Below are positions 1 to 51,573 of a stretch of DNA of 51,573 nucleotides, in pieces. The position numbers and the translations under genes are program-made. A model generated the notes under the pieces. The model was given only the letters and a program-made list of their open reading frames with translations. It had not been told where the DNA came from and did not search any database. The stretch spans positions 394-51,966 of the forward strand of contig PLMQ01000039.1 in NCBI GenBank assembly GCA_003142535.1, written 5' to 3'. The DNA is from Syntrophaceae bacterium (GTDB lineage: Bacteria; Desulfobacterota; Syntrophia; Syntrophales; Smithellaceae). Within the stretch, counting starts at the first letter, position 1. The number at the start of each line of letters is the position of its first letter.

Positions 1-318
1 CTCATTCCGCAGCCAATGCTCATCCTCGGCGCCGAGCTGGTTGCCATCAATTTATTCGGGCTGCGACTTCCTGTCAGCGTTATCTACAAGTACTACTTCA
101 AGAATAAGGAAATAGGTAATCGCGGGGGCTTCTCGATATACCGTGGGATCAGTAATATGGTGGGCTATCTATTCGGGATTGCCGGAGGGGTATTCCTGAT
201 CGAACAGTCGAATTGGGGCATGTATCTGGTGGCCGCTTCCTTCGTCATTTTTCTCGTTGCTGTCGTGCTGAATGCCTGGGAGATCATGTTGGGGATCGGA
301 GAAGCGGAAAAGAAATAG
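1..318 (+). CDS. hypothetical membrane protein, 5'-partial
   Basis: Frame is open from position 1 to TAG at 318; about three hydrophobic helices; no family recognised. Confidence 0.6.
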   Translation, partial: LIPQPMLILGAELVAINLFGLRLPVSVIYKYYFKNKEIGNRGGFSIYRGISNMVGYLFGIAGGVFLIEQSNWGMYLVAASFVIFLVAVVLNAWEIMLGIGEAEKK

Positions 319-468
319 GCGTACGTTCAGCAAGTACTGCACCTTTTGAATAGTAATTCACAACATTAAGACTTTTTAAAGTCGTTTGTTTGTAGGTGAA
401 CTCGTTAAAACTGAACGAGACTTGGTTTGTCAGTGTTTGTACAGAACAGAACGCGAGGCCTTCCTCGG

Positions 469-1557
469 CTACATTTTCCTTTCCCATGTTCCATTTTGCC
501 CCAACACTTTTTCGAAGCCGTCTTTTTGCCACAGCCAATTCCGGGCAGAGACATTATTTTGTAAAGTCGCATCCCAGAAAGCCGTTGTCACCTGGCAAAT
601 GAGCTCATGAAATATCGGGTCTTTCTTGCCTTTGTCTTTATTCACCCGGACACCGGCAAAAACCATGTGGTCTCCGCCTTGCAACGTAAGAAGATATTGT
701 TCTGCGCTATTGATATTATCATACGGCAGGCGGCGTTCCTCCGGTTTTACATCGCTGACCAGACTTTGATCCAGGGTGCCGGTCATATGCAAACAGGGAA
801 TTTTAATGCTGCCGAATGATTTTTTTAAGTCAGCATTGCGCGGCACGGGTGCCGACATGGCAATTGCCGCTTTGATTCTTTTATCGGCCAGAGAAAATTC
901 ATTGCCTGCCTTGGTAACGAACACTTGTCCGATTACAGCCATAACTGTAAACCCGCCAAAGGAATGACCGGCAACACCGATACGGGTTAAATCCAGCTTC
1001 CCTTTCAGCGGCGCGGCTTCGCGATTTAAAATCTCCAGTTGATCAATGGCAAAGCTGACATCCAAAGGGCGATGGACAGCATTTTCCACACCTGCCGCCG
1101 CTTCCTTCAGAGATTGCATTATCTGTGAACTTTGCCTCCAGACTGCATCATCGCTGCCTAAGTGCTGCAAGTGAACGGAAACATAGCCGCGACTTGCCCA
1201 ATGACGGCCTAAATATTCGTAACCATCGCGCGAACCGCCCAGACCATGCGAAAAGATAATCACTGGCAAAACCTTACCTTCTGTTACGGGATAATAAATT
1301 TTTACCGGCACAAAGCGGCTTCTTTTTGCATCCAGCCATTCATATTTGATGGTTTCGACCTGGTATAATTTTTCCAACTGGGCGGGATTATAACTTGTTT
1401 GGGCGGCCGCAGAAAAGGGCAGAAAAACCAAAAGCACCAATATGGCAATGGCAATTAAACAGGGAAGCTGAAATCGGCAATCCACAAAATTCCTGGATTG
1501 CGGTTTTCCCCGTATCCCCCGGGCAAGCAGCCGGAATAACGACATTTTAACAGGCAT
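469..1557 (-). CDS. secreted alpha/beta-hydrolase (dienelactone hydrolase / PAF-acetylhydrolase-like)
   Basis: SHGLGG and GHSFG nucleophile elbow, GGDH His motif, signal-like segment ending SAAAQ; AGGAG 8 nt upstream of ATG 1557. Confidence 0.85.
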   Translation of the reverse strand: MPVKMSLFRLLARGIRGKPQSRNFVDCRFQLPCLIAIAILVLLVFLPFSAAAQTSYNPAQLEKLYQVETIKYEWLDAKRSRFVPVKIYYPVTEGKVLPVIIFSHGLGGSRDGYEYLGRHWASRGYVSVHLQHLGSDDAVWRQSSQIMQSLKEAAAGVENAVHRPLDVSFAIDQLEILNREAAPLKGKLDLTRIGVAGHSFGGFTVMAVIGQVFVTKAGNEFSLADKRIKAAIAMSAPVPRNADLKKSFGSIKIPCLHMTGTLDQSLVSDVKPEERRLPYDNINSAEQYLLTLQGGDHMVFAGVRVNKDKGKKDPIFHELICQVTTAFWDATLQNNVSARNWLWQKDGFEKVLGQNGTWERKM

Positions 1558-1693
1558 GGCCAAGGCTCCTTTTTCGAGCTTGCCATTTAAGCCACGGAAT
1601 GATATTTTTTGCCATCATTTTTCGCTGCACATAATCATTAGTGCTCTTATTCTTTTTTGTTGCCATAAATAATTTATTGACAAGGAGCAAAAC

Positions 1694-2500
1694 ATGAACC
1701 AGCTGATGAAAAATAAAAAAGGCCTGATTCTCGGCGTGGCCAATGAAAACAGCATTTCCTGGGGCGTCGCCAAAGTGCTGGCGGAACATGGCGCCGAACT
1801 GGCCTTTACCTATCAAAATGAAAAAACGGGCAAATATGTCATTCCACTGTTTCAATCCTTGGGTAGTAAATTTTATGAAATACTGGATATTACCGACGAT
1901 GAAAATATCAAGGCGGTTTTTACCAAACTGAAGAATCATTTTAATGGTGAACTGGATTTTATTGTCCATGGTATTGCAGGCGGCCCTGGCAAAGGCGAGC
2001 TGGCCGACGGCTATATTGAAACTTCACGGGAAGGCTTTATCAATTCCATGCTGATCAGTGTTTATTCCTTTACCGCTGTTTTAAGGGAGGCGGCGGCACT
2101 GATGAAAGGGCGAAACGCTGCGGCAATAACCATGTCTTATTACGGTTCGGACAAGGTTATCCCTCACTATAATGTGATGGGAGTGGCGAAAGCCGCGTTG
2201 GAATCCAGCGTGCGCTATCTGGCCGCAGATCTCGGCACGAAGGGAATCCGCGTGAATGCAATTTCACCGGGAACAATCAGAACCAGAGCCTCCAGCGGCA
2301 TTGGCGATTTTGAAACACTGGCGCGTTTCGCCGAAGCTAATTCTCCTATGCAACGTGGCGTAACACAGGAAGAAGTCGGCCGCACCGCTTTATTCCTGCT
2401 GAGCGATCTCTCCAGCGGTATTACCGGGGAAACCCTCTTTGTTGATGCCGGATACAATATCATGGGTTATGCGATGAACTGCGTGATTAACGAGAAATAG
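1694..2500 (+). CDS. fabI: enoyl-ACP reductase (NADH)
   Basis: GVANENSI NAD-binding start, YNVMGVAK (YxxxxxxK), VNAISPG and VDAGY motifs; AAGGAG RBS. Confidence 0.93.
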   Translation: MNQLMKNKKGLILGVANENSISWGVAKVLAEHGAELAFTYQNEKTGKYVIPLFQSLGSKFYEILDITDDENIKAVFTKLKNHFNGELDFIVHGIAGGPGKGELADGYIETSREGFINSMLISVYSFTAVLREAAALMKGRNAAAITMSYYGSDKVIPHYNVMGVAKAALESSVRYLAADLGTKGIRVNAISPGTIRTRASSGIGDFETLARFAEANSPMQRGVTQEEVGRTALFLLSDLSSGITGETLFVDAGYNIMGYAMNCVINEK

Positions 2501-2507
2501 GAACATA

Positions 2508-2629
2508 GGGCTGTTGAAAAACGCTCATCTACGGCGTTGCGCTGCAAACCTAACCGCTCAACGTATATCTATATACGCCTCGCGATTCGGTTTTTGCGCG
2601 CCTTGTATCTGAGCATTTTTGACCAGCCC
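2508..2629 (-). repeat. palindromic intergenic repeat, family A copy 1
   Basis: Imperfect terminal IR (gggctgttgaaaaacgctca ... tgagcatttttgaccagccc); reverse complement shares caaggcgcgcaaa, gaggcgta and tgcagcgcaacg with 10577-10720. Confidence 0.85.
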
Positions 2630-2729
2630 AAAAAATAGACGGCTTTTCAGAAACAGCTAGGATTGCTGATGAGCATGACGAAAGGAATTGCTGATCATTA
2701 TTTGCCGAGGCAAAAAACAGACCGTCTGC

Positions 2730-4474
<1,745 letters not shown>

Positions 4475-4492
4475 TTATACCTCAAAATATAA

Positions 4493-4529
4493 ATTGCTTC
4501 TTTGCCCTTCGGGCTGCATCGCAATAACA
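4493..4529. repeat. degenerate CGTC-type REP half
   Basis: attgcttc-tttgcccttcgggctgca-tcgcaataac resembles the gattgcttc...tcgcaatgac REP pattern and the recX insert arm. Confidence 0.45.
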
Positions 4530-4611
4530 GAATAACAGTGTCGCTTTGCTTACTCTTGAGACTACTATATCAAATCCACGAATAATTCAACCGTCAAATG
4601 GTTTTTCCCTG

Positions 4612-4640
4612 TTGCAAAAATAAAATTCATCAGGTAGAAA
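4612..4640 (+). promoter_or_regulatory. putative sigma70 promoter of glmM
   Basis: TTGCAA-17bp-TAGAAA upstream of the GAGGAG RBS. Confidence 0.45.
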
Positions 4641-4666
4641 ATCACTAGATATTGAGGAGGAGAGCG

Positions 4667-6016
4667 ATGGAAAAACTATTCGGTACCGATGGCATTCGCG
4701 GAACAGCAAATGTTCATCCAATGACAGTGGAAATGACGATGAAAGTAGGCAGAGCGCTGGCATGCATCTCCAAAAGGGAAGGGCATACCCCCCGGATAAT
4801 TATCGGCAAGGATACACGTCTTTCCTGTGATATGTTTGAAAGTGCCATCGTCTCCGGCATTTGCTCGATGGGTGTCAATGCCATATCCGTCGGCGTCATC
4901 CCCACGCCCGGCATTGCTTTTCTCGCCAACAGCATGCGCGCCGATGCGGGTGTCGTTATTTCCGCATCCCATAATCCGATGCAGGATAACGGCATAAAAA
5001 TATTCAACGGCGAAGGCTTCAAACTTGCCGATGAAAAGGAAAATATAATCGAAGAACTGATCTTCTTCAATAATATGCACAAGCTTCATCCTTCTCCCAA
5101 AGAACTGGGCAAGCTTTCCCGGATGGATGATGCCGCTGCCCGTTATATTGCGTTTTTAAAAAATTCTTTTCCCAAGGAAATTAATCCCGAAGGCATGAAG
5201 GTCGTTCTTGATTGCGCCAATGGCGCCACCTATCGCGTTGCTCCGGCAACATTTTTAGAACTGGGCTTGGAGGTCACGACTCTTTTTGATCAACCTGATG
5301 GTAAGAATATCAATGCCGATTGCGGCTCCCAGCATCCCGCAGCGCTGGCCAAAGAAGTACTTCGGCAAAAAGCGGATGTCGGTTTTGCTTTTGATGGCGA
5401 TGGCGATAGAATGATAGCTGTTGATGAAAAAGGCAATGTGCTGACCGGCGATCAGGTTTTGGCTATTTGCTCAGCCGTCTTGAAGAAAGAAGGAAATCTG
5501 ACCAATAATCTGGTTGTGCGGACGGTCATGAGTAATCTGGGTTTGACTTTCGCCTTTAAGAAATTAGGCATTGACTCTGTTTTTGCGAACGTCGGCGACC
5601 GCTTTGTGCTGGAAGAAATGCGCGCCTGTGGAGCTATTATCGGCGGTGAAGATTCCGGCCATGTAATTTTTCTGCAACATCATACAACCGGCGACGGTTT
5701 GATTACCGCCTTGCAGTTACTGGCCGCCATGAAGAAAGAAGGCAAACCGCTCTCTGAGCTTGCCAAGGTCATGACTGTTTTCCCGCAGATGCTCATTAAT
5801 CTGGATGTCAAAAGAAAACCGGACATTGAAACCATCCCCGAAATCACCACCATCATCAAACAGGTGGAAAAGAAACTCGGCGATAAGGGCCGGGTTCTGG
5901 TGCGCTACTCCGGCACACAAAACATGTGCCGCGTCATGGTTGAAGGCCCCACTAAAGAAGAAACTCAATCCTACTGCCACCAGATCGCCGATGTTGTGGA
6001 AAAGGCTTTAACTTAA
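4667..6016 (+). CDS. glmM: phosphoglucosamine mutase
   Basis: LFGTDGIRG, SASHNP, FDGDGDR and GGEDSGH motifs; ATG 4667 after GAGGAG. Confidence 0.93.
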   Translation: MEKLFGTDGIRGTANVHPMTVEMTMKVGRALACISKREGHTPRIIIGKDTRLSCDMFESAIVSGICSMGVNAISVGVIPTPGIAFLANSMRADAGVVISASHNPMQDNGIKIFNGEGFKLADEKENIIEELIFFNNMHKLHPSPKELGKLSRMDDAAARYIAFLKNSFPKEINPEGMKVVLDCANGATYRVAPATFLELGLEVTTLFDQPDGKNINADCGSQHPAALAKEVLRQKADVGFAFDGDGDRMIAVDEKGNVLTGDQVLAICSAVLKKEGNLTNNLVVRTVMSNLGLTFAFKKLGIDSVFANVGDRFVLEEMRACGAIIGGEDSGHVIFLQHHTTGDGLITALQLLAAMKKEGKPLSELAKVMTVFPQMLINLDVKRKPDIETIPEITTIIKQVEKKLGDKGRVLVRYSGTQNMCRVMVEGPTKEETQSYCHQIADVVEKALT

Positions 6017-6064
6017 ATTACTCATATAGATTACCACTCTACCGGTTTGGTACTAATTATTTCA

Positions 6065-6093
6065 TTGACATGTCAGCCTGTTCTTCCTATACT
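6065..6093 (+). promoter_or_regulatory. sigma70 promoter with palindrome over the -35 box (beta-oxidation cluster)
   Basis: TTGACA(6065-70)-17bp-TATACT(6088-93); perfect palindrome TGACATGTCA at 6066-6075. Confidence 0.7.
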
Positions 6094-6272
6094 TTCACCG
6101 TTCAAAAGAAGTTCTTCTCCAGAATAATTGTGGGCAGGGAAGCAGCATAAAACCAGTAGCCCATTTTTTCTTTTCTCTCCAAAGTATGTTTCGTCCCCGA
6201 TGCGGTCAAACCGGGAAACCAGGTTTGCACAAAACAGGATTGAATACCTGAAAGTATAGGAGGAAGAAGCCG

Positions 6273-7415
6273 ATGAACATTATTCCCTACACAGCGGAGC
6301 ATAATATCTTCCGGGACAGCCTCCGGAAATTTCTCGACAAAGAAATCGTTCCCCATATTGAAGAGTGGGAGGAAGCAGGCATTGTTCCCAGAAGTGCCTG
6401 GAAAAAGATGGGGGAGCAGGGATTTTTATGTACGGATGTTCCCGAGGAATACGGCGGCGCCGGCGGCGATTTTCTTTATTCCGTCATCGTCTGTGAAGAA
6501 CTTGTCAAAAGCAACTTTTCGGGACTTACCGCATCACTGCACAGCGACATTTGTGTCCCTTATATTTCAGCGTTTGCCTCAGAGGAACAAAAGCGCAAAT
6601 ATCTGCCCGGCTGTGTTTCCGGCGACATCATTACTGCGGTTGCCATGACGGAGCCGAACGCCGGCAGCGATCTGGCGGCAATCAAAACAACTGCCGCAGA
6701 AGATGGCGATTATATTGTCCTCAATGGCCAGAAGACTTTCACCAGTAATGGCATCAACTGTGATCTTGTCATCGTCGCCGCGCGTGACCCTACTGTAAAG
6801 CAGGAGCATCAGGCTGTTGACCTCTACCTTGTCGAGGCCGGCACTCCCGGCTTTGAAAAAGGAAAACAGATTAAAAAAATCGGCTGGCACAGCCAGGATA
6901 CGGCAGAACTTTATTTTACCGACTGTCGGATTCCGAAGGAAAACCGTCTGGGCGATAAGGGAAGCGGTTTTCTCAAGCTCATGATGAAACTCCAGCAAGA
7001 ACGCCTTGTCTGCGCCATCGGCGCGGTGATAGCCGCGGAATTCATGCTGGATTTTACCATCAAGTATTGTAAAGAGAGAAGCGCTTTCGGGCGCCCGATC
7101 TCCAAGTTTCAGCATGTGCAATTCGAAATAGTCGAGATGGCTACGGAAGCCAAATTGGGGCGTACTTTCATTGACAAACTCATCATGGATCATATCGAAG
7201 GTAAAAATATTATTGTTGAGGTCGCCATGGCGAAATACTGGACAACGGACATGGCCTTTCGTGTCGCCGACCGGTGCCTCCAGTTGCATGGCGGATACGG
7301 ATATTGTGAGGAGTACCCCATCGCCCGTGCCTGGCGGGACATCCGCGTAACGCGGATTTTCGCCGGAACAAATGAAATAATGAAGACAATTGCGGCAAGG
7401 TTTATGGGGTTATAG
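6273..7415 (+). CDS. acyl-CoA dehydrogenase (long-chain type)
   Basis: AMTEPNAGSD, NGQKTF, QLHGGYGY and RIFAGTNEI motifs. Confidence 0.95.
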   Translation: MNIIPYTAEHNIFRDSLRKFLDKEIVPHIEEWEEAGIVPRSAWKKMGEQGFLCTDVPEEYGGAGGDFLYSVIVCEELVKSNFSGLTASLHSDICVPYISAFASEEQKRKYLPGCVSGDIITAVAMTEPNAGSDLAAIKTTAAEDGDYIVLNGQKTFTSNGINCDLVIVAARDPTVKQEHQAVDLYLVEAGTPGFEKGKQIKKIGWHSQDTAELYFTDCRIPKENRLGDKGSGFLKLMMKLQQERLVCAIGAVIAAEFMLDFTIKYCKERSAFGRPISKFQHVQFEIVEMATEAKLGRTFIDKLIMDHIEGKNIIVEVAMAKYWTTDMAFRVADRCLQLHGGYGYCEEYPIARAWRDIRVTRIFAGTNEIMKTIAARFMGL

Positions 7416-7429
7416 GCAAAGGGCTAATT

Positions 7430-7552
7430 AATAGTCGTATATTAGAAACGACATTTATTTTATAAAATCCCTCCTAACCTCCCTTTATAAAAGGGAGGAA
7501 CCCCCCTCTTTTGTAAAGAGGGGTGGGGGGAGATTTCTTAGTCACGTCTATT
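7430..7552. repeat. MITE-like element enclosing a double-hairpin REP-like unit
   Basis: Imperfect ends aatagtcgtatattagaaa / tttcttagtcacgtctatt; inner hairpins cctccctttataaaagggagg and cccctcttttgtaaagagggg, closed by aaatc/gattt. Confidence 0.7.
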
Positions 7553-7602
7553 CTATTTTGAGATTGTTAATAAAGCTATTTAGTGCAGGGAGGGTTGAAG
7601 CC

Positions 7603-9240
7603 ATGATGAATTATCCTTTGTTGCTGACCAACTTTATGCAGCATGCGGCCACATATTTTCCGACCAAAGAAATTGTCTCCGTCTACGCAACCGGCACTTT
7701 CCGTTATACTTATGCCGATTGGTACAAACGGGTAAGCCAACTCGCGGGAGCTTTGCGCTCTCTGGGCATCAAAAAAGGTGATCGGGTTGCCTCTTTTTCT
7801 CTGAACAATCATCGCCATATGGAACTTTATTTTGGCGTTCCGTGCATGGGCGCTGTTCTGCACACGCTCAATATCCGGCTCTCCGCCGAAAATCTGGTTT
7901 ACATCATTAATCACGCCGCAGACCGTATTCTTTTCATTGATGAAGATGTTTACTTCCTGATTGAACCGTTTAAAGATCAGCTCAAAACAATCGAGAAATA
8001 TGTCATCATGTCCCAATCCGGGGTGATGCCGCAGACCACGCTTTCTCCAGTTGTCCTGTATGACGATCTGATTAAAGATTTCCCGGAGAGTTATGATTTC
8101 CCGGTGGACCGCGATGAAAACGATTCCTGCCTGATCTGCTACACCTCGGCAACAACGGGTGATCCCAAAGGTGTCGTCTACAGCCATCGCGGCCTTGTGC
8201 TCCACTCTTTTGCCACAGGCATCGCCCTGGGCATTCAGGAAAAAGATTGTGCCCTGCATATCGTTCCCATGTTTCATGCCAACGCCTGGGGAGTTCCCTT
8301 TGCCTGCACTATGTGCGGAATGAAACAGGTGCTGCCCGGAAGGCAGATTCTGGATATGGCAGCGCTGTGCAAGATTATCGCCGAAGAGAAAGTTACTTTC
8401 TCCTGCGGTGTGCCGACCATCTGGATAATGCTTCATAGTTACCTGGAAGGAGGCGGCGCGCACGACTTCTCTTTCGTCAACCAGTTCTTTTCCGGCGGAT
8501 CGGCCATGCCCCGCCATCTAATCGAATCGTTCGAAAAGAAATACGGTTTAATTATGTCTCAGGGCTATGGCGCCACGGAAACATCGCCTGTTGTCACCCT
8601 GTCCGTTCCCAAAAGCTATATGGAAACACTGAGTGTTGATGAAAAGATTGATGTCCGGGCTACGGCGGGAATGCCCATACCGGGGCTCGATGTCCAGCTC
8701 ATTAACATGGAAACAGGCAAAGAGGTGCGCATGGATGGCAAGGAGATGGGAGAAATTCTGGTGCGCGGGCCGTGGATTGCCTCAGAATACTATAAAGACC
8801 CTAAGCAAAGCGCCGTTACCTTTAAAGACGGTTGGTTTCATACCGGCGATATCGGCACAATCAACAAGGAAGGTTATATCTCACTCGTTGACCGGACAAA
8901 AGACCTCATCAAGAGCGCCGGAGAGTGGATTTCCTCCATTGATCTGGAAAACGCCATTATGGGATTCCCCAAGGTGCTGGAGGCGGCGGTAATCAGCCTG
9001 CCTGATGATAAATGGCAGGAACGGCCTCTGGCCTGTGTTGTGCCCCAGCCTGATGCGGTAAAGACAATTACCAAAGAGGAGATACAAGATTATCTCAAAG
9101 ATAAGGTTGCCAAATGGTGGATTCCTGAAGAAATCGTCTTTATGCAGGAGCTTCCCAAGACCAGCGTGGGCAAATTCAATAAGAAAAAACTCCGGGAAAC
9201 GGTTATACCGGATATTCTGAAGAAGAGAGGTAAGGCATGA
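7603..9240 (+). CDS. medium/long-chain fatty-acid--CoA ligase (AlkK-like)
   Basis: YTSATTGDPKG AMP-binding loop, PMFHANAWG, GYGATET, FHTGD, PKTSVGK. Confidence 0.92.
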   Translation: MMNYPLLLTNFMQHAATYFPTKEIVSVYATGTFRYTYADWYKRVSQLAGALRSLGIKKGDRVASFSLNNHRHMELYFGVPCMGAVLHTLNIRLSAENLVYIINHAADRILFIDEDVYFLIEPFKDQLKTIEKYVIMSQSGVMPQTTLSPVVLYDDLIKDFPESYDFPVDRDENDSCLICYTSATTGDPKGVVYSHRGLVLHSFATGIALGIQEKDCALHIVPMFHANAWGVPFACTMCGMKQVLPGRQILDMAALCKIIAEEKVTFSCGVPTIWIMLHSYLEGGGAHDFSFVNQFFSGGSAMPRHLIESFEKKYGLIMSQGYGATETSPVVTLSVPKSYMETLSVDEKIDVRATAGMPIPGLDVQLINMETGKEVRMDGKEMGEILVRGPWIASEYYKDPKQSAVTFKDGWFHTGDIGTINKEGYISLVDRTKDLIKSAGEWISSIDLENAIMGFPKVLEAAVISLPDDKWQERPLACVVPQPDAVKTITKEEIQDYLKDKVAKWWIPEEIVFMQELPKTSVGKFNKKKLRETVIPDILKKRGKA

Positions 9241-10544
9241 ACGCTAATAATCAAGATAGGGTAGCCGTTATCGATGCCTGCCGGACGCCGTTCATGCGCT
9301 CCGGCACAGCGTACTATGATTTGATGGCCTGGGAGCTGGGTCGCTGCGCAGTGAAAGGGCTAATTGCCAGAACGGGAATTGAGCCGTCAATCATTGATTA
9401 CGTAATTATGGGAACGGTTTTGGCGGATGTTTCCACGACCAATGTGGCGCGGGAGATAATGCTGGGCGCGGCGCTTCCCGGCTCGATACCTGCCCATACC
9501 TGCACTGCAGCCTGCGTTTCGGCCAATATCGCCGTTACCTCCGCCTGTGATATGATTAATGCGGGCGAGGTTGATACGGTTATTGCCGGCGGTACGGAAT
9601 CCATGTCTGATCCCGCCATTAAAGTCGGCAAGCGCTACCGGCGCTTTCTTCTCGATTTTACCATGTATAAGCGCCCGAAAAGTATTCTGGGAAAACTCCA
9701 ACTGCTCAAAGGCATGAAGCTTAAAGATTTTTTTGCTATTGAAAGACCGGCCATTGCCGAATATTCCACACGCCTTTCCATGGGTGCTAATGCCGAAAGG
9801 CTGGCGCGCCGTCTTGGCATTACCCGTAAAGAACAGGATGACTACGCCGCCCGATCACATCGGCTGGCCGTTGAGGCTATAAAAAATGGAATCATGAAAA
9901 AGGAAATAGTTCCGGTTGTTGTTCCTAAATCAGGCAAGGTGATAATAAATGATAATGGGCCGCGCGCGGATGCCACAGCCGAAAAGCTGGCATCGATGAA
10001 ACCGGCTTTTGACCGGCATTACGGAACCGTCACGGCGGCGAACGCCTCATTTCTTACCGACGGGGCATCGGCCGTGCTGCTCATGAAGGAATCCAAAGCC
10101 AAAGCGCTGGGGTTAAAACCTTTAGCGTATATCCGTTCTTATGCGCAGGCGGGGTCTGATCCCTGGGAAGAATTGCTGCTCGGGCCCGCTTTTGCCACCG
10201 CACGCGCTTTAAACAAAGCCGGCATCACACTTCCCGATATAAAAGTTCTGGAAATTCACGAAGCATTTGCCGCCCAGATTCTGGCTAACATCCGCTATAT
10301 GGAATCGGAAAAATGGGGGCGGGAAAAGCTGGGGCAAGATGGTAAAATGGGTGTCTTTGATCTGGAACGCTTAAACACGCGGGGTGGTTCTCTGTCTATC
10401 GGCCATCCTTTCGGAGCTACGGGCGGCAGGTTGATTGCCAGTTGCTGTAACCGTATGCAGGAAGAGAATGCGCAGTTCGGCCTTGTTACCGGCTGCGGCG
10501 CGGGTGCTGTGGGTAACGCCATTATTCTGGAAAATGCACAATAA
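9237..10544 (+). CDS. fadI: acetyl-CoA C-acyltransferase (thiolase, FadI / trifunctional-enzyme beta type)
   Basis: AC-V-S catalytic Cys, HEAFAAQ, GHPFGATG, CGAG; overlaps ligase stop (ATGA); adjacent to fadJ-like gene. Confidence 0.85.
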   Translation: MNANNQDRVAVIDACRTPFMRSGTAYYDLMAWELGRCAVKGLIARTGIEPSIIDYVIMGTVLADVSTTNVAREIMLGAALPGSIPAHTCTAACVSANIAVTSACDMINAGEVDTVIAGGTESMSDPAIKVGKRYRRFLLDFTMYKRPKSILGKLQLLKGMKLKDFFAIERPAIAEYSTRLSMGANAERLARRLGITRKEQDDYAARSHRLAVEAIKNGIMKKEIVPVVVPKSGKVIINDNGPRADATAEKLASMKPAFDRHYGTVTAANASFLTDGASAVLLMKESKAKALGLKPLAYIRSYAQAGSDPWEELLLGPAFATARALNKAGITLPDIKVLEIHEAFAAQILANIRYMESEKWGREKLGQDGKMGVFDLERLNTRGGSLSIGHPFGATGGRLIASCCNRMQEENAQFGLVTGCGAGAVGNAIILENAQ

Positions 10545-10576
10545 GGGTGTAATGAACTTGAAGAAAACAATTTTTC

Positions 10577-10720
10577 GACGACCCTATAAAATGTTCCAGA
10601 GGCAAGGCGCGCAAATACTGAGAAATGAGGCGTACTTTTACGTACGCCTCAATGACGAAGGATGCAGCGCAACGTCACCTAAAGGTGATAAACAGAATAT
10701 GGACATTTTATGAGGTCGTC
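10577..10720 (+). repeat. palindromic intergenic repeat, family A copy 2
   Basis: Terminal IR gacgaccctataaaatgttcca / tggacattttatgaggtcgtc; central hairpin tgaggcgtac...gtacgcctca; homologous to 2508-2629. Confidence 0.85.
10675..10692 (+). mobile_element. 18-nt hairpin micro-element
   Basis: TCACCTAAAGGTGATAAA is an exact 18-nt insertion relative to family A copy 1. Confidence 0.75.
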
Positions 10721-10733
10721 AGGGGAGATCGAG

Positions 10734-12857
10734 ATGAAATATTTAACTATGGAAGTAACAAAAGATGGGATCGCTATTGTTACCATTGATTGTCCGGAAG
10801 GCAAAGTGAACAAGGTATCATCGGGACTTCTGAATGAAGTAGCCGGTAACTTGAATGAGATAAATAATGATAAGAGCATCAAGGGCATGGTTATCGTGAG
10901 CGGCAAAGAAGACAACTTTGTTGTCGGCGCGGATATTGATGAATTGAAAGGAATGCGCACCTCTGAGGAGGTAATTGCTTACATAACCAAAGGCCACGCC
11001 ATCCTCAATACTCTGGAGAGCATGAATATCCCCGTGGTCGCCTGCATTCACGGCAACTGCCTCGGCGGCGGGCTGGAATTGGCGCTCGCCTGCAATTACC
11101 GTATGGCTGTCAACTCCCCGCAAACGGTTATGGGATTTCCGGAAGTGCAACTGGGGCTGCTGCCCGCTGCCGGCGGCACACAGCGGCTGCCCCGGCTCAT
11201 CGGCCTGACTGCGGCGCTGCCCCTGCTACTCACGGCGCGTAATCTCCGGGCGAGACAGGCCAAAAAAGCAGGATTGGTTGATGAACTTGTTCCTCCCTAT
11301 GGTGCGAAGGAAGCGGCAGCCAAGAAGGCGCTGGAACTGGCACAGAGAGGAAATATCAAAAGAAAGCTTAAGCGTTCTTTTGTCTCTTTCCTTCTGGAAT
11401 CCAACCCAGTAGGAAGGGCAATAGTTTTTTCGCAGGCCAGAAAGATGGTTACGCGCCAGACTTACGGCTGTTACCCTGCGCCTTTTGCTATTATTGAAGC
11501 CGTAGAATGCGGGCTGAAAAACGGAAAGGCCGCTGGCCTGAAAAAGGAGATAGAACTTTTCGGCAAACTGGTTATCACATCACAGTCCAAAGCTCTCATG
11601 AGCCTTTTTTTCGGCATGACCGATCTGAAAAAAAATCCTCAGAAAAGTCTTGCCCGCAAAGTGGGGAAAATGGCAGTTATCGGCACGGGTTTGATGGGGC
11701 ATGGTATTGCCTCTGTCTCCACGGCCATCTGCGATACAATACTGATGAAGGATGTGAGCCTTGATGCCGCCGCCCGCGGAATGAAGGAACTTTGGAAAGG
11801 CTTGGAAAAGAAAGCCAAATCGGGCGCAATAGTCGCGTTTGACCGCGATGTCCAGTACGGCAAGCTAATTGCGTGCGATGATTATTCCCTGTTTAAAAAT
11901 ACCGATCTGGTAGTGGAGGCAGTGTTTGAGGATATTGCCTTGAAAAAACGCGTTCTGGCCGATGTGGAAGCCGCGACAAGCGAACGCACCATTTTCGCTT
12001 CCAATACTTCGGCTATCCCGATTGCGGATATCGCCGCGGGATGCAAAAGGCCGGAAAATGTCATAGGGATGCATTACTTCTCGCCTGTGCCCAAAATGCC
12101 GCTCCTGGAAATCATTACCACCGATAAAACCGCGCCGTGGGTGACTGCTACAGCCCTGGATATGGGCATCGCTCAGGTAAAAACCTGCATCGTCGTCAAG
12201 GATGGCCCCGGTTTTTACACAACGCGCATTTTGTCGCCGATGCTCAATGAAGTTATCCTTCTGCTGGAAGAAGGAGCCATTCCTAACGATATTGACCGCG
12301 CTATGCGTCAGTTCGGCTATCCCATCGGCCCGGTAGCCCTCATTGATGAAGTGGGCATTGATGTCGGCGCGCATGTGGCCAAAGAACTCTCTCCAATGTT
12401 TTCTAAAAGAGGCATGGCCGGTTCGAGTAGCCTTATGCAATTATTTGCCCGCGGTTATTGCGGAAAAAAGAACAAAAAGGGATTTTATCTCTACGATGTA
12501 AAAAAGAAGAAAGGTCAGAAGCTGCCTAACGAAGAAGTTTATGCCCTTCTCGGTGGCGTGCCTCGTAAAAAGTTTGCCGTGGAATTGATCCAGCAGCGAG
12601 TAAGTTCGATGATGATAAATGAAGCGTTGATTTGTTTGCAGGAGGGCATCATTTTCTGTCCGCGTGACGGAGATATCGGCGCGGTTTTCGGTTTGGGATT
12701 TCCGCCCTTTGAGGGAGGCCCGTTCCGTTATATAGATCATCTGGGCGCTTTCTGCATTGTGGCTATGCTGGAATCTCTGGAAAAAATTTACGGGAAGCGC
12801 TTCAGTCCGCCGCAGATTCTGAAGGATTTGGCCAAAAGCGGCAAGAAATTTTATTGA
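10734..12857 (+). CDS. fadJ: fatty acid oxidation complex alpha subunit (enoyl-CoA hydratase / 3-hydroxyacyl-CoA dehydrogenase)
   Basis: FVVGADI, CLGGGLE and PEVQLG crotonase motifs; GTGLMGHGIA, EAVFE, SNTS and GMHYFSP HAD motifs; GFPPFEGGPF. Confidence 0.9.
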   Translation: MKYLTMEVTKDGIAIVTIDCPEGKVNKVSSGLLNEVAGNLNEINNDKSIKGMVIVSGKEDNFVVGADIDELKGMRTSEEVIAYITKGHAILNTLESMNIPVVACIHGNCLGGGLELALACNYRMAVNSPQTVMGFPEVQLGLLPAAGGTQRLPRLIGLTAALPLLLTARNLRARQAKKAGLVDELVPPYGAKEAAAKKALELAQRGNIKRKLKRSFVSFLLESNPVGRAIVFSQARKMVTRQTYGCYPAPFAIIEAVECGLKNGKAAGLKKEIELFGKLVITSQSKALMSLFFGMTDLKKNPQKSLARKVGKMAVIGTGLMGHGIASVSTAICDTILMKDVSLDAAARGMKELWKGLEKKAKSGAIVAFDRDVQYGKLIACDDYSLFKNTDLVVEAVFEDIALKKRVLADVEAATSERTIFASNTSAIPIADIAAGCKRPENVIGMHYFSPVPKMPLLEIITTDKTAPWVTATALDMGIAQVKTCIVVKDGPGFYTTRILSPMLNEVILLLEEGAIPNDIDRAMRQFGYPIGPVALIDEVGIDVGAHVAKELSPMFSKRGMAGSSSLMQLFARGYCGKKNKKGFYLYDVKKKKGQKLPNEEVYALLGGVPRKKFAVELIQQRVSSMMINEALICLQEGIIFCPRDGDIGAVFGLGFPPFEGGPFRYIDHLGAFCIVAMLESLEKIYGKRFSPPQILKDLAKSGKKFY

Positions 12858-12988
12858 TGAAACTCCAATTCCGAAAGCGCAGCGTAACGGAATTGGTAAG
12901 TTGAACAATCCCGCGAAGCGGAGGGTATAATACTCCGAAGCTCGCTGCGAAATGATTCCAAAGATTGTTTTGGGGTTTATACCCGTGA
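12857..12988 (+). repeat. intergenic repeat family B copy 1
   Basis: tgaaactccaattccgaaagc ... gcggagggtataatac ... ttggggtttatacccgtga, shared with 17436, 30440-30680 and 42637. Confidence 0.85.
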
Positions 12989-13002
12989 CGAGGGATAAGC
13001 AC

Positions 13003-14187
13003 ATGCCCGGAGCGCTGCAAGGCCTGAAGATTCTCGATTTTACGACTATGTTGCCCGGTCCCTACGCCACAATGATGATGGCGGATCTGGGCGCGGATGT
13101 GCTGCGGGTGCTCGCAGGCTCGCGCCCTGATGTAACTGTTTTTATGCCGCCGGCCATTCCCGGCACGGATATGTCCGCGGCGGCAGCCTGTCTGGGGCGC
13201 GGGAAACGCTCCATAACCCTGAACCTGAAAGATCAAAGAGCCGGAGAAATCATCCGGCGCCTTATCCGGGAATATGACATTGTCATTGAGCAGTTTCGCC
13301 CCGGCGTTATGGAAAAATTCGGTCTCGGTTATTCATCTTTGAAAGAAGCAAATCCCCGCCTTATCTACTGCTCGATCACCGGTTACGGACAGACGGGTCC
13401 CCTGCGCGGCCGCGCCGGTCACGATATTAATTATCTGGCCCGTTCGGGAATTATGTCCTACAGCGGACGAAAAGATACGGGGCCTGCGCTTTTAGGTGTG
13501 CAGATAGCCGATGTTAGTAGTGGAGCGCAAAACGCTGTCATCGGCATTCTTGCTGCTGTTACCCATCGTTTGACTACCGGTTGTGGGCAGTATCTGGACG
13601 TGTCAATGACAGACGGGGCGCAGGCGCTCAATGCCTTGTTCGGAGCCGGCTTTCTAGTGGATGGAGAAGAACCGGCACGCGAAGAGACAATTTTAAACGG
13701 CGGATGCCTCTATGATTTTTACGAAACGCGCGATGGCCGGTACTTAAGCTTCGGGCCTTTGGAGTCCGCATTTTTCAACGCCTTTTGCAAAGCCATTGAC
13801 CGCCCCGATCTGATGGCTGCGGGAGTCGCTCCGGCCGATGGCGGCGGCAAGATTAAAAATGAACTTTGCCATCTCTTCAAAACAAAGACGTGTGATGAAT
13901 GGACAGAATTTTTTACCGGACTTGATGTCTGCATTGAACCCGTCTTGACCATGAGCGAAGTTGCCGCCGATCCGCAGACACAAGCGCGGCAGATGATTGT
14001 GGATGTTCCCTTGCCTGACGGCAAAACAGTCCGGCAATTTGCTAATCCCATAAAGTTCTCAAAAACCCCTCCGCAGTATCGGTTTGCCGGTCTCCCCGCG
14101 GGGACACATAACCGGGAAGTCCTTCTGGGGCTTGGTTATACCGAGGAGGACATCGCAGCATTTAAAAAATCCGGTTTGTTTGATTAA
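13003..14187 (+). CDS. CaiB/BaiF class III CoA-transferase / alpha-methylacyl-CoA racemase family
   Basis: LPGPYATMMMADLGADV, RGKRS, EQFRPGV, SITGYGQTGP and GHDINY motifs. Confidence 0.92.
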   Translation: MPGALQGLKILDFTTMLPGPYATMMMADLGADVLRVLAGSRPDVTVFMPPAIPGTDMSAAAACLGRGKRSITLNLKDQRAGEIIRRLIREYDIVIEQFRPGVMEKFGLGYSSLKEANPRLIYCSITGYGQTGPLRGRAGHDINYLARSGIMSYSGRKDTGPALLGVQIADVSSGAQNAVIGILAAVTHRLTTGCGQYLDVSMTDGAQALNALFGAGFLVDGEEPAREETILNGGCLYDFYETRDGRYLSFGPLESAFFNAFCKAIDRPDLMAAGVAPADGGGKIKNELCHLFKTKTCDEWTEFFTGLDVCIEPVLTMSEVAADPQTQARQMIVDVPLPDGKTVRQFANPIKFSKTPPQYRFAGLPAGTHNREVLLGLGYTEEDIAAFKKSGLFD

Positions 14188-14332
14188 ACGGTTCGGCTGG
14201 AGATTTTTAATGGCAGATGTAAAATATTTCGCTCGAACGCATAAAAAATATACCTCGAAAGAGAGATAAATGAAAAACAAAATATCCGGAAATGCTGGAT
14301 ATTTCACAAAAGGAGATATGGCCAAATAATCC

Positions 14333-14400
14333 TTGACATTATTGTTCACTGTTGTATTATGTTCACTATAAAATGAACATAAGAAGAAGGTAAACATTAT
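14333..14400 (+). promoter_or_regulatory. promoter and 27-bp imperfect inverted-repeat operator of the AbiE-like pair
   Basis: TTGACA 14333-38, TATTAT 14355-60; IR arms 14339-14365 and 14374-14400 with perfect inner TTATGTTCA/TGAACATAA. Confidence 0.65.
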
Positions 14401-14401
14401 A

Positions 14402-15085
14402 ATGCAACATAAAATAATGCGGAATATTTTTGCCGATAAAGCAACGCTGGTTTTAAGAAAGATGCTTTTGTCACCCGAAAAGGCGTGGGTAGTACGTGAT
14501 TTTGTCGGCGCTGATGGCGTCAGCATCGGTATGGCCCAGGGTGTGCTGGTAGCGATGGATAAACGGGGTTATATTGAAAGGAACAAACGGGGTCCTGCCA
14601 GCTATGTTCTTTTAACAAATACCGAAAAGCTCATCAGTGACTGGCTGGGGGCATACCGTTTTGAAATAAACCACACCGACACCTATTATTCTCCGGATAA
14701 AAATATTCTATCAAAGCTCAAGAGCTATCTGAAAGATAAAGAATATGCCCTTACCCTGCATACGGGTGCCAATTTAATAACTTCTTACGTCATAACAGAT
14801 CATGTCTATTTATATTTTAAACCGCAGAACCGGGAAAAAGATATCCTGGAGCTAAGGCAAGCGTCGGACTTAAAGGAACTGGTCAGAGGCGGTAATATTC
14901 ACGTCATTCATCCACACTATGAAAACAGCGTTTTTTGCAACTTACAAAGCATAAAGGGATTCAAAGTTGTTTCTAATCTACAACTTTATTTGGATCTTTA
15001 CCATTTCCAGCCGCGCGGGCAAGAACAAGCTGAATATCTTAAAACCATGATAGAAGAAAAAGAAAAGAACTTCTATGGCACTTGA
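14402..15085 (+). CDS. type IV TA antitoxin, AbiEi-like (wHTH + AbiEi_2/DUF2186-like domain)
   Basis: N-terminal HTH (VSIGMAQGVL..GYI), YALT..GA and VSNLQLYLDL...RGQEQAE motifs; overlaps downstream nucleotidyltransferase. Confidence 0.75.
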   Translation: MQHKIMRNIFADKATLVLRKMLLSPEKAWVVRDFVGADGVSIGMAQGVLVAMDKRGYIERNKRGPASYVLLTNTEKLISDWLGAYRFEINHTDTYYSPDKNILSKLKSYLKDKEYALTLHTGANLITSYVITDHVYLYFKPQNREKDILELRQASDLKELVRGGNIHVIHPHYENSVFCNLQSIKGFKVVSNLQLYLDLYHFQPRGQEQAEYLKTMIEEKEKNFYGT

Positions 15086-15866
15086 TAAAATTGAATCAAT
15101 TTTTCTCTCTGTTCTGGAGGACATTAAGGATTATCTCCCGGATCTCACAATCGTCGGTGGCTGGATTCCATACATTTATTCAAATTATCTTTGGAATAAT
15201 TTTGTCAATATTCCCGTGACCACTGCCGATATTGATTTTGGTGTAGATCAAGACATTGCCGGAAATTATCCCAAAACCATTTTTCAAACTCTCTCTTCGT
15301 TAAATTACAAAGAAAAGCACCTGCAAATGGATAAGCTGTTTCCTGTTGTGCTTTACAAAGATAAAATACCCATTGAATTTATTACCTATCCAGATGTGGA
15401 CATTACTAAAATCGATAATTTTGTCGGCAGACAGATTCAAATTAATAAGATTGATAAATTTGATTTTCTTCTAAAAAATAGAATCCAGATTGACATTAAG
15501 GCAAAACAGACAAACAAGTTATATCGTGTTAACTGTCCAAAGCCTTCGGCTTTTCTATACCACAAAACTGTTATTTTTACTGATAGACTCAATAACAAGA
15601 AACAAGCAAAAGACTTGTATTACATGTATTTTATTTTACGGTACGCGCCGAATATTGACGCTATTATTGAAGAGATTTCTCAATACAGAACAGAGTCCCA
15701 TTTCAAATATTTTCATGAGAATCTATCGCAGTATTTCGGGAGAATATCAAGTCCGGGCTGCCTTTTAGTGGAGCAGGAAAACGGCCCTGACCCGTATATT
15801 CTTGATGTGCGTAAGGATATATTTGACCGGTTTAAAAATCTGCAGGACAAAATCAAGCACGCATAA
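15075..15866 (+). CDS. AbiEii/GSU2403-like nucleotidyltransferase-fold toxin
   Basis: IVGGW, TTADIDF (DxD), FLYHK and AKDLYY motifs; AT-rich; translationally coupled to the antitoxin. Confidence 0.72.
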   Translation: MALDKIESIFLSVLEDIKDYLPDLTIVGGWIPYIYSNYLWNNFVNIPVTTADIDFGVDQDIAGNYPKTIFQTLSSLNYKEKHLQMDKLFPVVLYKDKIPIEFITYPDVDITKIDNFVGRQIQINKIDKFDFLLKNRIQIDIKAKQTNKLYRVNCPKPSAFLYHKTVIFTDRLNNKKQAKDLYYMYFILRYAPNIDAIIEEISQYRTESHFKYFHENLSQYFGRISSPGCLLVEQENGPDPYILDVRKDIFDRFKNLQDKIKHA

Positions 15867-16465
15867 TGGAGGTGTATTTGAAGAATCGGCTAAAACGCTT
15901 CCTGTCGCTAACGGGGTCAGAAATAGTTATGTTACTGTTTTTGATGATGACAGCCTTATCCATGATGCCTGGGAATGTTTGGGGAGAAGAACTTTACACG
16001 TACACAGATAAAGATGGGAATATCTTTATAACAAACATACCTCCTCAAGAAAATATTAACTCCAATACCAGGAAGAGTAATTCGTATCAAGGTCAAACAC
16101 CGCCTCAAGAGAATATTAACTCCAATACCGAGAAGAGTAATTCGTATCAGGATTCAACCCGAGAGGGGCGCTTACATTGGGGAAGAGACAATGCATTAAT
16201 TGATGCAAAGAAGAAAGGTAAAAAGGGACAACGTAACAAAGTTAAGGATAGCGGAGGTATTGACGCTGGTGTGTATAAAGTAAAAATTAAGAAAGTCGGC
16301 AGTAATTTATATCGGGATATTTATACAAACATTATTATCAAAACCAAAGCTTGTGTTGAGTTGGCAGGCGGGGATGAAGCTTTATTGGAGTGGTCTGATG
16401 TTTCCGGCGAACTTTTTTTCAGAAATATGAAAAATTCATGTATAGTTAAAAAAGTTTATAAATGA
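15866..16465 (+). CDS. exported DUF4124-domain protein
   Basis: Signal-like hydrophobic segment then ELYTYTDKDGNIFITNIPP; internal 20-aa duplication; start uncertain. Confidence 0.65.
   Translation: MEVYLKNRLKRFLSLTGSEIVMLLFLMMTALSMMPGNVWGEELYTYTDKDGNIFITNIPPQENINSNTRKSNSYQGQTPPQENINSNTEKSNSYQDSTREGRLHWGRDNALIDAKKKGKKGQRNKVKDSGGIDAGVYKVKIKKVGSNLYRDIYTNIIIKTKACVELAGGDEALLEWSDVSGELFFRNMKNSCIVKKVYK
16039..16158 (+). repeat. 60-bp tandem duplication inside CDS
   Basis: PPQENINSNTRKSNSYQGQT / PPQENINSNTEKSNSYQDST, period exactly 60 nt. Confidence 0.9.
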
Positions 16466-16588
16466 ATATGGAATAGTTCATTGAAAAAGAACGGATCGGG
16501 GCTAAAACCATTAAAAAACAAGACGCGCGTAAAACGCTTCCTATCCCGTATGGCAAGCCTACGGGATAAATCTCTAATATGAGGTGGG

Positions 16589-16703
16589 TTTACCCCGTTA
16601 GAGATTAAATGACTTATGCACTATGTTTCTGTATCAAAAAACATCAAAGAAGGTAAATTATATAAAGTATGTTATGATCTATGCCTATCTCTAACGGGGT
16701 AAA
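16589..16703. mobile_element. 115-bp MITE (family C) with 17-bp perfect terminal inverted repeats
   Basis: tttaccccgttagagat (16589-16605) / atctctaacggggtaaa (16687-16703); AT-rich non-coding interior. Confidence 0.85.
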
Positions 16704-16719
16704 TTAAAAGGAGGAAAAT

Positions 16720-17419
16720 ATGAAAAATAATTGTTTGTTTGTCCTGAAGAAAATTGCAGTGCTTGTTTTGATAGTTTTTAGTTTGGGCATATCAGGTTGT
16801 GCTACTATCAACCCCAGCCTTTACAGTGTCAATATGCGGTATGACGCGGCGCAGGCCGTTATTCCGGCATATTTACAAGCCGAAGGAAAAACGCGTGGCG
16901 CTATTATTTCTGTAGCGGAATTCACCGACACACGCCAGGTGGATGATAAAAAAATAATCGGTCGAGTGAGAGAGAGACGATTCGAAAGTTCCTATATTCT
17001 TAAAGGATGTTATACCTGCCAAGGCTGTCGCTAATGGTATTAAGGAATATTTGAAAAAAGCCGGTTATAAAGTTGCCGATAAGATTGTACAATGGGATTT
17101 GAAAGAAGAAACCATGCCGAAGGGAAACGGCAAGATTATTATCGGCGGCAGCATAGAGGAGCTGGGAATAACCTGTTGGACAGGAGCTTTTAGTAACTCT
17201 TATAAGACCAATGTGAAGCTGACCATTGTTATTGCGGATTTGGCCAAAGGCAAGATATTATATACAAGCAAAGTGGAAAGTTCGTCTTCCAGGGATGATG
17301 TTTCCTTTTCTGAAGAGGAAATCGGAGGGCAGTTAAGTACTGCTCTGGGCGATGCCATTGAAAAAGTATTTGAAGATAAAGCTGTAGCGCAAAAGTTAAA
17401 AGAAGCTATCACCCAATAA
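16720..17419 (+). pseudogene. lipoprotein (YajG-like) split by a frameshift in a (GA)5 tract
   Basis: GGAGG RBS, lipobox ISGC; frame of 17051-17419 is open back to about 16976 (DDSKVPIFLKDVIPAKAVANGIKEYL); (GA)5 at 16968-16977. Confidence 0.75.
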
Positions 17420-17435
17420 ATTAATTTAACCGCGG

Positions 17436-17480
17436 CGGGTATAATACCCCACAGCTTGCTTTGGGGTTTATACCCGTGAT
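17436..17480 (+). repeat. repeat family B, terminal hairpin only
   Basis: cgggtataataccccacagc-tt-gctttggggtttatacccg hairpin, matching the 3' ends of the 12857 and 30528 copies. Confidence 0.8.
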
Positions 17481-17518
17481 TATAAATTATACTAAACTTT
17501 ACAAACACTAATTATCGC

Positions 17519-19402
17519 ATGACTAAAGAACAGGTATTAAAAAAATATTTCGGTTACGATTCGTTTTTTCCATTACAGGCGGAAATAATAGACCATGTGC
17601 TTTCACTTAATGATGCACTGGTTTTAATGCCTACAGGTGGAGGAAAATCCGTTTGTTTTCAGATTCCGGCATTAATGTTTGATGGTGTCACTATAGTCAT
17701 TTCGCCCTTAATTTCATTGATGAAAGACCAGGTAGAGGCACTCAAAGCAAACGGCATCGCAGCAGAATTTCTCAATAGTTCATTATCAGCCAAAGAAGAA
17801 AATTTTATCATTGAACAAAGCTTAAAAGGAACATTAAAATTATTATATATTTCACCGGAACGTTTAAGCTCGGCAGGATTTATCGAATTACTGGGCAGAT
17901 TAAAAGTATCAATGTTTGCAGTGGACGAGGCACATTGTATTTCCTTCTGGGGACATGATTTCCGGCCTGAATATAAGCGATTAAACATCCTGAAAGAACG
18001 ATATCCCAACGTTCCGCTCATCGCGCTTACCGCTACAGCCGACCGTGTAATTCGCCGCGATATTTTGTCTCAATTACACATACCGGAAACTAAAACCTTT
18101 GTGGCATCTTTCGACAGACCGAACTTAAGCCTTGCTGTCCGGCCTGGATTAAAGCGCATGCGCCAGATAACCGATTTTCTCAAACTTCATCGTCGCGAGC
18201 CCGGAATCATTTATTGTCTCAGCCGTAAAAATACGGAAAGTGTAGCGGCAAATCTAATTAAAGCAGGTTACAAAGCAAAGCATTATCATGCCGGGATGGA
18301 TAATAATGAGCGCAGTCGGACACAAAATGAATTTATTCGCGATGAAATTCAAATTATTTGCGCCACGGTGGCTTTCGGCATGGGAATAGACAAATCGAAC
18401 GTCCGCTGGGTGATTCATTACAATCTGCCTAAAAACATTGAAAGCTTTTATCAGGAAATCGGCCGTTGCGGCCGCGACGGTTTGCCTGCCGACACCATAC
18501 TCTTTTACAGCTATGCCGATATAATGGCGCAAACCGAAATGTTAAAAGAGGCGACAACGGAGCGTCGGGAATTGTTGGATGCCAAGCTCAGAAGGATGAA
18601 GCAATATGCGGAAGCAGAAAGCTGCCGCAGACGAATTTTGTTAAGCTATTTCAATGAAGCAATTACCAAAGATTGCGGCAATTGTGATGTTTGTGAAAAT
18701 CCCCCGCAGAAATTCGATGGAACTATCATAGCGCAAAAAGCGCTCTCGGCAATTGCGCGCACCCATGAGCAAATTAATTTCAGTCTTTTGATTGATATTT
18801 TGCGAGGCTCACACAACCGGCAAATTATTGAAAAAGGATACGATAAAATTAAAACCTGGGGTATTGGCAAAGATATAAAATTCGAGGAATGGTCGGATTA
18901 TATTTTTCAGTTACTCAATTTAGGATATGTTGATATCGCTTATGATGAGGGATATACGTTTAAGTTAAATGAGCTAAGTCATCTGGTTTTGAAAAACAAA
19001 GCTAATGTCATGCTTGTAAAATTCAGACCTTACAAAAGCCGCGAAGAGCTGACTTTACCTAAAGAACCGCCTAAAAAAGCAGTGCTTAATCAAGCTCTAT
19101 TCGATCGTCTCAAACAACTGCGCAGAACCATTGCCGACCAGAATAACATTCCTGCCTACATTGTTTTCAGCGATAAAACTCTGCAGGATATGACTGAGAA
19201 AATGCCTACTGATAAAATATCGATGCTGGAAGTGAACGGTGTGGCCCAGCAAAAATTTGCCACTTACGGTAAACTGTTTCTCGATGAAATATCAGGATTC
19301 ATGAGCGATGAAGCTGTCCAAGGAAACAAAATAAAAGAGTCAGGAGCAGAAGGGAACAAATTAAACAACGGTAAAAGCGCTTTTAGGCCACAAGCCATGT
19401 AA
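17519..19402 (+). CDS. recQ: ATP-dependent DNA helicase RecQ
   Basis: MPTGGGKS, VDEAHC, LTATA, QEIGRCGRDG; Zn motif CRR...CGNCDVC; RQC and HRDC (PAYIVFSDKTL) domains. Confidence 0.95.
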   Translation: MTKEQVLKKYFGYDSFFPLQAEIIDHVLSLNDALVLMPTGGGKSVCFQIPALMFDGVTIVISPLISLMKDQVEALKANGIAAEFLNSSLSAKEENFIIEQSLKGTLKLLYISPERLSSAGFIELLGRLKVSMFAVDEAHCISFWGHDFRPEYKRLNILKERYPNVPLIALTATADRVIRRDILSQLHIPETKTFVASFDRPNLSLAVRPGLKRMRQITDFLKLHRREPGIIYCLSRKNTESVAANLIKAGYKAKHYHAGMDNNERSRTQNEFIRDEIQIICATVAFGMGIDKSNVRWVIHYNLPKNIESFYQEIGRCGRDGLPADTILFYSYADIMAQTEMLKEATTERRELLDAKLRRMKQYAEAESCRRRILLSYFNEAITKDCGNCDVCENPPQKFDGTIIAQKALSAIARTHEQINFSLLIDILRGSHNRQIIEKGYDKIKTWGIGKDIKFEEWSDYIFQLLNLGYVDIAYDEGYTFKLNELSHLVLKNKANVMLVKFRPYKSREELTLPKEPPKKAVLNQALFDRLKQLRRTIADQNNIPAYIVFSDKTLQDMTEKMPTDKISMLEVNGVAQQKFATYGKLFLDEISGFMSDEAVQGNKIKESGAEGNKLNNGKSAFRPQAM

Positions 19403-19780
19403 TTTATAAACCATAGCGCAACTAAAACTCACGACAAGTCTTGTCAATTTGCACAATTAAGTAATACAAAAAATGTTGTCCCTAAATTATACTCTTTGCA
19501 GCAACTCAATTACTTTGATTTTCAGATTAAACAAGTATATAAAAACATTAATTCTTTTAAATTCGTTATTTGTCAGGCAAGCCTCAAAAAGGCAAAAAAG
19601 TAAGATTGGGATTGATATGGGGGATGTACCACGATTTTATAAAAAGGTAATTTTAAAAATAATTGGACGCTGTTGTCCCTCGTTTCTCACGACCACATCA
19701 TTATTGGCGTTGATGCATATTTAAGCTTTGCGGATGAAGGAATAATGGAGTAAATAGTAAATATGACCAAAGGAAAGGTT

Positions 19781-19816
19781 GAGAGTTAAACCTTTGATCT
19801 TGACAATTGGCTACAT
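19781..19816 (+). repeat. repeat family D copy (ctttgatcttgaca core)
   Basis: ctttgatcttgacaattggctacat is nearly identical to 22540-22564. Confidence 0.6.
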
Positions 19817-19865
19817 CAATTTGCATATAGCGGCGATTTGCAGAACAAGTAAATAGGGATAGTAC

Positions 19866-20693
19866 ATGCAACGTCTTAATGTAAAACAATCGCAGATTAG
19901 AGAATGCATTGAAAAATCCCTCTTTGCGGTAAATAAAGTGCCTCGTTTTCATAAAGGGGAAATTCTTCTATTACAGCTTGTAAAAGACGAGGCTAGGGAG
20001 TTTGGCAAATTGCAAGAGCGGATTGAATTTGCTCTTGTATATGATCGCTGCGAAATTGATCATACAGGCGTGATAAGCCGACAACATTGGCCACAGGCAG
20101 GAAAGACATGGGAATATATCCTCGTTTGTTCTGACACGATACCTACTATTCCGTTTAGCTTGGAAGATTTACCACTTTCAAAAAACTACGCCGGACAAAC
20201 TAATCCCCTAGCAATTAGCCAAGAAGACGAAGCTGTGATATCCTCCTATGTTTGGGGTAGATTGAATGGCTATGCACTTAGAGATACATTTGGTCCGAGT
20301 TTGGTTAAAGAGGCACTTGCTAACTATGATGTGGTAAACAAACCAGCACAACCAAGAAAAATCTTGATTCCTGAACATGAAGAATTCTATCGAGATACCT
20401 TGTTAGCTGAATCATTAAAATCTATCTATGATCACAGATGTCAGGTTTGTGGTATGAATTTTAAAATCAAGTACGAAAAACCATTTTCAGAAACGCACCA
20501 TATTCATTCTTTGAGTCAAGGCGGCTTGGATATCAGCAAAAACATTATCGTCATCTGTCCGAATCATCACCGAATAATCCATAAAACTAGTGCTGAATTT
20601 GATCGCGCAAAATTTTTATACAAATATCCAAATGGTTACGAAGAAAGGTTAATACTGGCAGACCACTTCGAACAAAAATCATTTTGGACGTAA
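19866..20693 (+). CDS. HNH endonuclease (McrA-like C-terminus) with uncharacterised N-terminal domain
   Basis: CQVC...ETHHIH..GG..N..CPNHH motif in the C-terminal third. Confidence 0.82.
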   Translation: MQRLNVKQSQIRECIEKSLFAVNKVPRFHKGEILLLQLVKDEAREFGKLQERIEFALVYDRCEIDHTGVISRQHWPQAGKTWEYILVCSDTIPTIPFSLEDLPLSKNYAGQTNPLAISQEDEAVISSYVWGRLNGYALRDTFGPSLVKEALANYDVVNKPAQPRKILIPEHEEFYRDTLLAESLKSIYDHRCQVCGMNFKIKYEKPFSETHHIHSLSQGGLDISKNIIVICPNHHRIIHKTSAEFDRAKFLYKYPNGYEERLILADHFEQKSFWT

Positions 20694-20752
20694 ACAGAAA
20701 TAATCGGGGATGGTTCGATTTAATTGTTTTAATTTTCTGGATTTACCCTAAA

Positions 20753-20806
20753 TAACCTGACCACCTGATACCCTGAAGGGCACAAGAGGTGGCAAGAGGT
20801 CACAAG
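20753..20806 (+). mobile_element. three nested copies of an 18-nt hairpin micro-element
   Basis: TAACCTGA[CCACCTGA[TACCCTGAAGGGCACAAG]AGGTGGCAAG]AGGTCACAAG = 3x18 nt. Confidence 0.8.
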
Positions 20807-20824
20807 CCGGAATGACGGCGGTGG

Positions 20825-20877
20825 CTGGATTCCCCGGTCACCCGGCATCCGCCGGGCAAGCGAGCCGGGGAATGACA
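20825..20877 (-). repeat. CGTC-type REP interrupted by a small hairpin insert
   Basis: ctggattccccggtca...agccggggaatgaca with cccggcatccgccgggcaag inside. Confidence 0.7.
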
Positions 20878-20928
20878 AATGGGATAAGACTTTCCAGCGG
20901 TTATTAATATTTTTAAGAAGGAAAAGCG

Positions 20929-22479
20929 ATGCGCCAAATCAAGAGTAAACGTTACGGCCAGGGGAATCAATTTAAAAGAATATATCTTGTCGCGCCGCGT
21001 CATCCGGATAATTTTTGGTCAATGCAAGGAACGGTCGAGCTTTTGGGCGCCAAGACCCTGATGCCCAATGCCGCTCTGGCCACGCTAATGGCTCTGACGC
21101 CATCTGGAATAAACGTAGAATATGTCTTATGCGATGAAAACGTCTCAGAGCTGGATTGGAACATGCCCTGTGATTTAGCCGTGATCACCGGCGCGACGTT
21201 GCATCAAAAAAGGATACGTGAGCTTTGCTCCGGCTTCCGGCAAAAGGGTATTCCAGTAGCGCTCGGCGGAGCTTATGCCAGCATTAATCATGATCTATGC
21301 ACTAATCTGGCTGATTTTCATTTTATCGGCGAGGCCGAATACACCTGGCCTGCTTTTCTGCAGCAATGGATTAAAGGCAACGCAATGTCTGTTTATCAAC
21401 AAAACACATACGTTGATTTAAAAGATAGCCCCGCGCCGGATTGGTCTCTGATTAATGCCAAAGATTATATTAATATCAGCGTGCAGACTTGCCGTGGCTG
21501 TCCCAAAAGCTGCGATTTTTGCGATGTTATTCAGTATGTGGGCCGAAAACCGCGCACCAAATCAGTGGAACAGGTAATGCGGGAAGTAAAAAATGCGCAT
21601 TTAATAGGCGCGCGCACTGTATTTTTTTCCGATGATAATTTTCTGGCCAATAAAGTATTTACGCAGCAGCTTCTTGCCGAATTAATCACATGGAATAAAG
21701 AACAGACCCGTCCGCTTTCATTTTCCACGCAGATTACCGTGGAAATAGCGGATGATGAAGAATTGCTGCGGATGTGCGCCGATGCCCGCTTTTCTGTTCT
21801 TTTTCTCGGTGTCGAGACCGTGCGGCGGGCAAGCCTGCTGGAGGTTAATAAAGGCCATAATTTAAAATATGATATTGACGAACGTGTGAACAAAATTTCC
21901 CGTTACGGCATTATGCCGTTTCTCGGTTTGATTGTTGGTTTCGATAATGATGATGAAAGCGTCTTCAATGAGCTCTACGATTTTATTGCTCGCACCAACA
22001 GCCCGATTGTCGGCATCAGCCTGCTTAATGCGCCTCGCCATACACCGCTCTTCAGTCGTCTGGAAAAGGAAGGCCGGCTCACGGGTGACGATTTTTCCGG
22101 TGAATGGCAGCTCTATACGAACATTGTTCCTAAACAGATGAGCCGCGCCACGCTTTTAAGCCATTATTGCGAGCTTTTTAAAAAAGTATACGATCCGGAA
22201 TTGTTCCATCATCGGCTCAATGGCTGGCTGAAGCAAGTTGATTACCAAAGTAATTTATATACGAATAAGAAGTTTGATCTCCGGCAATTATCGAATGGCC
22301 TGAAAATGATTATTTACTTTCTGCTTTTTGCCAAACCGGAAGCGAGGAAGCTTTTTCTGCAAAGTATGATAGGCACATGGAAAATAAATCCAAAACTTAT
22401 GAGACGGACATTTACATTCCTGGGGCAGTATCATCACTTCTATGAGTTTGTCCAAAAAAAATTACCCGAAAGGATTTAA
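20929..22479 (+). CDS. B12-binding radical SAM protein (DUF4070-like C-terminus)
   Basis: VALGGAYAS and FIGEAE B12-domain motifs; RGCPKSCDFC (CxxxCxxC); FSDDNF; LGVET. Confidence 0.87.
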   Translation: MRQIKSKRYGQGNQFKRIYLVAPRHPDNFWSMQGTVELLGAKTLMPNAALATLMALTPSGINVEYVLCDENVSELDWNMPCDLAVITGATLHQKRIRELCSGFRQKGIPVALGGAYASINHDLCTNLADFHFIGEAEYTWPAFLQQWIKGNAMSVYQQNTYVDLKDSPAPDWSLINAKDYINISVQTCRGCPKSCDFCDVIQYVGRKPRTKSVEQVMREVKNAHLIGARTVFFSDDNFLANKVFTQQLLAELITWNKEQTRPLSFSTQITVEIADDEELLRMCADARFSVLFLGVETVRRASLLEVNKGHNLKYDIDERVNKISRYGIMPFLGLIVGFDNDDESVFNELYDFIARTNSPIVGISLLNAPRHTPLFSRLEKEGRLTGDDFSGEWQLYTNIVPKQMSRATLLSHYCELFKKVYDPELFHHRLNGWLKQVDYQSNLYTNKKFDLRQLSNGLKMIIYFLLFAKPEARKLFLQSMIGTWKINPKLMRRTFTFLGQYHHFYEFVQKKLPERI

Positions 22480-22516
22480 TTTCATAGGAAAGACCCAGGG
22501 ACAGATATTGTCATTG

Positions 22517-22640
22517 GGCGTGGAGGGTCAACTCTTTGTCTTTGATCTTGACATTTGGCGACATTAAACGTGTATTGTATCTCGTGAAGCGCAAATAATA
22601 AAATCACATAGCACGTGAAGCGTAAAGTGCAAATAATGAA
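22517..22640 (+). repeat. repeat family D copy plus cgtgaag heptamer tract
   Basis: ggcgtggagggtcaa..tcttt..cttgacatttggc, repeated at 23477; followed by cgtgaagcg repeats. Confidence 0.7.
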
Positions 22641-22787
22641 AAGTCATTTGTCTCTCGTGTGTTTATTCCGGGGACATAACACCTATTTCTACAGCCGATA
22701 AGTCCAGCCATTCCTGGCTTTTCGGCGGACAATAATTTTTTTTAAACCGTTTTTGAGGATGTATCAACATCTTCTCGTTATCCTCAT

Positions 22788-22816
22788 TTGACATGCCCAA
22801 CAGGAAGTTGTAGAGT
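22788..22816 (+). promoter_or_regulatory. sigma70 promoter of nitroreductase
   Basis: TTGACA-17bp-TAGAGT upstream of the GGAGGT RBS. Confidence 0.55.
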
Positions 22817-22848
22817 TCTCCTCGTAATACTTTCAGGGAGGTGCCACA

Positions 22849-23454
22849 GTGGAATTATCAGACGTTATCGCTTCACGCAGGAGCATTCGTAAATTCAGGC
22901 AGGAGGATATTTCAGCTGATACAGTCCGCCTGCTTCTGGATGCCGCGCGGCTTGCCCCTTCGGGATCAAACCTTCAGCCCGCGCGCTTCATCGTCGTTCA
23001 ATCACCCGCCGCCAAAGAGGCTCTTGGCCGGTTTACGCCCTATAAGTTTATTGTCAAGGCAGCGGTTATTTTTGTCTGCTGCGCCGATCTGACGGCCATG
23101 ACAACAAGAGATAACCGCATCGGAGAACTCTTTCAAGAAGGCGTCTTTGAAGGTGTCGAGATAGATACGAGTGATGCTTCAATCACCACTAGCCCTATCA
23201 TGGCTGCGGAAGCGGTTAAGGCCTATCTATCTATGAATGTAGCGATTGCTATAGAGCACATCGTTCTTAAGGCCGTTGATCTGGGTCTGGGCAGTTGCTG
23301 GCTGGGAAGGTTTGATCGCGATAAGGTAAAGGAGTTTCTGGCGCAAGACGATAGTATCTACCCGATTGTGCTTCTGCCTGTGGGGTATCCTGATCAATCA
23401 CCCAAGGCCAGACCGCGTATAGCTTTGGACAAGTTGGTGCTGAAGACAATCTAA
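22849..23454 (+). CDS. nitroreductase family protein
   Basis: RRSIRKF, APSGSNLQP, LGLGSCW, VGYP and PR motifs; GTG start after GGAGG. Confidence 0.92.
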   Translation: MELSDVIASRRSIRKFRQEDISADTVRLLLDAARLAPSGSNLQPARFIVVQSPAAKEALGRFTPYKFIVKAAVIFVCCADLTAMTTRDNRIGELFQEGVFEGVEIDTSDASITTSPIMAAEAVKAYLSMNVAIAIEHIVLKAVDLGLGSCWLGRFDRDKVKEFLAQDDSIYPIVLLPVGYPDQSPKARPRIALDKLVLKTI

Positions 23455-23476
23455 GCCAATCCCAAATTTCAATAAA

Positions 23477-23550
23477 GGCGTGGAGGGTCAAATCTTTTTT
23501 CTTGGCAATTGGCAATCCAAAAATCGTAAAGCGTGAAACGTGAAGCGTAT
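23477..23550 (+). repeat. repeat family D copy plus heptamer tract
   Basis: ggcgtggagggtcaaatcttt..cttggcaattggc, then cgtaaag-cgtgaaa-cgtgaag. Confidence 0.7.
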
Positions 23551-23732
23551 AGGGCAAGGACATGGTGGGCAATGACAGCGGAGATAAAAATATTTTCTAT
23601 TTTTTGACTCTCTCGAGCGCGAAAACGACGGCGTTATCAGTGTCAAGGCACTGCAATTCTTTTTTCATTCAGTCATCCAGTTCTTGACAATAACCGTATA
23701 TTTGAAGTATTTAATACCGAAAGGGAGGAAAT

Positions 23733-24158
23733 ATGCCGCCGGACGACCAGGTATCCCGATATGAAATCAACCGGAACGTTAGGATGGTTCTCACGCGCCA
23801 TGATGTAGATCTGACAAGGATAGACTACTCCTTTATGGGTAGTACGGTTTATCTCTACGGTGAGCTGGTCCGGCCAGACAGGGATTATTTCGCTAAGGAG
23901 ATCGATTTCATTGTTGGGGAAATTGCCGCCTTACCCCACGTGCGTGATATCCAATTTGACCTCAACAACTGGTTAGTGATCCCTTCGGGGAATTCCTGGC
24001 GGATAACCAAAACAGGGAAATCCGCCGTGACGCGCGCGGCAGGCTCTTTGGCAGATTCCACCGTCGTTATCGATAAGGCGGAAAAGCTAACGGATGTTCT
24101 GAATGATCTTGCACCGGACTCAAAAAAAGAAGATGACGCGCCGACCCATCACAAGTAA
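23733..24158 (+). CDS. hypothetical protein, possible BON-like fold
   Basis: GGAGG RBS; helix-strand-strand(G.VYLYG)-helix-strand pattern reminiscent of BON; low-complexity tail. Confidence 0.6.
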   Translation: MPPDDQVSRYEINRNVRMVLTRHDVDLTRIDYSFMGSTVYLYGELVRPDRDYFAKEIDFIVGEIAALPHVRDIQFDLNNWLVIPSGNSWRITKTGKSAVTRAAGSLADSTVVIDKAEKLTDVLNDLAPDSKKEDDAPTHHK

Positions 24159-24450
24159 GACCGTCTCATCGTTTCAATCCGGGAGCATCATTCATGACGT
24201 TTAAGTCTTCTATCCTTACTCCTCTTACCCTGATTATATGTTTTTTTTCTTCTGTACCGGCCCCGGGTAAATTGGGTCAGCGCCATATTTTTTTCTTTCT
24301 TAATACTTGAATTCGATTTTGACATTACAAGTTAATAAAGACCTACGACATGCAAGGCTTGCCGGTATCACAATAAAGGATTATCTCTTTATTCAAATCT
24401 TTACCTGCCGCTATTCAGCAAGGCAGGCAAAAGGCAATACGACGTTCTCT

Positions 24451-24479
24451 TTGACATGAAAGATATTAGATGGTAGGTT
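24451..24479 (+). promoter_or_regulatory. sigma70 promoter of resB-ccsB
   Basis: TTGACA-17bp-TAGGTT with extended -10 TG. Confidence 0.5.
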
Positions 24480-24515
24480 TCATTAAATATTAACGCGTAC
24501 AAGGAGCATGTTAAG

Positions 24516-25898
24516 TTGTCGCTAAAGAAAAACTCCCTGTGGTCATTTTTCTCTTCCGTAAAACTGACAATTACCCTTCTTGCGCTAATTGTTCTTGTCT
24601 TCATTGCAGCTACCTTCTTGCCTGCGTATGAAGTATTTCAAACATTTACTAAGCAGCTTTCACCGGGTGCGGCTAAAGTTTTTCTCTTTTTGCAGTTGTC
24701 CGATCTTTATCATTCTCCGCTATTCTATTTCCTGATGACCCTTCTATCGCTCAACCTTATAATCTGTTCCATAAATCGTTTCCCCGCATTATGGAAGCAA
24801 TACAAGGCTCCGCATTTTCCGGAACCGGCTGGCATCTTCGATAGTCTTCCTCAGAGCCAGATTATTACAGGAAATAAAGAAATCAGTAAAATAAAACCAA
24901 TCGTAGCATCGTGCCTGAAAAAAAATTATGGTTCCAGCAAAGAAGCTGATACGGAAAGAGGATACCTTTTTTATGCTGAAAGGGGGCGGCTCTCTCTCTT
25001 TGGCGTTTACATTGTTCACCTGAGCATTTTAGTGATGATTGCCGGAGCGATTATCGGCTCCATCTTTGGGCTCACGGCCGATATCAATATTAAAGAAGGC
25101 GAATCCGTCAATGTTGCCACTCTTTCAAAAGGCAATGGAATACATAAGCTGGATTTTTCAGTCCGTTGCGATAAATTTATTGTTGAATTTTACGAAGATG
25201 GCACTCCAAAAACTTACCGCTCTGACTTAAGCTTTATTAAAAATGGACAAGTTGAGAGGCAGGGAACGCTGCTGGTCAATCACCCCATCAGCTTCGATGG
25301 GTTTCGTTTCTACCAGTATAGCTATGGTGCAGCGCCGGATATCAAGGCAATAGTCACGTACACAACCGCCGGTAAGAAGGGCGGCTCAATGGCGCTCGCT
25401 GCCGGAGATACCTTTGATTTACCGGGCAGCAAAGCCAGGGGCTTTGTCTTGCGTGTTGAAGAAAATATTATGCAGCGGGGACCAGCCATCAAGTTGAGAA
25501 TTATTTCACCAAAAAAGGATATCCAGTTCTGGGTGTTTCAGCAACTTGACCAGCTCATAGCCATGAATCCCAACCTCTTGACTGAAGTGCCTATGTTCAA
25601 TCCCGGTCTTTTCACGCCCTTTGTTTTTTCCATCGACCGGATCGAACAACATTATTACACCGGTTTGCACCTCGTCCGTGATCCCGGTGTACCTCTTGTT
25701 GCACTGGGAGGATTGCTCATGATTGCCGGTATGATAATCGTCTTTCTTATGTCGTATCAGCGTTTTTGGGTGCGGATGAAACAAGAAGGAGCAAAAATCA
25801 GCATTAGCATTGCCGGCTGGAGCAACCGGAATAACCAGCAACTACAAAATAAAATCGATTATTTATGCAGGCGAATCAAAGAGGAGATAAAAGCATGA
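24516..25898 (+). CDS. resB: cytochrome c biogenesis protein ResB/Ccs1
   Basis: FFSSVKL, DLYHS, YIVHLS (conserved His), VNHP, YQ and TGL..RDPG motifs; TTG start after AAGGAG. Confidence 0.88.
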   Translation: MSLKKNSLWSFFSSVKLTITLLALIVLVFIAATFLPAYEVFQTFTKQLSPGAAKVFLFLQLSDLYHSPLFYFLMTLLSLNLIICSINRFPALWKQYKAPHFPEPAGIFDSLPQSQIITGNKEISKIKPIVASCLKKNYGSSKEADTERGYLFYAERGRLSLFGVYIVHLSILVMIAGAIIGSIFGLTADINIKEGESVNVATLSKGNGIHKLDFSVRCDKFIVEFYEDGTPKTYRSDLSFIKNGQVERQGTLLVNHPISFDGFRFYQYSYGAAPDIKAIVTYTTAGKKGGSMALAAGDTFDLPGSKARGFVLRVEENIMQRGPAIKLRIISPKKDIQFWVFQQLDQLIAMNPNLLTEVPMFNPGLFTPFVFSIDRIEQHYYTGLHLVRDPGVPLVALGGLLMIAGMIIVFLMSYQRFWVRMKQEGAKISISIAGWSNRNNQQLQNKIDYLCRRIKEEIKA

Positions 25899-26743
25899 AC
25901 CACACGATGATTTTAAGCTGGGTGACTTTTATCTATTTTGCTTCCTTTGTTTTATATCTGTTCAGGTTGATTAGCGGAAAAGAATTTTGGGGGCGCGCCG
26001 CTTCATTTTTAGCATGGGTGGGACTCGCCGCACAAACGATTGCCCTGCTTCTAAGATGGAAAAACTCTTACGATCTGGGCATGGGACATGTGCCCCTGGC
26101 CAACCTTTACGAATCCATGATTTTCTTTGCCTGGGCCATTATTCTGATTTATCTGATTATTGAATGGCGGACTAAAAGCAAGATCATCGGCGCCTTTGTT
26201 GTGCCGATGGCATTTCTGGCTATGGCCTATGCATCCATCTCGCCCGACATCAACAATCGCATCGCGCCGCTTATCCCTGCCCTGCAAAGCAATTGGCTCA
26301 CAAGCCACGTCGTAACCTGCTTTATGGGTTATGCGGCCTTTGCCATTGCCTTTGGCTGCGGCTTAATCTATCTGCTGAAAAATATGGAAAAGGGTGATGT
26401 AGAAAAACCAGCGGGCTTTCTCGGCAGACTCCCTGCTCTGGCAACACTGGATACATTAATTTATCAGAGTACCGCTCTTGGTTTTGTCTTTCTCACCATC
26501 GGAATCATGACTGGTTCCATTTGGGCGCATTACGCCTGGGGCTCTTACTGGAGCTGGGACCCCAAAGAGACGTGGTCGCTTATCACCTGGCTTATCTATG
26601 CAATTATGCTGCATTCGCGGTTTGTCCGGGGCTGGCGGGGAAAGCGCATGGCCATCCTTGCCCTCATCGGGTTTGCCTGTGTTCTGTTCACCTACCTTGG
26701 CGTCAATTATCTTCCCGGCATGCACAGCTATCTCCAGGCATAA
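25895..26743 (+). CDS. ccsB: cytochrome c biogenesis protein CcsB (ResC/CcsA family)
   Basis: PLANLYES, PALQSNWL..H, WGSYWSWDPKETW (WWD domain), GMHSY. Confidence 0.92.
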   Translation: MNHTMILSWVTFIYFASFVLYLFRLISGKEFWGRAASFLAWVGLAAQTIALLLRWKNSYDLGMGHVPLANLYESMIFFAWAIILIYLIIEWRTKSKIIGAFVVPMAFLAMAYASISPDINNRIAPLIPALQSNWLTSHVVTCFMGYAAFAIAFGCGLIYLLKNMEKGDVEKPAGFLGRLPALATLDTLIYQSTALGFVFLTIGIMTGSIWAHYAWGSYWSWDPKETWSLITWLIYAIMLHSRFVRGWRGKRMAILALIGFACVLFTYLGVNYLPGMHSYLQA

Positions 26744-26857
26744 ACCAATCTTAATCAAAACTTACATAAGATTATAAAATTTGATAGATAATCGTCGACT
26801 GTTCTATTTAAATTCCTTATCAGCCCTGGTTTTCCTTTGATAGTAGCTTACCGCAGC

Positions 26858-28663
26858 TTAATCAAATTCATCCGCAATATACAGGTCATTAATCAAATTG
26901 CCATACCGCTCAAGAACAAAGCGCCGCTTGAGTTTCATGGTTTGTGTTTGCATCCCGTTATCTACGCTGAAATCTTCATCCACAAAGGCGATTTTTTTCG
27001 GGATTTCATAACCCCCGAATTTTTTCCTCAGGTGATTGGCTATTCCCAATGATATCAGCTTCTTCACCTGATTGCTGTGGAGAAGGTCGCTTAAATCAAT
27101 TGAGAGGTTTACTTCTTTTGCCAGTTTTTCCATGACGGGGATATTGGGCACTATCAATGCTACATTGTAGGGCTTACCGTCGCCGTACACCATTACATTC
27201 GTAATGTAAGGAAGCAACTTAATCTCTTCCTCAATATTTGCCGGGAAGACATATTTGCCGTTGGTTAATTTATATTCTTCCTTAAAGCGTCCGGTGATGT
27301 AAAGGAATCCGTCCTTGTCGAGCCTTCCCCTGTCGCCGCTGCGGATTCCGCCGTACGCCATCATTATTTCCGCTGTCTTCTCCGGCTTGTTATGATACCC
27401 CTGCATGACGTTGGGGCCATAGATGACGATTTCTCCTTCATCGCTGCCGTCATCCACTTTTGATTTATCAATAACGATGTCTATATCTTCCATAGCCTTG
27501 CCCACCGATCCCGACCGGTAGCGGGTCGAATGGCTCATCGTGACAGCAGGGCTCGTCTCCGTCATTCCATAACAATCATACACCGGTATGCCGATGGCAA
27601 AAAAGAATTCGGCAATCTCCGGATTCATCTTCGCGCTGGCCGTGAGTGCTCCCTTTAGCCTGCCGCCAAACTTCGCACGTATTTTTTTCAGAACAATTTT
27701 ATCAAGCAGAATATACTTTAATGTTGTCTTGCCTGTTTTAAGATGCGTTAGCGCCGCTTCCAGCGCCATATTGAACAGTTTAAGTTTCCAACCGCCCTCG
27801 GCGTGAATGCTTTCCATTATCTTTGCATGCACCTTGTTGAAAACGCGGGGGACGGATATCAAATATGTCGGCGCCACCTTTGCCATATCTTCCGCAAGGT
27901 TATCGAGCGTATCCATGAAGGCGATTGCGCCGCCGAACTGAATCCAGTTGTTTAATTCCGCGGAGAAGCCGTAGCTGTGTGCCCAGGGGAGGTGAGAAAA
28001 GGAAAGGGAATGTGCCTGCAATTCCTGAAAGATATGCCATCCCGCCCGGCTGCAGCTGGTGCAGTTCCCATGAGAAAGGAGAGTACCTTTGGGTTCACCC
28101 GTTGTCCCGCTCGTGTATATCAAAACGGCGATATCGTTACACGAAGGATAAACCGCGGGGATTGGATGCTGTCTGCCTTTATTTTCCAAAGCCGCGAGGG
28201 TGTTTTCTCCTTCTCCTTCAATAAGAATAACATGCTTTAATGAGGGTATTTCCCGGGGAAGATTTTTCAGCTTCTCATAAATTTCTCCGGTTGATACAAA
28301 AAGAACTTTAATCTCCGCATCACGGATGATGTAACGCCAGACGGAGAGCAATTCCTTTTCATACATGGGCACAAAACGTGCGGCCAGTCCGTAAGTAGCA
28401 AATGCACAAACGACCCATTCCACCCGGTTGCCGGCAATAATCCCCACGGCGTCATTCTTTCCCACACCGATCGCGGCAAGCCCCGCCCGTGCGGCATTAA
28501 CGCGCTCACCTACCCGTCTGTAGGTAACCCATTCATAAACGCCGGATTTGTTTTTTGTTCCCAGAAATTTATTATTGGAAAATTTATTGAATGCATTTTC
28601 AAATGATTCTACCAGATTATCCGGCTTTTCGTATGTTCCGTTCCAGGAGCGTTGAAATGTCAT
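26858..28663 (-). CDS. long-chain fatty-acid--CoA ligase (FAA1/ACSL type)
   Basis: YTSGTTGEPKG, LPWAHSY, VPRVFNK, YGMTET, SGDRG, TMKLKR. Confidence 0.92.
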   Translation of the reverse strand: MTFQRSWNGTYEKPDNLVESFENAFNKFSNNKFLGTKNKSGVYEWVTYRRVGERVNAARAGLAAIGVGKNDAVGIIAGNRVEWVVCAFATYGLAARFVPMYEKELLSVWRYIIRDAEIKVLFVSTGEIYEKLKNLPREIPSLKHVILIEGEGENTLAALENKGRQHPIPAVYPSCNDIAVLIYTSGTTGEPKGTLLSHGNCTSCSRAGWHIFQELQAHSLSFSHLPWAHSYGFSAELNNWIQFGGAIAFMDTLDNLAEDMAKVAPTYLISVPRVFNKVHAKIMESIHAEGGWKLKLFNMALEAALTHLKTGKTTLKYILLDKIVLKKIRAKFGGRLKGALTASAKMNPEIAEFFFAIGIPVYDCYGMTETSPAVTMSHSTRYRSGSVGKAMEDIDIVIDKSKVDDGSDEGEIVIYGPNVMQGYHNKPEKTAEIMMAYGGIRSGDRGRLDKDGFLYITGRFKEEYKLTNGKYVFPANIEEEIKLLPYITNVMVYGDGKPYNVALIVPNIPVMEKLAKEVNLSIDLSDLLHSNQVKKLISLGIANHLRKKFGGYEIPKKIAFVDEDFSVDNGMQTQTMKLKRRFVLERYGNLINDLYIADEFD

Positions 28664-28719
28664 GTTCTCTCACCTGTTCTATTTATGCCGCCAGTAAGTA
28701 ACTGGCAAAAAACGCCGCA

Positions 28720-30351
28720 CTAAATTCTCTTCAGCGCGCGGCCGCCTTTCTTGCCGGTTATTTTCCCCTTTTCCAGACAGACTATGCCATTGACTACAAG
28801 ATACTCCACGCCTTCGGCATATTGTTCCGGCTTCATAAACGTCGCCTTATCTTTGATTTTCATTAAATCAATGACGGCGATATCGGCAAAGTTGCCGACA
28901 GCAATGTGCCCGCGGCCTTTGAGATTAAATTTTTCCGCAGGTAACGATGTCATAGAGCGGATGGCATCATTGAGGTGAACGATTTTATCTTCCAGAGCGT
29001 ATTTGCGCAGTTTGCGCGGAAATGCACCCCAGTAATCGGGATGAGGCCAGACAGTGTCATTTACATAAGCTATTCCTTCGGAAGCGGTGAAGATAAGCTC
29101 GCTGGGCATGATCTTTCTGGCAAAACGATCGCTGGAATCGGTTACGGCGGCCACCGGCGGAGTATTTTTTACAGCCATTTCCCAATAACACTGTGCCGGG
29201 TTTTTCCCTTCAAAGATGGCAATCTGTTGGATTGTCTTGCCTTCATACGCTCTCACGGCCGGATATTGTATAATTAAAAACTTTTCCGGCCCGATGTTTT
29301 GGAACATATTATCAATTGCTTTTATTACTGAAGCGTTGCCGGTCAGGGTTTTGTATTCCTTTTTCATTTCGCCATTGCTGATATATTCGGCAGGCAGAAA
29401 ATCTGTTAAGGAGCCGTAATCGGTATCGTAGGGAGTTTGATCGGCACTAATAGCAATTCCTGCCTCGCGGGCATCACGCATCACTTTGCTGAGCTGGTCA
29501 TAACTTAAATTTTTCCAGGGTGCCTTCAATTCCAAATTGGATATCTCGATAGGTGCACCGGAGAGCCTGCCCACTTCAATTGCTTCTTGCAGGGAACGGA
29601 TAATCTCGGGATTTCCTTCTTTGTCGAGCTCGCCGGAATTGCCGCGCAGATTGAGAGCGATGATGCCGCCGTAGGGCATTACGCTACGGGCGATATCCGC
29701 CAGTTCTTCTTTGCTGAATAATGAATCGGGCTTCCGGGAAAGATCAAAAGATAATCCCAGCGCGCCGTTTTCCACTTCCTTCACCAGTCTCTTTTTCAAT
29801 TTTTCTTTTTGCTTTTCATCTATGGCCGCAAACTGCCGGCCAAACAGTTCTTCGCGGACAGCGCCGACAGGGACAAGGTGGTAAACATTAGTGCCGAATT
29901 TGAGAGAATCCACCCAGCCCAGCCATTTCGCGGTATTGGTATAGCCTCTGCCGCAATTGCCGGTGATAATAGTTGTTACGCCCTGATAGAGATAATTATG
30001 ATTTCCATTAATACTGGGTTTGATATAAGCAACAACACGCCAAATGCCTTTTTCCTGAAGAATAAGATCGGTATGCGAATGAACATCAATAAAACCGGGA
30101 GTTACAATTAATCCCCCGGCGTCAATTATTTTTGTGGACTGACCTCCGAATGTGCCGATGGCGGCGATTTTATCGCCTTTGATACCAATATCGGCTATAC
30201 GCGGTTTGGCGGAGGTTCCATCATAAATCCGGCCGCCTTTGATTATTAAATCAAAAGTAGGTTCCTGCGATGCCTGATAACAACAACAGAGTGAAATAAT
30301 TGCCAAAAAAATAAAAGGATAAACAAAATATGTAGAGGTTCTTTTTCTCAT
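28720..30351 (-). CDS. D-aminoacylase-like amidohydrolase, exported, with altered metal ligands
   Basis: PGFIDVHSHTD, GVTTIITGNCG, MTSLPA and ADI motifs; N-terminal hydrophobic/Cys signal; AGGAGG RBS. Confidence 0.8.
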   Translation of the reverse strand: MRKRTSTYFVYPFIFLAIISLCCCYQASQEPTFDLIIKGGRIYDGTSAKPRIADIGIKGDKIAAIGTFGGQSTKIIDAGGLIVTPGFIDVHSHTDLILQEKGIWRVVAYIKPSINGNHNYLYQGVTTIITGNCGRGYTNTAKWLGWVDSLKFGTNVYHLVPVGAVREELFGRQFAAIDEKQKEKLKKRLVKEVENGALGLSFDLSRKPDSLFSKEELADIARSVMPYGGIIALNLRGNSGELDKEGNPEIIRSLQEAIEVGRLSGAPIEISNLELKAPWKNLSYDQLSKVMRDAREAGIAISADQTPYDTDYGSLTDFLPAEYISNGEMKKEYKTLTGNASVIKAIDNMFQNIGPEKFLIIQYPAVRAYEGKTIQQIAIFEGKNPAQCYWEMAVKNTPPVAAVTDSSDRFARKIMPSELIFTASEGIAYVNDTVWPHPDYWGAFPRKLRKYALEDKIVHLNDAIRSMTSLPAEKFNLKGRGHIAVGNFADIAVIDLMKIKDKATFMKPEQYAEGVEYLVVNGIVCLEKGKITGKKGGRALKRI

Positions 30352-30439
30352 AGTTACCTCCTTAAAATATGAATGTAAGTCCGAAACAATTTGCATAGCT
30401 TACGGCGCGTGGACATCTTTGTCAAATATTGTTTCTTGT

Positions 30440-30680
30440 TGAAACTCCTATTCCGAAAGCAAAGCGTATAACCTAAAGGTCACAAGCTGAAGCTTGCTGG
30501 TCGAATTATCCCGCACAGCGGAGGGTAATGAGACCCAAACTTCAGAAACAAAGTGCGTAACCTAAAGGTCACAAGCTGAAGTTAGCTGGTCGAATTACCC
30601 CGTGTTAGCAGGGGTATAATACCCCAAAGCGAGTTTAGGAATATGTTTCCAAAGCTTGCTTTGGGGTTCATACCCTTGAT
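30440..30680 (+). repeat. repeat family B, tandem copies each carrying the 18-nt micro-element
   Basis: Copies begin about 30440 and 30528; TAACCTAAAGGTCACAAG at 30469-30486 and 30558-30575; terminal gggtataatacccc...ggggttcataccc hairpin. Confidence 0.85.
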
Positions 30681-30766
30681 TCTGCTTTACAATAATGATG
30701 GATCCGGAAAAAGCCGGATAATTTTGGTGAAAGCACCCGTGCTTTACAGGCTTCAATGACGTGCAT

Positions 30767-32452
30767 CTATATTCGCGTTAACTGGCGGTATTTGATGCGA
30801 TGCGGCTGGCTGGCTGCGGCCCCCAGACGATTTTTCCGGTCTGTCTCGTATTCCGAATAGTTGCCGTCAAACCAGACGGTCTTGCTTTCTCCTTCAAAAG
30901 CCAGAATGTGCGTACAGATTCTATCTAAAAACCAGCGATCATGACTGATGACGACAGCGCAGCCGGCAAAGTTCTCCAGCGCATCTTCCAGCGCGCGCAG
31001 TGTTTTGATATCCAGATCATTTGTCGGCTCATCCAGCAGAATAACGTTGGCTCCTTCCTTGAGCGTTCTGGCCAGGTGCACGCGATTGCGCTCGCCTCCG
31101 GAAAGATTTCCCACTTTCTTTTGCTGGTCGGTTCCCGAAAAATTAAAGCGTGAAACATAGGCACGCGAATTTACCTGTCTGGAGCCAATTGCGATGATAT
31201 CCTGTCCATCGGAAATTATTTCCCAGATGGATTTATTCGGATCAAGTGTATCGCGGCTCTGGTCAACGTAGGCCAACTTTACCGTATCGCCGATGCGGAA
31301 TGTTCCGGAATCAGGTTTTTCCTGTCCGGTAATCATTTTAAAAAGGGTGCTTTTGCCGGCGCCGTTGGGGCCGATAACACCGACAATACCGCCCGGCGGC
31401 AACGCGAAAGACATGCCGTCCATGAGTAATTTATCGCCGAAGGCTTTGCTGACATTTTGCGCTTCAATAACCAGATCTCCCAGACGCGGGCCGGGGGCGA
31501 TAAAGATTTCGTGAGTTTTGGATTCTTTTTCCTGATTCTGTCCCAGCATCTCCTCGTATGCTTTAATACGCGCTTTGGATTTGGCATGGCGGCCTTTAGG
31601 CGACATTCTGATCCATTCCAATTCGCGCTCGAGCGTTTTAATTCTTTCCCCTTCGACTTTTTCTTCAGTCTTCAGCCGGTTTTGTTTTTGCTCCAGCCAG
31701 GAAGAATAATTGCCCTGCCACGGTATGCCTGCGCCGCGATCGAGTTCCAGAATCCAGCCGGCCACATTATCCAGAAAATAGCGGTCATGAGTGATGGCAA
31801 TGACTGTCCCCGCATATTGTTGTAAGTGATGCTCCAGCCAGGCTACGGATTCGGCATCCAGGTGATTGGTCGGTTCATCCAGAAGTAAAATATCCGGATT
31901 TTGTAATAACAGCCGGCAGAGAGCGACGCGGCGTTTTTCTCCGCCGGAAAGGACTTTAACTTGCGTATCGCCCGGCGGACAGCGCAGGGCTTCCATCGCC
32001 ATTTCCAGGCGGGAATCAATATCCCACGCATTGAGGACATCAAGCTTTTCCTGAACGGCGGCCTGCTTGTCGCACAATTTGGCCATATCGTCGTCGGACA
32101 TGGGCTCGGCAAACTTCTCGTTGATTTTATTGTATTCGTTGATGAGGTCTATCGTGCTTTGCACGCCTTCCTCGACTATTGATTTTACGGTTCTTGTTTC
32201 ATCGAGACGCGGTTCCTGTTCCAGATAGCCTACGGTGTATCCCGTAGAAAGAATTGTCTTGCCGAGAAAATCGGTGTCCACACCCGCTAATATTTTTAAA
32301 AGGGAACTCTTACCGGAGCCGTTGAGTCCCAGAACGCCGATTTTGGCTCCATAAAAATAAGACAGATAAATGTCTTTGAGCACCGGCTTTTTATCATAGA
32401 TTTTACTTACTCCGATCATGGAGTAAATAACTTTATTTACTTCATTGGCCAT
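30767..32452 (-). CDS. ettA: energy-dependent translational throttle protein (ABC-F)
   Basis: [18 protein letters not shown], two ABC cassettes, [28 protein letters not shown]. Confidence 0.96.
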
Positions 32453-32483
32453 GGTGATTAATCCTCTCCAAAAAGATTACTGC

Positions 32484-33149
32484 CTAAATATAGGGGAAGA
32501 TGTTTTGGATAATTATATTAAAATTATCCTGAATTTTTTCTCGCCCTTCCACAATACCCATGTGTCCCGGAAAAAGCAACTCCAGATCAAGTTGGGAAAG
32601 TGTGATGATGCTCTTTTTTAACAAAGCGCCGTTGCCGCCGGGGAAATCCGTGCGGCCGACGTTTTGGTCAAAAATTACATCGCCGCTAAACAGGGCTTTT
32701 TTCTCAGGCCAGTAAAGGGCAATGGAACCGGGGGAATGGCCGGGTGTGAGAATGACTTTAAACTTCTGGTCACCTAAGGTAATGCCGCCTTCCTCGAGCG
32801 GAAAATTAATTTGCATTTGCGGAACGGTGATTCCGAAGAGCCCGTAAAGTTCACCGCCGACTCCTTTGAGAAAGTCCAATTCCTTATTATGCAGAGCAAT
32901 TTTTACTTTCTCCGTATCGAATAGCTCGGAACCCTGAAGATGGTCGGGATGTGAGTGAGTATTGATTATGTAACGGATATTTTCTTTCTTAATGCTGTCG
33001 GCGGACATTTGGTTGAGCAGATCGGGCAAATAGCGGGTAAGTCCCGGATCAATAAGCGCCTGGACTGAGCCGCCAATATAGTAGCTGTTACAGTTATTAT
33101 CGAAATAGTTCTTCCATTCATAAATATAAATATCATCTTGCAGCTTCAT
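32484..33149 (-). CDS. metallo-beta-lactamase fold hydrolase (glyoxalase II-like)
   Basis: THSHPDH, TPGHSPGS, FSGD, GRTDFPGG, PGH. Confidence 0.9.
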   Translation of the reverse strand: MKLQDDIYIYEWKNYFDNNCNSYYIGGSVQALIDPGLTRYLPDLLNQMSADSIKKENIRYIINTHSHPDHLQGSELFDTEKVKIALHNKELDFLKGVGGELYGLFGITVPQMQINFPLEEGGITLGDQKFKVILTPGHSPGSIALYWPEKKALFSGDVIFDQNVGRTDFPGGNGALLKKSIITLSQLDLELLFPGHMGIVEGREKIQDNFNIIIQNIFPYI

Positions 33150-33165
33150 AAAAAATCCTTTCCAG

Positions 33166-33975
33166 CTATTCCGGTATGTTAGTTTTCAGCCATTTAGCTA
33201 TATCGTTGGCCGATTTCTCCCAGCCTTTTTCCAGCATCGGCAGATGGGCGAATTGTTTATAAGAGATGAAGTCGGCGTGCAAAAATTCAGCTAATTTTTC
33301 CTGCATGGAAATAAGCGCCATAGCATCTTTCTGACAGCCGATAACCAGTTTGGGGCATTGAATTTTATCCGGATCAACGAACACTCCCTGTGCAACCTGA
33401 TAACCGACAACTAATGATTCGGCAACAAACATGGAAAAAATATTCTTTCTTTCTTTTTCTTCGATATTGTTGAGTAATGTTTTTTCCGCCATGAAATAAG
33501 TCGCTTTAACTGGCTTCATATTCAGCATACCCCACATGGATTTTAACAGTGTTCCCGAATAGGGCAGATCGTTTTTTATTTCTAGAGCAACGCCTTGTGG
33601 CGGAGCGCTGGCGATAGTAATTAGCGCCTTTACGGAATGGACATGCATAGCTGTTTTCTGGGCGATAAGTCCGCCCATGCTATGCCCGATCAGAGCACAA
33701 TCTTCGATGCCCAGAACTCTTATTACCCGTTCCACATCCTCAACGTAATTTTCAATGGTGACCTGTGCCAGGGTAGATTCGCGATCAGAAGGATGATGAC
33801 CGCGCAGGTTAATGGCATAGCTTTTCCATCCGGCATGGGCAAAGAACAGAAGATAATTTCGCAGATATTCGCTTGTGCCGCCTGCGCCGTGAATAAATAG
33901 CAGGGGGTATTGATACTTTATGATCTCCGGCCGGAGTTTATCTATTGCCAGATTTCCTACTTTAATTCGTAACAA
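33166..33975 (-). CDS. alpha/beta-hydrolase
   Basis: FIHGAG, LRGH, GHSMGG, D and AH triad positions; TTG start. Confidence 0.85.
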   Translation of the reverse strand: MLRIKVGNLAIDKLRPEIIKYQYPLLFIHGAGGTSEYLRNYLLFFAHAGWKSYAINLRGHHPSDRESTLAQVTIENYVEDVERVIRVLGIEDCALIGHSMGGLIAQKTAMHVHSVKALITIASAPPQGVALEIKNDLPYSGTLLKSMWGMLNMKPVKATYFMAEKTLLNNIEEKERKNIFSMFVAESLVVGYQVAQGVFVDPDKIQCPKLVIGCQKDAMALISMQEKLAEFLHADFISYKQFAHLPMLEKGWEKSANDIAKWLKTNIPE

Positions 33976-34056
33976 AAAAAGCCTCTTCTTAAGTTGTATA
34001 AAAAACTAACTTTCATCATTTCCGTTTTGTGAGCTTTTTATGCAGCCATTTTAATT

Positions 34057-34272
34057 TTATACGCCTGTCGTCTTTGGCTGATCCGGAACAAAAATCCAGA
34101 GGAGAATGTAAAAGATTAAACCTGTGCCCCAAATAAAGAAAAATAATATAAACAGCAGGCGCCAGGTCCAAGCGGGCACGGGTGTATGTTTACCCAGGCC
34201 GCCGCAGACACCGCCTATCCAGCGATCTTTTTTCGATTTAGTTAAATTTTGCAGCCAATTTTGTTGTGTCAT
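34057..34272 (-). CDS. PspC domain protein
   Basis: KSKKDRWIGGVCGGL...RL...YILLWIFVP signature. Confidence 0.88.
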   Translation of the reverse strand: MTQQNWLQNLTKSKKDRWIGGVCGGLGKHTPVPAWTWRLLFILFFFIWGTGLIFYILLWIFVPDQPKTTGV

Positions 34273-34526
34273 AAGTTTCACTATCCCGCACCGCGGGATT
34301 CAAGTTTTACCTCTATCACAGATTGACTTTTTAGTCTTTCAATTTTTCTGCTCAAGATGCGGTTAATCATCAACAGGTTACGCAAGAAACAATATTTTCA
34401 CGGATATAAGCCAGTATATGCCTTGAAGTCGAGCGCCTTGGTTCATGCGAGATATTTATGGAATGCTTTGTATAGTATATCGGCAAGACAGATCAATTTA
34501 AGAAATCATAACTGACTAATTATGCT

Positions 34527-35033
34527 CTATTTTGCTGCAGGAAAAAGTTTATTCAGCGGCAAGTCCGCTGTGCTATGGCTTGCCTTGATCAATCTCCCTT
34601 CCTTATCCAGTAGAATTAATGTGGGTACGCCGACAATGCCGAAACTTTCGGCGACGCTGCCATCTTCATCGAGAAGAATCCTGTAAGGCAACGCGTTAGC
34701 TTTTACAAACCTCGTAACTTTTGCCACCGGTTCCATAATATTGATATAAACGACCGTTAATCCTCGCGGGGAATAGTTTTTATAGATTTCCTTGTAGGCC
34801 GGTATTTCACTGCGGCAAGTGGGGCACCAGGTTGTGCCGAAAAAAAGCAACACCGGTTTTCCTATCTGCTTATGCAATCCGAATTTATTTCCCTGCAGGT
34901 CTTTCAGCGTGAAGTCCGGTGCAATTTCGGGCTTAAAAGGCGCGTTGGTTATAAATTGTCCGAAAGACATACCCGACAGGGAACAGATAAACACGCTCAA
35001 CAATATAACTAATATCTTTATTTTTTTATTCAT
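34527..35033 (-). CDS. TlpA/ResA family thiol-disulfide oxidoreductase
   Basis: N-terminal anchor, APDFTL, TWCPTC, GVPT. Confidence 0.88.
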   Translation of the reverse strand: MNKKIKILVILLSVFICSLSGMSFGQFITNAPFKPEIAPDFTLKDLQGNKFGLHKQIGKPVLLFFGTTWCPTCRSEIPAYKEIYKNYSPRGLTVVYINIMEPVAKVTRFVKANALPYRILLDEDGSVAESFGIVGVPTLILLDKEGRLIKASHSTADLPLNKLFPAAK

Positions 35034-35047
35034 TAAACCCTCAACGG

Positions 35048-35764
35048 TTAGTTTGTCAGTGTTCCGGCAGTATACAGGAAATATTCGCCCGCGCCAATCA
35101 ATATCACGCCAAAAACATGGGTCAGATGAGCCATCCATTTGCCGGAACGGGGCAGGGCGGCAATCAATCCGGCAAAGGTTCCGGCAATAATCAGTAAAGT
35201 TCCCATGCCGAAGGCGAAAACAAAAAGCAGGCCCATGCCCATAATTAAATTCGTACGCAAGGCGACATAGCCCAATAAAACACCGAGTACCGGCGCTGTG
35301 CAGGGGCCGATAATAATGCCCGAGGTAGCGCCGATTAAAAAGCTGCTGAAAAATCCTTTTTTGTTTGTGTTACCCTGATATTGCAACAGCTTTTGCGGGA
35401 TGGGAAGAGAAATTGTAAATACGTCCAGCAGGGATAATCCCATAAATATGCATAAGTTGGCCATGATGAAATATGTCCAGGGAGTGGTCTGCAATTGCCC
35501 GAAAAGTTTGCCGGATAAAACAGCTATGGCTCCCATAAGCGCGTAGGTCAGCGCCATACCTGATACAAAAAAAAGCGCCAGTAAAAATCCGCGGAGTTTG
35601 GATGTTGAACCCTGGGCGCCGATAAATCCCACTGTTATAGGAATAAGCGGATAGGTGCAGGGAGTAAATCCCACCGCAATCCCGCCGATATAGGCGGCCA
35701 GAAATGCCAGGACAATTGATTCCTGCAAGTATAAATGTAAATTGTTAATCAGGGTTTCAATCAT
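35048..35764 (-). CDS. ccdA: cytochrome c biogenesis protein CcdA (DsbD transmembrane domain)
   Basis: FTPCTYPLIP and GPCTAP redox Cys pair; about six TM helices. Confidence 0.85.
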   Translation of the reverse strand: MIETLINNLHLYLQESIVLAFLAAYIGGIAVGFTPCTYPLIPITVGFIGAQGSTSKLRGFLLALFFVSGMALTYALMGAIAVLSGKLFGQLQTTPWTYFIMANLCIFMGLSLLDVFTISLPIPQKLLQYQGNTNKKGFFSSFLIGATSGIIIGPCTAPVLGVLLGYVALRTNLIMGMGLLFVFAFGMGTLLIIAGTFAGLIAALPRSGKWMAHLTHVFGVILIGAGEYFLYTAGTLTN

Positions 35765-35884
35765 AACTACACCAAGAACCTCACAGCAGGACAATAGGAA
35801 AAATGCCGGGAAGCGTCAAGCAATATTGTCAAATATGTTTAAGAAATGCCGGAGTCCTGTTCTCAACCGGAAAATTAATCGGCA

Positions 35885-36532
35885 TTATACTTTAGTTGAC
35901 TTGCGCTTCTGACGCCAGTATTCAATAAATCCCGGCGTTACAGATAAGATAACAATGGCAATAATTACCAGTGTAAAATTATTTTTTACTACAGGAATGT
36001 TTCCGAAAAAATAGCCGCCGAGGAGAAATAGGCACACCCAGGCAATCCCGCCTACGATATTATATAAGATAAAGTGGGAATAGCTCATCGCGCCGATGCC
36101 GGCCACAAAGGGGGCAAAGGTGCGGATGATGGGCATGAAACGCGCGATGATAATTGTTTTGCCGCCGTGCTTTTCATAAAACTGATGGGTTCGTTCAAGA
36201 TACTTTTTTTTGAAAAAACGTGAATCTTCAAAGTGAAAAACTTTTGGGCCGATAAAATGGCCGATAGCGTAATTTACCGTATCTCCAGCAATTGCGGCTA
36301 TGCAAAGTAAAATCAGTAAGACTTCGATATTCAATGCTCCAATAGCAGCAAAACTGCCTAAGGCAAAAAGAAGTGAATCGCCAGGCAGGATCGGCGTTAC
36401 CACCAGGCCAGTCTCGCAAAAAATTGCCAAAAACACCAGTACATAAGCCCATATACCGAAGCTCTGGATAATTACCGGTACGTATTTATCCAGATGAATA
36501 AAAAAATCAACAAAGTAGATGATAATGTCCAT
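35885..36532 (-). CDS. dedA: DedA family membrane protein
   Basis: FCETGLVVTPILPGDSLLF, GDTVNY, ARFMPIIRTFAPFVAG. Confidence 0.93.
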   Translation of the reverse strand: MDIIIYFVDFFIHLDKYVPVIIQSFGIWAYVLVFLAIFCETGLVVTPILPGDSLLFALGSFAAIGALNIEVLLILLCIAAIAGDTVNYAIGHFIGPKVFHFEDSRFFKKKYLERTHQFYEKHGGKTIIIARFMPIIRTFAPFVAGIGAMSYSHFILYNIVGGIAWVCLFLLGGYFFGNIPVVKNNFTLVIIAIVILSVTPGFIEYWRQKRKSTKV

Positions 36533-36551
36533 AATTTAATGTTATAAATAC

Positions 36552-36629
36552 AAAGGTCATTTAGGCTGAAGGCGTTTAGACTTAAGGAATCAGGAATCCC
36601 ATGCTTCAGCTTTTAGTCTAATTACCTTT
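36552..36629. repeat. imperfect inverted repeat (ttaggctgaagg type)
   Basis: aaaggtcatttaggctgaagg ... cttttagtctaattaccttt between divergent genes. Confidence 0.5.
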
Positions 36630-36648
36630 ATGTAAGGAGGGTGTCAAT

Positions 36649-37572
36649 ATGAAAAAGATTTTAATTGCAATATTGGTGGTTATTGTTGCTGCCGTCGGTG
36701 CTTATTATGCTTTTCCCGAAAAGATGGCAAAATATATTGTTGATTACGGAAGAAGCAAAGCCGGCTTAACGAAAAAGGAAATAAAAATTGATGACCATAA
36801 CATCGTTTATCTGGAGGGTGGCAAAGGTGTCACAATCCTGCTCTTGCATGGTTATGCAGCAAATAAGGACAACTGGACGCGATTTGCAGCTAAGCTGACA
36901 AAAGACTATCATGTTGTAATTCCTGATATTCCGGGCTTCGGGGAAAGCACAAGGCTGCTGAGTGCAAAATATGATGAAACAAGTCAAGTAGAGAGACTCC
37001 ATAAATTTGCCGCTGCCATTAAAATAAACAGATTTCACATTGCCGGCAATTCCATGGGTGGCTTGTTTTCCGGTGCTTATGCTGTAAGTTATCCCGCGGA
37101 AGTTATAAGCCTAGGTTTATTTGATGCTGCCGGAGTTAAACCCTTGCAGCTAAGCGAATTCTCGAAACTTCGGTCGAAGGGCGAAAACCCTCTTGTGTTA
37201 AAAGATGAAAAAGATTTGCCGCGGTTGATGGGATGGGCATTTGCTAAACCTCCCTTTTTGCCATACCCTTTTAAAAAAATGTTTATTAAGGAAGGTCTGG
37301 CCAATAAGAGCTTCAATGAAAAAGTAGCCAATGATTTTAAGGACGATCTTCATTCGCTGGAAAAAGATTTACCGAAAATCAAGGCTCCTGCTTTAATCCT
37401 CTGGGGTGATCAAGATAAAATCATCGATATTTCCAGCGTGCCTGTTTTTGAAAAAGGTTTGAGAAATCATCAGACCGTTATTATCAAAGATTGTGGACAT
37501 ATTCCGATGATTGAAAAAATACAGGAAACCGCTGATGCCTACCTGTCCTTTATCCGGAGCATAAAAAATTAA
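36649..37572 (+). CDS. membrane-anchored lipase/esterase (alpha/beta-hydrolase)
   Basis: N-terminal TM, LLHGY, PGFG, GNSMGG, WGDQD, CGH. Confidence 0.88.
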   Translation: MKKILIAILVVIVAAVGAYYAFPEKMAKYIVDYGRSKAGLTKKEIKIDDHNIVYLEGGKGVTILLLHGYAANKDNWTRFAAKLTKDYHVVIPDIPGFGESTRLLSAKYDETSQVERLHKFAAAIKINRFHIAGNSMGGLFSGAYAVSYPAEVISLGLFDAAGVKPLQLSEFSKLRSKGENPLVLKDEKDLPRLMGWAFAKPPFLPYPFKKMFIKEGLANKSFNEKVANDFKDDLHSLEKDLPKIKAPALILWGDQDKIIDISSVPVFEKGLRNHQTVIIKDCGHIPMIEKIQETADAYLSFIRSIKN

Positions 37573-37599
37573 GCGAAACGATATAACCTGAAACAATTA

Positions 37600-39150
37600 T
37601 TAGAAGGGGAAGCTTTTGTCTTCCCCTTTTTTTTGCGAAGCTGTTTCTGGGCGATCAATATATTTTGCTGCTTTTTTATGAATCGGGTTGGCATGAACGA
37701 CGATGGATTTGGGATCGGTAGGACAGGCCTTTTCACAGGCGCCGCAGCCGATACAGTATTGCGTATCTGTTTCCGGATAGAGGATGTTGTTTTTATTGAT
37801 CGAATAAAGAGTATGAGTCGGGCAGACCTCGAGACACGCCCCGCAATTTTCGTTTTTCGTATAGACAATGCATTTATCCTTCTGCAGATCGGCCAGTCCG
37901 AGTTGGGTCAGTTTTTTCTCGGCAAGAGCAATAGGCATGATAGCTCCTGTCGGGCATACTTTGCCGCAGACATTGCATTCGTAATCGCAAAAGCCTTTTT
38001 CGTAATCCATTTTCGGCTGCATAAAACCGGAGATTCCATAGGCAGCAAAAGCCGGAGTAATAACTTTAGTCGGACAGATGCTTACGCACAAATGACAGGC
38101 GCTGCATGTGTTGGTAAAACGAGAAACGCTCAGCGAACCCGGAGGGGTGATGGGCAGGCCGCCTTTGGCTGAATAATTACTGAAAAAGTTGCGAACATTG
38201 GAATTCAGGGCTAATAATACCGAGCCGACAGCAGCAACAGAACCAAAAATAAATGTTCTGCGCGCGGGCAGCCAATCTTTGTCATCTGCCGCTACAAAAG
38301 AAGGACGATAGCTTATTGTTTTTTGCGGACAAGCATGAAGACAGTTAAAACAGCTAATACATCTGCTTTGATCAATAGTTGCATTTTGGGAATAAATACA
38401 CCCGGCCTTGCATACCCTTTCACATTGGCGACACTCATTGCAATTGGTGGAATCAATGGCAAATTTGAAAACAGATACCCGTGAAAGAAGCCCCAGCAAT
38501 GTTCCCACGGGACATATTGTGTTGCAGTAAAGGCGGCCGTATCTCATGGACATAAATAAAATCAGGATAAAAAAACCTGCAGTTATTCCGAGGACGGAAA
38601 ATGGTAAAAAGAACATGTTTTTATTAAACAGATAAATATTAAAATATTTTAATATGCCGGCAACAGCTTTATTTATTCCTACCGTCAATGGTTCGCCAAG
38701 ATGGGAGATTATTCGGCCAAAAAGGCTAAAAGGATCAAGAAGATTAAGTAAGGCGAGCGATCCCAGCAGGACGGTTATAAATGTCAATCCGAGGATGGAA
38801 TATCTAATCACGTTATGAGATTTCTGAAAATTATATTTGTGCTGCCATCCGATCCTGCGCGATAAGGCGATAAAGAAATCCTGCAGCGCTCCCAGCGGGC
38901 AAAGAAACGAGCAATAAACTCGGCCCAGGACGATGCTGACAATTATTATGAAAACAAAACCGGATACAATCAGGACTTCCGGTTTTGTTATAACGCTGAT
39001 CAAAGCAGGCACGAATTGTAAAGGCAATAATATCTTGGCCAGAAACACGGATACCTTTTCTGTCCCCAGAAAAAGCAATACAAACAAGATGAATACGAAT
39101 GAAGAAACGATGATGCGGATTTTAACCTGATTCAATAGAGCTCGCCTCAC
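37600..39150 (-). CDS. membrane-bound polyferredoxin (NapH/MauN-like 4Fe-4S protein)
   Basis: GRVYCSFLCPLG, GRLYCNTICPVG, multiple CxxCxxCxxxC clusters. Confidence 0.88.
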   Translation of the reverse strand: MRRALLNQVKIRIIVSSFVFILFVLLFLGTEKVSVFLAKILLPLQFVPALISVITKPEVLIVSGFVFIIIVSIVLGRVYCSFLCPLGALQDFFIALSRRIGWQHKYNFQKSHNVIRYSILGLTFITVLLGSLALLNLLDPFSLFGRIISHLGEPLTVGINKAVAGILKYFNIYLFNKNMFFLPFSVLGITAGFFILILFMSMRYGRLYCNTICPVGTLLGLLSRVSVFKFAIDSTNCNECRQCERVCKAGCIYSQNATIDQSRCISCFNCLHACPQKTISYRPSFVAADDKDWLPARRTFIFGSVAAVGSVLLALNSNVRNFFSNYSAKGGLPITPPGSLSVSRFTNTCSACHLCVSICPTKVITPAFAAYGISGFMQPKMDYEKGFCDYECNVCGKVCPTGAIMPIALAEKKLTQLGLADLQKDKCIVYTKNENCGACLEVCPTHTLYSINKNNILYPETDTQYCIGCGACEKACPTDPKSIVVHANPIHKKAAKYIDRPETASQKKGEDKSFPF

Positions 39151-40100
39151 ATGGCATAAGTCACAATTTTCAATTCGTGCAAATTCATGTTCCCGATTTT
39201 GTGTTCATGGCCGAATTTTATGTATTTTATATCTTCCGGCTTGCTGCCGAATATCTTTGCTGCTGCCGCGTCAATTGCCACAATGTCGCGCGACATAAGC
39301 AACGTTTTCTTCATTTCAACTTCGGCTGGGCTTCCGTCCCGGGGGCCGGAAGGTCCATGGCTCATGAGAACACGGTAAGCATCCACTATATTGAGGTCAG
39401 GCCGGCAATGCAGGCAAAAATCGGCAATGCACTGATCCAAGCCGGTCATGTGATATTCCATCCTGTTTTGGACAATACCCATCAAATTTTTCATGGCGAT
39501 GGAAAGGTGGGTAGAGCCGTGATGTTTTAAAACCGGTACGTTAATAAATACATCAGAGTCCAGGATTAATTCATGAACCTTTACAGATTTCAGTATTTTT
39601 GCGTGTGGTATTTTCACTTCTCTGTAGCTGAAATCATCAGCCGGAACCACCAGCGCTCCGGCGGCTTTGGCGGCGTCCTCAATGCCGCTTAACTTATAGC
39701 AATTTCGGGCATTGCTGGATGTGGGCATGACAACGTTATCAAAGACATATACTTTTTTAGCTCCGGCCTGATAGCAATGTTCGATAATGGTTTTAACTAA
39801 TAATGGATTGGTGGTAGCGCCGACTTCCGGTAGGCGGGGAAACCCCATATTCGGTTTAACTGCGACTGTCTGCCCTTTTTTAACAAATTGATTCATTCCG
39901 CCCATGAGCGTAATGGCTTTCTTAAACATTGCGTCCGGTTCGCCGTTCTTGATGGCAACAAGATCGGGTTTGCCTGCCACTGCCTCTTTGGCAAAAAGCA
40001 GATCCGTTTTGCCGAGAATAAGCGATCCGCCCGCAACCAGCCCCAGCGAGAGCCCTTTCTTCAAAAATTCCCGCCGGTCAGTTTTAATCGTTTCTTTCAT
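39147..40100 (-). CDS. Tat-exported DUF362 protein
   Basis: DRREFLK Tat motif, VKPN, TNP, VPVLKHH, AMKNLMG, DIVAIDA. Confidence 0.88.
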   Translation of the reverse strand: MKETIKTDRREFLKKGLSLGLVAGGSLILGKTDLLFAKEAVAGKPDLVAIKNGEPDAMFKKAITLMGGMNQFVKKGQTVAVKPNMGFPRLPEVGATTNPLLVKTIIEHCYQAGAKKVYVFDNVVMPTSSNARNCYKLSGIEDAAKAAGALVVPADDFSYREVKIPHAKILKSVKVHELILDSDVFINVPVLKHHGSTHLSIAMKNLMGIVQNRMEYHMTGLDQCIADFCLHCRPDLNIVDAYRVLMSHGPSGPRDGSPAEVEMKKTLLMSRDIVAIDAAAAKIFGSKPEDIKYIKFGHEHKIGNMNLHELKIVTYAM

Positions 40101-40396
40101 GCTGGTCTCCTTAACTTTATATTCTAGAAAAGACCGTTAATATGCGGAACTAATTGTAAAACATTTGTGATTGTAATTCTATGCAAATTACTATCAAAAT
40201 CTCACCTAAATAGCAATGCAGCGGAAACCGAGAAAATTATTGGAAATGCTTTAATGAAATGAATTGTAAACACTAAAGATAATGATATTTTTGCTGTCCT
40301 ATTGCACATTATATCATATTGGTACTCGATATTGCGGATGCTCGTCAGGCGCTGAGCTCTGGTGGGATTAAGGTTATCCGCCGCAATAACTAAATT

Positions 40397-41710
40397 TCAG
40401 GATTGAGTCTTTACATGAATCAGCGGCAGGCCCAGATGGCGGCGGCGGGTTTCGCCTTTCAGGCGGGTCTGATCGCGCACGGTGGGCGAACCCCGTCTGC
40501 CCTTGCCCAATTGTTCAATAGGATGGGAGCTGCCCAGATACAACGTATGCTTGCCGAATTTTTTCCCCAACTCATCGGCAACATTGTAGAGTTCTTTTAT
40601 TTTTTCCGCCTGCGGTGGGTCGTCAAAAAGAGTGTATTGAGTGTTGGTATCCGGCGCAAGATTAAGCAGGATTACTCCAGTGGCGCGGTAAATATTCTGC
40701 GGCCGGTAGCAAACATCGAAAAGCTCGCGAATAATGCCGGAGAATTCCAGTGGGCAGGCACAGGGGCGCGAAAGCACGGCCTCGCTTCCTGCCGTATCAA
40801 AATTGTTTTTCTTCAAAAACACAACTATTTTATGCGGCGCCAATAAATAGCGCCTTGCCTTGATACAGGCGGATTCCATGTTCCGCATCAGTTGCGCGAA
40901 AAGGTATGAGGCATCGGATGTCGCCGGGGCAAAAGTTTTTGTTTTGCTGATCGAGGCGTAGGAACTCTTATCTTCGGCTGTTACGGGGTAAACTGATTTG
41001 CCGCGCAACTCCTGCCAGATTTCCATGCCGGGTTTAGTGAATTTTTGCAGCACTGTTTTTTCTGGTAATTGGGCGAACTCCAGCGCGTAGTGAATGCCCA
41101 TTTTCGCCAGATAATTGGTTGTGGCCAAGCCTATTCCCCAGATTTTTTCCACAGGCAGATTGCGCAGGTATTCCGCAATAGCTCTTCCTTTGATTACTGT
41201 CATTCCCGCCGGTTTCTGGTGTTTGGAGGCGACTTTCGCCAGTACTTTGGTGATGCTCAAGCCCACGGAAACTGTGATGCCGAGTTCCCTTTCGATTTCT
41301 CTTTTCATCTGGATGATTATTTCTTCGTATGATGAGTGCAGGGAGCGGCGCATGCCGGTGATATCGGCGAAAGCCTCGTCAATGGAATACTCCTCGACGT
41401 CGGGCGTAAAACGACGCATGATTCCGAACATCCGCCGGGAAAACAAACTGTAGGTTTCGTAATCGGAAGGCAGGATAATCAGCTCCGGACAGATTTGCCG
41501 CGCCTCGTGCAGCGGAACGGCGCGCTTGATTCCCATCCTTTTGGCAGGATAGCTGGCGCAGGCAACAATGCCGCGTTCCCCACCGGTAACCAGCGGCTTG
41601 CCGCGAAGTTCGGGATGAATTGTCTCCTCACAGGAAGTGAAAAAAGCGTCACCATCAACATGAAGGATTGCTCGTGGCCAGGAATGGAGACTGAATAATT
41701 GTTCGCTCAT
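40397..41710 (-). CDS. dinB: Y-family DNA polymerase IV
   Basis: HVDGDAFF, ACASYPA, YSIDEAF, SVG..KVLAK.AS..KP, IWGIG; QYTLF clamp-binding-like motif. Confidence 0.88.
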   Translation of the reverse strand: MSEQLFSLHSWPRAILHVDGDAFFTSCEETIHPELRGKPLVTGGERGIVACASYPAKRMGIKRAVPLHEARQICPELIILPSDYETYSLFSRRMFGIMRRFTPDVEEYSIDEAFADITGMRRSLHSSYEEIIIQMKREIERELGITVSVGLSITKVLAKVASKHQKPAGMTVIKGRAIAEYLRNLPVEKIWGIGLATTNYLAKMGIHYALEFAQLPEKTVLQKFTKPGMEIWQELRGKSVYPVTAEDKSSYASISKTKTFAPATSDASYLFAQLMRNMESACIKARRYLLAPHKIVVFLKKNNFDTAGSEAVLSRPCACPLEFSGIIRELFDVCYRPQNIYRATGVILLNLAPDTNTQYTLFDDPPQAEKIKELYNVADELGKKFGKHTLYLGSSHPIEQLGKGRRGSPTVRDQTRLKGETRRRHLGLPLIHVKTQS

Positions 41711-41732
41711 AAAGTAATTGTATAAAGCAGGT

Positions 41733-41966
41733 TTAGCGAATCAGAATGGATATACAAACAGGGATGAAAAAAACAGCCGCTGCGACAATAATGCCCCCGG
41801 AAAACAGGTTAATGTATTTTTCATATTTCAGCATACGTTCATCCCAATCGCTGCATTCAATGAACCTCCGGAATTCCCGGATTGGTTTTATGGGCCGGAA
41901 TATCTTCAGCCCGCCTGACGCTTTTGCTTCAAAGGTATTTTCAAAAAAAGCAATTTTACTCTGCAT
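41733..41966 (-). CDS. small protein with C-terminal TM helix
   Basis: GGAGG RBS; co-directional between lexA-like gene and dinB; hydrophobic C-terminus. Confidence 0.55.
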   Translation of the reverse strand: MQSKIAFFENTFEAKASGGLKIFRPIKPIREFRRFIECSDWDERMLKYEKYINLFSGGIIVAAAVFFIPVCISILIR

Positions 41967-42002
41967 ATAAGTTGCCCTCCGCTATTCATGTTCTGAAAAA
42001 TA

Positions 42003-42590
42003 CTACTTGTGATATTTTCTCACAACTGCGGTAATCACACCGGCGATGCGCAGTTCGGATTGCGGGATGATCGGCGGATACTTGGGATTGGCCGCCTCCA
42101 GTGTCACAGTTTTTCCTTTTTTGCAGAAATACTTCATTGTCCAGTTGCCGTCCACTTCGGCCAAAATTATATCGCCGTTTTTGGGTTCCCGTCCCCGCTC
42201 GACAATTACCAGATCCTTTTCCATTATTCCTTCGCCAATCATGGAATCGCCGGTGACGGAAAGCAAAAAAGATGTTTCCGGATGCGTCACGAGGTATTCA
42301 TCGAAGGAAATAATGTCCCGCAGCTCTTCTTCCGCCGGAGAGGGAAACCCGGCGCAAACTTCTCCAGCCAGGGGCAGCGCCAGTGACAAACGTGGCGGAG
42401 CTAAAAATCCCCTGGCGTCTTTTTGCAGAAGCCCTGCGGCGATCAGTTTTTTCACCCAGAAGTCAACAACACTTTTAGAGCGGACACCAATAATATCAGC
42501 CATTTCCGAATAAGATGGCATCCGCCTGTTTTCCCGGAAAAAGGCGGTAATTATTTTTTCCACATCCTCTAAAGTTCGCTTGACTTTCAT
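42003..42590 (-). CDS. lexA: LexA-like repressor with UmuD-type S24 peptidase domain
   Basis: MPSYSEM..G.RSKS wHTH; AGFPSPA cleavage site; GDSM (Ser) and TMK (Lys). Confidence 0.82.
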   Translation of the reverse strand: MKVKRTLEDVEKIITAFFRENRRMPSYSEMADIIGVRSKSVVDFWVKKLIAAGLLQKDARGFLAPPRLSLALPLAGEVCAGFPSPAEEELRDIISFDEYLVTHPETSFLLSVTGDSMIGEGIMEKDLVIVERGREPKNGDIILAEVDGNWTMKYFCKKGKTVTLEAANPKYPPIIPQSELRIAGVITAVVRKYHK

Positions 42591-42597
42591 ATAATCT

Positions 42598-42626
42598 ATG
42601 ATATAGAACGATCGTTCTATTGTCAA
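42598..42626 (-). promoter_or_regulatory. leaderless sigma70 promoter with GAAC-N4-GTTC operator in the spacer
   Basis: Minus strand TTGACA(42626-21)-17bp-TATCAT(42603-598)-7nt-ATG; perfect palindrome ATAGAACGATCGTTCTAT at 42603-42620. Confidence 0.8.
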
Positions 42627-42636
42627 GATATTTTTA

Positions 42637-42705
42637 ATGAGACTCTAATTTCAAAAACGCAGTGTGAGGCGGGGAAATTTAAGCGAGAGAATTATTCGCT
42701 GCTAT
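42637..42705 (+). repeat. degenerate repeat family B 5' part
   Basis: atgagactctaatttcaaaaacgcagtgt...gaattattcg resembles the 30528 and 12857 starts. Confidence 0.5.
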
Positions 42706-42726
42706 TAAATAGGGTGCTAAAAAAGT

Positions 42727-42755
42727 TTGACACATAAATAAAAAGAAGCTACCTT
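42727..42755 (+). promoter_or_regulatory. sigma70 promoter of the pgpA-cinA-thpR-recA operon
   Basis: TTGACA-17bp-TACCTT. Confidence 0.55.
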
Positions 42756-42818
42756 GCGCAAACTTAACAGCCTGAAAATAGGCGATAATTTCAGTATTTT
42801 AGTGTTGGGAGAGGGGTT

Positions 42819-43274
42819 TTGAACGAAAAGGTAATCAAATTTCTGGCTAGCGGTTTTGGTACCGGTTTGCTGCCGGTTGCCCCCGGCACCTTCGGCACTT
42901 TGGTTGGTATCCCGGTTTGCCTTCTGGGTCTGCCTCTTTCCTGGTCATTGCGCCTGCTGGTTGTTTGCATCCTCGCGGCTTTATCAATTTATGTTGCCGG
43001 GCGCGCGGAAAAAATTTATCGGAAAAAAGATGACCAGCGCATAGTTATTGATGAGATTATCGGTTTTCAGGTGGCTATGCTGCCGGTGGCAATTACTATC
43101 CTGCACCTCTGTCTGGCGTTTGTCCTGTTTAGGGCTTTTGATATTTTAAAACCTTTTCCTTTGCACAGGTTGCAGAAACTTCCGGGCGGGTGGGGCGTTG
43201 TGTTGGACGATGTTGGCGCCGGAATTTATGCGGGTTTAATAATGATTATTTTAGTTACATGTGGGGTGATATGA
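42819..43274 (+). CDS. pgpA: phosphatidylglycerophosphatase A
   Basis: GFGTG..PVAPGTFGT, D..IVIDE, FRAFDILKP, VLDDVGAG. Confidence 0.92.
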   Translation: MNEKVIKFLASGFGTGLLPVAPGTFGTLVGIPVCLLGLPLSWSLRLLVVCILAALSIYVAGRAEKIYRKKDDQRIVIDEIIGFQVAMLPVAITILHLCLAFVLFRAFDILKPFPLHRLQKLPGGWGVVLDDVGAGIYAGLIMIILVTCGVI

Positions 43275-44518
43275 GAATAGCTATTTTGACCATCGGCAAT
43301 GAACTAATGAGCGGGCGGATTGCCGATACCAATTCGTCTTTTATCGCTCGCGAAATTAACCTGCAGGGCTGGCGGGTGGAAGCAATGATGTCGGTGGAAG
43401 ATAATTTTGATTCCATCAAAAGCCGTTTAAATTATCTGCTGGCTTTGGCCGATGTGGTAATCTGTACGGGCGGCCTGGGGCCGACTGCCGATGATATAAC
43501 TACGGAAGCAATTGCCCAGGCATTTGGCCTTCCTTTATTTACCGATGAAAATGTTTTGAATCATATTAAAGAAATTTTTACTGCCCGTAATCTGGTCTGG
43601 ATAGAAAATAACGCCAAACAAGCGATGTTTCCGCAGGGCGCGGAAATCATTCCCAACAATGTGGGAACAGCAGCAGGCTTTACCCTTAAAGCCAAAGGGA
43701 AATTGATTTTTGTCATTCCCGGTGTGCCTTGGGAAACTCAAAAAATGCTGCCCGAAGGTGTTCTGCCGATTTTGCGACGGGAATTTCCGCAAAACGATCA
43801 ATTCATTGCCAAACAGACCATCAAAACTTTCGGGCTTTCCGAAGCGGCTGTGGATAAAAGCCTGATGGATATTGACTTTGCCGCATTAGGTGTGAATATC
43901 GGCTTTTATCCGGTGTTCCCGGAAAATCACCTCGTGTTGGTGTCACGCCAGAATACTTTGGAGGAAGCTCAGAATAAACTTAAGATCGCTAAGGATGAAG
44001 TCAGTGCCCGTTTGAATAAATATATTTTTTCCTACGGCGAGGAAACGCTGGAAGAAATTGTCGCAGGTTTATTAAAAGAAAAAAAACTGACAATTGCCGT
44101 GGCTGAATCCTGCACTGGCGGTTTGATTACCAGCCGCCTGACCGATATTGCCGGCAGTTCCGAATATTTGGAACGTGCGGCAGTTACTTACAGTAACGCT
44201 GCCAAAATAAGTTTGCTCGGTGTTCCGGCTCAGATAATTGAAAAGCACGGCGCGGTGAGCGAAGAGACGGCAAAGTTGATGGCTGAAGGCGTACGCAAAC
44301 TTGCCGGCACCGACTTAGGATTAGCTTCTACAGGCATTGCTGGGCCTACCGGAGGAAGCACAGAAAAACCCGTCGGCACTGTTTATCTGGCTTTGAGCGA
44401 TAAAACAAAAACGATTTGCCGCCATCATGTTTTCCGCTGGGATAGAAAGCGAAATAAAATGCTTTTCTCGCAGGCGGCCTTGCTGATGTTAAAAAGATAT
44501 TTACGGGGTGAGGCGTAA
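43271..44518 (+). CDS. cinA: CinA family protein (MoCF domain + NMN deamidase PncC)
   Basis: IGNELMSG..DTN, GGLGPT.DDIT, PGVP.E, AESCTGG, TGIAGP. Confidence 0.93.
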   Translation: MRIAILTIGNELMSGRIADTNSSFIAREINLQGWRVEAMMSVEDNFDSIKSRLNYLLALADVVICTGGLGPTADDITTEAIAQAFGLPLFTDENVLNHIKEIFTARNLVWIENNAKQAMFPQGAEIIPNNVGTAAGFTLKAKGKLIFVIPGVPWETQKMLPEGVLPILRREFPQNDQFIAKQTIKTFGLSEAAVDKSLMDIDFAALGVNIGFYPVFPENHLVLVSRQNTLEEAQNKLKIAKDEVSARLNKYIFSYGEETLEEIVAGLLKEKKLTIAVAESCTGGLITSRLTDIAGSSEYLERAAVTYSNAAKISLLGVPAQIIEKHGAVSEETAKLMAEGVRKLAGTDLGLASTGIAGPTGGSTEKPVGTVYLALSDKTKTICRHHVFRWDRKRNKMLFSQAALLMLKRYLRGEA

Positions 44519-44520
44519 AA

Positions 44521-45102
44521 TTGGATACGGAAAAAAACATACGCGCTTTTTTAGCGATTGAACCGCCGGAAAATATTCTGGATGCCGTCGCGCGCCTGCA
44601 GGAGAAATTAAAAAGAGAAATAGCGGGAAAGTTAAGCTGGACGCGCCCGCAGGCCAATCATCTGACGCTAAAGTTTTTTGGCGATATCAGCACTGCCGAT
44701 GTAGAAAATATCGGCAGTGCGGTAAAAAAGCAGGCGGCAAGTGTGGCGCCGCTGCTGCTCAAAGTGGAGAAACTCGGAGTTTTCCCTGATTGGCGAAGGC
44801 CGCGCGTGCTCTGGGTGGGAACAACCGGCGATACGGAAAGATTGACATTGCTGCAAACTAAGCTGGAAGCTGATTTTGAGACGCTCGGTTTCCCGCGGGA
44901 AAACCGTCCGTTTCGCGCGCACCTGACTTTAGCGCGTATTAAAATTCCGCAGAGTGCGGCAGGATTAGAAGAAGCGGCAAAAAAAATTAGTAATTTTTCA
45001 GCAGGCGAATTCCGGGCAACGGAATTAATATTGTTTCAGAGCAAGTTGACACCGCAGGGGGCGATTTACACAAGACTGGAAACAATTCCGCTGGGCGGCT
45101 GA
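44521..45102 (+). CDS. thpR: RNA 2',3'-cyclic phosphodiesterase (2H family)
   Basis: RAFLAI, HLTLKF and FRAHLTLAR 2H motifs, S.LTPQGAIY. Confidence 0.92.
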   Translation: MDTEKNIRAFLAIEPPENILDAVARLQEKLKREIAGKLSWTRPQANHLTLKFFGDISTADVENIGSAVKKQAASVAPLLLKVEKLGVFPDWRRPRVLWVGTTGDTERLTLLQTKLEADFETLGFPRENRPFRAHLTLARIKIPQSAAGLEEAAKKISNFSAGEFRATELILFQSKLTPQGAIYTRLETIPLGG

Positions 45103-45121
45103 TGAAAGTAGCTTAAAAAAA

Positions 45122-45150
45122 TAGTTCAAAGTTCAAAATACAGAGTTCAG
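45122..45150 (+). repeat. 7-bp periodic tract (agttcaa)
   Basis: tagttca-aagttca-aaataca-gagttca upstream of recA. Confidence 0.45.
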
Positions 45151-45285
45151 AAGACGGTTTTTCTTTCCAGAAGGGAGAGAAAGCTGTATTTTACAACGTT
45201 AAAGATTTTGGCTGATGGCCGGGGCAATAATTAAAATTAATTTATAAAGTAAAATATCAGAAATAAAATTTGACGGAGGTTTTTT

Positions 45286-46305
45286 ATGTGTGCAGATTTA
45301 GATAGATCCAAAGCGGTTGATTTGGCCATAACACAGATCGAAAGGCAATTCGGCAAGGGTTCGATCATGAGACTGGGCGGCGGTGAGCCGGTTGCCGATG
45401 TTCCGGCAATATCAACCGGTTCGCTGAGCCTGGATATAGCGTTGGGAACAATGGGTGTTCCGCGCGGCCGGGTTATTGAAATATACGGGCCGGAATCCGG
45501 CGGTAAAACTACACTGGCGCTGCATATTGTGGCGGAGGCGCAGAAGGCCAACGGCCTGGCCGCATTTATTGATGCCGAGCATGCGCTTGACGTAACCTAT
45601 GCCAAGAAAATCGGCGTCAATACTGATGAGCTTCTTATTTCGCAACCGGATACCGGCGAGCAGGCGCTGGAAATTGCCGAAACGCTGGTCCGTAGCGGCG
45701 CGCTGGATGTATTGGTTGTTGACTCCGTTGCCGCTTTAGTTCCCAAAGCCGAATTGGAAGGTGAAATGGGCGATGCCCAGATGGGCCTGCAGGCACGGCT
45801 CATGTCGCAGGCTTTGCGCAAGCTTACCGGCAGCATCAGCAAATCCAAGACCACCGTTATTTTTATCAATCAGTTGCGCATGAAGATCGGCGTCTTTTTC
45901 GGCAATCCCGAAACAACAACCGGCGGCAATGCTTTGAAGTTCTACGCTTCACAGCGGCTTGATATCCGGAAAATGACATCTTTGAAAACAGGCCAGGAGG
46001 TGACTGGTTTCCGCACAAAAGTCAAAGTGGTTAAAAACAAGCTGGCTCCTCCTTTCCGGGAAGCCGAATTCGACATTATTTTTGGTGAAGGCATTTCGCG
46101 CGAAGGCGATGTCTTAGATTTGGCAGCTGATCAGGGTATCATTGAAAAAAGCGGCGCCTGGTATTCCTATAAGGGAGATAGAATGGGTCAGGGCCGTGAT
46201 AACTCGCGCATTTTCCTGAAAGACAACCCGGATATTATGAAACAAGTCGAAAATGAAGTGCGGGTGAAAATGGGCATAAAGGTTAAAGATCAGGAAGAGG
46301 CTTAA
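45286..46305 (+). CDS. recA: recombinase RecA
   Basis: [53 protein letters not shown]. Confidence 0.98.
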
Positions 46306-47064
46306 GTGAAGCGCTACCCCGGGCAGCGTCAAAGCAGGTATGGCGCGGGTAAGAAAAAGCTCAACGAAGCAATCTACCGGGAAACGTCTGCTGCTGAGGG
46401 CGCTGCTAATTCAACTCAATCGGCTGATTATTTTAATCTAAATAATGCCCAGCAAAAAGCCTACAGGTATTTGTCGCTGCGTGCTCACAGTGCCAAAGAG
46501 ATAGAAAAGAAGCTGTGGCAGAAGGGTTTTTCCGCGGCAGTTATTAAAGAAGCGCTGGAAAAACTTTGCGAATTGAAGTATCTAGATGATGCTGCTTTTG
46601 CTTTCCAATGGGCGCGTCATTTGGCAGTCAATAAACTCTGGGGAAACAGGAAAATAATTGCCAGTTTGCAGGAAAAAGGAGTATCGGCAGAGTTGATTGA
46701 GGCGGCAATTGTCGCGGCACGGAGCGAAATACCGGAAGAAGCGGCAGTGGCGCTTCTGATTGGGAAAAAAGTAAAATCTTTAAAAATAGATGATGCTTGT
46801 CATTTCGACCGCAGGGAGAAATCTTTTTCCGAAGCGAACGAAAATATCTTAAAGATTCCTCGTCGCTTTGCTTCTTGGAATGACACTGAAGAAGTGATTT
46901 ATAAAGGGTTTGATGCTGCCAAACGTAACTCTATTCCAGGGTGGCTGAAAGAAAAGAAAAAGATTTTTCAAAGCTTGTTGGGCAGGGGCTTCCCGGCAGG
47001 CTTGATACTAAATAAATTGGGAAAGATACCGGAGGAAGATATTCATGGCGAAGACGGGCAGTGA
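46306..47064 (+). CDS. recX: regulatory protein RecX with in-frame repeat insertion
   Basis: AYRYLSLRAHS.KE..KL..KGF, YLDD..FA, G.RKI..L..KGV, LLGRGF; directly after recA; start uncertain. Confidence 0.85.
   Translation: MKRYPGQRQSRYGAGKKKLNEAIYRETSAAEGAANSTQSADYFNLNNAQQKAYRYLSLRAHSAKEIEKKLWQKGFSAAVIKEALEKLCELKYLDDAAFAFQWARHLAVNKLWGNRKIIASLQEKGVSAELIEAAIVAARSEIPEEAAVALLIGKKVKSLKIDDACHFDRREKSFSEANENILKIPRRFASWNDTEEVIYKGFDAAKRNSIPGWLKEKKKIFQSLLGRGFPAGLILNKLGKIPEEDIHGEDGQ
46798..46885. repeat. CGTC-type REP doublet inside recX
   Basis: tgtcatttcgaccgcagggagaaatct ... agattcctcgtcgctttgcttcttggaatgaca. Confidence 0.75.
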
Positions 47065-49687
47065 AATCAGGGAAAGTTTTTTAAAATATTTCGAGGGGAA
47101 GGGGCATACCCGCGTTGCCAGCTCATCCCTGATTCCGAAAGATGATCCGACGTTGATGTTTACAAATTCCGGAATGGTGCAATTTAAGAATGCTTTTTTA
47201 GGCCTGGAAAACAGAGGCTATACTAAAGCGGTATCCTGCCAGAAATGTGTGCGTGCCGGCGGCAAGCACAATGACCTGGAGAATGTCGGCGTGACCGCTC
47301 GCCATCACACCTTTTTTGAAATGCTCGGTAATTTTTCCTTCGGCGATTATTTTAAAGAAGAAGCAATCAGGTGGGGTTGGGAATATCTGACGGAAGTGGT
47401 CAATCTGCCCAAAGATAAGCTCTGGGTTACAGTTTTTCAGGAGGATGATGAGGCCTACAATATCTGGCATAAAAAAATGAAAGTTCCCGCCGAACGGATT
47501 GTCCGCATGGGCGAAAAAAGCAATTTTTGGATGATGGGCGAAACCGGCCCCTGCGGGCCGTGTTCCGAAATTATTTACGATCAGGGCGAAGGTATCGGCT
47601 GTGGAAGGCCGGAATGTGACCTCGATTGCGGGTGTGACCGTTATCTCGAAATCTGGAATCTGGTTTTTACTCAGTTTAACCGCGATGAAAAAGGAAAGTT
47701 AACTCCGCTCCCCAAACCGAATATTGATACCGGAATGGGTTTGGAGCGGCTCACGGCGGTTATTCAGGGCGTCAAAAGCAATTATGATACGGATTTTTTC
47801 ACCGGCATTATTCGTCATGTAGAAAAAATCAGCAAGAAGACTTACGGCAAAAACGACGATAACGATACATCAATCAGAGTTATCGCCGATCACAGCCGGG
47901 CGGTTACGTTTTTAATCGGTGATGGCATCATGCCCAGTAATGAAGGCCGCGGTTACGTTCTGCGGCGAATTTTGCGCCGGGCGGCACGTCACGGCAAGCT
48001 CTTGGGAATTAACAAACCGTTCCTGCATGAATGTGCGGAAGTTGTCATCGGTATGATGAAAAATGTCTATCCTGATTTGGAATCAAAGGCTTCCTACATT
48101 ACTAAAGTTATAGTCAATGAAGAGCAGCGGTTCATGGAAACGCTCGATGCCGGTTTGCGCATTTTACAGGAAGAAACGGCCGCGCTGAAAAAAAAAGGAA
48201 TTTATGTTATCCCCGGTTCGTTGGTTTTTGGACTCTACGGTACTTCCGGCTTCCCCACAGATTTAACGGCGGATATTGTCAAGCGGGATGGCTTTACGCT
48301 GGACATGGATGGATTTAATGCCGAGATGGAACAGGAAAGAGTAAGAGCCCGTGGTGCCTGGAAGGGCAGCGGCGAGGAAGCAATCGCGGAATGCTATCTG
48401 AAATTATCGAGCTCAGGAATGGCTACGGACTTTTGCGGCTATGAAGGAATCACCAAAGCGGATTCCAAAATATCAGCAATTATCGTGAACGGGAAAAACG
48501 TTGATACGTTGGCCGAAGGGGATTCAGCGGAGATCGTTGTCGAAAATACGCCATTTTATGGCGAATCCGGCGGACAGGTTGGCGATGCCGGATTTCTGGA
48601 AGGGAAAGGTTTTACCTTTGCCGTGCAGGATACAAAAAAGCCTGTAGGAAAACTTTTTGTACATAAAGGCCTGCTCCAAAAGGGAAAAATAAAAGTCGGC
48701 GATACGGCGCGTATGATCGTTGATGTAGAAAGAAGAAAAGCAATTCAGGCAAACCACTCCGGCACGCATATTTTGCAGGCGGCGCTCAAAGCCGTGCTGG
48801 GCGATCATATCAAACAATCCGGCTCTTTGGTGAATCCTGAGCGTTTGCGTTTTGACTTTACGCATTTTTCCAAAATTACCGATGAAGAGCTGAAACGTAT
48901 TGAAACACTGGCCAACGACATGATCAGGAAAAATGTTCCGGTAGCAACGGAAATATGCGCTCTGGAAGATGCCCTTAAAACTGGCGCAACAGCGGTATTC
49001 GATGAAAAATACGGTGCAACTGTCCGCATTGTGAAGATGGGCGAGATGAGTATGGAACTCTGCGGCGGGACGCATGTGCAGCAGACCGGTGAAATCGGCT
49101 TGCTGAAAGTATTACACGAATCGGCTATTGCCGCGGGTGTGCGCAGAATTGAAGCCGTAACGGGAAAGCAGGCGCTGGCGCATGTTCAACAGTCAGAAGA
49201 AGAATTGAAAAAAGCAGCAGCTCTGTTTAAAGCCAATCCGCTGGAGGTAGCGGAGCGCGCAGAGAAATCGCTGCGGCATATTAAAGAACTGGAAAAGGAA
49301 ATTGAAGCACTAAAGGGAAAGATGGCGTCTAAAGATTCCGGCGATCTGCTCAGTCAAGTCAGGGAAATCAACGGCGTGAAAGTGCTGGCAGTGGAAGTTA
49401 GCATAGCCGATGCCAAAACGCTCCGTGATTTCGGCGACAAGCTGCGCGATAAAATCGGTTCCGGCGTTATTTTACTGGGGGCAAAAGCCGGTGATAAGGC
49501 CATGCTCTTATGTATGGTTACCAAGGATTTGGGATCGCGCTATCATGCCGGAAATATTATCAAGGGACTGGCGCCACTTGTCGGTGGTAGCGGTGGCGGC
49601 AGGCCGGATATGGCGCAGGCCGGCGGTACGCAACCGGAGAATTTAGCCAAGGCGATTTCTGCGCTGGACAAATTGCTGGCGATGTAG
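47045..49687 (+). CDS. alaS: alanine--tRNA ligase
   Basis: FTNSGM.QFK, RHHTFFEMLGNFSFGDYFK, DTGMGLER, HSGTH and ELCGGTH editing site, GGGRPDMAQAGG. Confidence 0.97.
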   Translation: MAKTGSEIRESFLKYFEGKGHTRVASSSLIPKDDPTLMFTNSGMVQFKNAFLGLENRGYTKAVSCQKCVRAGGKHNDLENVGVTARHHTFFEMLGNFSFGDYFKEEAIRWGWEYLTEVVNLPKDKLWVTVFQEDDEAYNIWHKKMKVPAERIVRMGEKSNFWMMGETGPCGPCSEIIYDQGEGIGCGRPECDLDCGCDRYLEIWNLVFTQFNRDEKGKLTPLPKPNIDTGMGLERLTAVIQGVKSNYDTDFFTGIIRHVEKISKKTYGKNDDNDTSIRVIADHSRAVTFLIGDGIMPSNEGRGYVLRRILRRAARHGKLLGINKPFLHECAEVVIGMMKNVYPDLESKASYITKVIVNEEQRFMETLDAGLRILQEETAALKKKGIYVIPGSLVFGLYGTSGFPTDLTADIVKRDGFTLDMDGFNAEMEQERVRARGAWKGSGEEAIAECYLKLSSSGMATDFCGYEGITKADSKISAIIVNGKNVDTLAEGDSAEIVVENTPFYGESGGQVGDAGFLEGKGFTFAVQDTKKPVGKLFVHKGLLQKGKIKVGDTARMIVDVERRKAIQANHSGTHILQAALKAVLGDHIKQSGSLVNPERLRFDFTHFSKITDEELKRIETLANDMIRKNVPVATEICALEDALKTGATAVFDEKYGATVRIVKMGEMSMELCGGTHVQQTGEIGLLKVLHESAIAAGVRRIEAVTGKQALAHVQQSEEELKKAAALFKANPLEVAERAEKSLRHIKELEKEIEALKGKMASKDSGDLLSQVREINGVKVLAVEVSIADAKTLRDFGDKLRDKIGSGVILLGAKAGDKAMLLCMVTKDLGSRYHAGNIIKGLAPLVGGSGGGRPDMAQAGGTQPENLAKAISALDKLLAM

Positions 49688-49729
49688 CGCTGATTTTATC
49701 TTTTTGTCTTAGCCGAAACACGGCAAACT

Positions 49730-49861
49730 GAGAGCTTTGCACAACCCCTCTAATCGTCATACCGGCGAAGGCCGGTATCCAGGAAACACTTGATAATACT
49801 GGATTCCGGTTTTCACCGGAATGACAAAATTCGTGGTTTTATACAGTTGTGCAAAGGTCTC
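49730..49861. mobile_element. 132-bp MITE with 16-bp TIRs, 5-bp flanking direct repeat and internal REP doublet
   Basis: gagagctttgcacaac / gttgtgcaaaggtctc (1 mismatch); AAACT at 49725-29 and 49862-66; REP arms 49756-82 and 49799-825. Confidence 0.85.
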
Positions 49862-49962
49862 AAACTACGATCGGCAAGGTTCAGCGTTCCGTTAATCAGG
49901 CAATTTTTATAGCTTTTGGTGTAATGCCCTGATTAATATGAAAATATTCGGAAAGGATTTAT

Positions 49963-50403
49963 ATGTCTGATAAATCTGCTATCGCCACGGAAATGTTTTT
50001 GAAAGGATTCAGTTGTGCGCAATCCGTATTTTATGCCTTTCGGGAAGTTGGCGGCCTGAATGAAGATACTGCCCTGAAGATTGCAGGTGGTCTGGGTGCC
50101 GGTATGGGGGGCAAAGAGGAAGTCTGTGGCGCTGTCACAGGCGGTATCCTGGTTTTGGGAATGCTGCACGGCAGGGGAATCAAAGATGATTCAAAATCCA
50201 CCGAGTTGACATATCAGAAAACGCGGGAGCTTATGGAGTGCTTTGCCGCCAAGAATGGCAGTTATATCTGCCGGCAGCTTCTTGATGGGTGTGATCTGAC
50301 TACAAAAGAAGGACACAGCAAGTTTAAGGAAAAAGATATGCGCAACACTGTTTGTAAGGGCTGTGTCCAGAGCGTTGTGGCTATTCTCGAAAATATTAAA
50401 TGA
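49963..50403 (+). CDS. C-GCAxxG-C-C family redox protein
   Basis: FSCAQ, CGAVTGG, ICRQL, C..CV. Confidence 0.87.
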   Translation: MSDKSAIATEMFLKGFSCAQSVFYAFREVGGLNEDTALKIAGGLGAGMGGKEEVCGAVTGGILVLGMLHGRGIKDDSKSTELTYQKTRELMECFAAKNGSYICRQLLDGCDLTTKEGHSKFKEKDMRNTVCKGCVQSVVAILENIK

Positions 50404-50501
50404 ATGCCGTACAAAACATTCTATATATGTTCATCACCGTATCGATTATGGGGATGACTGGAAGGGAATAATCAACGCATTATTAAATCCATTTATAAAT
50501 C

Positions 50502-50535
50502 CTGTTTGACAAACAGCTCCACTTTCCCATATATT
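50502..50535 (+). promoter_or_regulatory. promoter with palindrome over the -35 box
   Basis: CTGTTTG-A-CAAACAG (50502-16) contains TTGACA; TATATT 18 bp downstream. Confidence 0.45.
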
Positions 50536-50576
50536 CTAATTAATTTCCGCTAGGCCAAGGTAAAAGGTAATTCCCC

Positions 50577-51551
50577 ATGCAGATTCAAGATGTTTTTGCC
50601 GCATATAAAGACGACCTGAAAAAAGTTGATGCAACTCTGGATAAAGAAATTTTTTCGGATGTCCGGCTGATTCCTGAAGTCGCCCATCATTTGATTGACA
50701 GCGGCGGGAAAAGATTCCGACCGCTGCTTTTGTTAATTTGTGCCGGGCTCTGCGGCTATCGCGGCGATCATCGTTTTCCTATGGCCGCGGTTATGGAATT
50801 CATCCATACCGCTACGCTGCTGCATGATGATGTTATTGATCAGGCGACCATCCGCCGCGGCAAAACTTCCGCCAACAACATCTGGGGCAATGCCGCAAGT
50901 GTCCTGGTAGGCGATTTTCTCTATTCCAAATCTTTCACACTGATGACAGAAGTCGGCAATATCGCTATTCTAAAATTAATGTCCGAAATAACCAACATCA
51001 TGTCCGAGGGTGAAGTCTTTCAACTCATGAAATGCGGCGATGTGAATCTGACCGAGGGTGAATATTTCACCATTATTGAAAAGAAGACCGCTGTGCTGAT
51101 ATCCGCCGCCTGTGCCTGCGGAGCAATTTTGGGCAACGCATCAGTAGAGAAGATCGATGCACTGAAAAAATTCGGTTACAAAATCGGCATGGCTTTCCAA
51201 ATTACCGACGACACTCTCGATTATATGGCCAGGGAACAGGAATTCGGCAAGTCCATCGGCAAGGATCTGGAAGAAGGCAAGATGACCCTGCCGCTTATTT
51301 TCGCGCTGAAACAATGCTCAGGGGAAGAACGCGAAAAAGCCGGGCTTTTGTTAGCAGACAAAGAGAACAATACAAATACAACTGAGTTTATTTTCAGCTT
51401 AATTCAAAAATATAAAGGTGTTGATTATTCTCTGCAAATTGCAGCCAGATACATTAGCGAAGCTCGATCACAATTAAGTATTTTCAGCGATTGTCCGGAA
51501 AAAGATCAATTAAATGCCGTGGCGGAGTATATCCTTTCCCGAAATATGTAA
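50577..51551 (+). CDS. ispB: polyprenyl diphosphate synthase (octaprenyl/heptaprenyl type)
   Basis: SGGKRFRP, LLHDDVID (FARM), RRG, KKTA, FQITDDTLD (SARM), GKDLEEGK.TLP. Confidence 0.88.
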   Translation: MQIQDVFAAYKDDLKKVDATLDKEIFSDVRLIPEVAHHLIDSGGKRFRPLLLLICAGLCGYRGDHRFPMAAVMEFIHTATLLHDDVIDQATIRRGKTSANNIWGNAASVLVGDFLYSKSFTLMTEVGNIAILKLMSEITNIMSEGEVFQLMKCGDVNLTEGEYFTIIEKKTAVLISAACACGAILGNASVEKIDALKKFGYKIGMAFQITDDTLDYMAREQEFGKSIGKDLEEGKMTLPLIFALKQCSGEEREKAGLLLADKENNTNTTEFIFSLIQKYKGVDYSLQIAARYISEARSQLSIFSDCPEKDQLNAVAEYILSRNM

Positions 51552-51573
51552 TACCAATTTGCTTTCTTTGGCT

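Follow-up and report, generated by a model that had tools for sequence, protein, structure and literature searches.

The locus and its repeat elements

The DNA analyzed here, hereafter the window, is a stretch of 51,573 nt (C10:394-51966) from a 2.93 Mb Smithella-like assembly of 70 contigs with 43% G+C, the whole of which was searched. Between the stop codon of a thiolase gene and the start of a fadJ-like gene, it contains a repeat element with the ends cgacgacc...ggtcgtc (family A copy 2; 10576..10720, plus strand). The first of two insertion sites in this element, taaaa|tgttccagagg (~10591|10592), is empty, and the second, on its 3' side, is filled by an 18-nt unit at 10675..10692 (plus strand). 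This unit reads TCACCTAAAGGTGATAAA, is flanked on the left by gcagcgcaacg and on the right by cagaatatggacatttt, and has cagaatatgg as the bases right after it. It is a TCACCT/AGGTGA stem variant with the tail TAAA, and its predicted fold is a hairpin whose 5-bp stem carries a loop of 4 nt (as DNA, -2.8 kcal/mol; z -3.1). Family A copy 1, at about 2520..2625 on the minus strand, reads gcagcgcaacg|ccgtagatgagcgtttt with no unit between, and is accordingly empty at gcagcgcaacg|ccgtagatg, between 2535 and 2534. An earlier sequence-only reading of the window had described the two copies as differing by a clean insertion of 18 nt, and both sequences are as it gave them.

Downstream of the fadJ-like gene lies a composite host of a second family, B (12862..12990, plus strand), whose CCAATTCCGA hairpin is empty at 12886|12887. 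Further along, the consensus unit TAACCTAAAGGTCACAAG is found twice on the plus strand: at 30469..30486, at the junction of a chimeric host with a CCAATTCCGA module as its left half and a AAACTTCAG module as its right half, and at 30558..30575, within a AAACTTCAG hairpin module, where it occupies the loop and abuts the 3' arm CTGAAGTT. Both 18-mers had been located correctly, as had the 14/18 match between the 18-mers of the two families, which we recovered by direct comparison. The claim that family B likewise shows an 18-nt gain fared less simply: the 12857 copy is indeed empty and the 30440 copy filled, but the latter is chimeric, and the comparison is one of homologous modules of equal length rather than of identical modules.

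A three-deep nest of 54 nt, noted as a nested stack from the outset, occupies 20753..20806 on the plus strand. Here a TAACCT unit encloses a CCACCT unit, which in turn encloses a TACCCT unit, the whole reading exactly TAACCTGA[CCACCTGA[TACCCTGAAGGGCACAAG]AGGTGGCAAG]AGGTCACAAG. The nested helices appear in the predicted fold (-6.1 and -6.5 kcal/mol, z -0.4 and -1.0). Directly before the stack stands a 5' half-unit, TACCCTAAA (20744..20752, plus strand), with its 3' half missing; its intact counterpart is ctggatt[TACCCTAAAGGGCACAAG] at locus L001. Finally, a 132-nt element with terminal inverted repeats (49730..49861, plus strand) is empty at three places, 49765|49766, 49774|49775 and 49815|49816.

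Scanning by excise-and-rescan, whereby a unit is found, its 18 nt are removed and the sequence is scanned again, recovers exactly six units from the window; each is on the plus strand and has a purine before it, just as the sequence-only reading had counted. Because these six copies represent only four independent sites, their common orientation is not significant within the window; the plus strand here is G-rich (skew +0.036), which fits six plus-strand copies without making them significant. The 10-mer core in the window alone is likewise within chance (5 matches with at most 1 mismatch versus 2.15 expected, with 10 of 100 shuffles reaching 5), and it is the genome-wide counts that settle the reality of the unit.

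Anatomy and abundance of the unit

Genome-wide, the unit consists of a 14-nt hairpin, NNNCCTRAAGGNNN, followed by a 4-nt tail. It conforms to the pattern N-N-[A/C]-C-C-T-R-A-A-G-G-[T/G]-N-N plus the tail, with CCTRAAGG as the invariant core of the hairpin and tails of the form C-R-N-G, mostly CAAG, CGCG, CAGG, CGAG or CGGG. Excise-and-rescan recovered 391 units at 276 sites (298, 74, 15 and 4 in rounds one to four), counts that lean towards hairpins since the detector demanded two of the three outer stem pairs; the reversed genome, used as a control, gave 25 first-round matches. Removal of inner units raised the count of the exact consensus from 62 to 100. The 15-mer TAACCTRAAGGTCAC alone occurs in 172 copies in this genome and in none in the reversed control.

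Covariation was recounted over the full set of 437 core matches without any requirement for pairing, and it is in these figures only that the detector bias is corrected. Positions 3/12 of the stem are A-T in 261 matches and C-G in 45, positions 1/14 are T-A in 245, C-G in 43 and C.A in 42, and positions 2/13 are A.C in 234 and C-G in 69. The stem is thus kept via compensatory changes among its subtypes, namely TAACCT/AGGTCA, CCACCT/AGGTGG, TACCCT/AGGGCA and TCACCT/AGGTGA. The sole frequent mismatches are A.C and C.A, and because these become G.T wobbles on the opposite strand, we infer that folding takes place on the strand complementary to the written form of the unit. On that strand a 4-base head of the form C-N-Y-G would precede a hairpin with a stem of 5-6 bp. 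The predicted folding energies are weak overall, at -2.8 to -3.1 kcal/mol for a single unit, and the 54-nt nest does not exceed its shuffles. Searches against Rfam 15 returned no matches at the gathering score for the whole window and none at E-values up to 1 over 10400-31000.

Empty and filled host elements

We compared hosts with and without the unit by searching profiles of unit-free junctions (30+30 nt) against the unit-free genome. Precisely empty copies make up 63-84% in all 11 host-junction sets (empty/filled: fam0, 195/84; fam1, 199/52; fam2, 76/17; fam3, 67/16; fam4, 19/10; fam5, 12/6; fam6, 19/5; fam8, 41/21; fam9, 25/6; fam11, 30/6; fam12, 13/6), where some sets overlap as different sites of one element type and a few 'empty' rows hold degenerate units missed by the motif. 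The scoring of the 18-mer over host copies that the sequence-only reading had proposed therefore finds it absent from the majority in every set, and the possibility it had raised against itself, that the 18-mer is ancestral in most copies and never varies in position, does not hold, the hosts being mostly empty and the sites varied. Comparison of junctions across the sets fixes the boundaries of the unit as T...G, with no target duplication in any of the 11; the insert measures 18 nt, or 19 nt in some host families.

The cleanest empty/filled comparison is provided by the 132-nt inverted-repeat element, which occurs at five places with unrelated flanks and is near-identical in the rest of its sequence in all five. 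Three copies (the one in the window, 49730-49861, and those on C12 and C57) are without units, and two, both on C21, have three units at three different places. With this element in view, it is the hosts and not the unit that look MITE-like. The host families are modular and chimeric, and chimeric hosts are joined at units (3 filled, 0 empty). Two of the junction sets, fam2 and fam3, represent the two strands of a single palindromic host; here the unit follows CGTA on either strand, and hence the local target rather than the host sets its orientation.

Might the unit be ancestral in its hosts and have been lost from most copies by precise, hairpin-stimulated deletion? Small hairpins are deletion hot spots, and for the 132-nt element taken alone three gains and three losses are equally parsimonious. 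However, the same 18-mer would have to be ancestral at at least 11 unrelated junctions and in unrelated hairpins besides, empty copies are the large majority everywhere, diverged copies included, and the tandems and the nests up to four units deep described below need gains. We regard such a history of loss as very improbable; the comparisons support the 18-mer as a separable module and not an ancestral part of its hosts.

The target site

The base just before the unit is a purine at 247 of 254 sites (206 with A, 41 with G), and the four bases leading up to the unit are C at 176, G at 167, C or T at 190 and A at 206 of these sites, giving a consensus of C-G-Y-A^. The target sites are not independent of each other; nonetheless, the purine is seen in every junction set as well as in nests and tandems. 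The usual position of the unit is on the 3' side of a hairpin loop, immediately ahead of the 3' arm of the stem. At 66 of 221 sites a perfect 6-bp 3' stem arm starts 0-2 nt past the insertion point, as against 0-18 sites for control points shifted by 4-12 nt, and a 5' arm ending just before the insertion point was found at only 7 of the 221. The arm hexamers at the insertion points are of 22 different kinds, and the loop of the unit itself presents the same kind of target as the loops of the hosts. Exceptions to this placement beside the 3' arm are fam2/3, fam6 and one site of the 132-nt element. Beyond the host families, the 18-mer occurs at seven viral-contig loci, in five of which it lies, as judged by eye, in the loop of a hairpin unrelated to those families, again beside the 3' arm.

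Nesting, tandems and blocks

The 254 good sites divide into 170 with a single unit, 69 purely nested, 11 purely tandem (head to tail) and 4 mixed. An inner unit invariably sits between positions 8 and 9 of the outer one, such that with each level of nesting the 5' arm grows by 8 nt and the 3' arm by 10 nt, and the depth reaches four. Strands are mixed within a site at none of the 276 sites; the arrays are direct or nested, never inverted pairs.

Nesting follows an order of subtypes. In this genome a TAA-type outer unit contains a CCA-type inner unit 38 times and another TAA-type unit 29 times, a CCA-type unit contains a TAC-type unit 11 times, and a TAC-type unit contains a TCA-type unit 5 times and a CCA-type unit 4 times. 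A TAA-type unit is found inside CCA- or TAC-type units in no case, an absence that is not due to rarity because the TAA type accounts for 239 of the 374 good units. The order extends to other genomes: the 21-mer of a TAA outer and CCA inner unit has 32 copies here and 15 more in 9 of 40 relatives, as against none here and 2, in 2 of the 40 relatives, for the reverse order. The same 18-mers and nested 36-mers are found in several host families, one 36-mer occurring nine times in at least two sets. Thus, a nest once formed travels as a block.

Genomic location and orientation

The sites lie overwhelmingly between genes: with crude ORF calls taking up 83% of the genome, 252 of the 276 fall outside them. 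Of the 24 others, 14 are non-consensus, chance-like matches, 9 fall within ~100 nt of an over-extended start or in ORFs of 111-148 aa, and the last (C57:33852) is in a 358-aa ORF. We found no convincing in-frame gene insertion among these 24, and the suggestion that a length divisible by three would permit insertion into genes accordingly finds no convincing counterpart in this genome.

Nor does the uniform orientation seen in the window extend beyond it, for the units number 199 on the plus and 192 on the minus strand genome-wide. Orientation shows no relation to that of the neighboring genes (same strand in 74 cases, opposite strand in 83). The check for strand bias suggested by the sequence-only reading brought out just a weak association of orientation with GC skew (152 to 107; p = 0.004 by Fisher's test, the sites being non-independent).

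Distribution in relatives and metagenomes

The exact 15-mer is present in 29 of 36 other genomes of the family, spread over six genera, in 1-64 copies, with none in the reversed controls. Outside the family, 24 genomes from the rest of the order were covered, and one of them has it, in a single copy. Among the sequenced relatives its copy number ranges from 0 to 172. In the other genera the unit recurs at the same spots of the same host families and with identical tail variants, as exemplified by the CGCG-tailed unit of the 'gaggaagcc' family. A 16-mer of the fam0 host is present in 17 of the 36 family genomes, always together with units, and in none of the 24 outside the family; hosts and units expand and contract together across genomes.

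At the locus itself, the family-A element upstream of fadJ is absent from all 17 related genome loci listed and from 18 of the 19 metagenome loci listed, one of the 19 being truncated on its upstream side; the same spot in L110, which is one of the 18, is taken by another host element. Downstream of fadJ, at the position of the family B hairpin that is empty in the window, the hairpin is filled with a unit in L112, shortened in L023 and lacking in L017 and L041. The best of these loci are 85-89% identical in the fadJ-like protein, and the filled/empty comparison is therefore not a same-species one.

Independent entry and amplification with hosts

The nearest copy of a filled host copy is itself filled far more often than is that of an empty copy (fam0, 48/73 versus 51/182; fam1, 14/43 versus 34/181; fam2, 13/17 versus 4/75; fam3, 10/16 versus 7/66; fam8, 10/18 versus 5/38). 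From this clustering it follows that much of the copy number was passed on as the hosts multiplied. For a quarter to two thirds of the filled copies, the nearest neighbor is nonetheless empty. The tail variants of the unit (CGCG, CGGG, GAAC) follow the host families, in other genera too, and therefore a few old insertions could explain many copies. Independent entries number at least as many as the unrelated contexts, namely the junction sets (11), the types of nest, the viral hairpins and a small number of unique hairpins. Hence, the proposal of the sequence-only reading that the 18-mer is an independently mobile unit stands insofar as it is a separable module in unrelated hairpins, and has to be qualified insofar as much of its abundance is passive amplification with hosts.

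These patterns also bear on a different construal, under which the unit is a building block of mosaic repeats, i.e. a functional protein- or RNA-binding hairpin under selection that gene conversion, copy-choice and slippage redistribute among homologous hairpin repeats, in the manner of BIME and BOX mosaics. The covariation of hosts and units across genomes, the clustering of the filled state with host relatedness and the host-specific tail variants conserved across genera all sit well with it, as do the joining of chimeric hosts at units and the near-lack of multicopy transposase genes in this genome, and an identical sequence in six genera fits selection on a recognition site. What it does not readily deliver is reach: conversion between homologous hosts cannot carry the unit with exact boundaries to at least 11 unrelated junctions or to unique or viral-contig hairpins, and slippage does not give a fixed-order nesting of different stem types. 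The even split relative to flanking genes (74/83) further argues against a strand-specific RNA role. On balance we think this construal unlikely.

Candidate enzymes

A single gene of this genome, on contig C57, passes the NCBIfam cut-off for RAYT (84.4 versus 80 bits), and a host composite with two units adjoins its 3' end. As the complement strand of the unit is REP-like, with a 4-nt head (CTTG, CGCG and similar) followed by a hairpin, and as the unit makes no target duplication and has a fixed orientation, one could picture a miniature REP/RAYT system in which it is a REP sequence mobilized by the C57 protein. Several observations led us to reject this gene as the mobilizer. Units are found on one side of it only, and it has its own, different flanking hairpin, which is single-copy here and forms an inverted pair at the 71%-identical homologue L091. 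None of 11 homologue loci in other genomes has a unit, and the unit itself never forms inverted pairs, with strands mixed at 0 of 276 sites. The distribution across genomes likewise leads away from RAYT and Y1 enzymes in general, since G002 and G018, both rich in units with 45 and 46 copies of the 15-mer, respectively, are without a match to the Y1 transposase domain PF01797, and RAYT-like genes are present in 18 of 24 genomes of other families, where the 15-mer was found in one, as a single copy. A role for the C57 RAYT thus appears highly implausible to us.

A reverse transcriptase is disfavored as the mobilizer by distribution: the RVT_1 domain has no match in G000, G002 or G007. Multicopy transposase genes are nearly absent from this genome; one multicopy gene pair, judged from its first residues only, presumably resembles an IS110-type transposase.

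Relationship to known small repeats

The closest behavioral parallel is with the small dispersed repeats SDR4-6 of the Nostocaceae, which Elhai and colleagues are said to have described in 2008 as being of 21-27 nt. These reportedly form hairpins, are non-coding and nest in each other and in MITE hairpins, by a mechanism left unexplained. The unit resembles them in being tens of nucleotides long, hairpin-forming, non-coding and precisely inserted in other repeats, and displays the same precise presence or absence in otherwise similar sequences and the same nesting, both in other repeats and in itself. It differs in its size of 18 nt, as against the 21-27 nt reported for SDRs, and in its occurrence in Smithella-like syntrophs rather than cyanobacteria; a directional nesting order and conservation across six genera are, in addition, shown here for the unit. 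It works like the Nostoc SDRs, a likeness of behavior and not a membership. In papers that cite the SDR work (PMC5861425, PMC4390886), SDR5 is placed between the third and fourth bases of HIP1, and one of them found no SDR-like repeat beyond the Nostocaceae in the set of HIP1-rich cyanobacteria it covered.

The unit is built like a miniature REP, but it fails to behave as a member of the REP/RAYT systems, for it neither flanks a RAYT gene on both sides nor co-occurs with one across genomes nor forms an inverted doublet. Messing and colleagues reportedly treated REP sequences together with their RAYT transposases in 2012. What the unit has in common with REPs and REPINs is that it is a short extragenic palindrome present hundreds of times, is made up of a 4-nt head and a hairpin, and forms clusters and tandem arrays in intergenic regions. 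The classical REP head is GTAG, from which the head of the unit differs, and the unit, at 18 nt, is shorter than typical REPs. REPINs are inverted REP doublets flanking a cognate RAYT (Bertels and Rainey 2011, PMC3116915). The units, in contrast, are always direct, often nested, and unlinked to a RAYT gene or its distribution.

Elements of the IS200/IS605 type move by a hairpin-dependent 'peel and paste' route, with no target duplication, a fixed orientation and insertion 3' of a short target, and a replication-strand bias is expected of them. The unit shares with them the lack of target duplication, the fixed orientation and the position after a short motif, C-G-Y-A^. It has, however, one 14-nt hairpin rather than two subterminal ones, its GC-skew bias is weak (152 to 107, at non-independent sites), and a Y1 HUH transposase does not accompany it wherever it is abundant, as G002 and G018 without a Y1 match attest.

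MITEs are elements of 50-500 bp with terminal inverted repeats and target duplications, and Rickettsia palindromic elements insert in-frame into genes. Like both, the unit is non-autonomous, hairpin-forming and dispersed; it differs from the former in its 18 nt, without terminal inverted repeats or duplications at the 11 junction sets, and from the latter in that no gene insertion was found. The BIMEs of E. coli and the BOX elements of pneumococci are modular combinations of short hairpin motifs with a variable number of modules, and the host families described here are likewise modular and chimeric. To our knowledge, these mosaics are not known to show a module nested over several levels within the loop of another copy of itself. 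BOX elements figure in Table 1 of PMC3184786.

A full-text search of the literature returned no report of such repeats in Smithella or the Syntrophales. As far as that search reaches, units of ~20 nt that precisely enter hairpins have been described once only, in cyanobacteria. By the usual view, a mobile DNA element requires two ends or more and a length of tens to hundreds of bases.

A hairpin-entering module and its possible mechanism

Taking these observations together, we consider it fairly probable that the 18-mer is a family-specific miniature stem-loop module that has been repeatedly inserted as a discrete unit into other DNA hairpins. It behaves like one of the smallest mobile DNA units known, and its best reading is as a new lineage of 'very small mobile repeat'. 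Insertion would act on folded single-stranded DNA, probably with the complement of the unit as the folding strand, and would be carried out in trans by a protein recognizing the conserved hairpin. After insertion, the copy number would rise mostly passively, through multiplication of the unit-carrying MITE-like hosts and expansion of arrays, and the units may also act as recombination points between hosts.

More speculatively, and with a probability we would put as low, the Smithellaceae may have an undescribed hairpin-loop-specific DNA insertion activity, neither a Y1/HUH transposase nor a canonical reverse transcriptase, that writes 18-nt modules into loops. Such an activity would recognize the CCTRAAGG mini-hairpin and would take as its target the 3' side of any suitable single-stranded loop, that of the module itself included. 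It could possibly involve a templated, repeat-adding synthesis at a loop nick, and the in-phase tandems would thereby be accounted for. Were this activity real, it would constitute a second, independent and far more tractable case of a 'very small mobile repeat' after the Nostoc case of 2008, and phylogenetic profiling over ~40 genomes of the family could find the enzyme.

Short of so specific a mechanism, the repeated insertion of the module into hairpins has implications of its own. A second, unrelated lineage with SDR-like behavior would show the phenomenon to be general, and the unit offers clearer rules, in the form of its 8+10 nt geometry, its C-G-Y-A^ target, its directional nesting order and its conservation over six genera. 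The range of 0 to 172 copies among relatives, in turn, is a handle for finding the responsible protein by comparative genomics.

Units and short-read assemblies

The locus is contained in 20 public peat or soil runs, and no RNA run is listed among them. In four of these runs the Logan contigs over 10620-30619 end at repeats (e.g. at 12908, 20802 and 30465), and these contigs, breaking as they do at the repeats, report no 18-nt indel at the unit. Arrays of the unit break short-read assemblies. In the present assembly, 34 of the 86 runs of N lie within 40 nt of a unit core.

Host elements as insertions and as possibly recombining modules

The thiolase and fadJ-like genes of the window are separated by a family A element of about 145 nt with inverted ends (10576-10720), which lies between the stop codon of the former and the start of the latter; in related loci only about 10 nt lie between these two codons. 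In its entirety, the family A element is an insertion in its own right, and this copy has two sites for the 18-nt stem-loop unit, the first empty and the second filled. Upstream of the fadJ-like gene in a different lineage (L110) there is another host module, an empty AAACTTCAG hairpin. It occupies the same thiolase-fadJ spacer as family A in the source assembly, and this spot has therefore been struck independently.

A chimeric host copy at 30440-30520 of the window combines two different hairpin modules, with the join falling exactly at the unit. Under a strict pattern, three such chimeras were filled and none was empty, which hints that the units might serve as recombination points between hosts. 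Directly before the three-deep nest of units, at window 20744-20752, stands only half of a further unit, TACCCTAAA; the absence of its 3' half may reflect deletion of 9 nt or insertion out of register.

Within family B (window 12862-12990), the 3' portion, in which GGGTATAA and TTATACCC enclose two hairpins, lies immediately before the next gene in the source genome and likewise in L023, a fadJ-like locus from a different genus; this portion may be more than a repeat and form a conserved structured leader. At the orthologous position in L112, another fadJ-like locus, the family B hairpin carries a unit.

A MITE-like element, a transposase gene, viral contigs and assembly gaps

A MITE-like element of 132 nt, whose terminal inverted repeats measure 16 nt, is found at window 49730-49861 and, elsewhere in the genome, on C12 (~234.2k), C57 (~18.9k) and twice on C21 (~80.9k and ~82.0k), with unrelated flanks across its five places. 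Both C21 copies carry three units apiece and lie about 1 kb apart, one on each side of a 262-aa ORF. The genome also codes for a RAYT-type tyrosine transposase (REP-associated; C57:20304-20993). Its 71%-identical homologue in another genome (G014) has a copy of a different hairpin on each side, the two being inverted relative to each other; next to the source-genome gene only one such flanking hairpin is left, and it is single-copy genome-wide.

The unit arrays seem to have broken or confused the assembly. Of its 86 N runs across the whole genome, 79 have a length of exactly two N, and 34 have a unit core within 40 nt. The consensus 18-mer is also present on contigs classed as viral (L181-L187), within the loops of GC-rich hairpins; in one of these hairpins a stem of 12 bp precedes a T run, as in a terminator.

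Follow-up and report, generated by a model that had tools for sequence, protein, structure and literature searches.

Within the window (the whole stretch of 51,573 nucleotides (nt) of DNA analysed here), 54 nt at positions 20753–20806 consist of an 18-nt hairpin unit nested three deep. We propose, with a probability that we put at about 0.5, that this unit belongs to an ultra-small, non-coding insertion family that enters DNA at loop–stem junctions, without target duplication and by a single-strand mechanism, that would depend on an enzyme supplied in trans and that has been amplified as a passenger of larger repeats. The existence of a discrete module that inserts without target duplication and prefers hairpin loops is supported by the quantised lengths of host loops, the mirrored halves of nested copies, the units found in related genomes and a precise insertion in an archaeal gene.

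The stack reads TAACCTGA CCACCTGA TACCCTGA AGGGCACAAG AGGTGGCAAG AGGTCACAAG. Three left halves of 8 nt come first and their right halves, of 10 nt each, follow in mirrored order, an exact match to the triple nest of 18-mers described in the original prediction. The possible fourth left half that had been suggested is also there (TACCCTAAA, at 20744–20752), unpaired and one base beyond an 8-nt half, as are both of the flanks that had been taken for a REP remnant, CTGGATT and CCGGAATGAC. The features of the window are as follows, with stem types A to D and hosts 'a' and 'b' (hairpins that carry units in their loops) defined below.

10675–10692, + strand: single D-like unit TCACCTAAAGGTGATAAA, just upstream of the open reading frame (ORF) starting at 10710
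20698–20831, + strand: composite repeat made up of a left arm (from aaataatc), the stack itself, then CCGGAATGAC, a linker and the following CTGGATT; aligned over its whole span with a paralogue on contig C2
20737–20743, + strand: CTGGATT, left tag of REP-like family 'c'
20744–20752, + strand: unpaired C-type left half TACCCTAA plus one A; the right half AGGGCACAAG is absent
20753–20760, + strand: outer unit, type A, left half TAACCTGA
20761–20768, + strand: middle unit, type B, left half CCACCTGA
20769–20786, + strand: innermost unit, type C, complete, TACCCTGAAGGGCACAAG
20787–20796, + strand: middle unit, type B, right half AGGTGGCAAG
20797–20806, + strand: outer unit, type A, right half AGGTCACAAG
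20807–20816, + strand: CCGGAATGAC, right arm and tag of REP-like family 'c'
20825–20876, + strand: second, complete REP-like 'c' hairpin (attccccgg / ccggggaat; predicted stem)
20841–20860, + strand: in the loop of that hairpin, a small hairpin cccggcatccgccggg (20841–20856) and then CAAG (20857–20860)
30469–30486, + strand: single A unit between a host 'a' left arm and a host 'b' right arm (a chimera)
30558–30575, + strand: single A unit in a host 'b' hairpin, at the 3′ end of its loop

The consensus of family 'c' is CTGGATTCCGGC..loop..GCCGGAATGAC, and with up to one mismatch on both strands the genome contains 136 matches to CTGGATTCCGG and 392 to CCGGAATGAC. The unpaired TACCCTAA half recurs in the C2 paralogue and in other CTGGATT+TACCCTAA contexts, and the loop content of the 20825–20876 hairpin is related to a 21-nt mini-insert, 'P'. 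No host stem was detected around the D-like unit at 10675–10692, which may be a decayed unit or a chance match. As free single-stranded DNA the 54-mer folds into its nested helices weakly (−6.1 kcal/mol for the top strand and −6.5 for the bottom strand; z scores against shuffles of −0.44 and −1.03, respectively); the nesting is a fact of sequence grammar and not a notably stable structure. Rfam gave no match at gathering score over the whole window, with a chance-level snoRNA (E = 0.81) as the sole match around the locus, and plasmid and phage collections searched by BLAST with the 80-nt locus returned none. The HNH endonuclease gene that adjoins the stack is single-copy and has no association with other stacks. 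The internal loops (RA opposite CAAG) were also compared by eye with the kink-turn and the archaeal bulge-helix-bulge; both were rejected on register and bulge geometry.

The 2.93-Mb genome, a draft of 70 contigs and probably that of a peat Smithellaceae, holds 238 stacks comprising 390 paired 18-nt units, which occur singly, in tandems of up to four and in nests up to four deep. Its main unit, TAACCTRAAGGTCACAAG, is present in 94 exact copies, compared with none for the reversed control, and the degenerate motif put forward earlier is over-represented when searched as asked, with 185 matches in the genome and 4 in the window, where 0.04 are expected (100 shuffles). Each unit is built from a 6-bp stem, a 2-nt RA loop and a 4-nt CAAG-type tail; CAAG, CGCG and CGAG are seen at the 3′ end, equivalent to a 5′ CTTG-type tag on the opposite strand. 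The stems fall into at least four co-varying types: A (TAACCT/AGGTCA), B (CCACCT/AGGTGG), C (TACCCT/AGGGCA) and D (TCACCT/AGGTGA). Stack shapes, written as brackets, include (()) (47 cases), ((())) (15), (((()))) (3), ()() (13), (())() (7) and (()()) (1). Unpaired left halves number just 27, mostly beside one-base changes or NN masks.

The halves of nested units mirror one another: in 191 of 210 nested pairs the stem triplets on the two sides match, whereas 1,000 shuffles averaged 101 such pairs and never exceeded 119. The compensatory stem changes noticed in the focal stack thus extend to the family, and of 175 matches in other genomes, 174 have an A or C combination that is complementary. 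Nesting follows an order in which A lies outermost, B lies only inside A or C, and C lies inside B (A>B in 48 nested pairs, A>A in 37 and B>C in 15); B is never outermost in this genome. The earlier idea that the element targets hairpins including itself holds in that the unit's own loops are filled, but nesting is not free and obeys a strong order. One composite, A(A′(B)) with an inner CGCG tail, recurs in more than ten host copies.

Host hairpins occur both with and without units. Among 213 copies of host 'a', 163 have loops that fit 8+18n nt, comprising 105 empty copies (8 nt) and 58 filled ones (26 nt in 23 copies, 44 nt in 22, 62 nt in 10, 80 nt in 2 and 98 nt in 1). The same rule fits 91 of the 100 copies of host 'b' (61, 19, 8 and 3 along the series; 61 empty and 30 filled). 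The 18-mers thus behave as the discrete units that they had been taken for, being gained or lost whole, and the loops of 8 versus 8+18n nt, together with the units lying in hairpin loops, their own included, agree with the absence of target duplication noted in the focal stack. Empty and filled states, whose existence had been the proposed check, both occur, in these loops and in an archaeal gene relative to its orthologues (below).

The insertion point is structural. Units abut the descending stem in hosts 'a', 'b' and 'c' and in a GTAG-type REP of relatives; a perfect stem of at least 6 bp adjoins 47% of stacks compared with 14% of 2,000 random sites, and one of at least 8 bp adjoins 32% compared with 2.5%. 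The 5′ flanks differ (GCGCA, GTGCG, CTRA, CAAG, TTTA and ATGAA), and all that they have in common is a purine ahead of the unit and, in many cases, a T behind it; the borders of the unit are exact in hosts with unrelated flanks. Filled and empty states are partly clustered on the host tree (31 changes compared with a shuffled mean of 46; n = 158), and units are conserved no better than their hosts. No pair of hosts that differ in state exceeds 85% identity, so no near-identical filled and empty pair is seen; taken together, these observations give no sign of recent activity here. Most copies in this genome, the focal stack included, spread passively inside larger composite repeats.

With GC skew on the draft contigs as a proxy for the replication strand, the top strand of the unit lies preferentially on the G-rich strand (odds ratio of 2.2–3.1; P = 0.03 to 0.0002), and this bias persists after thinning to one stack per 3 kb. 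It fits a single-strand mechanism; as empty hosts have it too, it may belong to the hosts rather than to the units. The placement of the stacks looks selfish: by crude ORF calls, 228 of 238 are intergenic, with no bias in orientation relative to neighbouring genes (92 versus 113 at 3′ ends and 88 versus 96 at 5′ ends).

Contigs from an independent peat study (Logan, run X3) support the 54-mer sequence, for which read support had been named as a check. A 279-nt contig matches 20519–20797 with no differences, starting in unique flank and taking in 45 of the 54 nt, and a second matches 20802–21400, again with none. Summed contig depth is 200–800 within the stack and 10–30 in the flanks, and the contigs end within the stack, a consequence of its repeated words. 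In the C2 paralogue, at about 11.7 kb on its contig, the outer shell is the same and the innermost unit different, a whole-unit swap involving four compensatory bases; this paralogue also has an extra right half. Among 60 genomes of the family examined for orthologues of the radical-SAM gene downstream, a single one (G073) keeps a recognisable upstream element: a related stack, decayed, at the orthologous place. Neither the Logan contigs of four runs nor the family orthologues contained an empty or shortened version of the focal locus, and since these contigs omit rare variants, a missing 18-nt indel allele is uninformative either way. One apparent joint in the Logan contigs derived from a paralogous locus and was discarded. 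When metagenome contigs were scanned for close strains using the neighbouring 701-residue protein, the best match was 57% identical.

The family crosses phylum and domain borders. Exact units occur in 18 of 24 relatives from the same family and in 0 of 16 genomes from other families of the order. With a relaxed tail, 10–39 units are found in each of five Smithellaceae-type genomes. One Methylococcaceae genome has 14 units, and two 0.8-Mb DPANN genomes have 8 and 12 (reversed controls, 0); in a sample of the DPANN order the distribution is patchy (6 of 151 genomes). The same grammar is present in genomes assembled into one or two long contigs and in many unrelated records, and in other phyla and archaea single units lie in unrelated hairpins, in ORFs and in one tRNA. 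In a Woesearchaeota gene (L012/L162) the unit is an in-frame 18-nt insertion, ATGAA[18 nt]TAAAACAGAA, lacking in all 29 of the other orthologues fetched (for example, ATGAATAAACAAGAA); the closest protein, 84% identical, is exactly six residues shorter. Comparison of the empty site, ATGAATAAA.., with the filled site, ATGAA[18]TAAA.., leaves an ambiguity of 1–3 nt (T or TAA). The resulting NLKVTS insert is also encountered near the N terminus of other ORFs and inside an IS200-like tnpA pseudogene of the Methylococcaceae genome. The unit also equals positions 36–53 of some alphaproteobacterial initiator tRNAs (18 of 18 nt), with 15 of 18 matching in the genome's own. Full-text literature searched with the unit sequence in both orientations yielded no prior description of the element; supplements and most subscription journals lie outside that scope, and it may be in print.

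An HUH/Y1 transposase, in particular a RAYT, had been proposed to mobilize the unit, and this link is not supported: neither Y1 gene of the genome is tied to unit hairpins. Orthologues of the RAYT on contig C57 are flanked by their own REP, TAGGGACAGCGCCCTA, of which this genome has about six copies, and 31 of 41 relatives have homologues irrespective of their unit counts; an association with the units was rejected on this distribution and on the flanking REP. The IS200-like gene on contig C1 was matched in 3 of 24 relatives, and the two closely matching genomes among these (G011 and G019) had no exact unit, so that this association was rejected as well. PF01797 was found in none of the three unit-carrying DPANN genomes searched. 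PF04986 (Y2) had no match in this genome, an uninformative result as the same search matched 0 of 14 control genomes. Of the minimal non-autonomous mobile element originally envisaged, an insertion-like module survives; the HUH/RAYT link does not, and many stacks are passengers.

In the mechanism that we favour, a whole 18-nt unit would enter DNA without target duplication, preferentially where a hairpin loop meets the descending strand of the stem. The unit's own loop offers such a site, so that it would nest, and so does the end of a previous copy, so that it would form tandems; in AT-rich DNA, entry would occur at purine^T(AA) sites. The 54-mer would then represent three copies of the module, each in the loop of the preceding one. 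Single-stranded DNA at the replication fork is the probable substrate, and insertion would need an enzyme, presumably supplied in trans, for which an HUH-type nuclease is our leading guess. Most copies here would have multiplied along with larger REP/MITE-like hairpin repeats, as passengers in their apical loops. The strong nesting order is not readily accounted for by one enzyme acting on near-identical loops and fits composites copied whole. A bolder extension, possible although we hold it to be doubtful, is that this is the smallest self-targeting transposable unit, active in Bacteria and DPANN Archaea, building Russian-doll stacks by means of an enzyme not recognised as a transposase, with a possible origin in, or mimicry of, initiator tRNA positions 36–53.

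A dedicated enzyme may be superfluous if units are copied by replication template switching (copy-choice or short gene conversion), a reading that we consider unlikely. A polymerase would stall at a stem and its nascent end would jump via 1–3 nt of microhomology, copy the short hairpin as far as the next stall and return, such that nests and tandems reflect donors nested or tandem beforehand. Insertion points at stem junctions, the strand bias relative to GC skew and the lack of a transposase co-occurring with units all suit this process, as does the observation, by eye, that TAA (the first three bases of the unit) usually starts the 3′ flank of non-hairpin sites; the empty archaeal orthologue carries TAA, which therefore belongs to the target. 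Chimeras with a host 'a' left arm and a host 'b' right arm joined at a unit point the same way and indicate that units do mediate recombination or slippage. Template switching leaves unexplained, however, the same 18 nt with its A·C mismatch in Smithellaceae, Methylococcaceae and DPANN archaea as well as the exact unit borders amid unrelated host flanks, and most hairpin-loop sites, such as gcgca^tcgg, lack microhomology. Less likely again is that nothing inserts and that the stacks are one long modular hairpin, the variable apex of a REP/MITE-like repeat, in which 8-nt and 10-nt arms slip, selection or conversion restores pairing and the whole element spreads as one. The fixed nesting order, the recurrent whole composites, the shared shell of the focal stack and its paralogue, the partly clustered filled states, the decayed related stack at the orthologous place in G073, the 27 unpaired left halves and the extra right half in the C2 paralogue would all follow. 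Yet one-arm slippage predicts many unbalanced stacks, whereas 390 paired units stand against those 27 halves; loops measure 8+18n and never 8+8n or 8+10n; single units sit in unrelated hairpins, ORFs and a tRNA of other phyla and archaea; and the paralogues are distinguished by the exchange of a whole unit, at four compensatory bases.

Selection might instead maintain the units as RNA or DNA motifs that are bound by a conserved protein or pair with the ribosome. Conservation across domains, the exact match of the B and D stems to anti-Shine–Dalgarno/Shine–Dalgarno sequences, an archaeal host hairpin (AGGAGGT/ACCTCCT) upstream of an ORF and the identity with positions 36–53 of some initiator tRNAs lend this some appeal, but we judge it improbable given the absence of orientation bias towards neighbouring genes, of an Rfam match and of strong folding, the patchiness among relatives and the translation of units as inserts within coding regions. 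An assembly or library artefact, conceivable in a 70-contig draft in which repeats assemble poorly, is barely credible against the same sequence in independent runs and studies and the same grammar in genomes of one or two contigs and many unrelated records. Adapter or linker origin was separately ruled out by the covariation, the nesting within native hairpins and the in-frame inserts.

If the insertion family that we propose is real, the lower size limit of a mobile DNA unit would be newly set at 18 nt, and one repeat family would span phyla and domains within the communities of anoxic peat and sediment. Its balanced-bracket grammar is a countable system for the study of hairpin-targeting insertion and bears on how REP-like repeats, with the variable loops that they have, come about. 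Coding regions can receive units, as six-residue inserts, and so can tRNA genes. The proposal also points to an enzyme or replication process that recognises the loop–stem junction of DNA hairpins.

Among known systems, the SDR repeats of Nostoc punctiforme, which Elhai and colleagues reportedly described in 2008, are alike in being very short, nested hairpin repeats with compensatory changes; they are said to be non-coding, about 21–27 nt long with a shared hairpin, to nest in one another and in other repeats, and to have been proposed as mobile with no enzyme known. As SDRs are described, the present unit is set apart by its 18-nt length and 3′ CAAG-type tail, by self-nesting up to four deep in a fixed order of stem types, and by a range spanning several bacterial phyla and DPANN archaea rather than one cyanobacterial order. 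IS1397 and ISKpn1 are full-size, transposase-coding insertion sequences that target REP loops and duplicate their target; they resemble the unit in using the apical loop of a palindrome, whereas the unit is tiny, non-coding and free of duplication. Classical MITEs have the terminal inverted repeats of a parent insertion sequence and a target duplication, in contrast to one 6-bp hairpin with a tail and no duplication. IS91 and Helitron rolling-circle elements feature a CAAG/GAAC or A^T target, a 3′ hairpin and a Y2 enzyme. Rickettsia palindromic elements measure roughly 100–150 nt, compared with an insert of 18 nt, or six residues (NLKVTS), for the unit. In-frame tolerance is common to both, those elements being mentioned, in the passage cited, as small palindromes tolerated in-frame in protein genes (PMC3733652).

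IS200/IS605 elements and their non-autonomous derivatives, which move by single-strand 'peel and paste' transposition, carry two unlike subterminal hairpins, as the cited text presents them, and integrate on the 3′ side of a single fixed tetra- or pentanucleotide, with active strands reported on the lagging-strand template (PMC5027513). The unit shares with them the absence of target duplication, a hairpin with a short cleavage motif and a lagging-strand-consistent bias (itself shared by empty hosts); it differs in that a single hairpin is the entire unit, that it would seem to target a structural junction or else a loose R^T(AA), and that no TnpA co-occurs with units. REP and REPIN sequences associated with RAYTs are characterized, in the sections cited, as high-copy extragenic palindromes with a tetranucleotide tag, frequent G·T/A·C strand asymmetry and a clustered arrangement (PMC3733652, PMC3116915, PMC3333891), some of which sit within other palindromes and whose 5′ tag is conserved as GTAG or CGTC (PMC3733652). 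The unit shares the tetranucleotide tag, the strand asymmetry and the clustering, and is likewise a high-copy short extragenic palindrome (94 exact copies, 390 paired units and 228 of 238 stacks intergenic). In contrast to REPs, its tag is a 3′ CAAG (5′ CTTG on the other strand) rather than GTAG or CGTC, its stem is 6 bp only, and no cognate RAYT is flanked by and co-inherited with it, the C57 RAYT having a different REP; where REPINs form inverted doublets, the arrangements found for the unit are single, direct tandem and nested.

The focal 54 nt, window positions 20753–20806, read TAACCTGA CCACCTGA TACCCTGA AGGGCACAAG AGGTGGCAAG AGGTCACAAG, that is, three left halves of 8 nt (NNNCCTRA) followed by three right halves of 10 nt (AGGNNN plus CAAG) in mirror order. 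The window sequence confirms the parse proposed originally, of three nested 18-mers, each placed after the ..CCTGA of the next outer one, as well as the suspected fourth left half, which is unpaired and carries one extra base. The REP remnant suggested around the stack also holds, the two flanks being the ends of a REP-like palindrome family in the source genome, G000 (CTGGATTCCGG, 136 matches; CCGGAATGAC, 392 matches; up to one mismatch, both strands). The surrounding features are as follows.

19866–20693: HNH-domain ORF, directly upstream of the stack
20737–20743: left flank, CTGGATT
20744–20752: unpaired left half, TACCCTAAA
20807–20816: right flank, CCGGAATGAC
20825–20876: second, complete member of the REP-like family, with a further small hairpin, then CAAG, in its loop (20841–20860)
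20929–22479: radical-SAM ORF, the other neighbour

The HNH-domain ORF encodes 275 aa and is single-copy; the syntenic place in a second genome, G073, has another upstream gene.

An assembly or library artefact is ruled out for the focal stack, as contigs from an independent run carry the same sequence. The 1.2-kb stretch was found in 20 public runs on peat or soil (17 studies), and in one metagenome run whose study is not marked as a possible source (X3), contigs cover 20519–20797 and 20802–21400 with zero differences. The contigs break inside the stack because the metagenome contains many repeats of its words. They showed no other allele at the focal locus, although contigs cannot reveal rare variants.

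The motif is far from confined to this locus. The form proposed originally matches four times in the window, compared with 0.04 expected, and 185 times in G000 (2,928,323 bases, 70 contigs, 43.4% G+C), where the exact main unit TAACCTRAAGGTCACAAG has 94 copies and its reversed control none, bearing out the predicted genome-wide over-representation. We tokenised G000 into left halves, '(', and right halves, ')', around each CCTRAAGG core, filtering single units by stem pairing and tail, and obtained 238 stacks, comprising 390 units with both halves and 27 left halves without a partner. Two-letter NN masks lie inside or beside many units across many G000 contigs and break several stacks, so that the counts of balanced stacks are slightly low; one changed token base or an NN mask accounts for most unbalanced chains.

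Stack shapes and stem types in G000
Single and nested: () 126; (()) 47; ((())) 15; (((()))) 3
Tandem: ()() 13; ()()() 3; ()()()() 2
Mixed: (())() 7; (()()) 1; few longer mixtures
Stem A: TAACCT/AGGTCA
Stem B: CCACCT/AGGTGG
Stem C: TACCCT/AGGGCA
Stem D: TCACCT/AGGTGA

The brackets are matched by the stems. Stem triplets agree between bracket partners in 191 of 210 nested pairs, against a mean of 101 and a maximum of 119 when right halves were shuffled (1,000 trials), which extends to the whole genome the compensatory changes first noticed between the focal copies. The A·C mismatch at the second pair of the A and C stems, as written, is a G·T pair on the opposite strand. Nesting is strongly ordered (A>B 48, A>A 37, B>C 15, C>B 7, C>D 5): type A is outermost in 221 top-level units, C in 22 and B in none, although B occurs as a lone unit in some other genomes. 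Inner A units mostly end in CGCG or CGAG in place of CAAG. The B and D stems (CCACCT, TCACCT) resemble the 3′ end of 16S rRNA.

The focal stack itself belongs to a composite of roughly 135 nt (20698–20831) with a paralogue on contig C2. The two shells are identical; the innermost units, one of type C and one of type D, differ by four compensatory bases, and the C2 copy has one right half more. The nearest orthologous place, upstream of the G073 radical-SAM gene (86% identical), retains ttttctggattt; after it comes a stack that is related but decayed, reading TGCTCTAA A TGCTCTGA CCAC AGAGAGACGG...

Two larger hairpins are the main hosts of units in G000.

Host 'a', CTCCAATTCCGAAAGC..loop..TCGGAATTGGTAAGTTG, 213 copies; loop lengths 8 nt 105, 26 nt 23, 44 nt 22, 62 nt 10, 80 nt 2, 98 nt 1
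Host 'b', CCCAAACTTCAGAAAC..CTGAAGTTTGCTGGTCG, 100 copies; loop lengths 8 nt 61, 26 nt 19, 44 nt 8, 62 nt 3

Loops measure exactly 8+18n nt in 163 of 213 copies of host 'a' and 91 of 100 of host 'b', the remainder containing a second mini-insert, NN masks or chimeras. In both hosts the units invariably come after the 8-nt loop, directly against the descending stem, a rule that recurs in the CTGGATTCCGGC family, in a GTAG-type REP found in relatives, at GTAGGGAACGGTCGCGA^CCGTTCCCTAC, and in several further hairpins of other genomes and viral contigs. By a blunt test, a perfect adjacent stem of at least 6 bp accompanies 47% of stacks versus 14% of random sites, and one of at least 8 bp 32% versus 2.5%. 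The second mini-insert, 'P', is a hairpin of about 21 nt with a GAAG or CAAG tail (CCCGGCGRATGCYGGGCGAAG) that sits mid-loop in host 'a' across G000 (for example, on contigs C5, C20, C24, C35 and C69), and the small hairpin at window 20841–20860 is related to it. Loops of 'P' themselves hold 18-mers and P-in-P nests occur, which hints that small hairpins with tails form a broader class. Hosts 'a' and 'b' are joined with a 3′ module ending ..TTTCCAAAGCTTGCTTTGGGGTTCATATCC in a composite repeat of 60–100 copies (for example, window 30440–30680 and C57 19950–20260), for which no Rfam family matched. In chimeras at window 30440–30510 and elsewhere, an A unit links the left arm of host 'a' to the right arm of host 'b', most simply through deletion between two direct 18-mers. 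By crude ORF calling, 228 of the 238 stacks are intergenic, with no preferred orientation relative to neighbouring genes.

Insertion is most directly seen in other genomes. A Woesearchaeota methyltransferase-like gene (Pfam PF07091) starts ATGAA[TAACCTAAAGGTCACAAG]TAAAACAGAA, encoding MN-NLKVTS-KTELIKK, and the 18 nt are absent from all 29 other orthologues fetched from its order (for example, ATGAATAAACAAGAATTA, MNKQELIKK); the closest protein is 84% identical and exactly six residues shorter. Five of the 40 best homologues have a unit-derived insert at the same place, two of them longer and interrupting the NLKV..TS peptide. The same in-frame insert lies near the N terminus of other archaeal ORFs and of one Lentisphaerae or viral ORF, the peptide always being NLKVTS because the unit has a single open frame. 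A transposase gene has itself been struck: an IS200-like tnpA pseudogene with two TAG stops in the Methylococcaceae genome G080 (L156, 1501–1950) carries NLKVTS in frame between KYRY and AVLVG. The variable region of a DPANN tRNA(GGT) gene (L099, 124–235, minus strand) contains an insert of 40 nt that consists of a GC-rich hairpin and a reversed unit. Rfam scores the gene at 41 bits and ARAGORN does not call it; with two non-standard pairs in its acceptor stem, it is possibly a pseudogene or a gene with an intron. At the sites inspected in ORFs, tnpA and the tRNA there is no target duplication, 1–3 bases (T or TAA) being ambiguous, as the original prediction held for the focal stack. The predicted contrast of empty and filled sites is realized in the Woesearchaeota gene but not at the focal locus, for which no empty counterpart was found and the metagenome scan gave no close strain.

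Of 24 other genomes in the family, taken to be Smithellaceae, 18 contain the exact unit, against none of 16 from the order's other families; relaxing the tail gives 10–39 units in each of five Smithellaceae-type genomes. A public genome collection (596 Gb) has at least 89 loci with the unit; by our arithmetic about 35 are expected by chance, so lone matches in odd taxa mean little. Among the matches listed, record titles name 29 Syntrophia, 14 'Deltaproteobacteria', 15 Gammaproteobacteria (mainly Methylococcaceae) and 8 Archaea. Bins labelled Bacteroidales and Desulfotomaculaceae (L029 and L034), with near-identical contig ends, are probably mis-binned Smithellaceae-like DNA, making the phylum spread of single matches partly unreliable. 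Several copies per genome are firmly established for a Methylococcaceae genome (14 units) and for two 0.8-Mb DPANN genomes (8 and 12), where reversed controls gave 0; units occur in 6 of 151 sampled genomes of the order to which these DPANN genomes belong. Across genome searches outside G000, 174 of 175 matches combine their stem halves as a complementary A or C pair and not as a mixture. In one DPANN archaeon (L056/L112), tandem 51-nt repeats upstream of an ORF hold a unit in the loop of an AGGAGGT/ACCTCCT hairpin, a Shine–Dalgarno sequence paired with an anti-Shine–Dalgarno-like one.

Units are gained whole, without duplication, preferentially where a loop meets the descending stem, and they target their own kind. 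Our leading guess, and only that, is that a trans-acting single-strand nuclease would insert them; replication template switching, for which the unit needs no enzyme of its own, carries real weight, and TAA microhomology at AT-rich sites fits it. The written strand of the unit favours the G-rich strand (70:40 at positive skew, 32:56 at negative; odds ratio 3.1, p 0.0002; thinned to one stack per 3 kb, 2.2–3.1, p 0.03–0.002), the direction that PMC5027513 gives for the IS200/IS605 active strand, on the lagging-strand template; empty hosts 'a' and 'b' share this bias, so it may belong to the hosts. The HUH/RAYT enzyme originally proposed finds no support in either candidate gene or in the DPANN search.

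C57 (L001, 1195–1887, minus strand): RAYT-like Y1 gene, 230 aa
C1 (L002, 1414–1929, plus strand): IS200-like Y1 gene, 171 aa

Some 150 bp downstream of the RAYT-like gene there is an array of a/b hairpins that includes two tandem 18-mers along with an empty copy. Orthologues of the gene (L115, L116) have the REP (A)TAGGGACAGCGCCCTA on both sides, a REP with about six copies in G000, one upstream of this gene, and homologues turn up in 31 of 41 relatives whatever the number of units. The IS200-like gene, present in only 3 of 24 relatives, is flanked by its own palindrome GAACAAGGGGTTGCAACCCCTTGTTC (16 matches, both strands counted). One downstream copy of that palindrome holds in its loop, in reverse orientation, a B-like hairpin of about 20 nt with a CAAG tail. 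Three unit-bearing DPANN genomes gave no Y1 match.

Much of the copy number is passive. Many G000 stacks recur as whole composites; A(A'(B)), for instance, is repeated across many host copies with an identical unusual inner tail. In a tree of host 'a' (158 copies), weak at 136 nt, filled and empty copies imply 31 changes of state, compared with 46 when labels are shuffled (minimum 39), so that the state is part clustered and part scattered. No near-identical host pair differs in state. The family in G000 therefore appears to be old and mostly a passenger, individual units changing only now and then; units there are no more conserved than their hosts.

The 18-mer corresponds to initiator tRNA positions 36–53 (end of the anticodon loop, 3′ strand of the anticodon stem, variable loop and 5′ strand of the T stem), exactly in some alphaproteobacterial and Verrucomicrobia genes and near-exactly, with tail CGAG, in a phage tRNA-Met (L006, L023, L025, L051 and L154); four initiator tRNA genes are among the matches listed. 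The G000 initiator tRNA (tRNA-Met, c[11304,11380]) agrees at 15 of 18 bases, a match with a roughly estimated chance of 0.002 among G000 tRNAs. The match may reflect origin, mimicry or coincidence.

Collectively, the unit is a hairpin repeat of very small size whose insertion targets are hairpins. The original prediction is partly supported: a mobile mini-module targeting hairpins, itself included, stands, but its HUH/RAYT link is unsupported and much of its copy number is passive. By its features it falls outside REP/RAYT systems, IS200/IS605 derivatives and classical MITEs. The nearest concept is the Nostoc SDR, reportedly described as 'very small mobile repeated elements'. REPs inside other palindromes and in-frame palindromic inserts in Rickettsia are noted in PMC3733652. 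The full text searched, mainly of open-access papers, gave no description of the unit, its bracket grammar or its cross-domain spread. The unit is noteworthy for its size, its self-nesting grammar and its spread into archaea.
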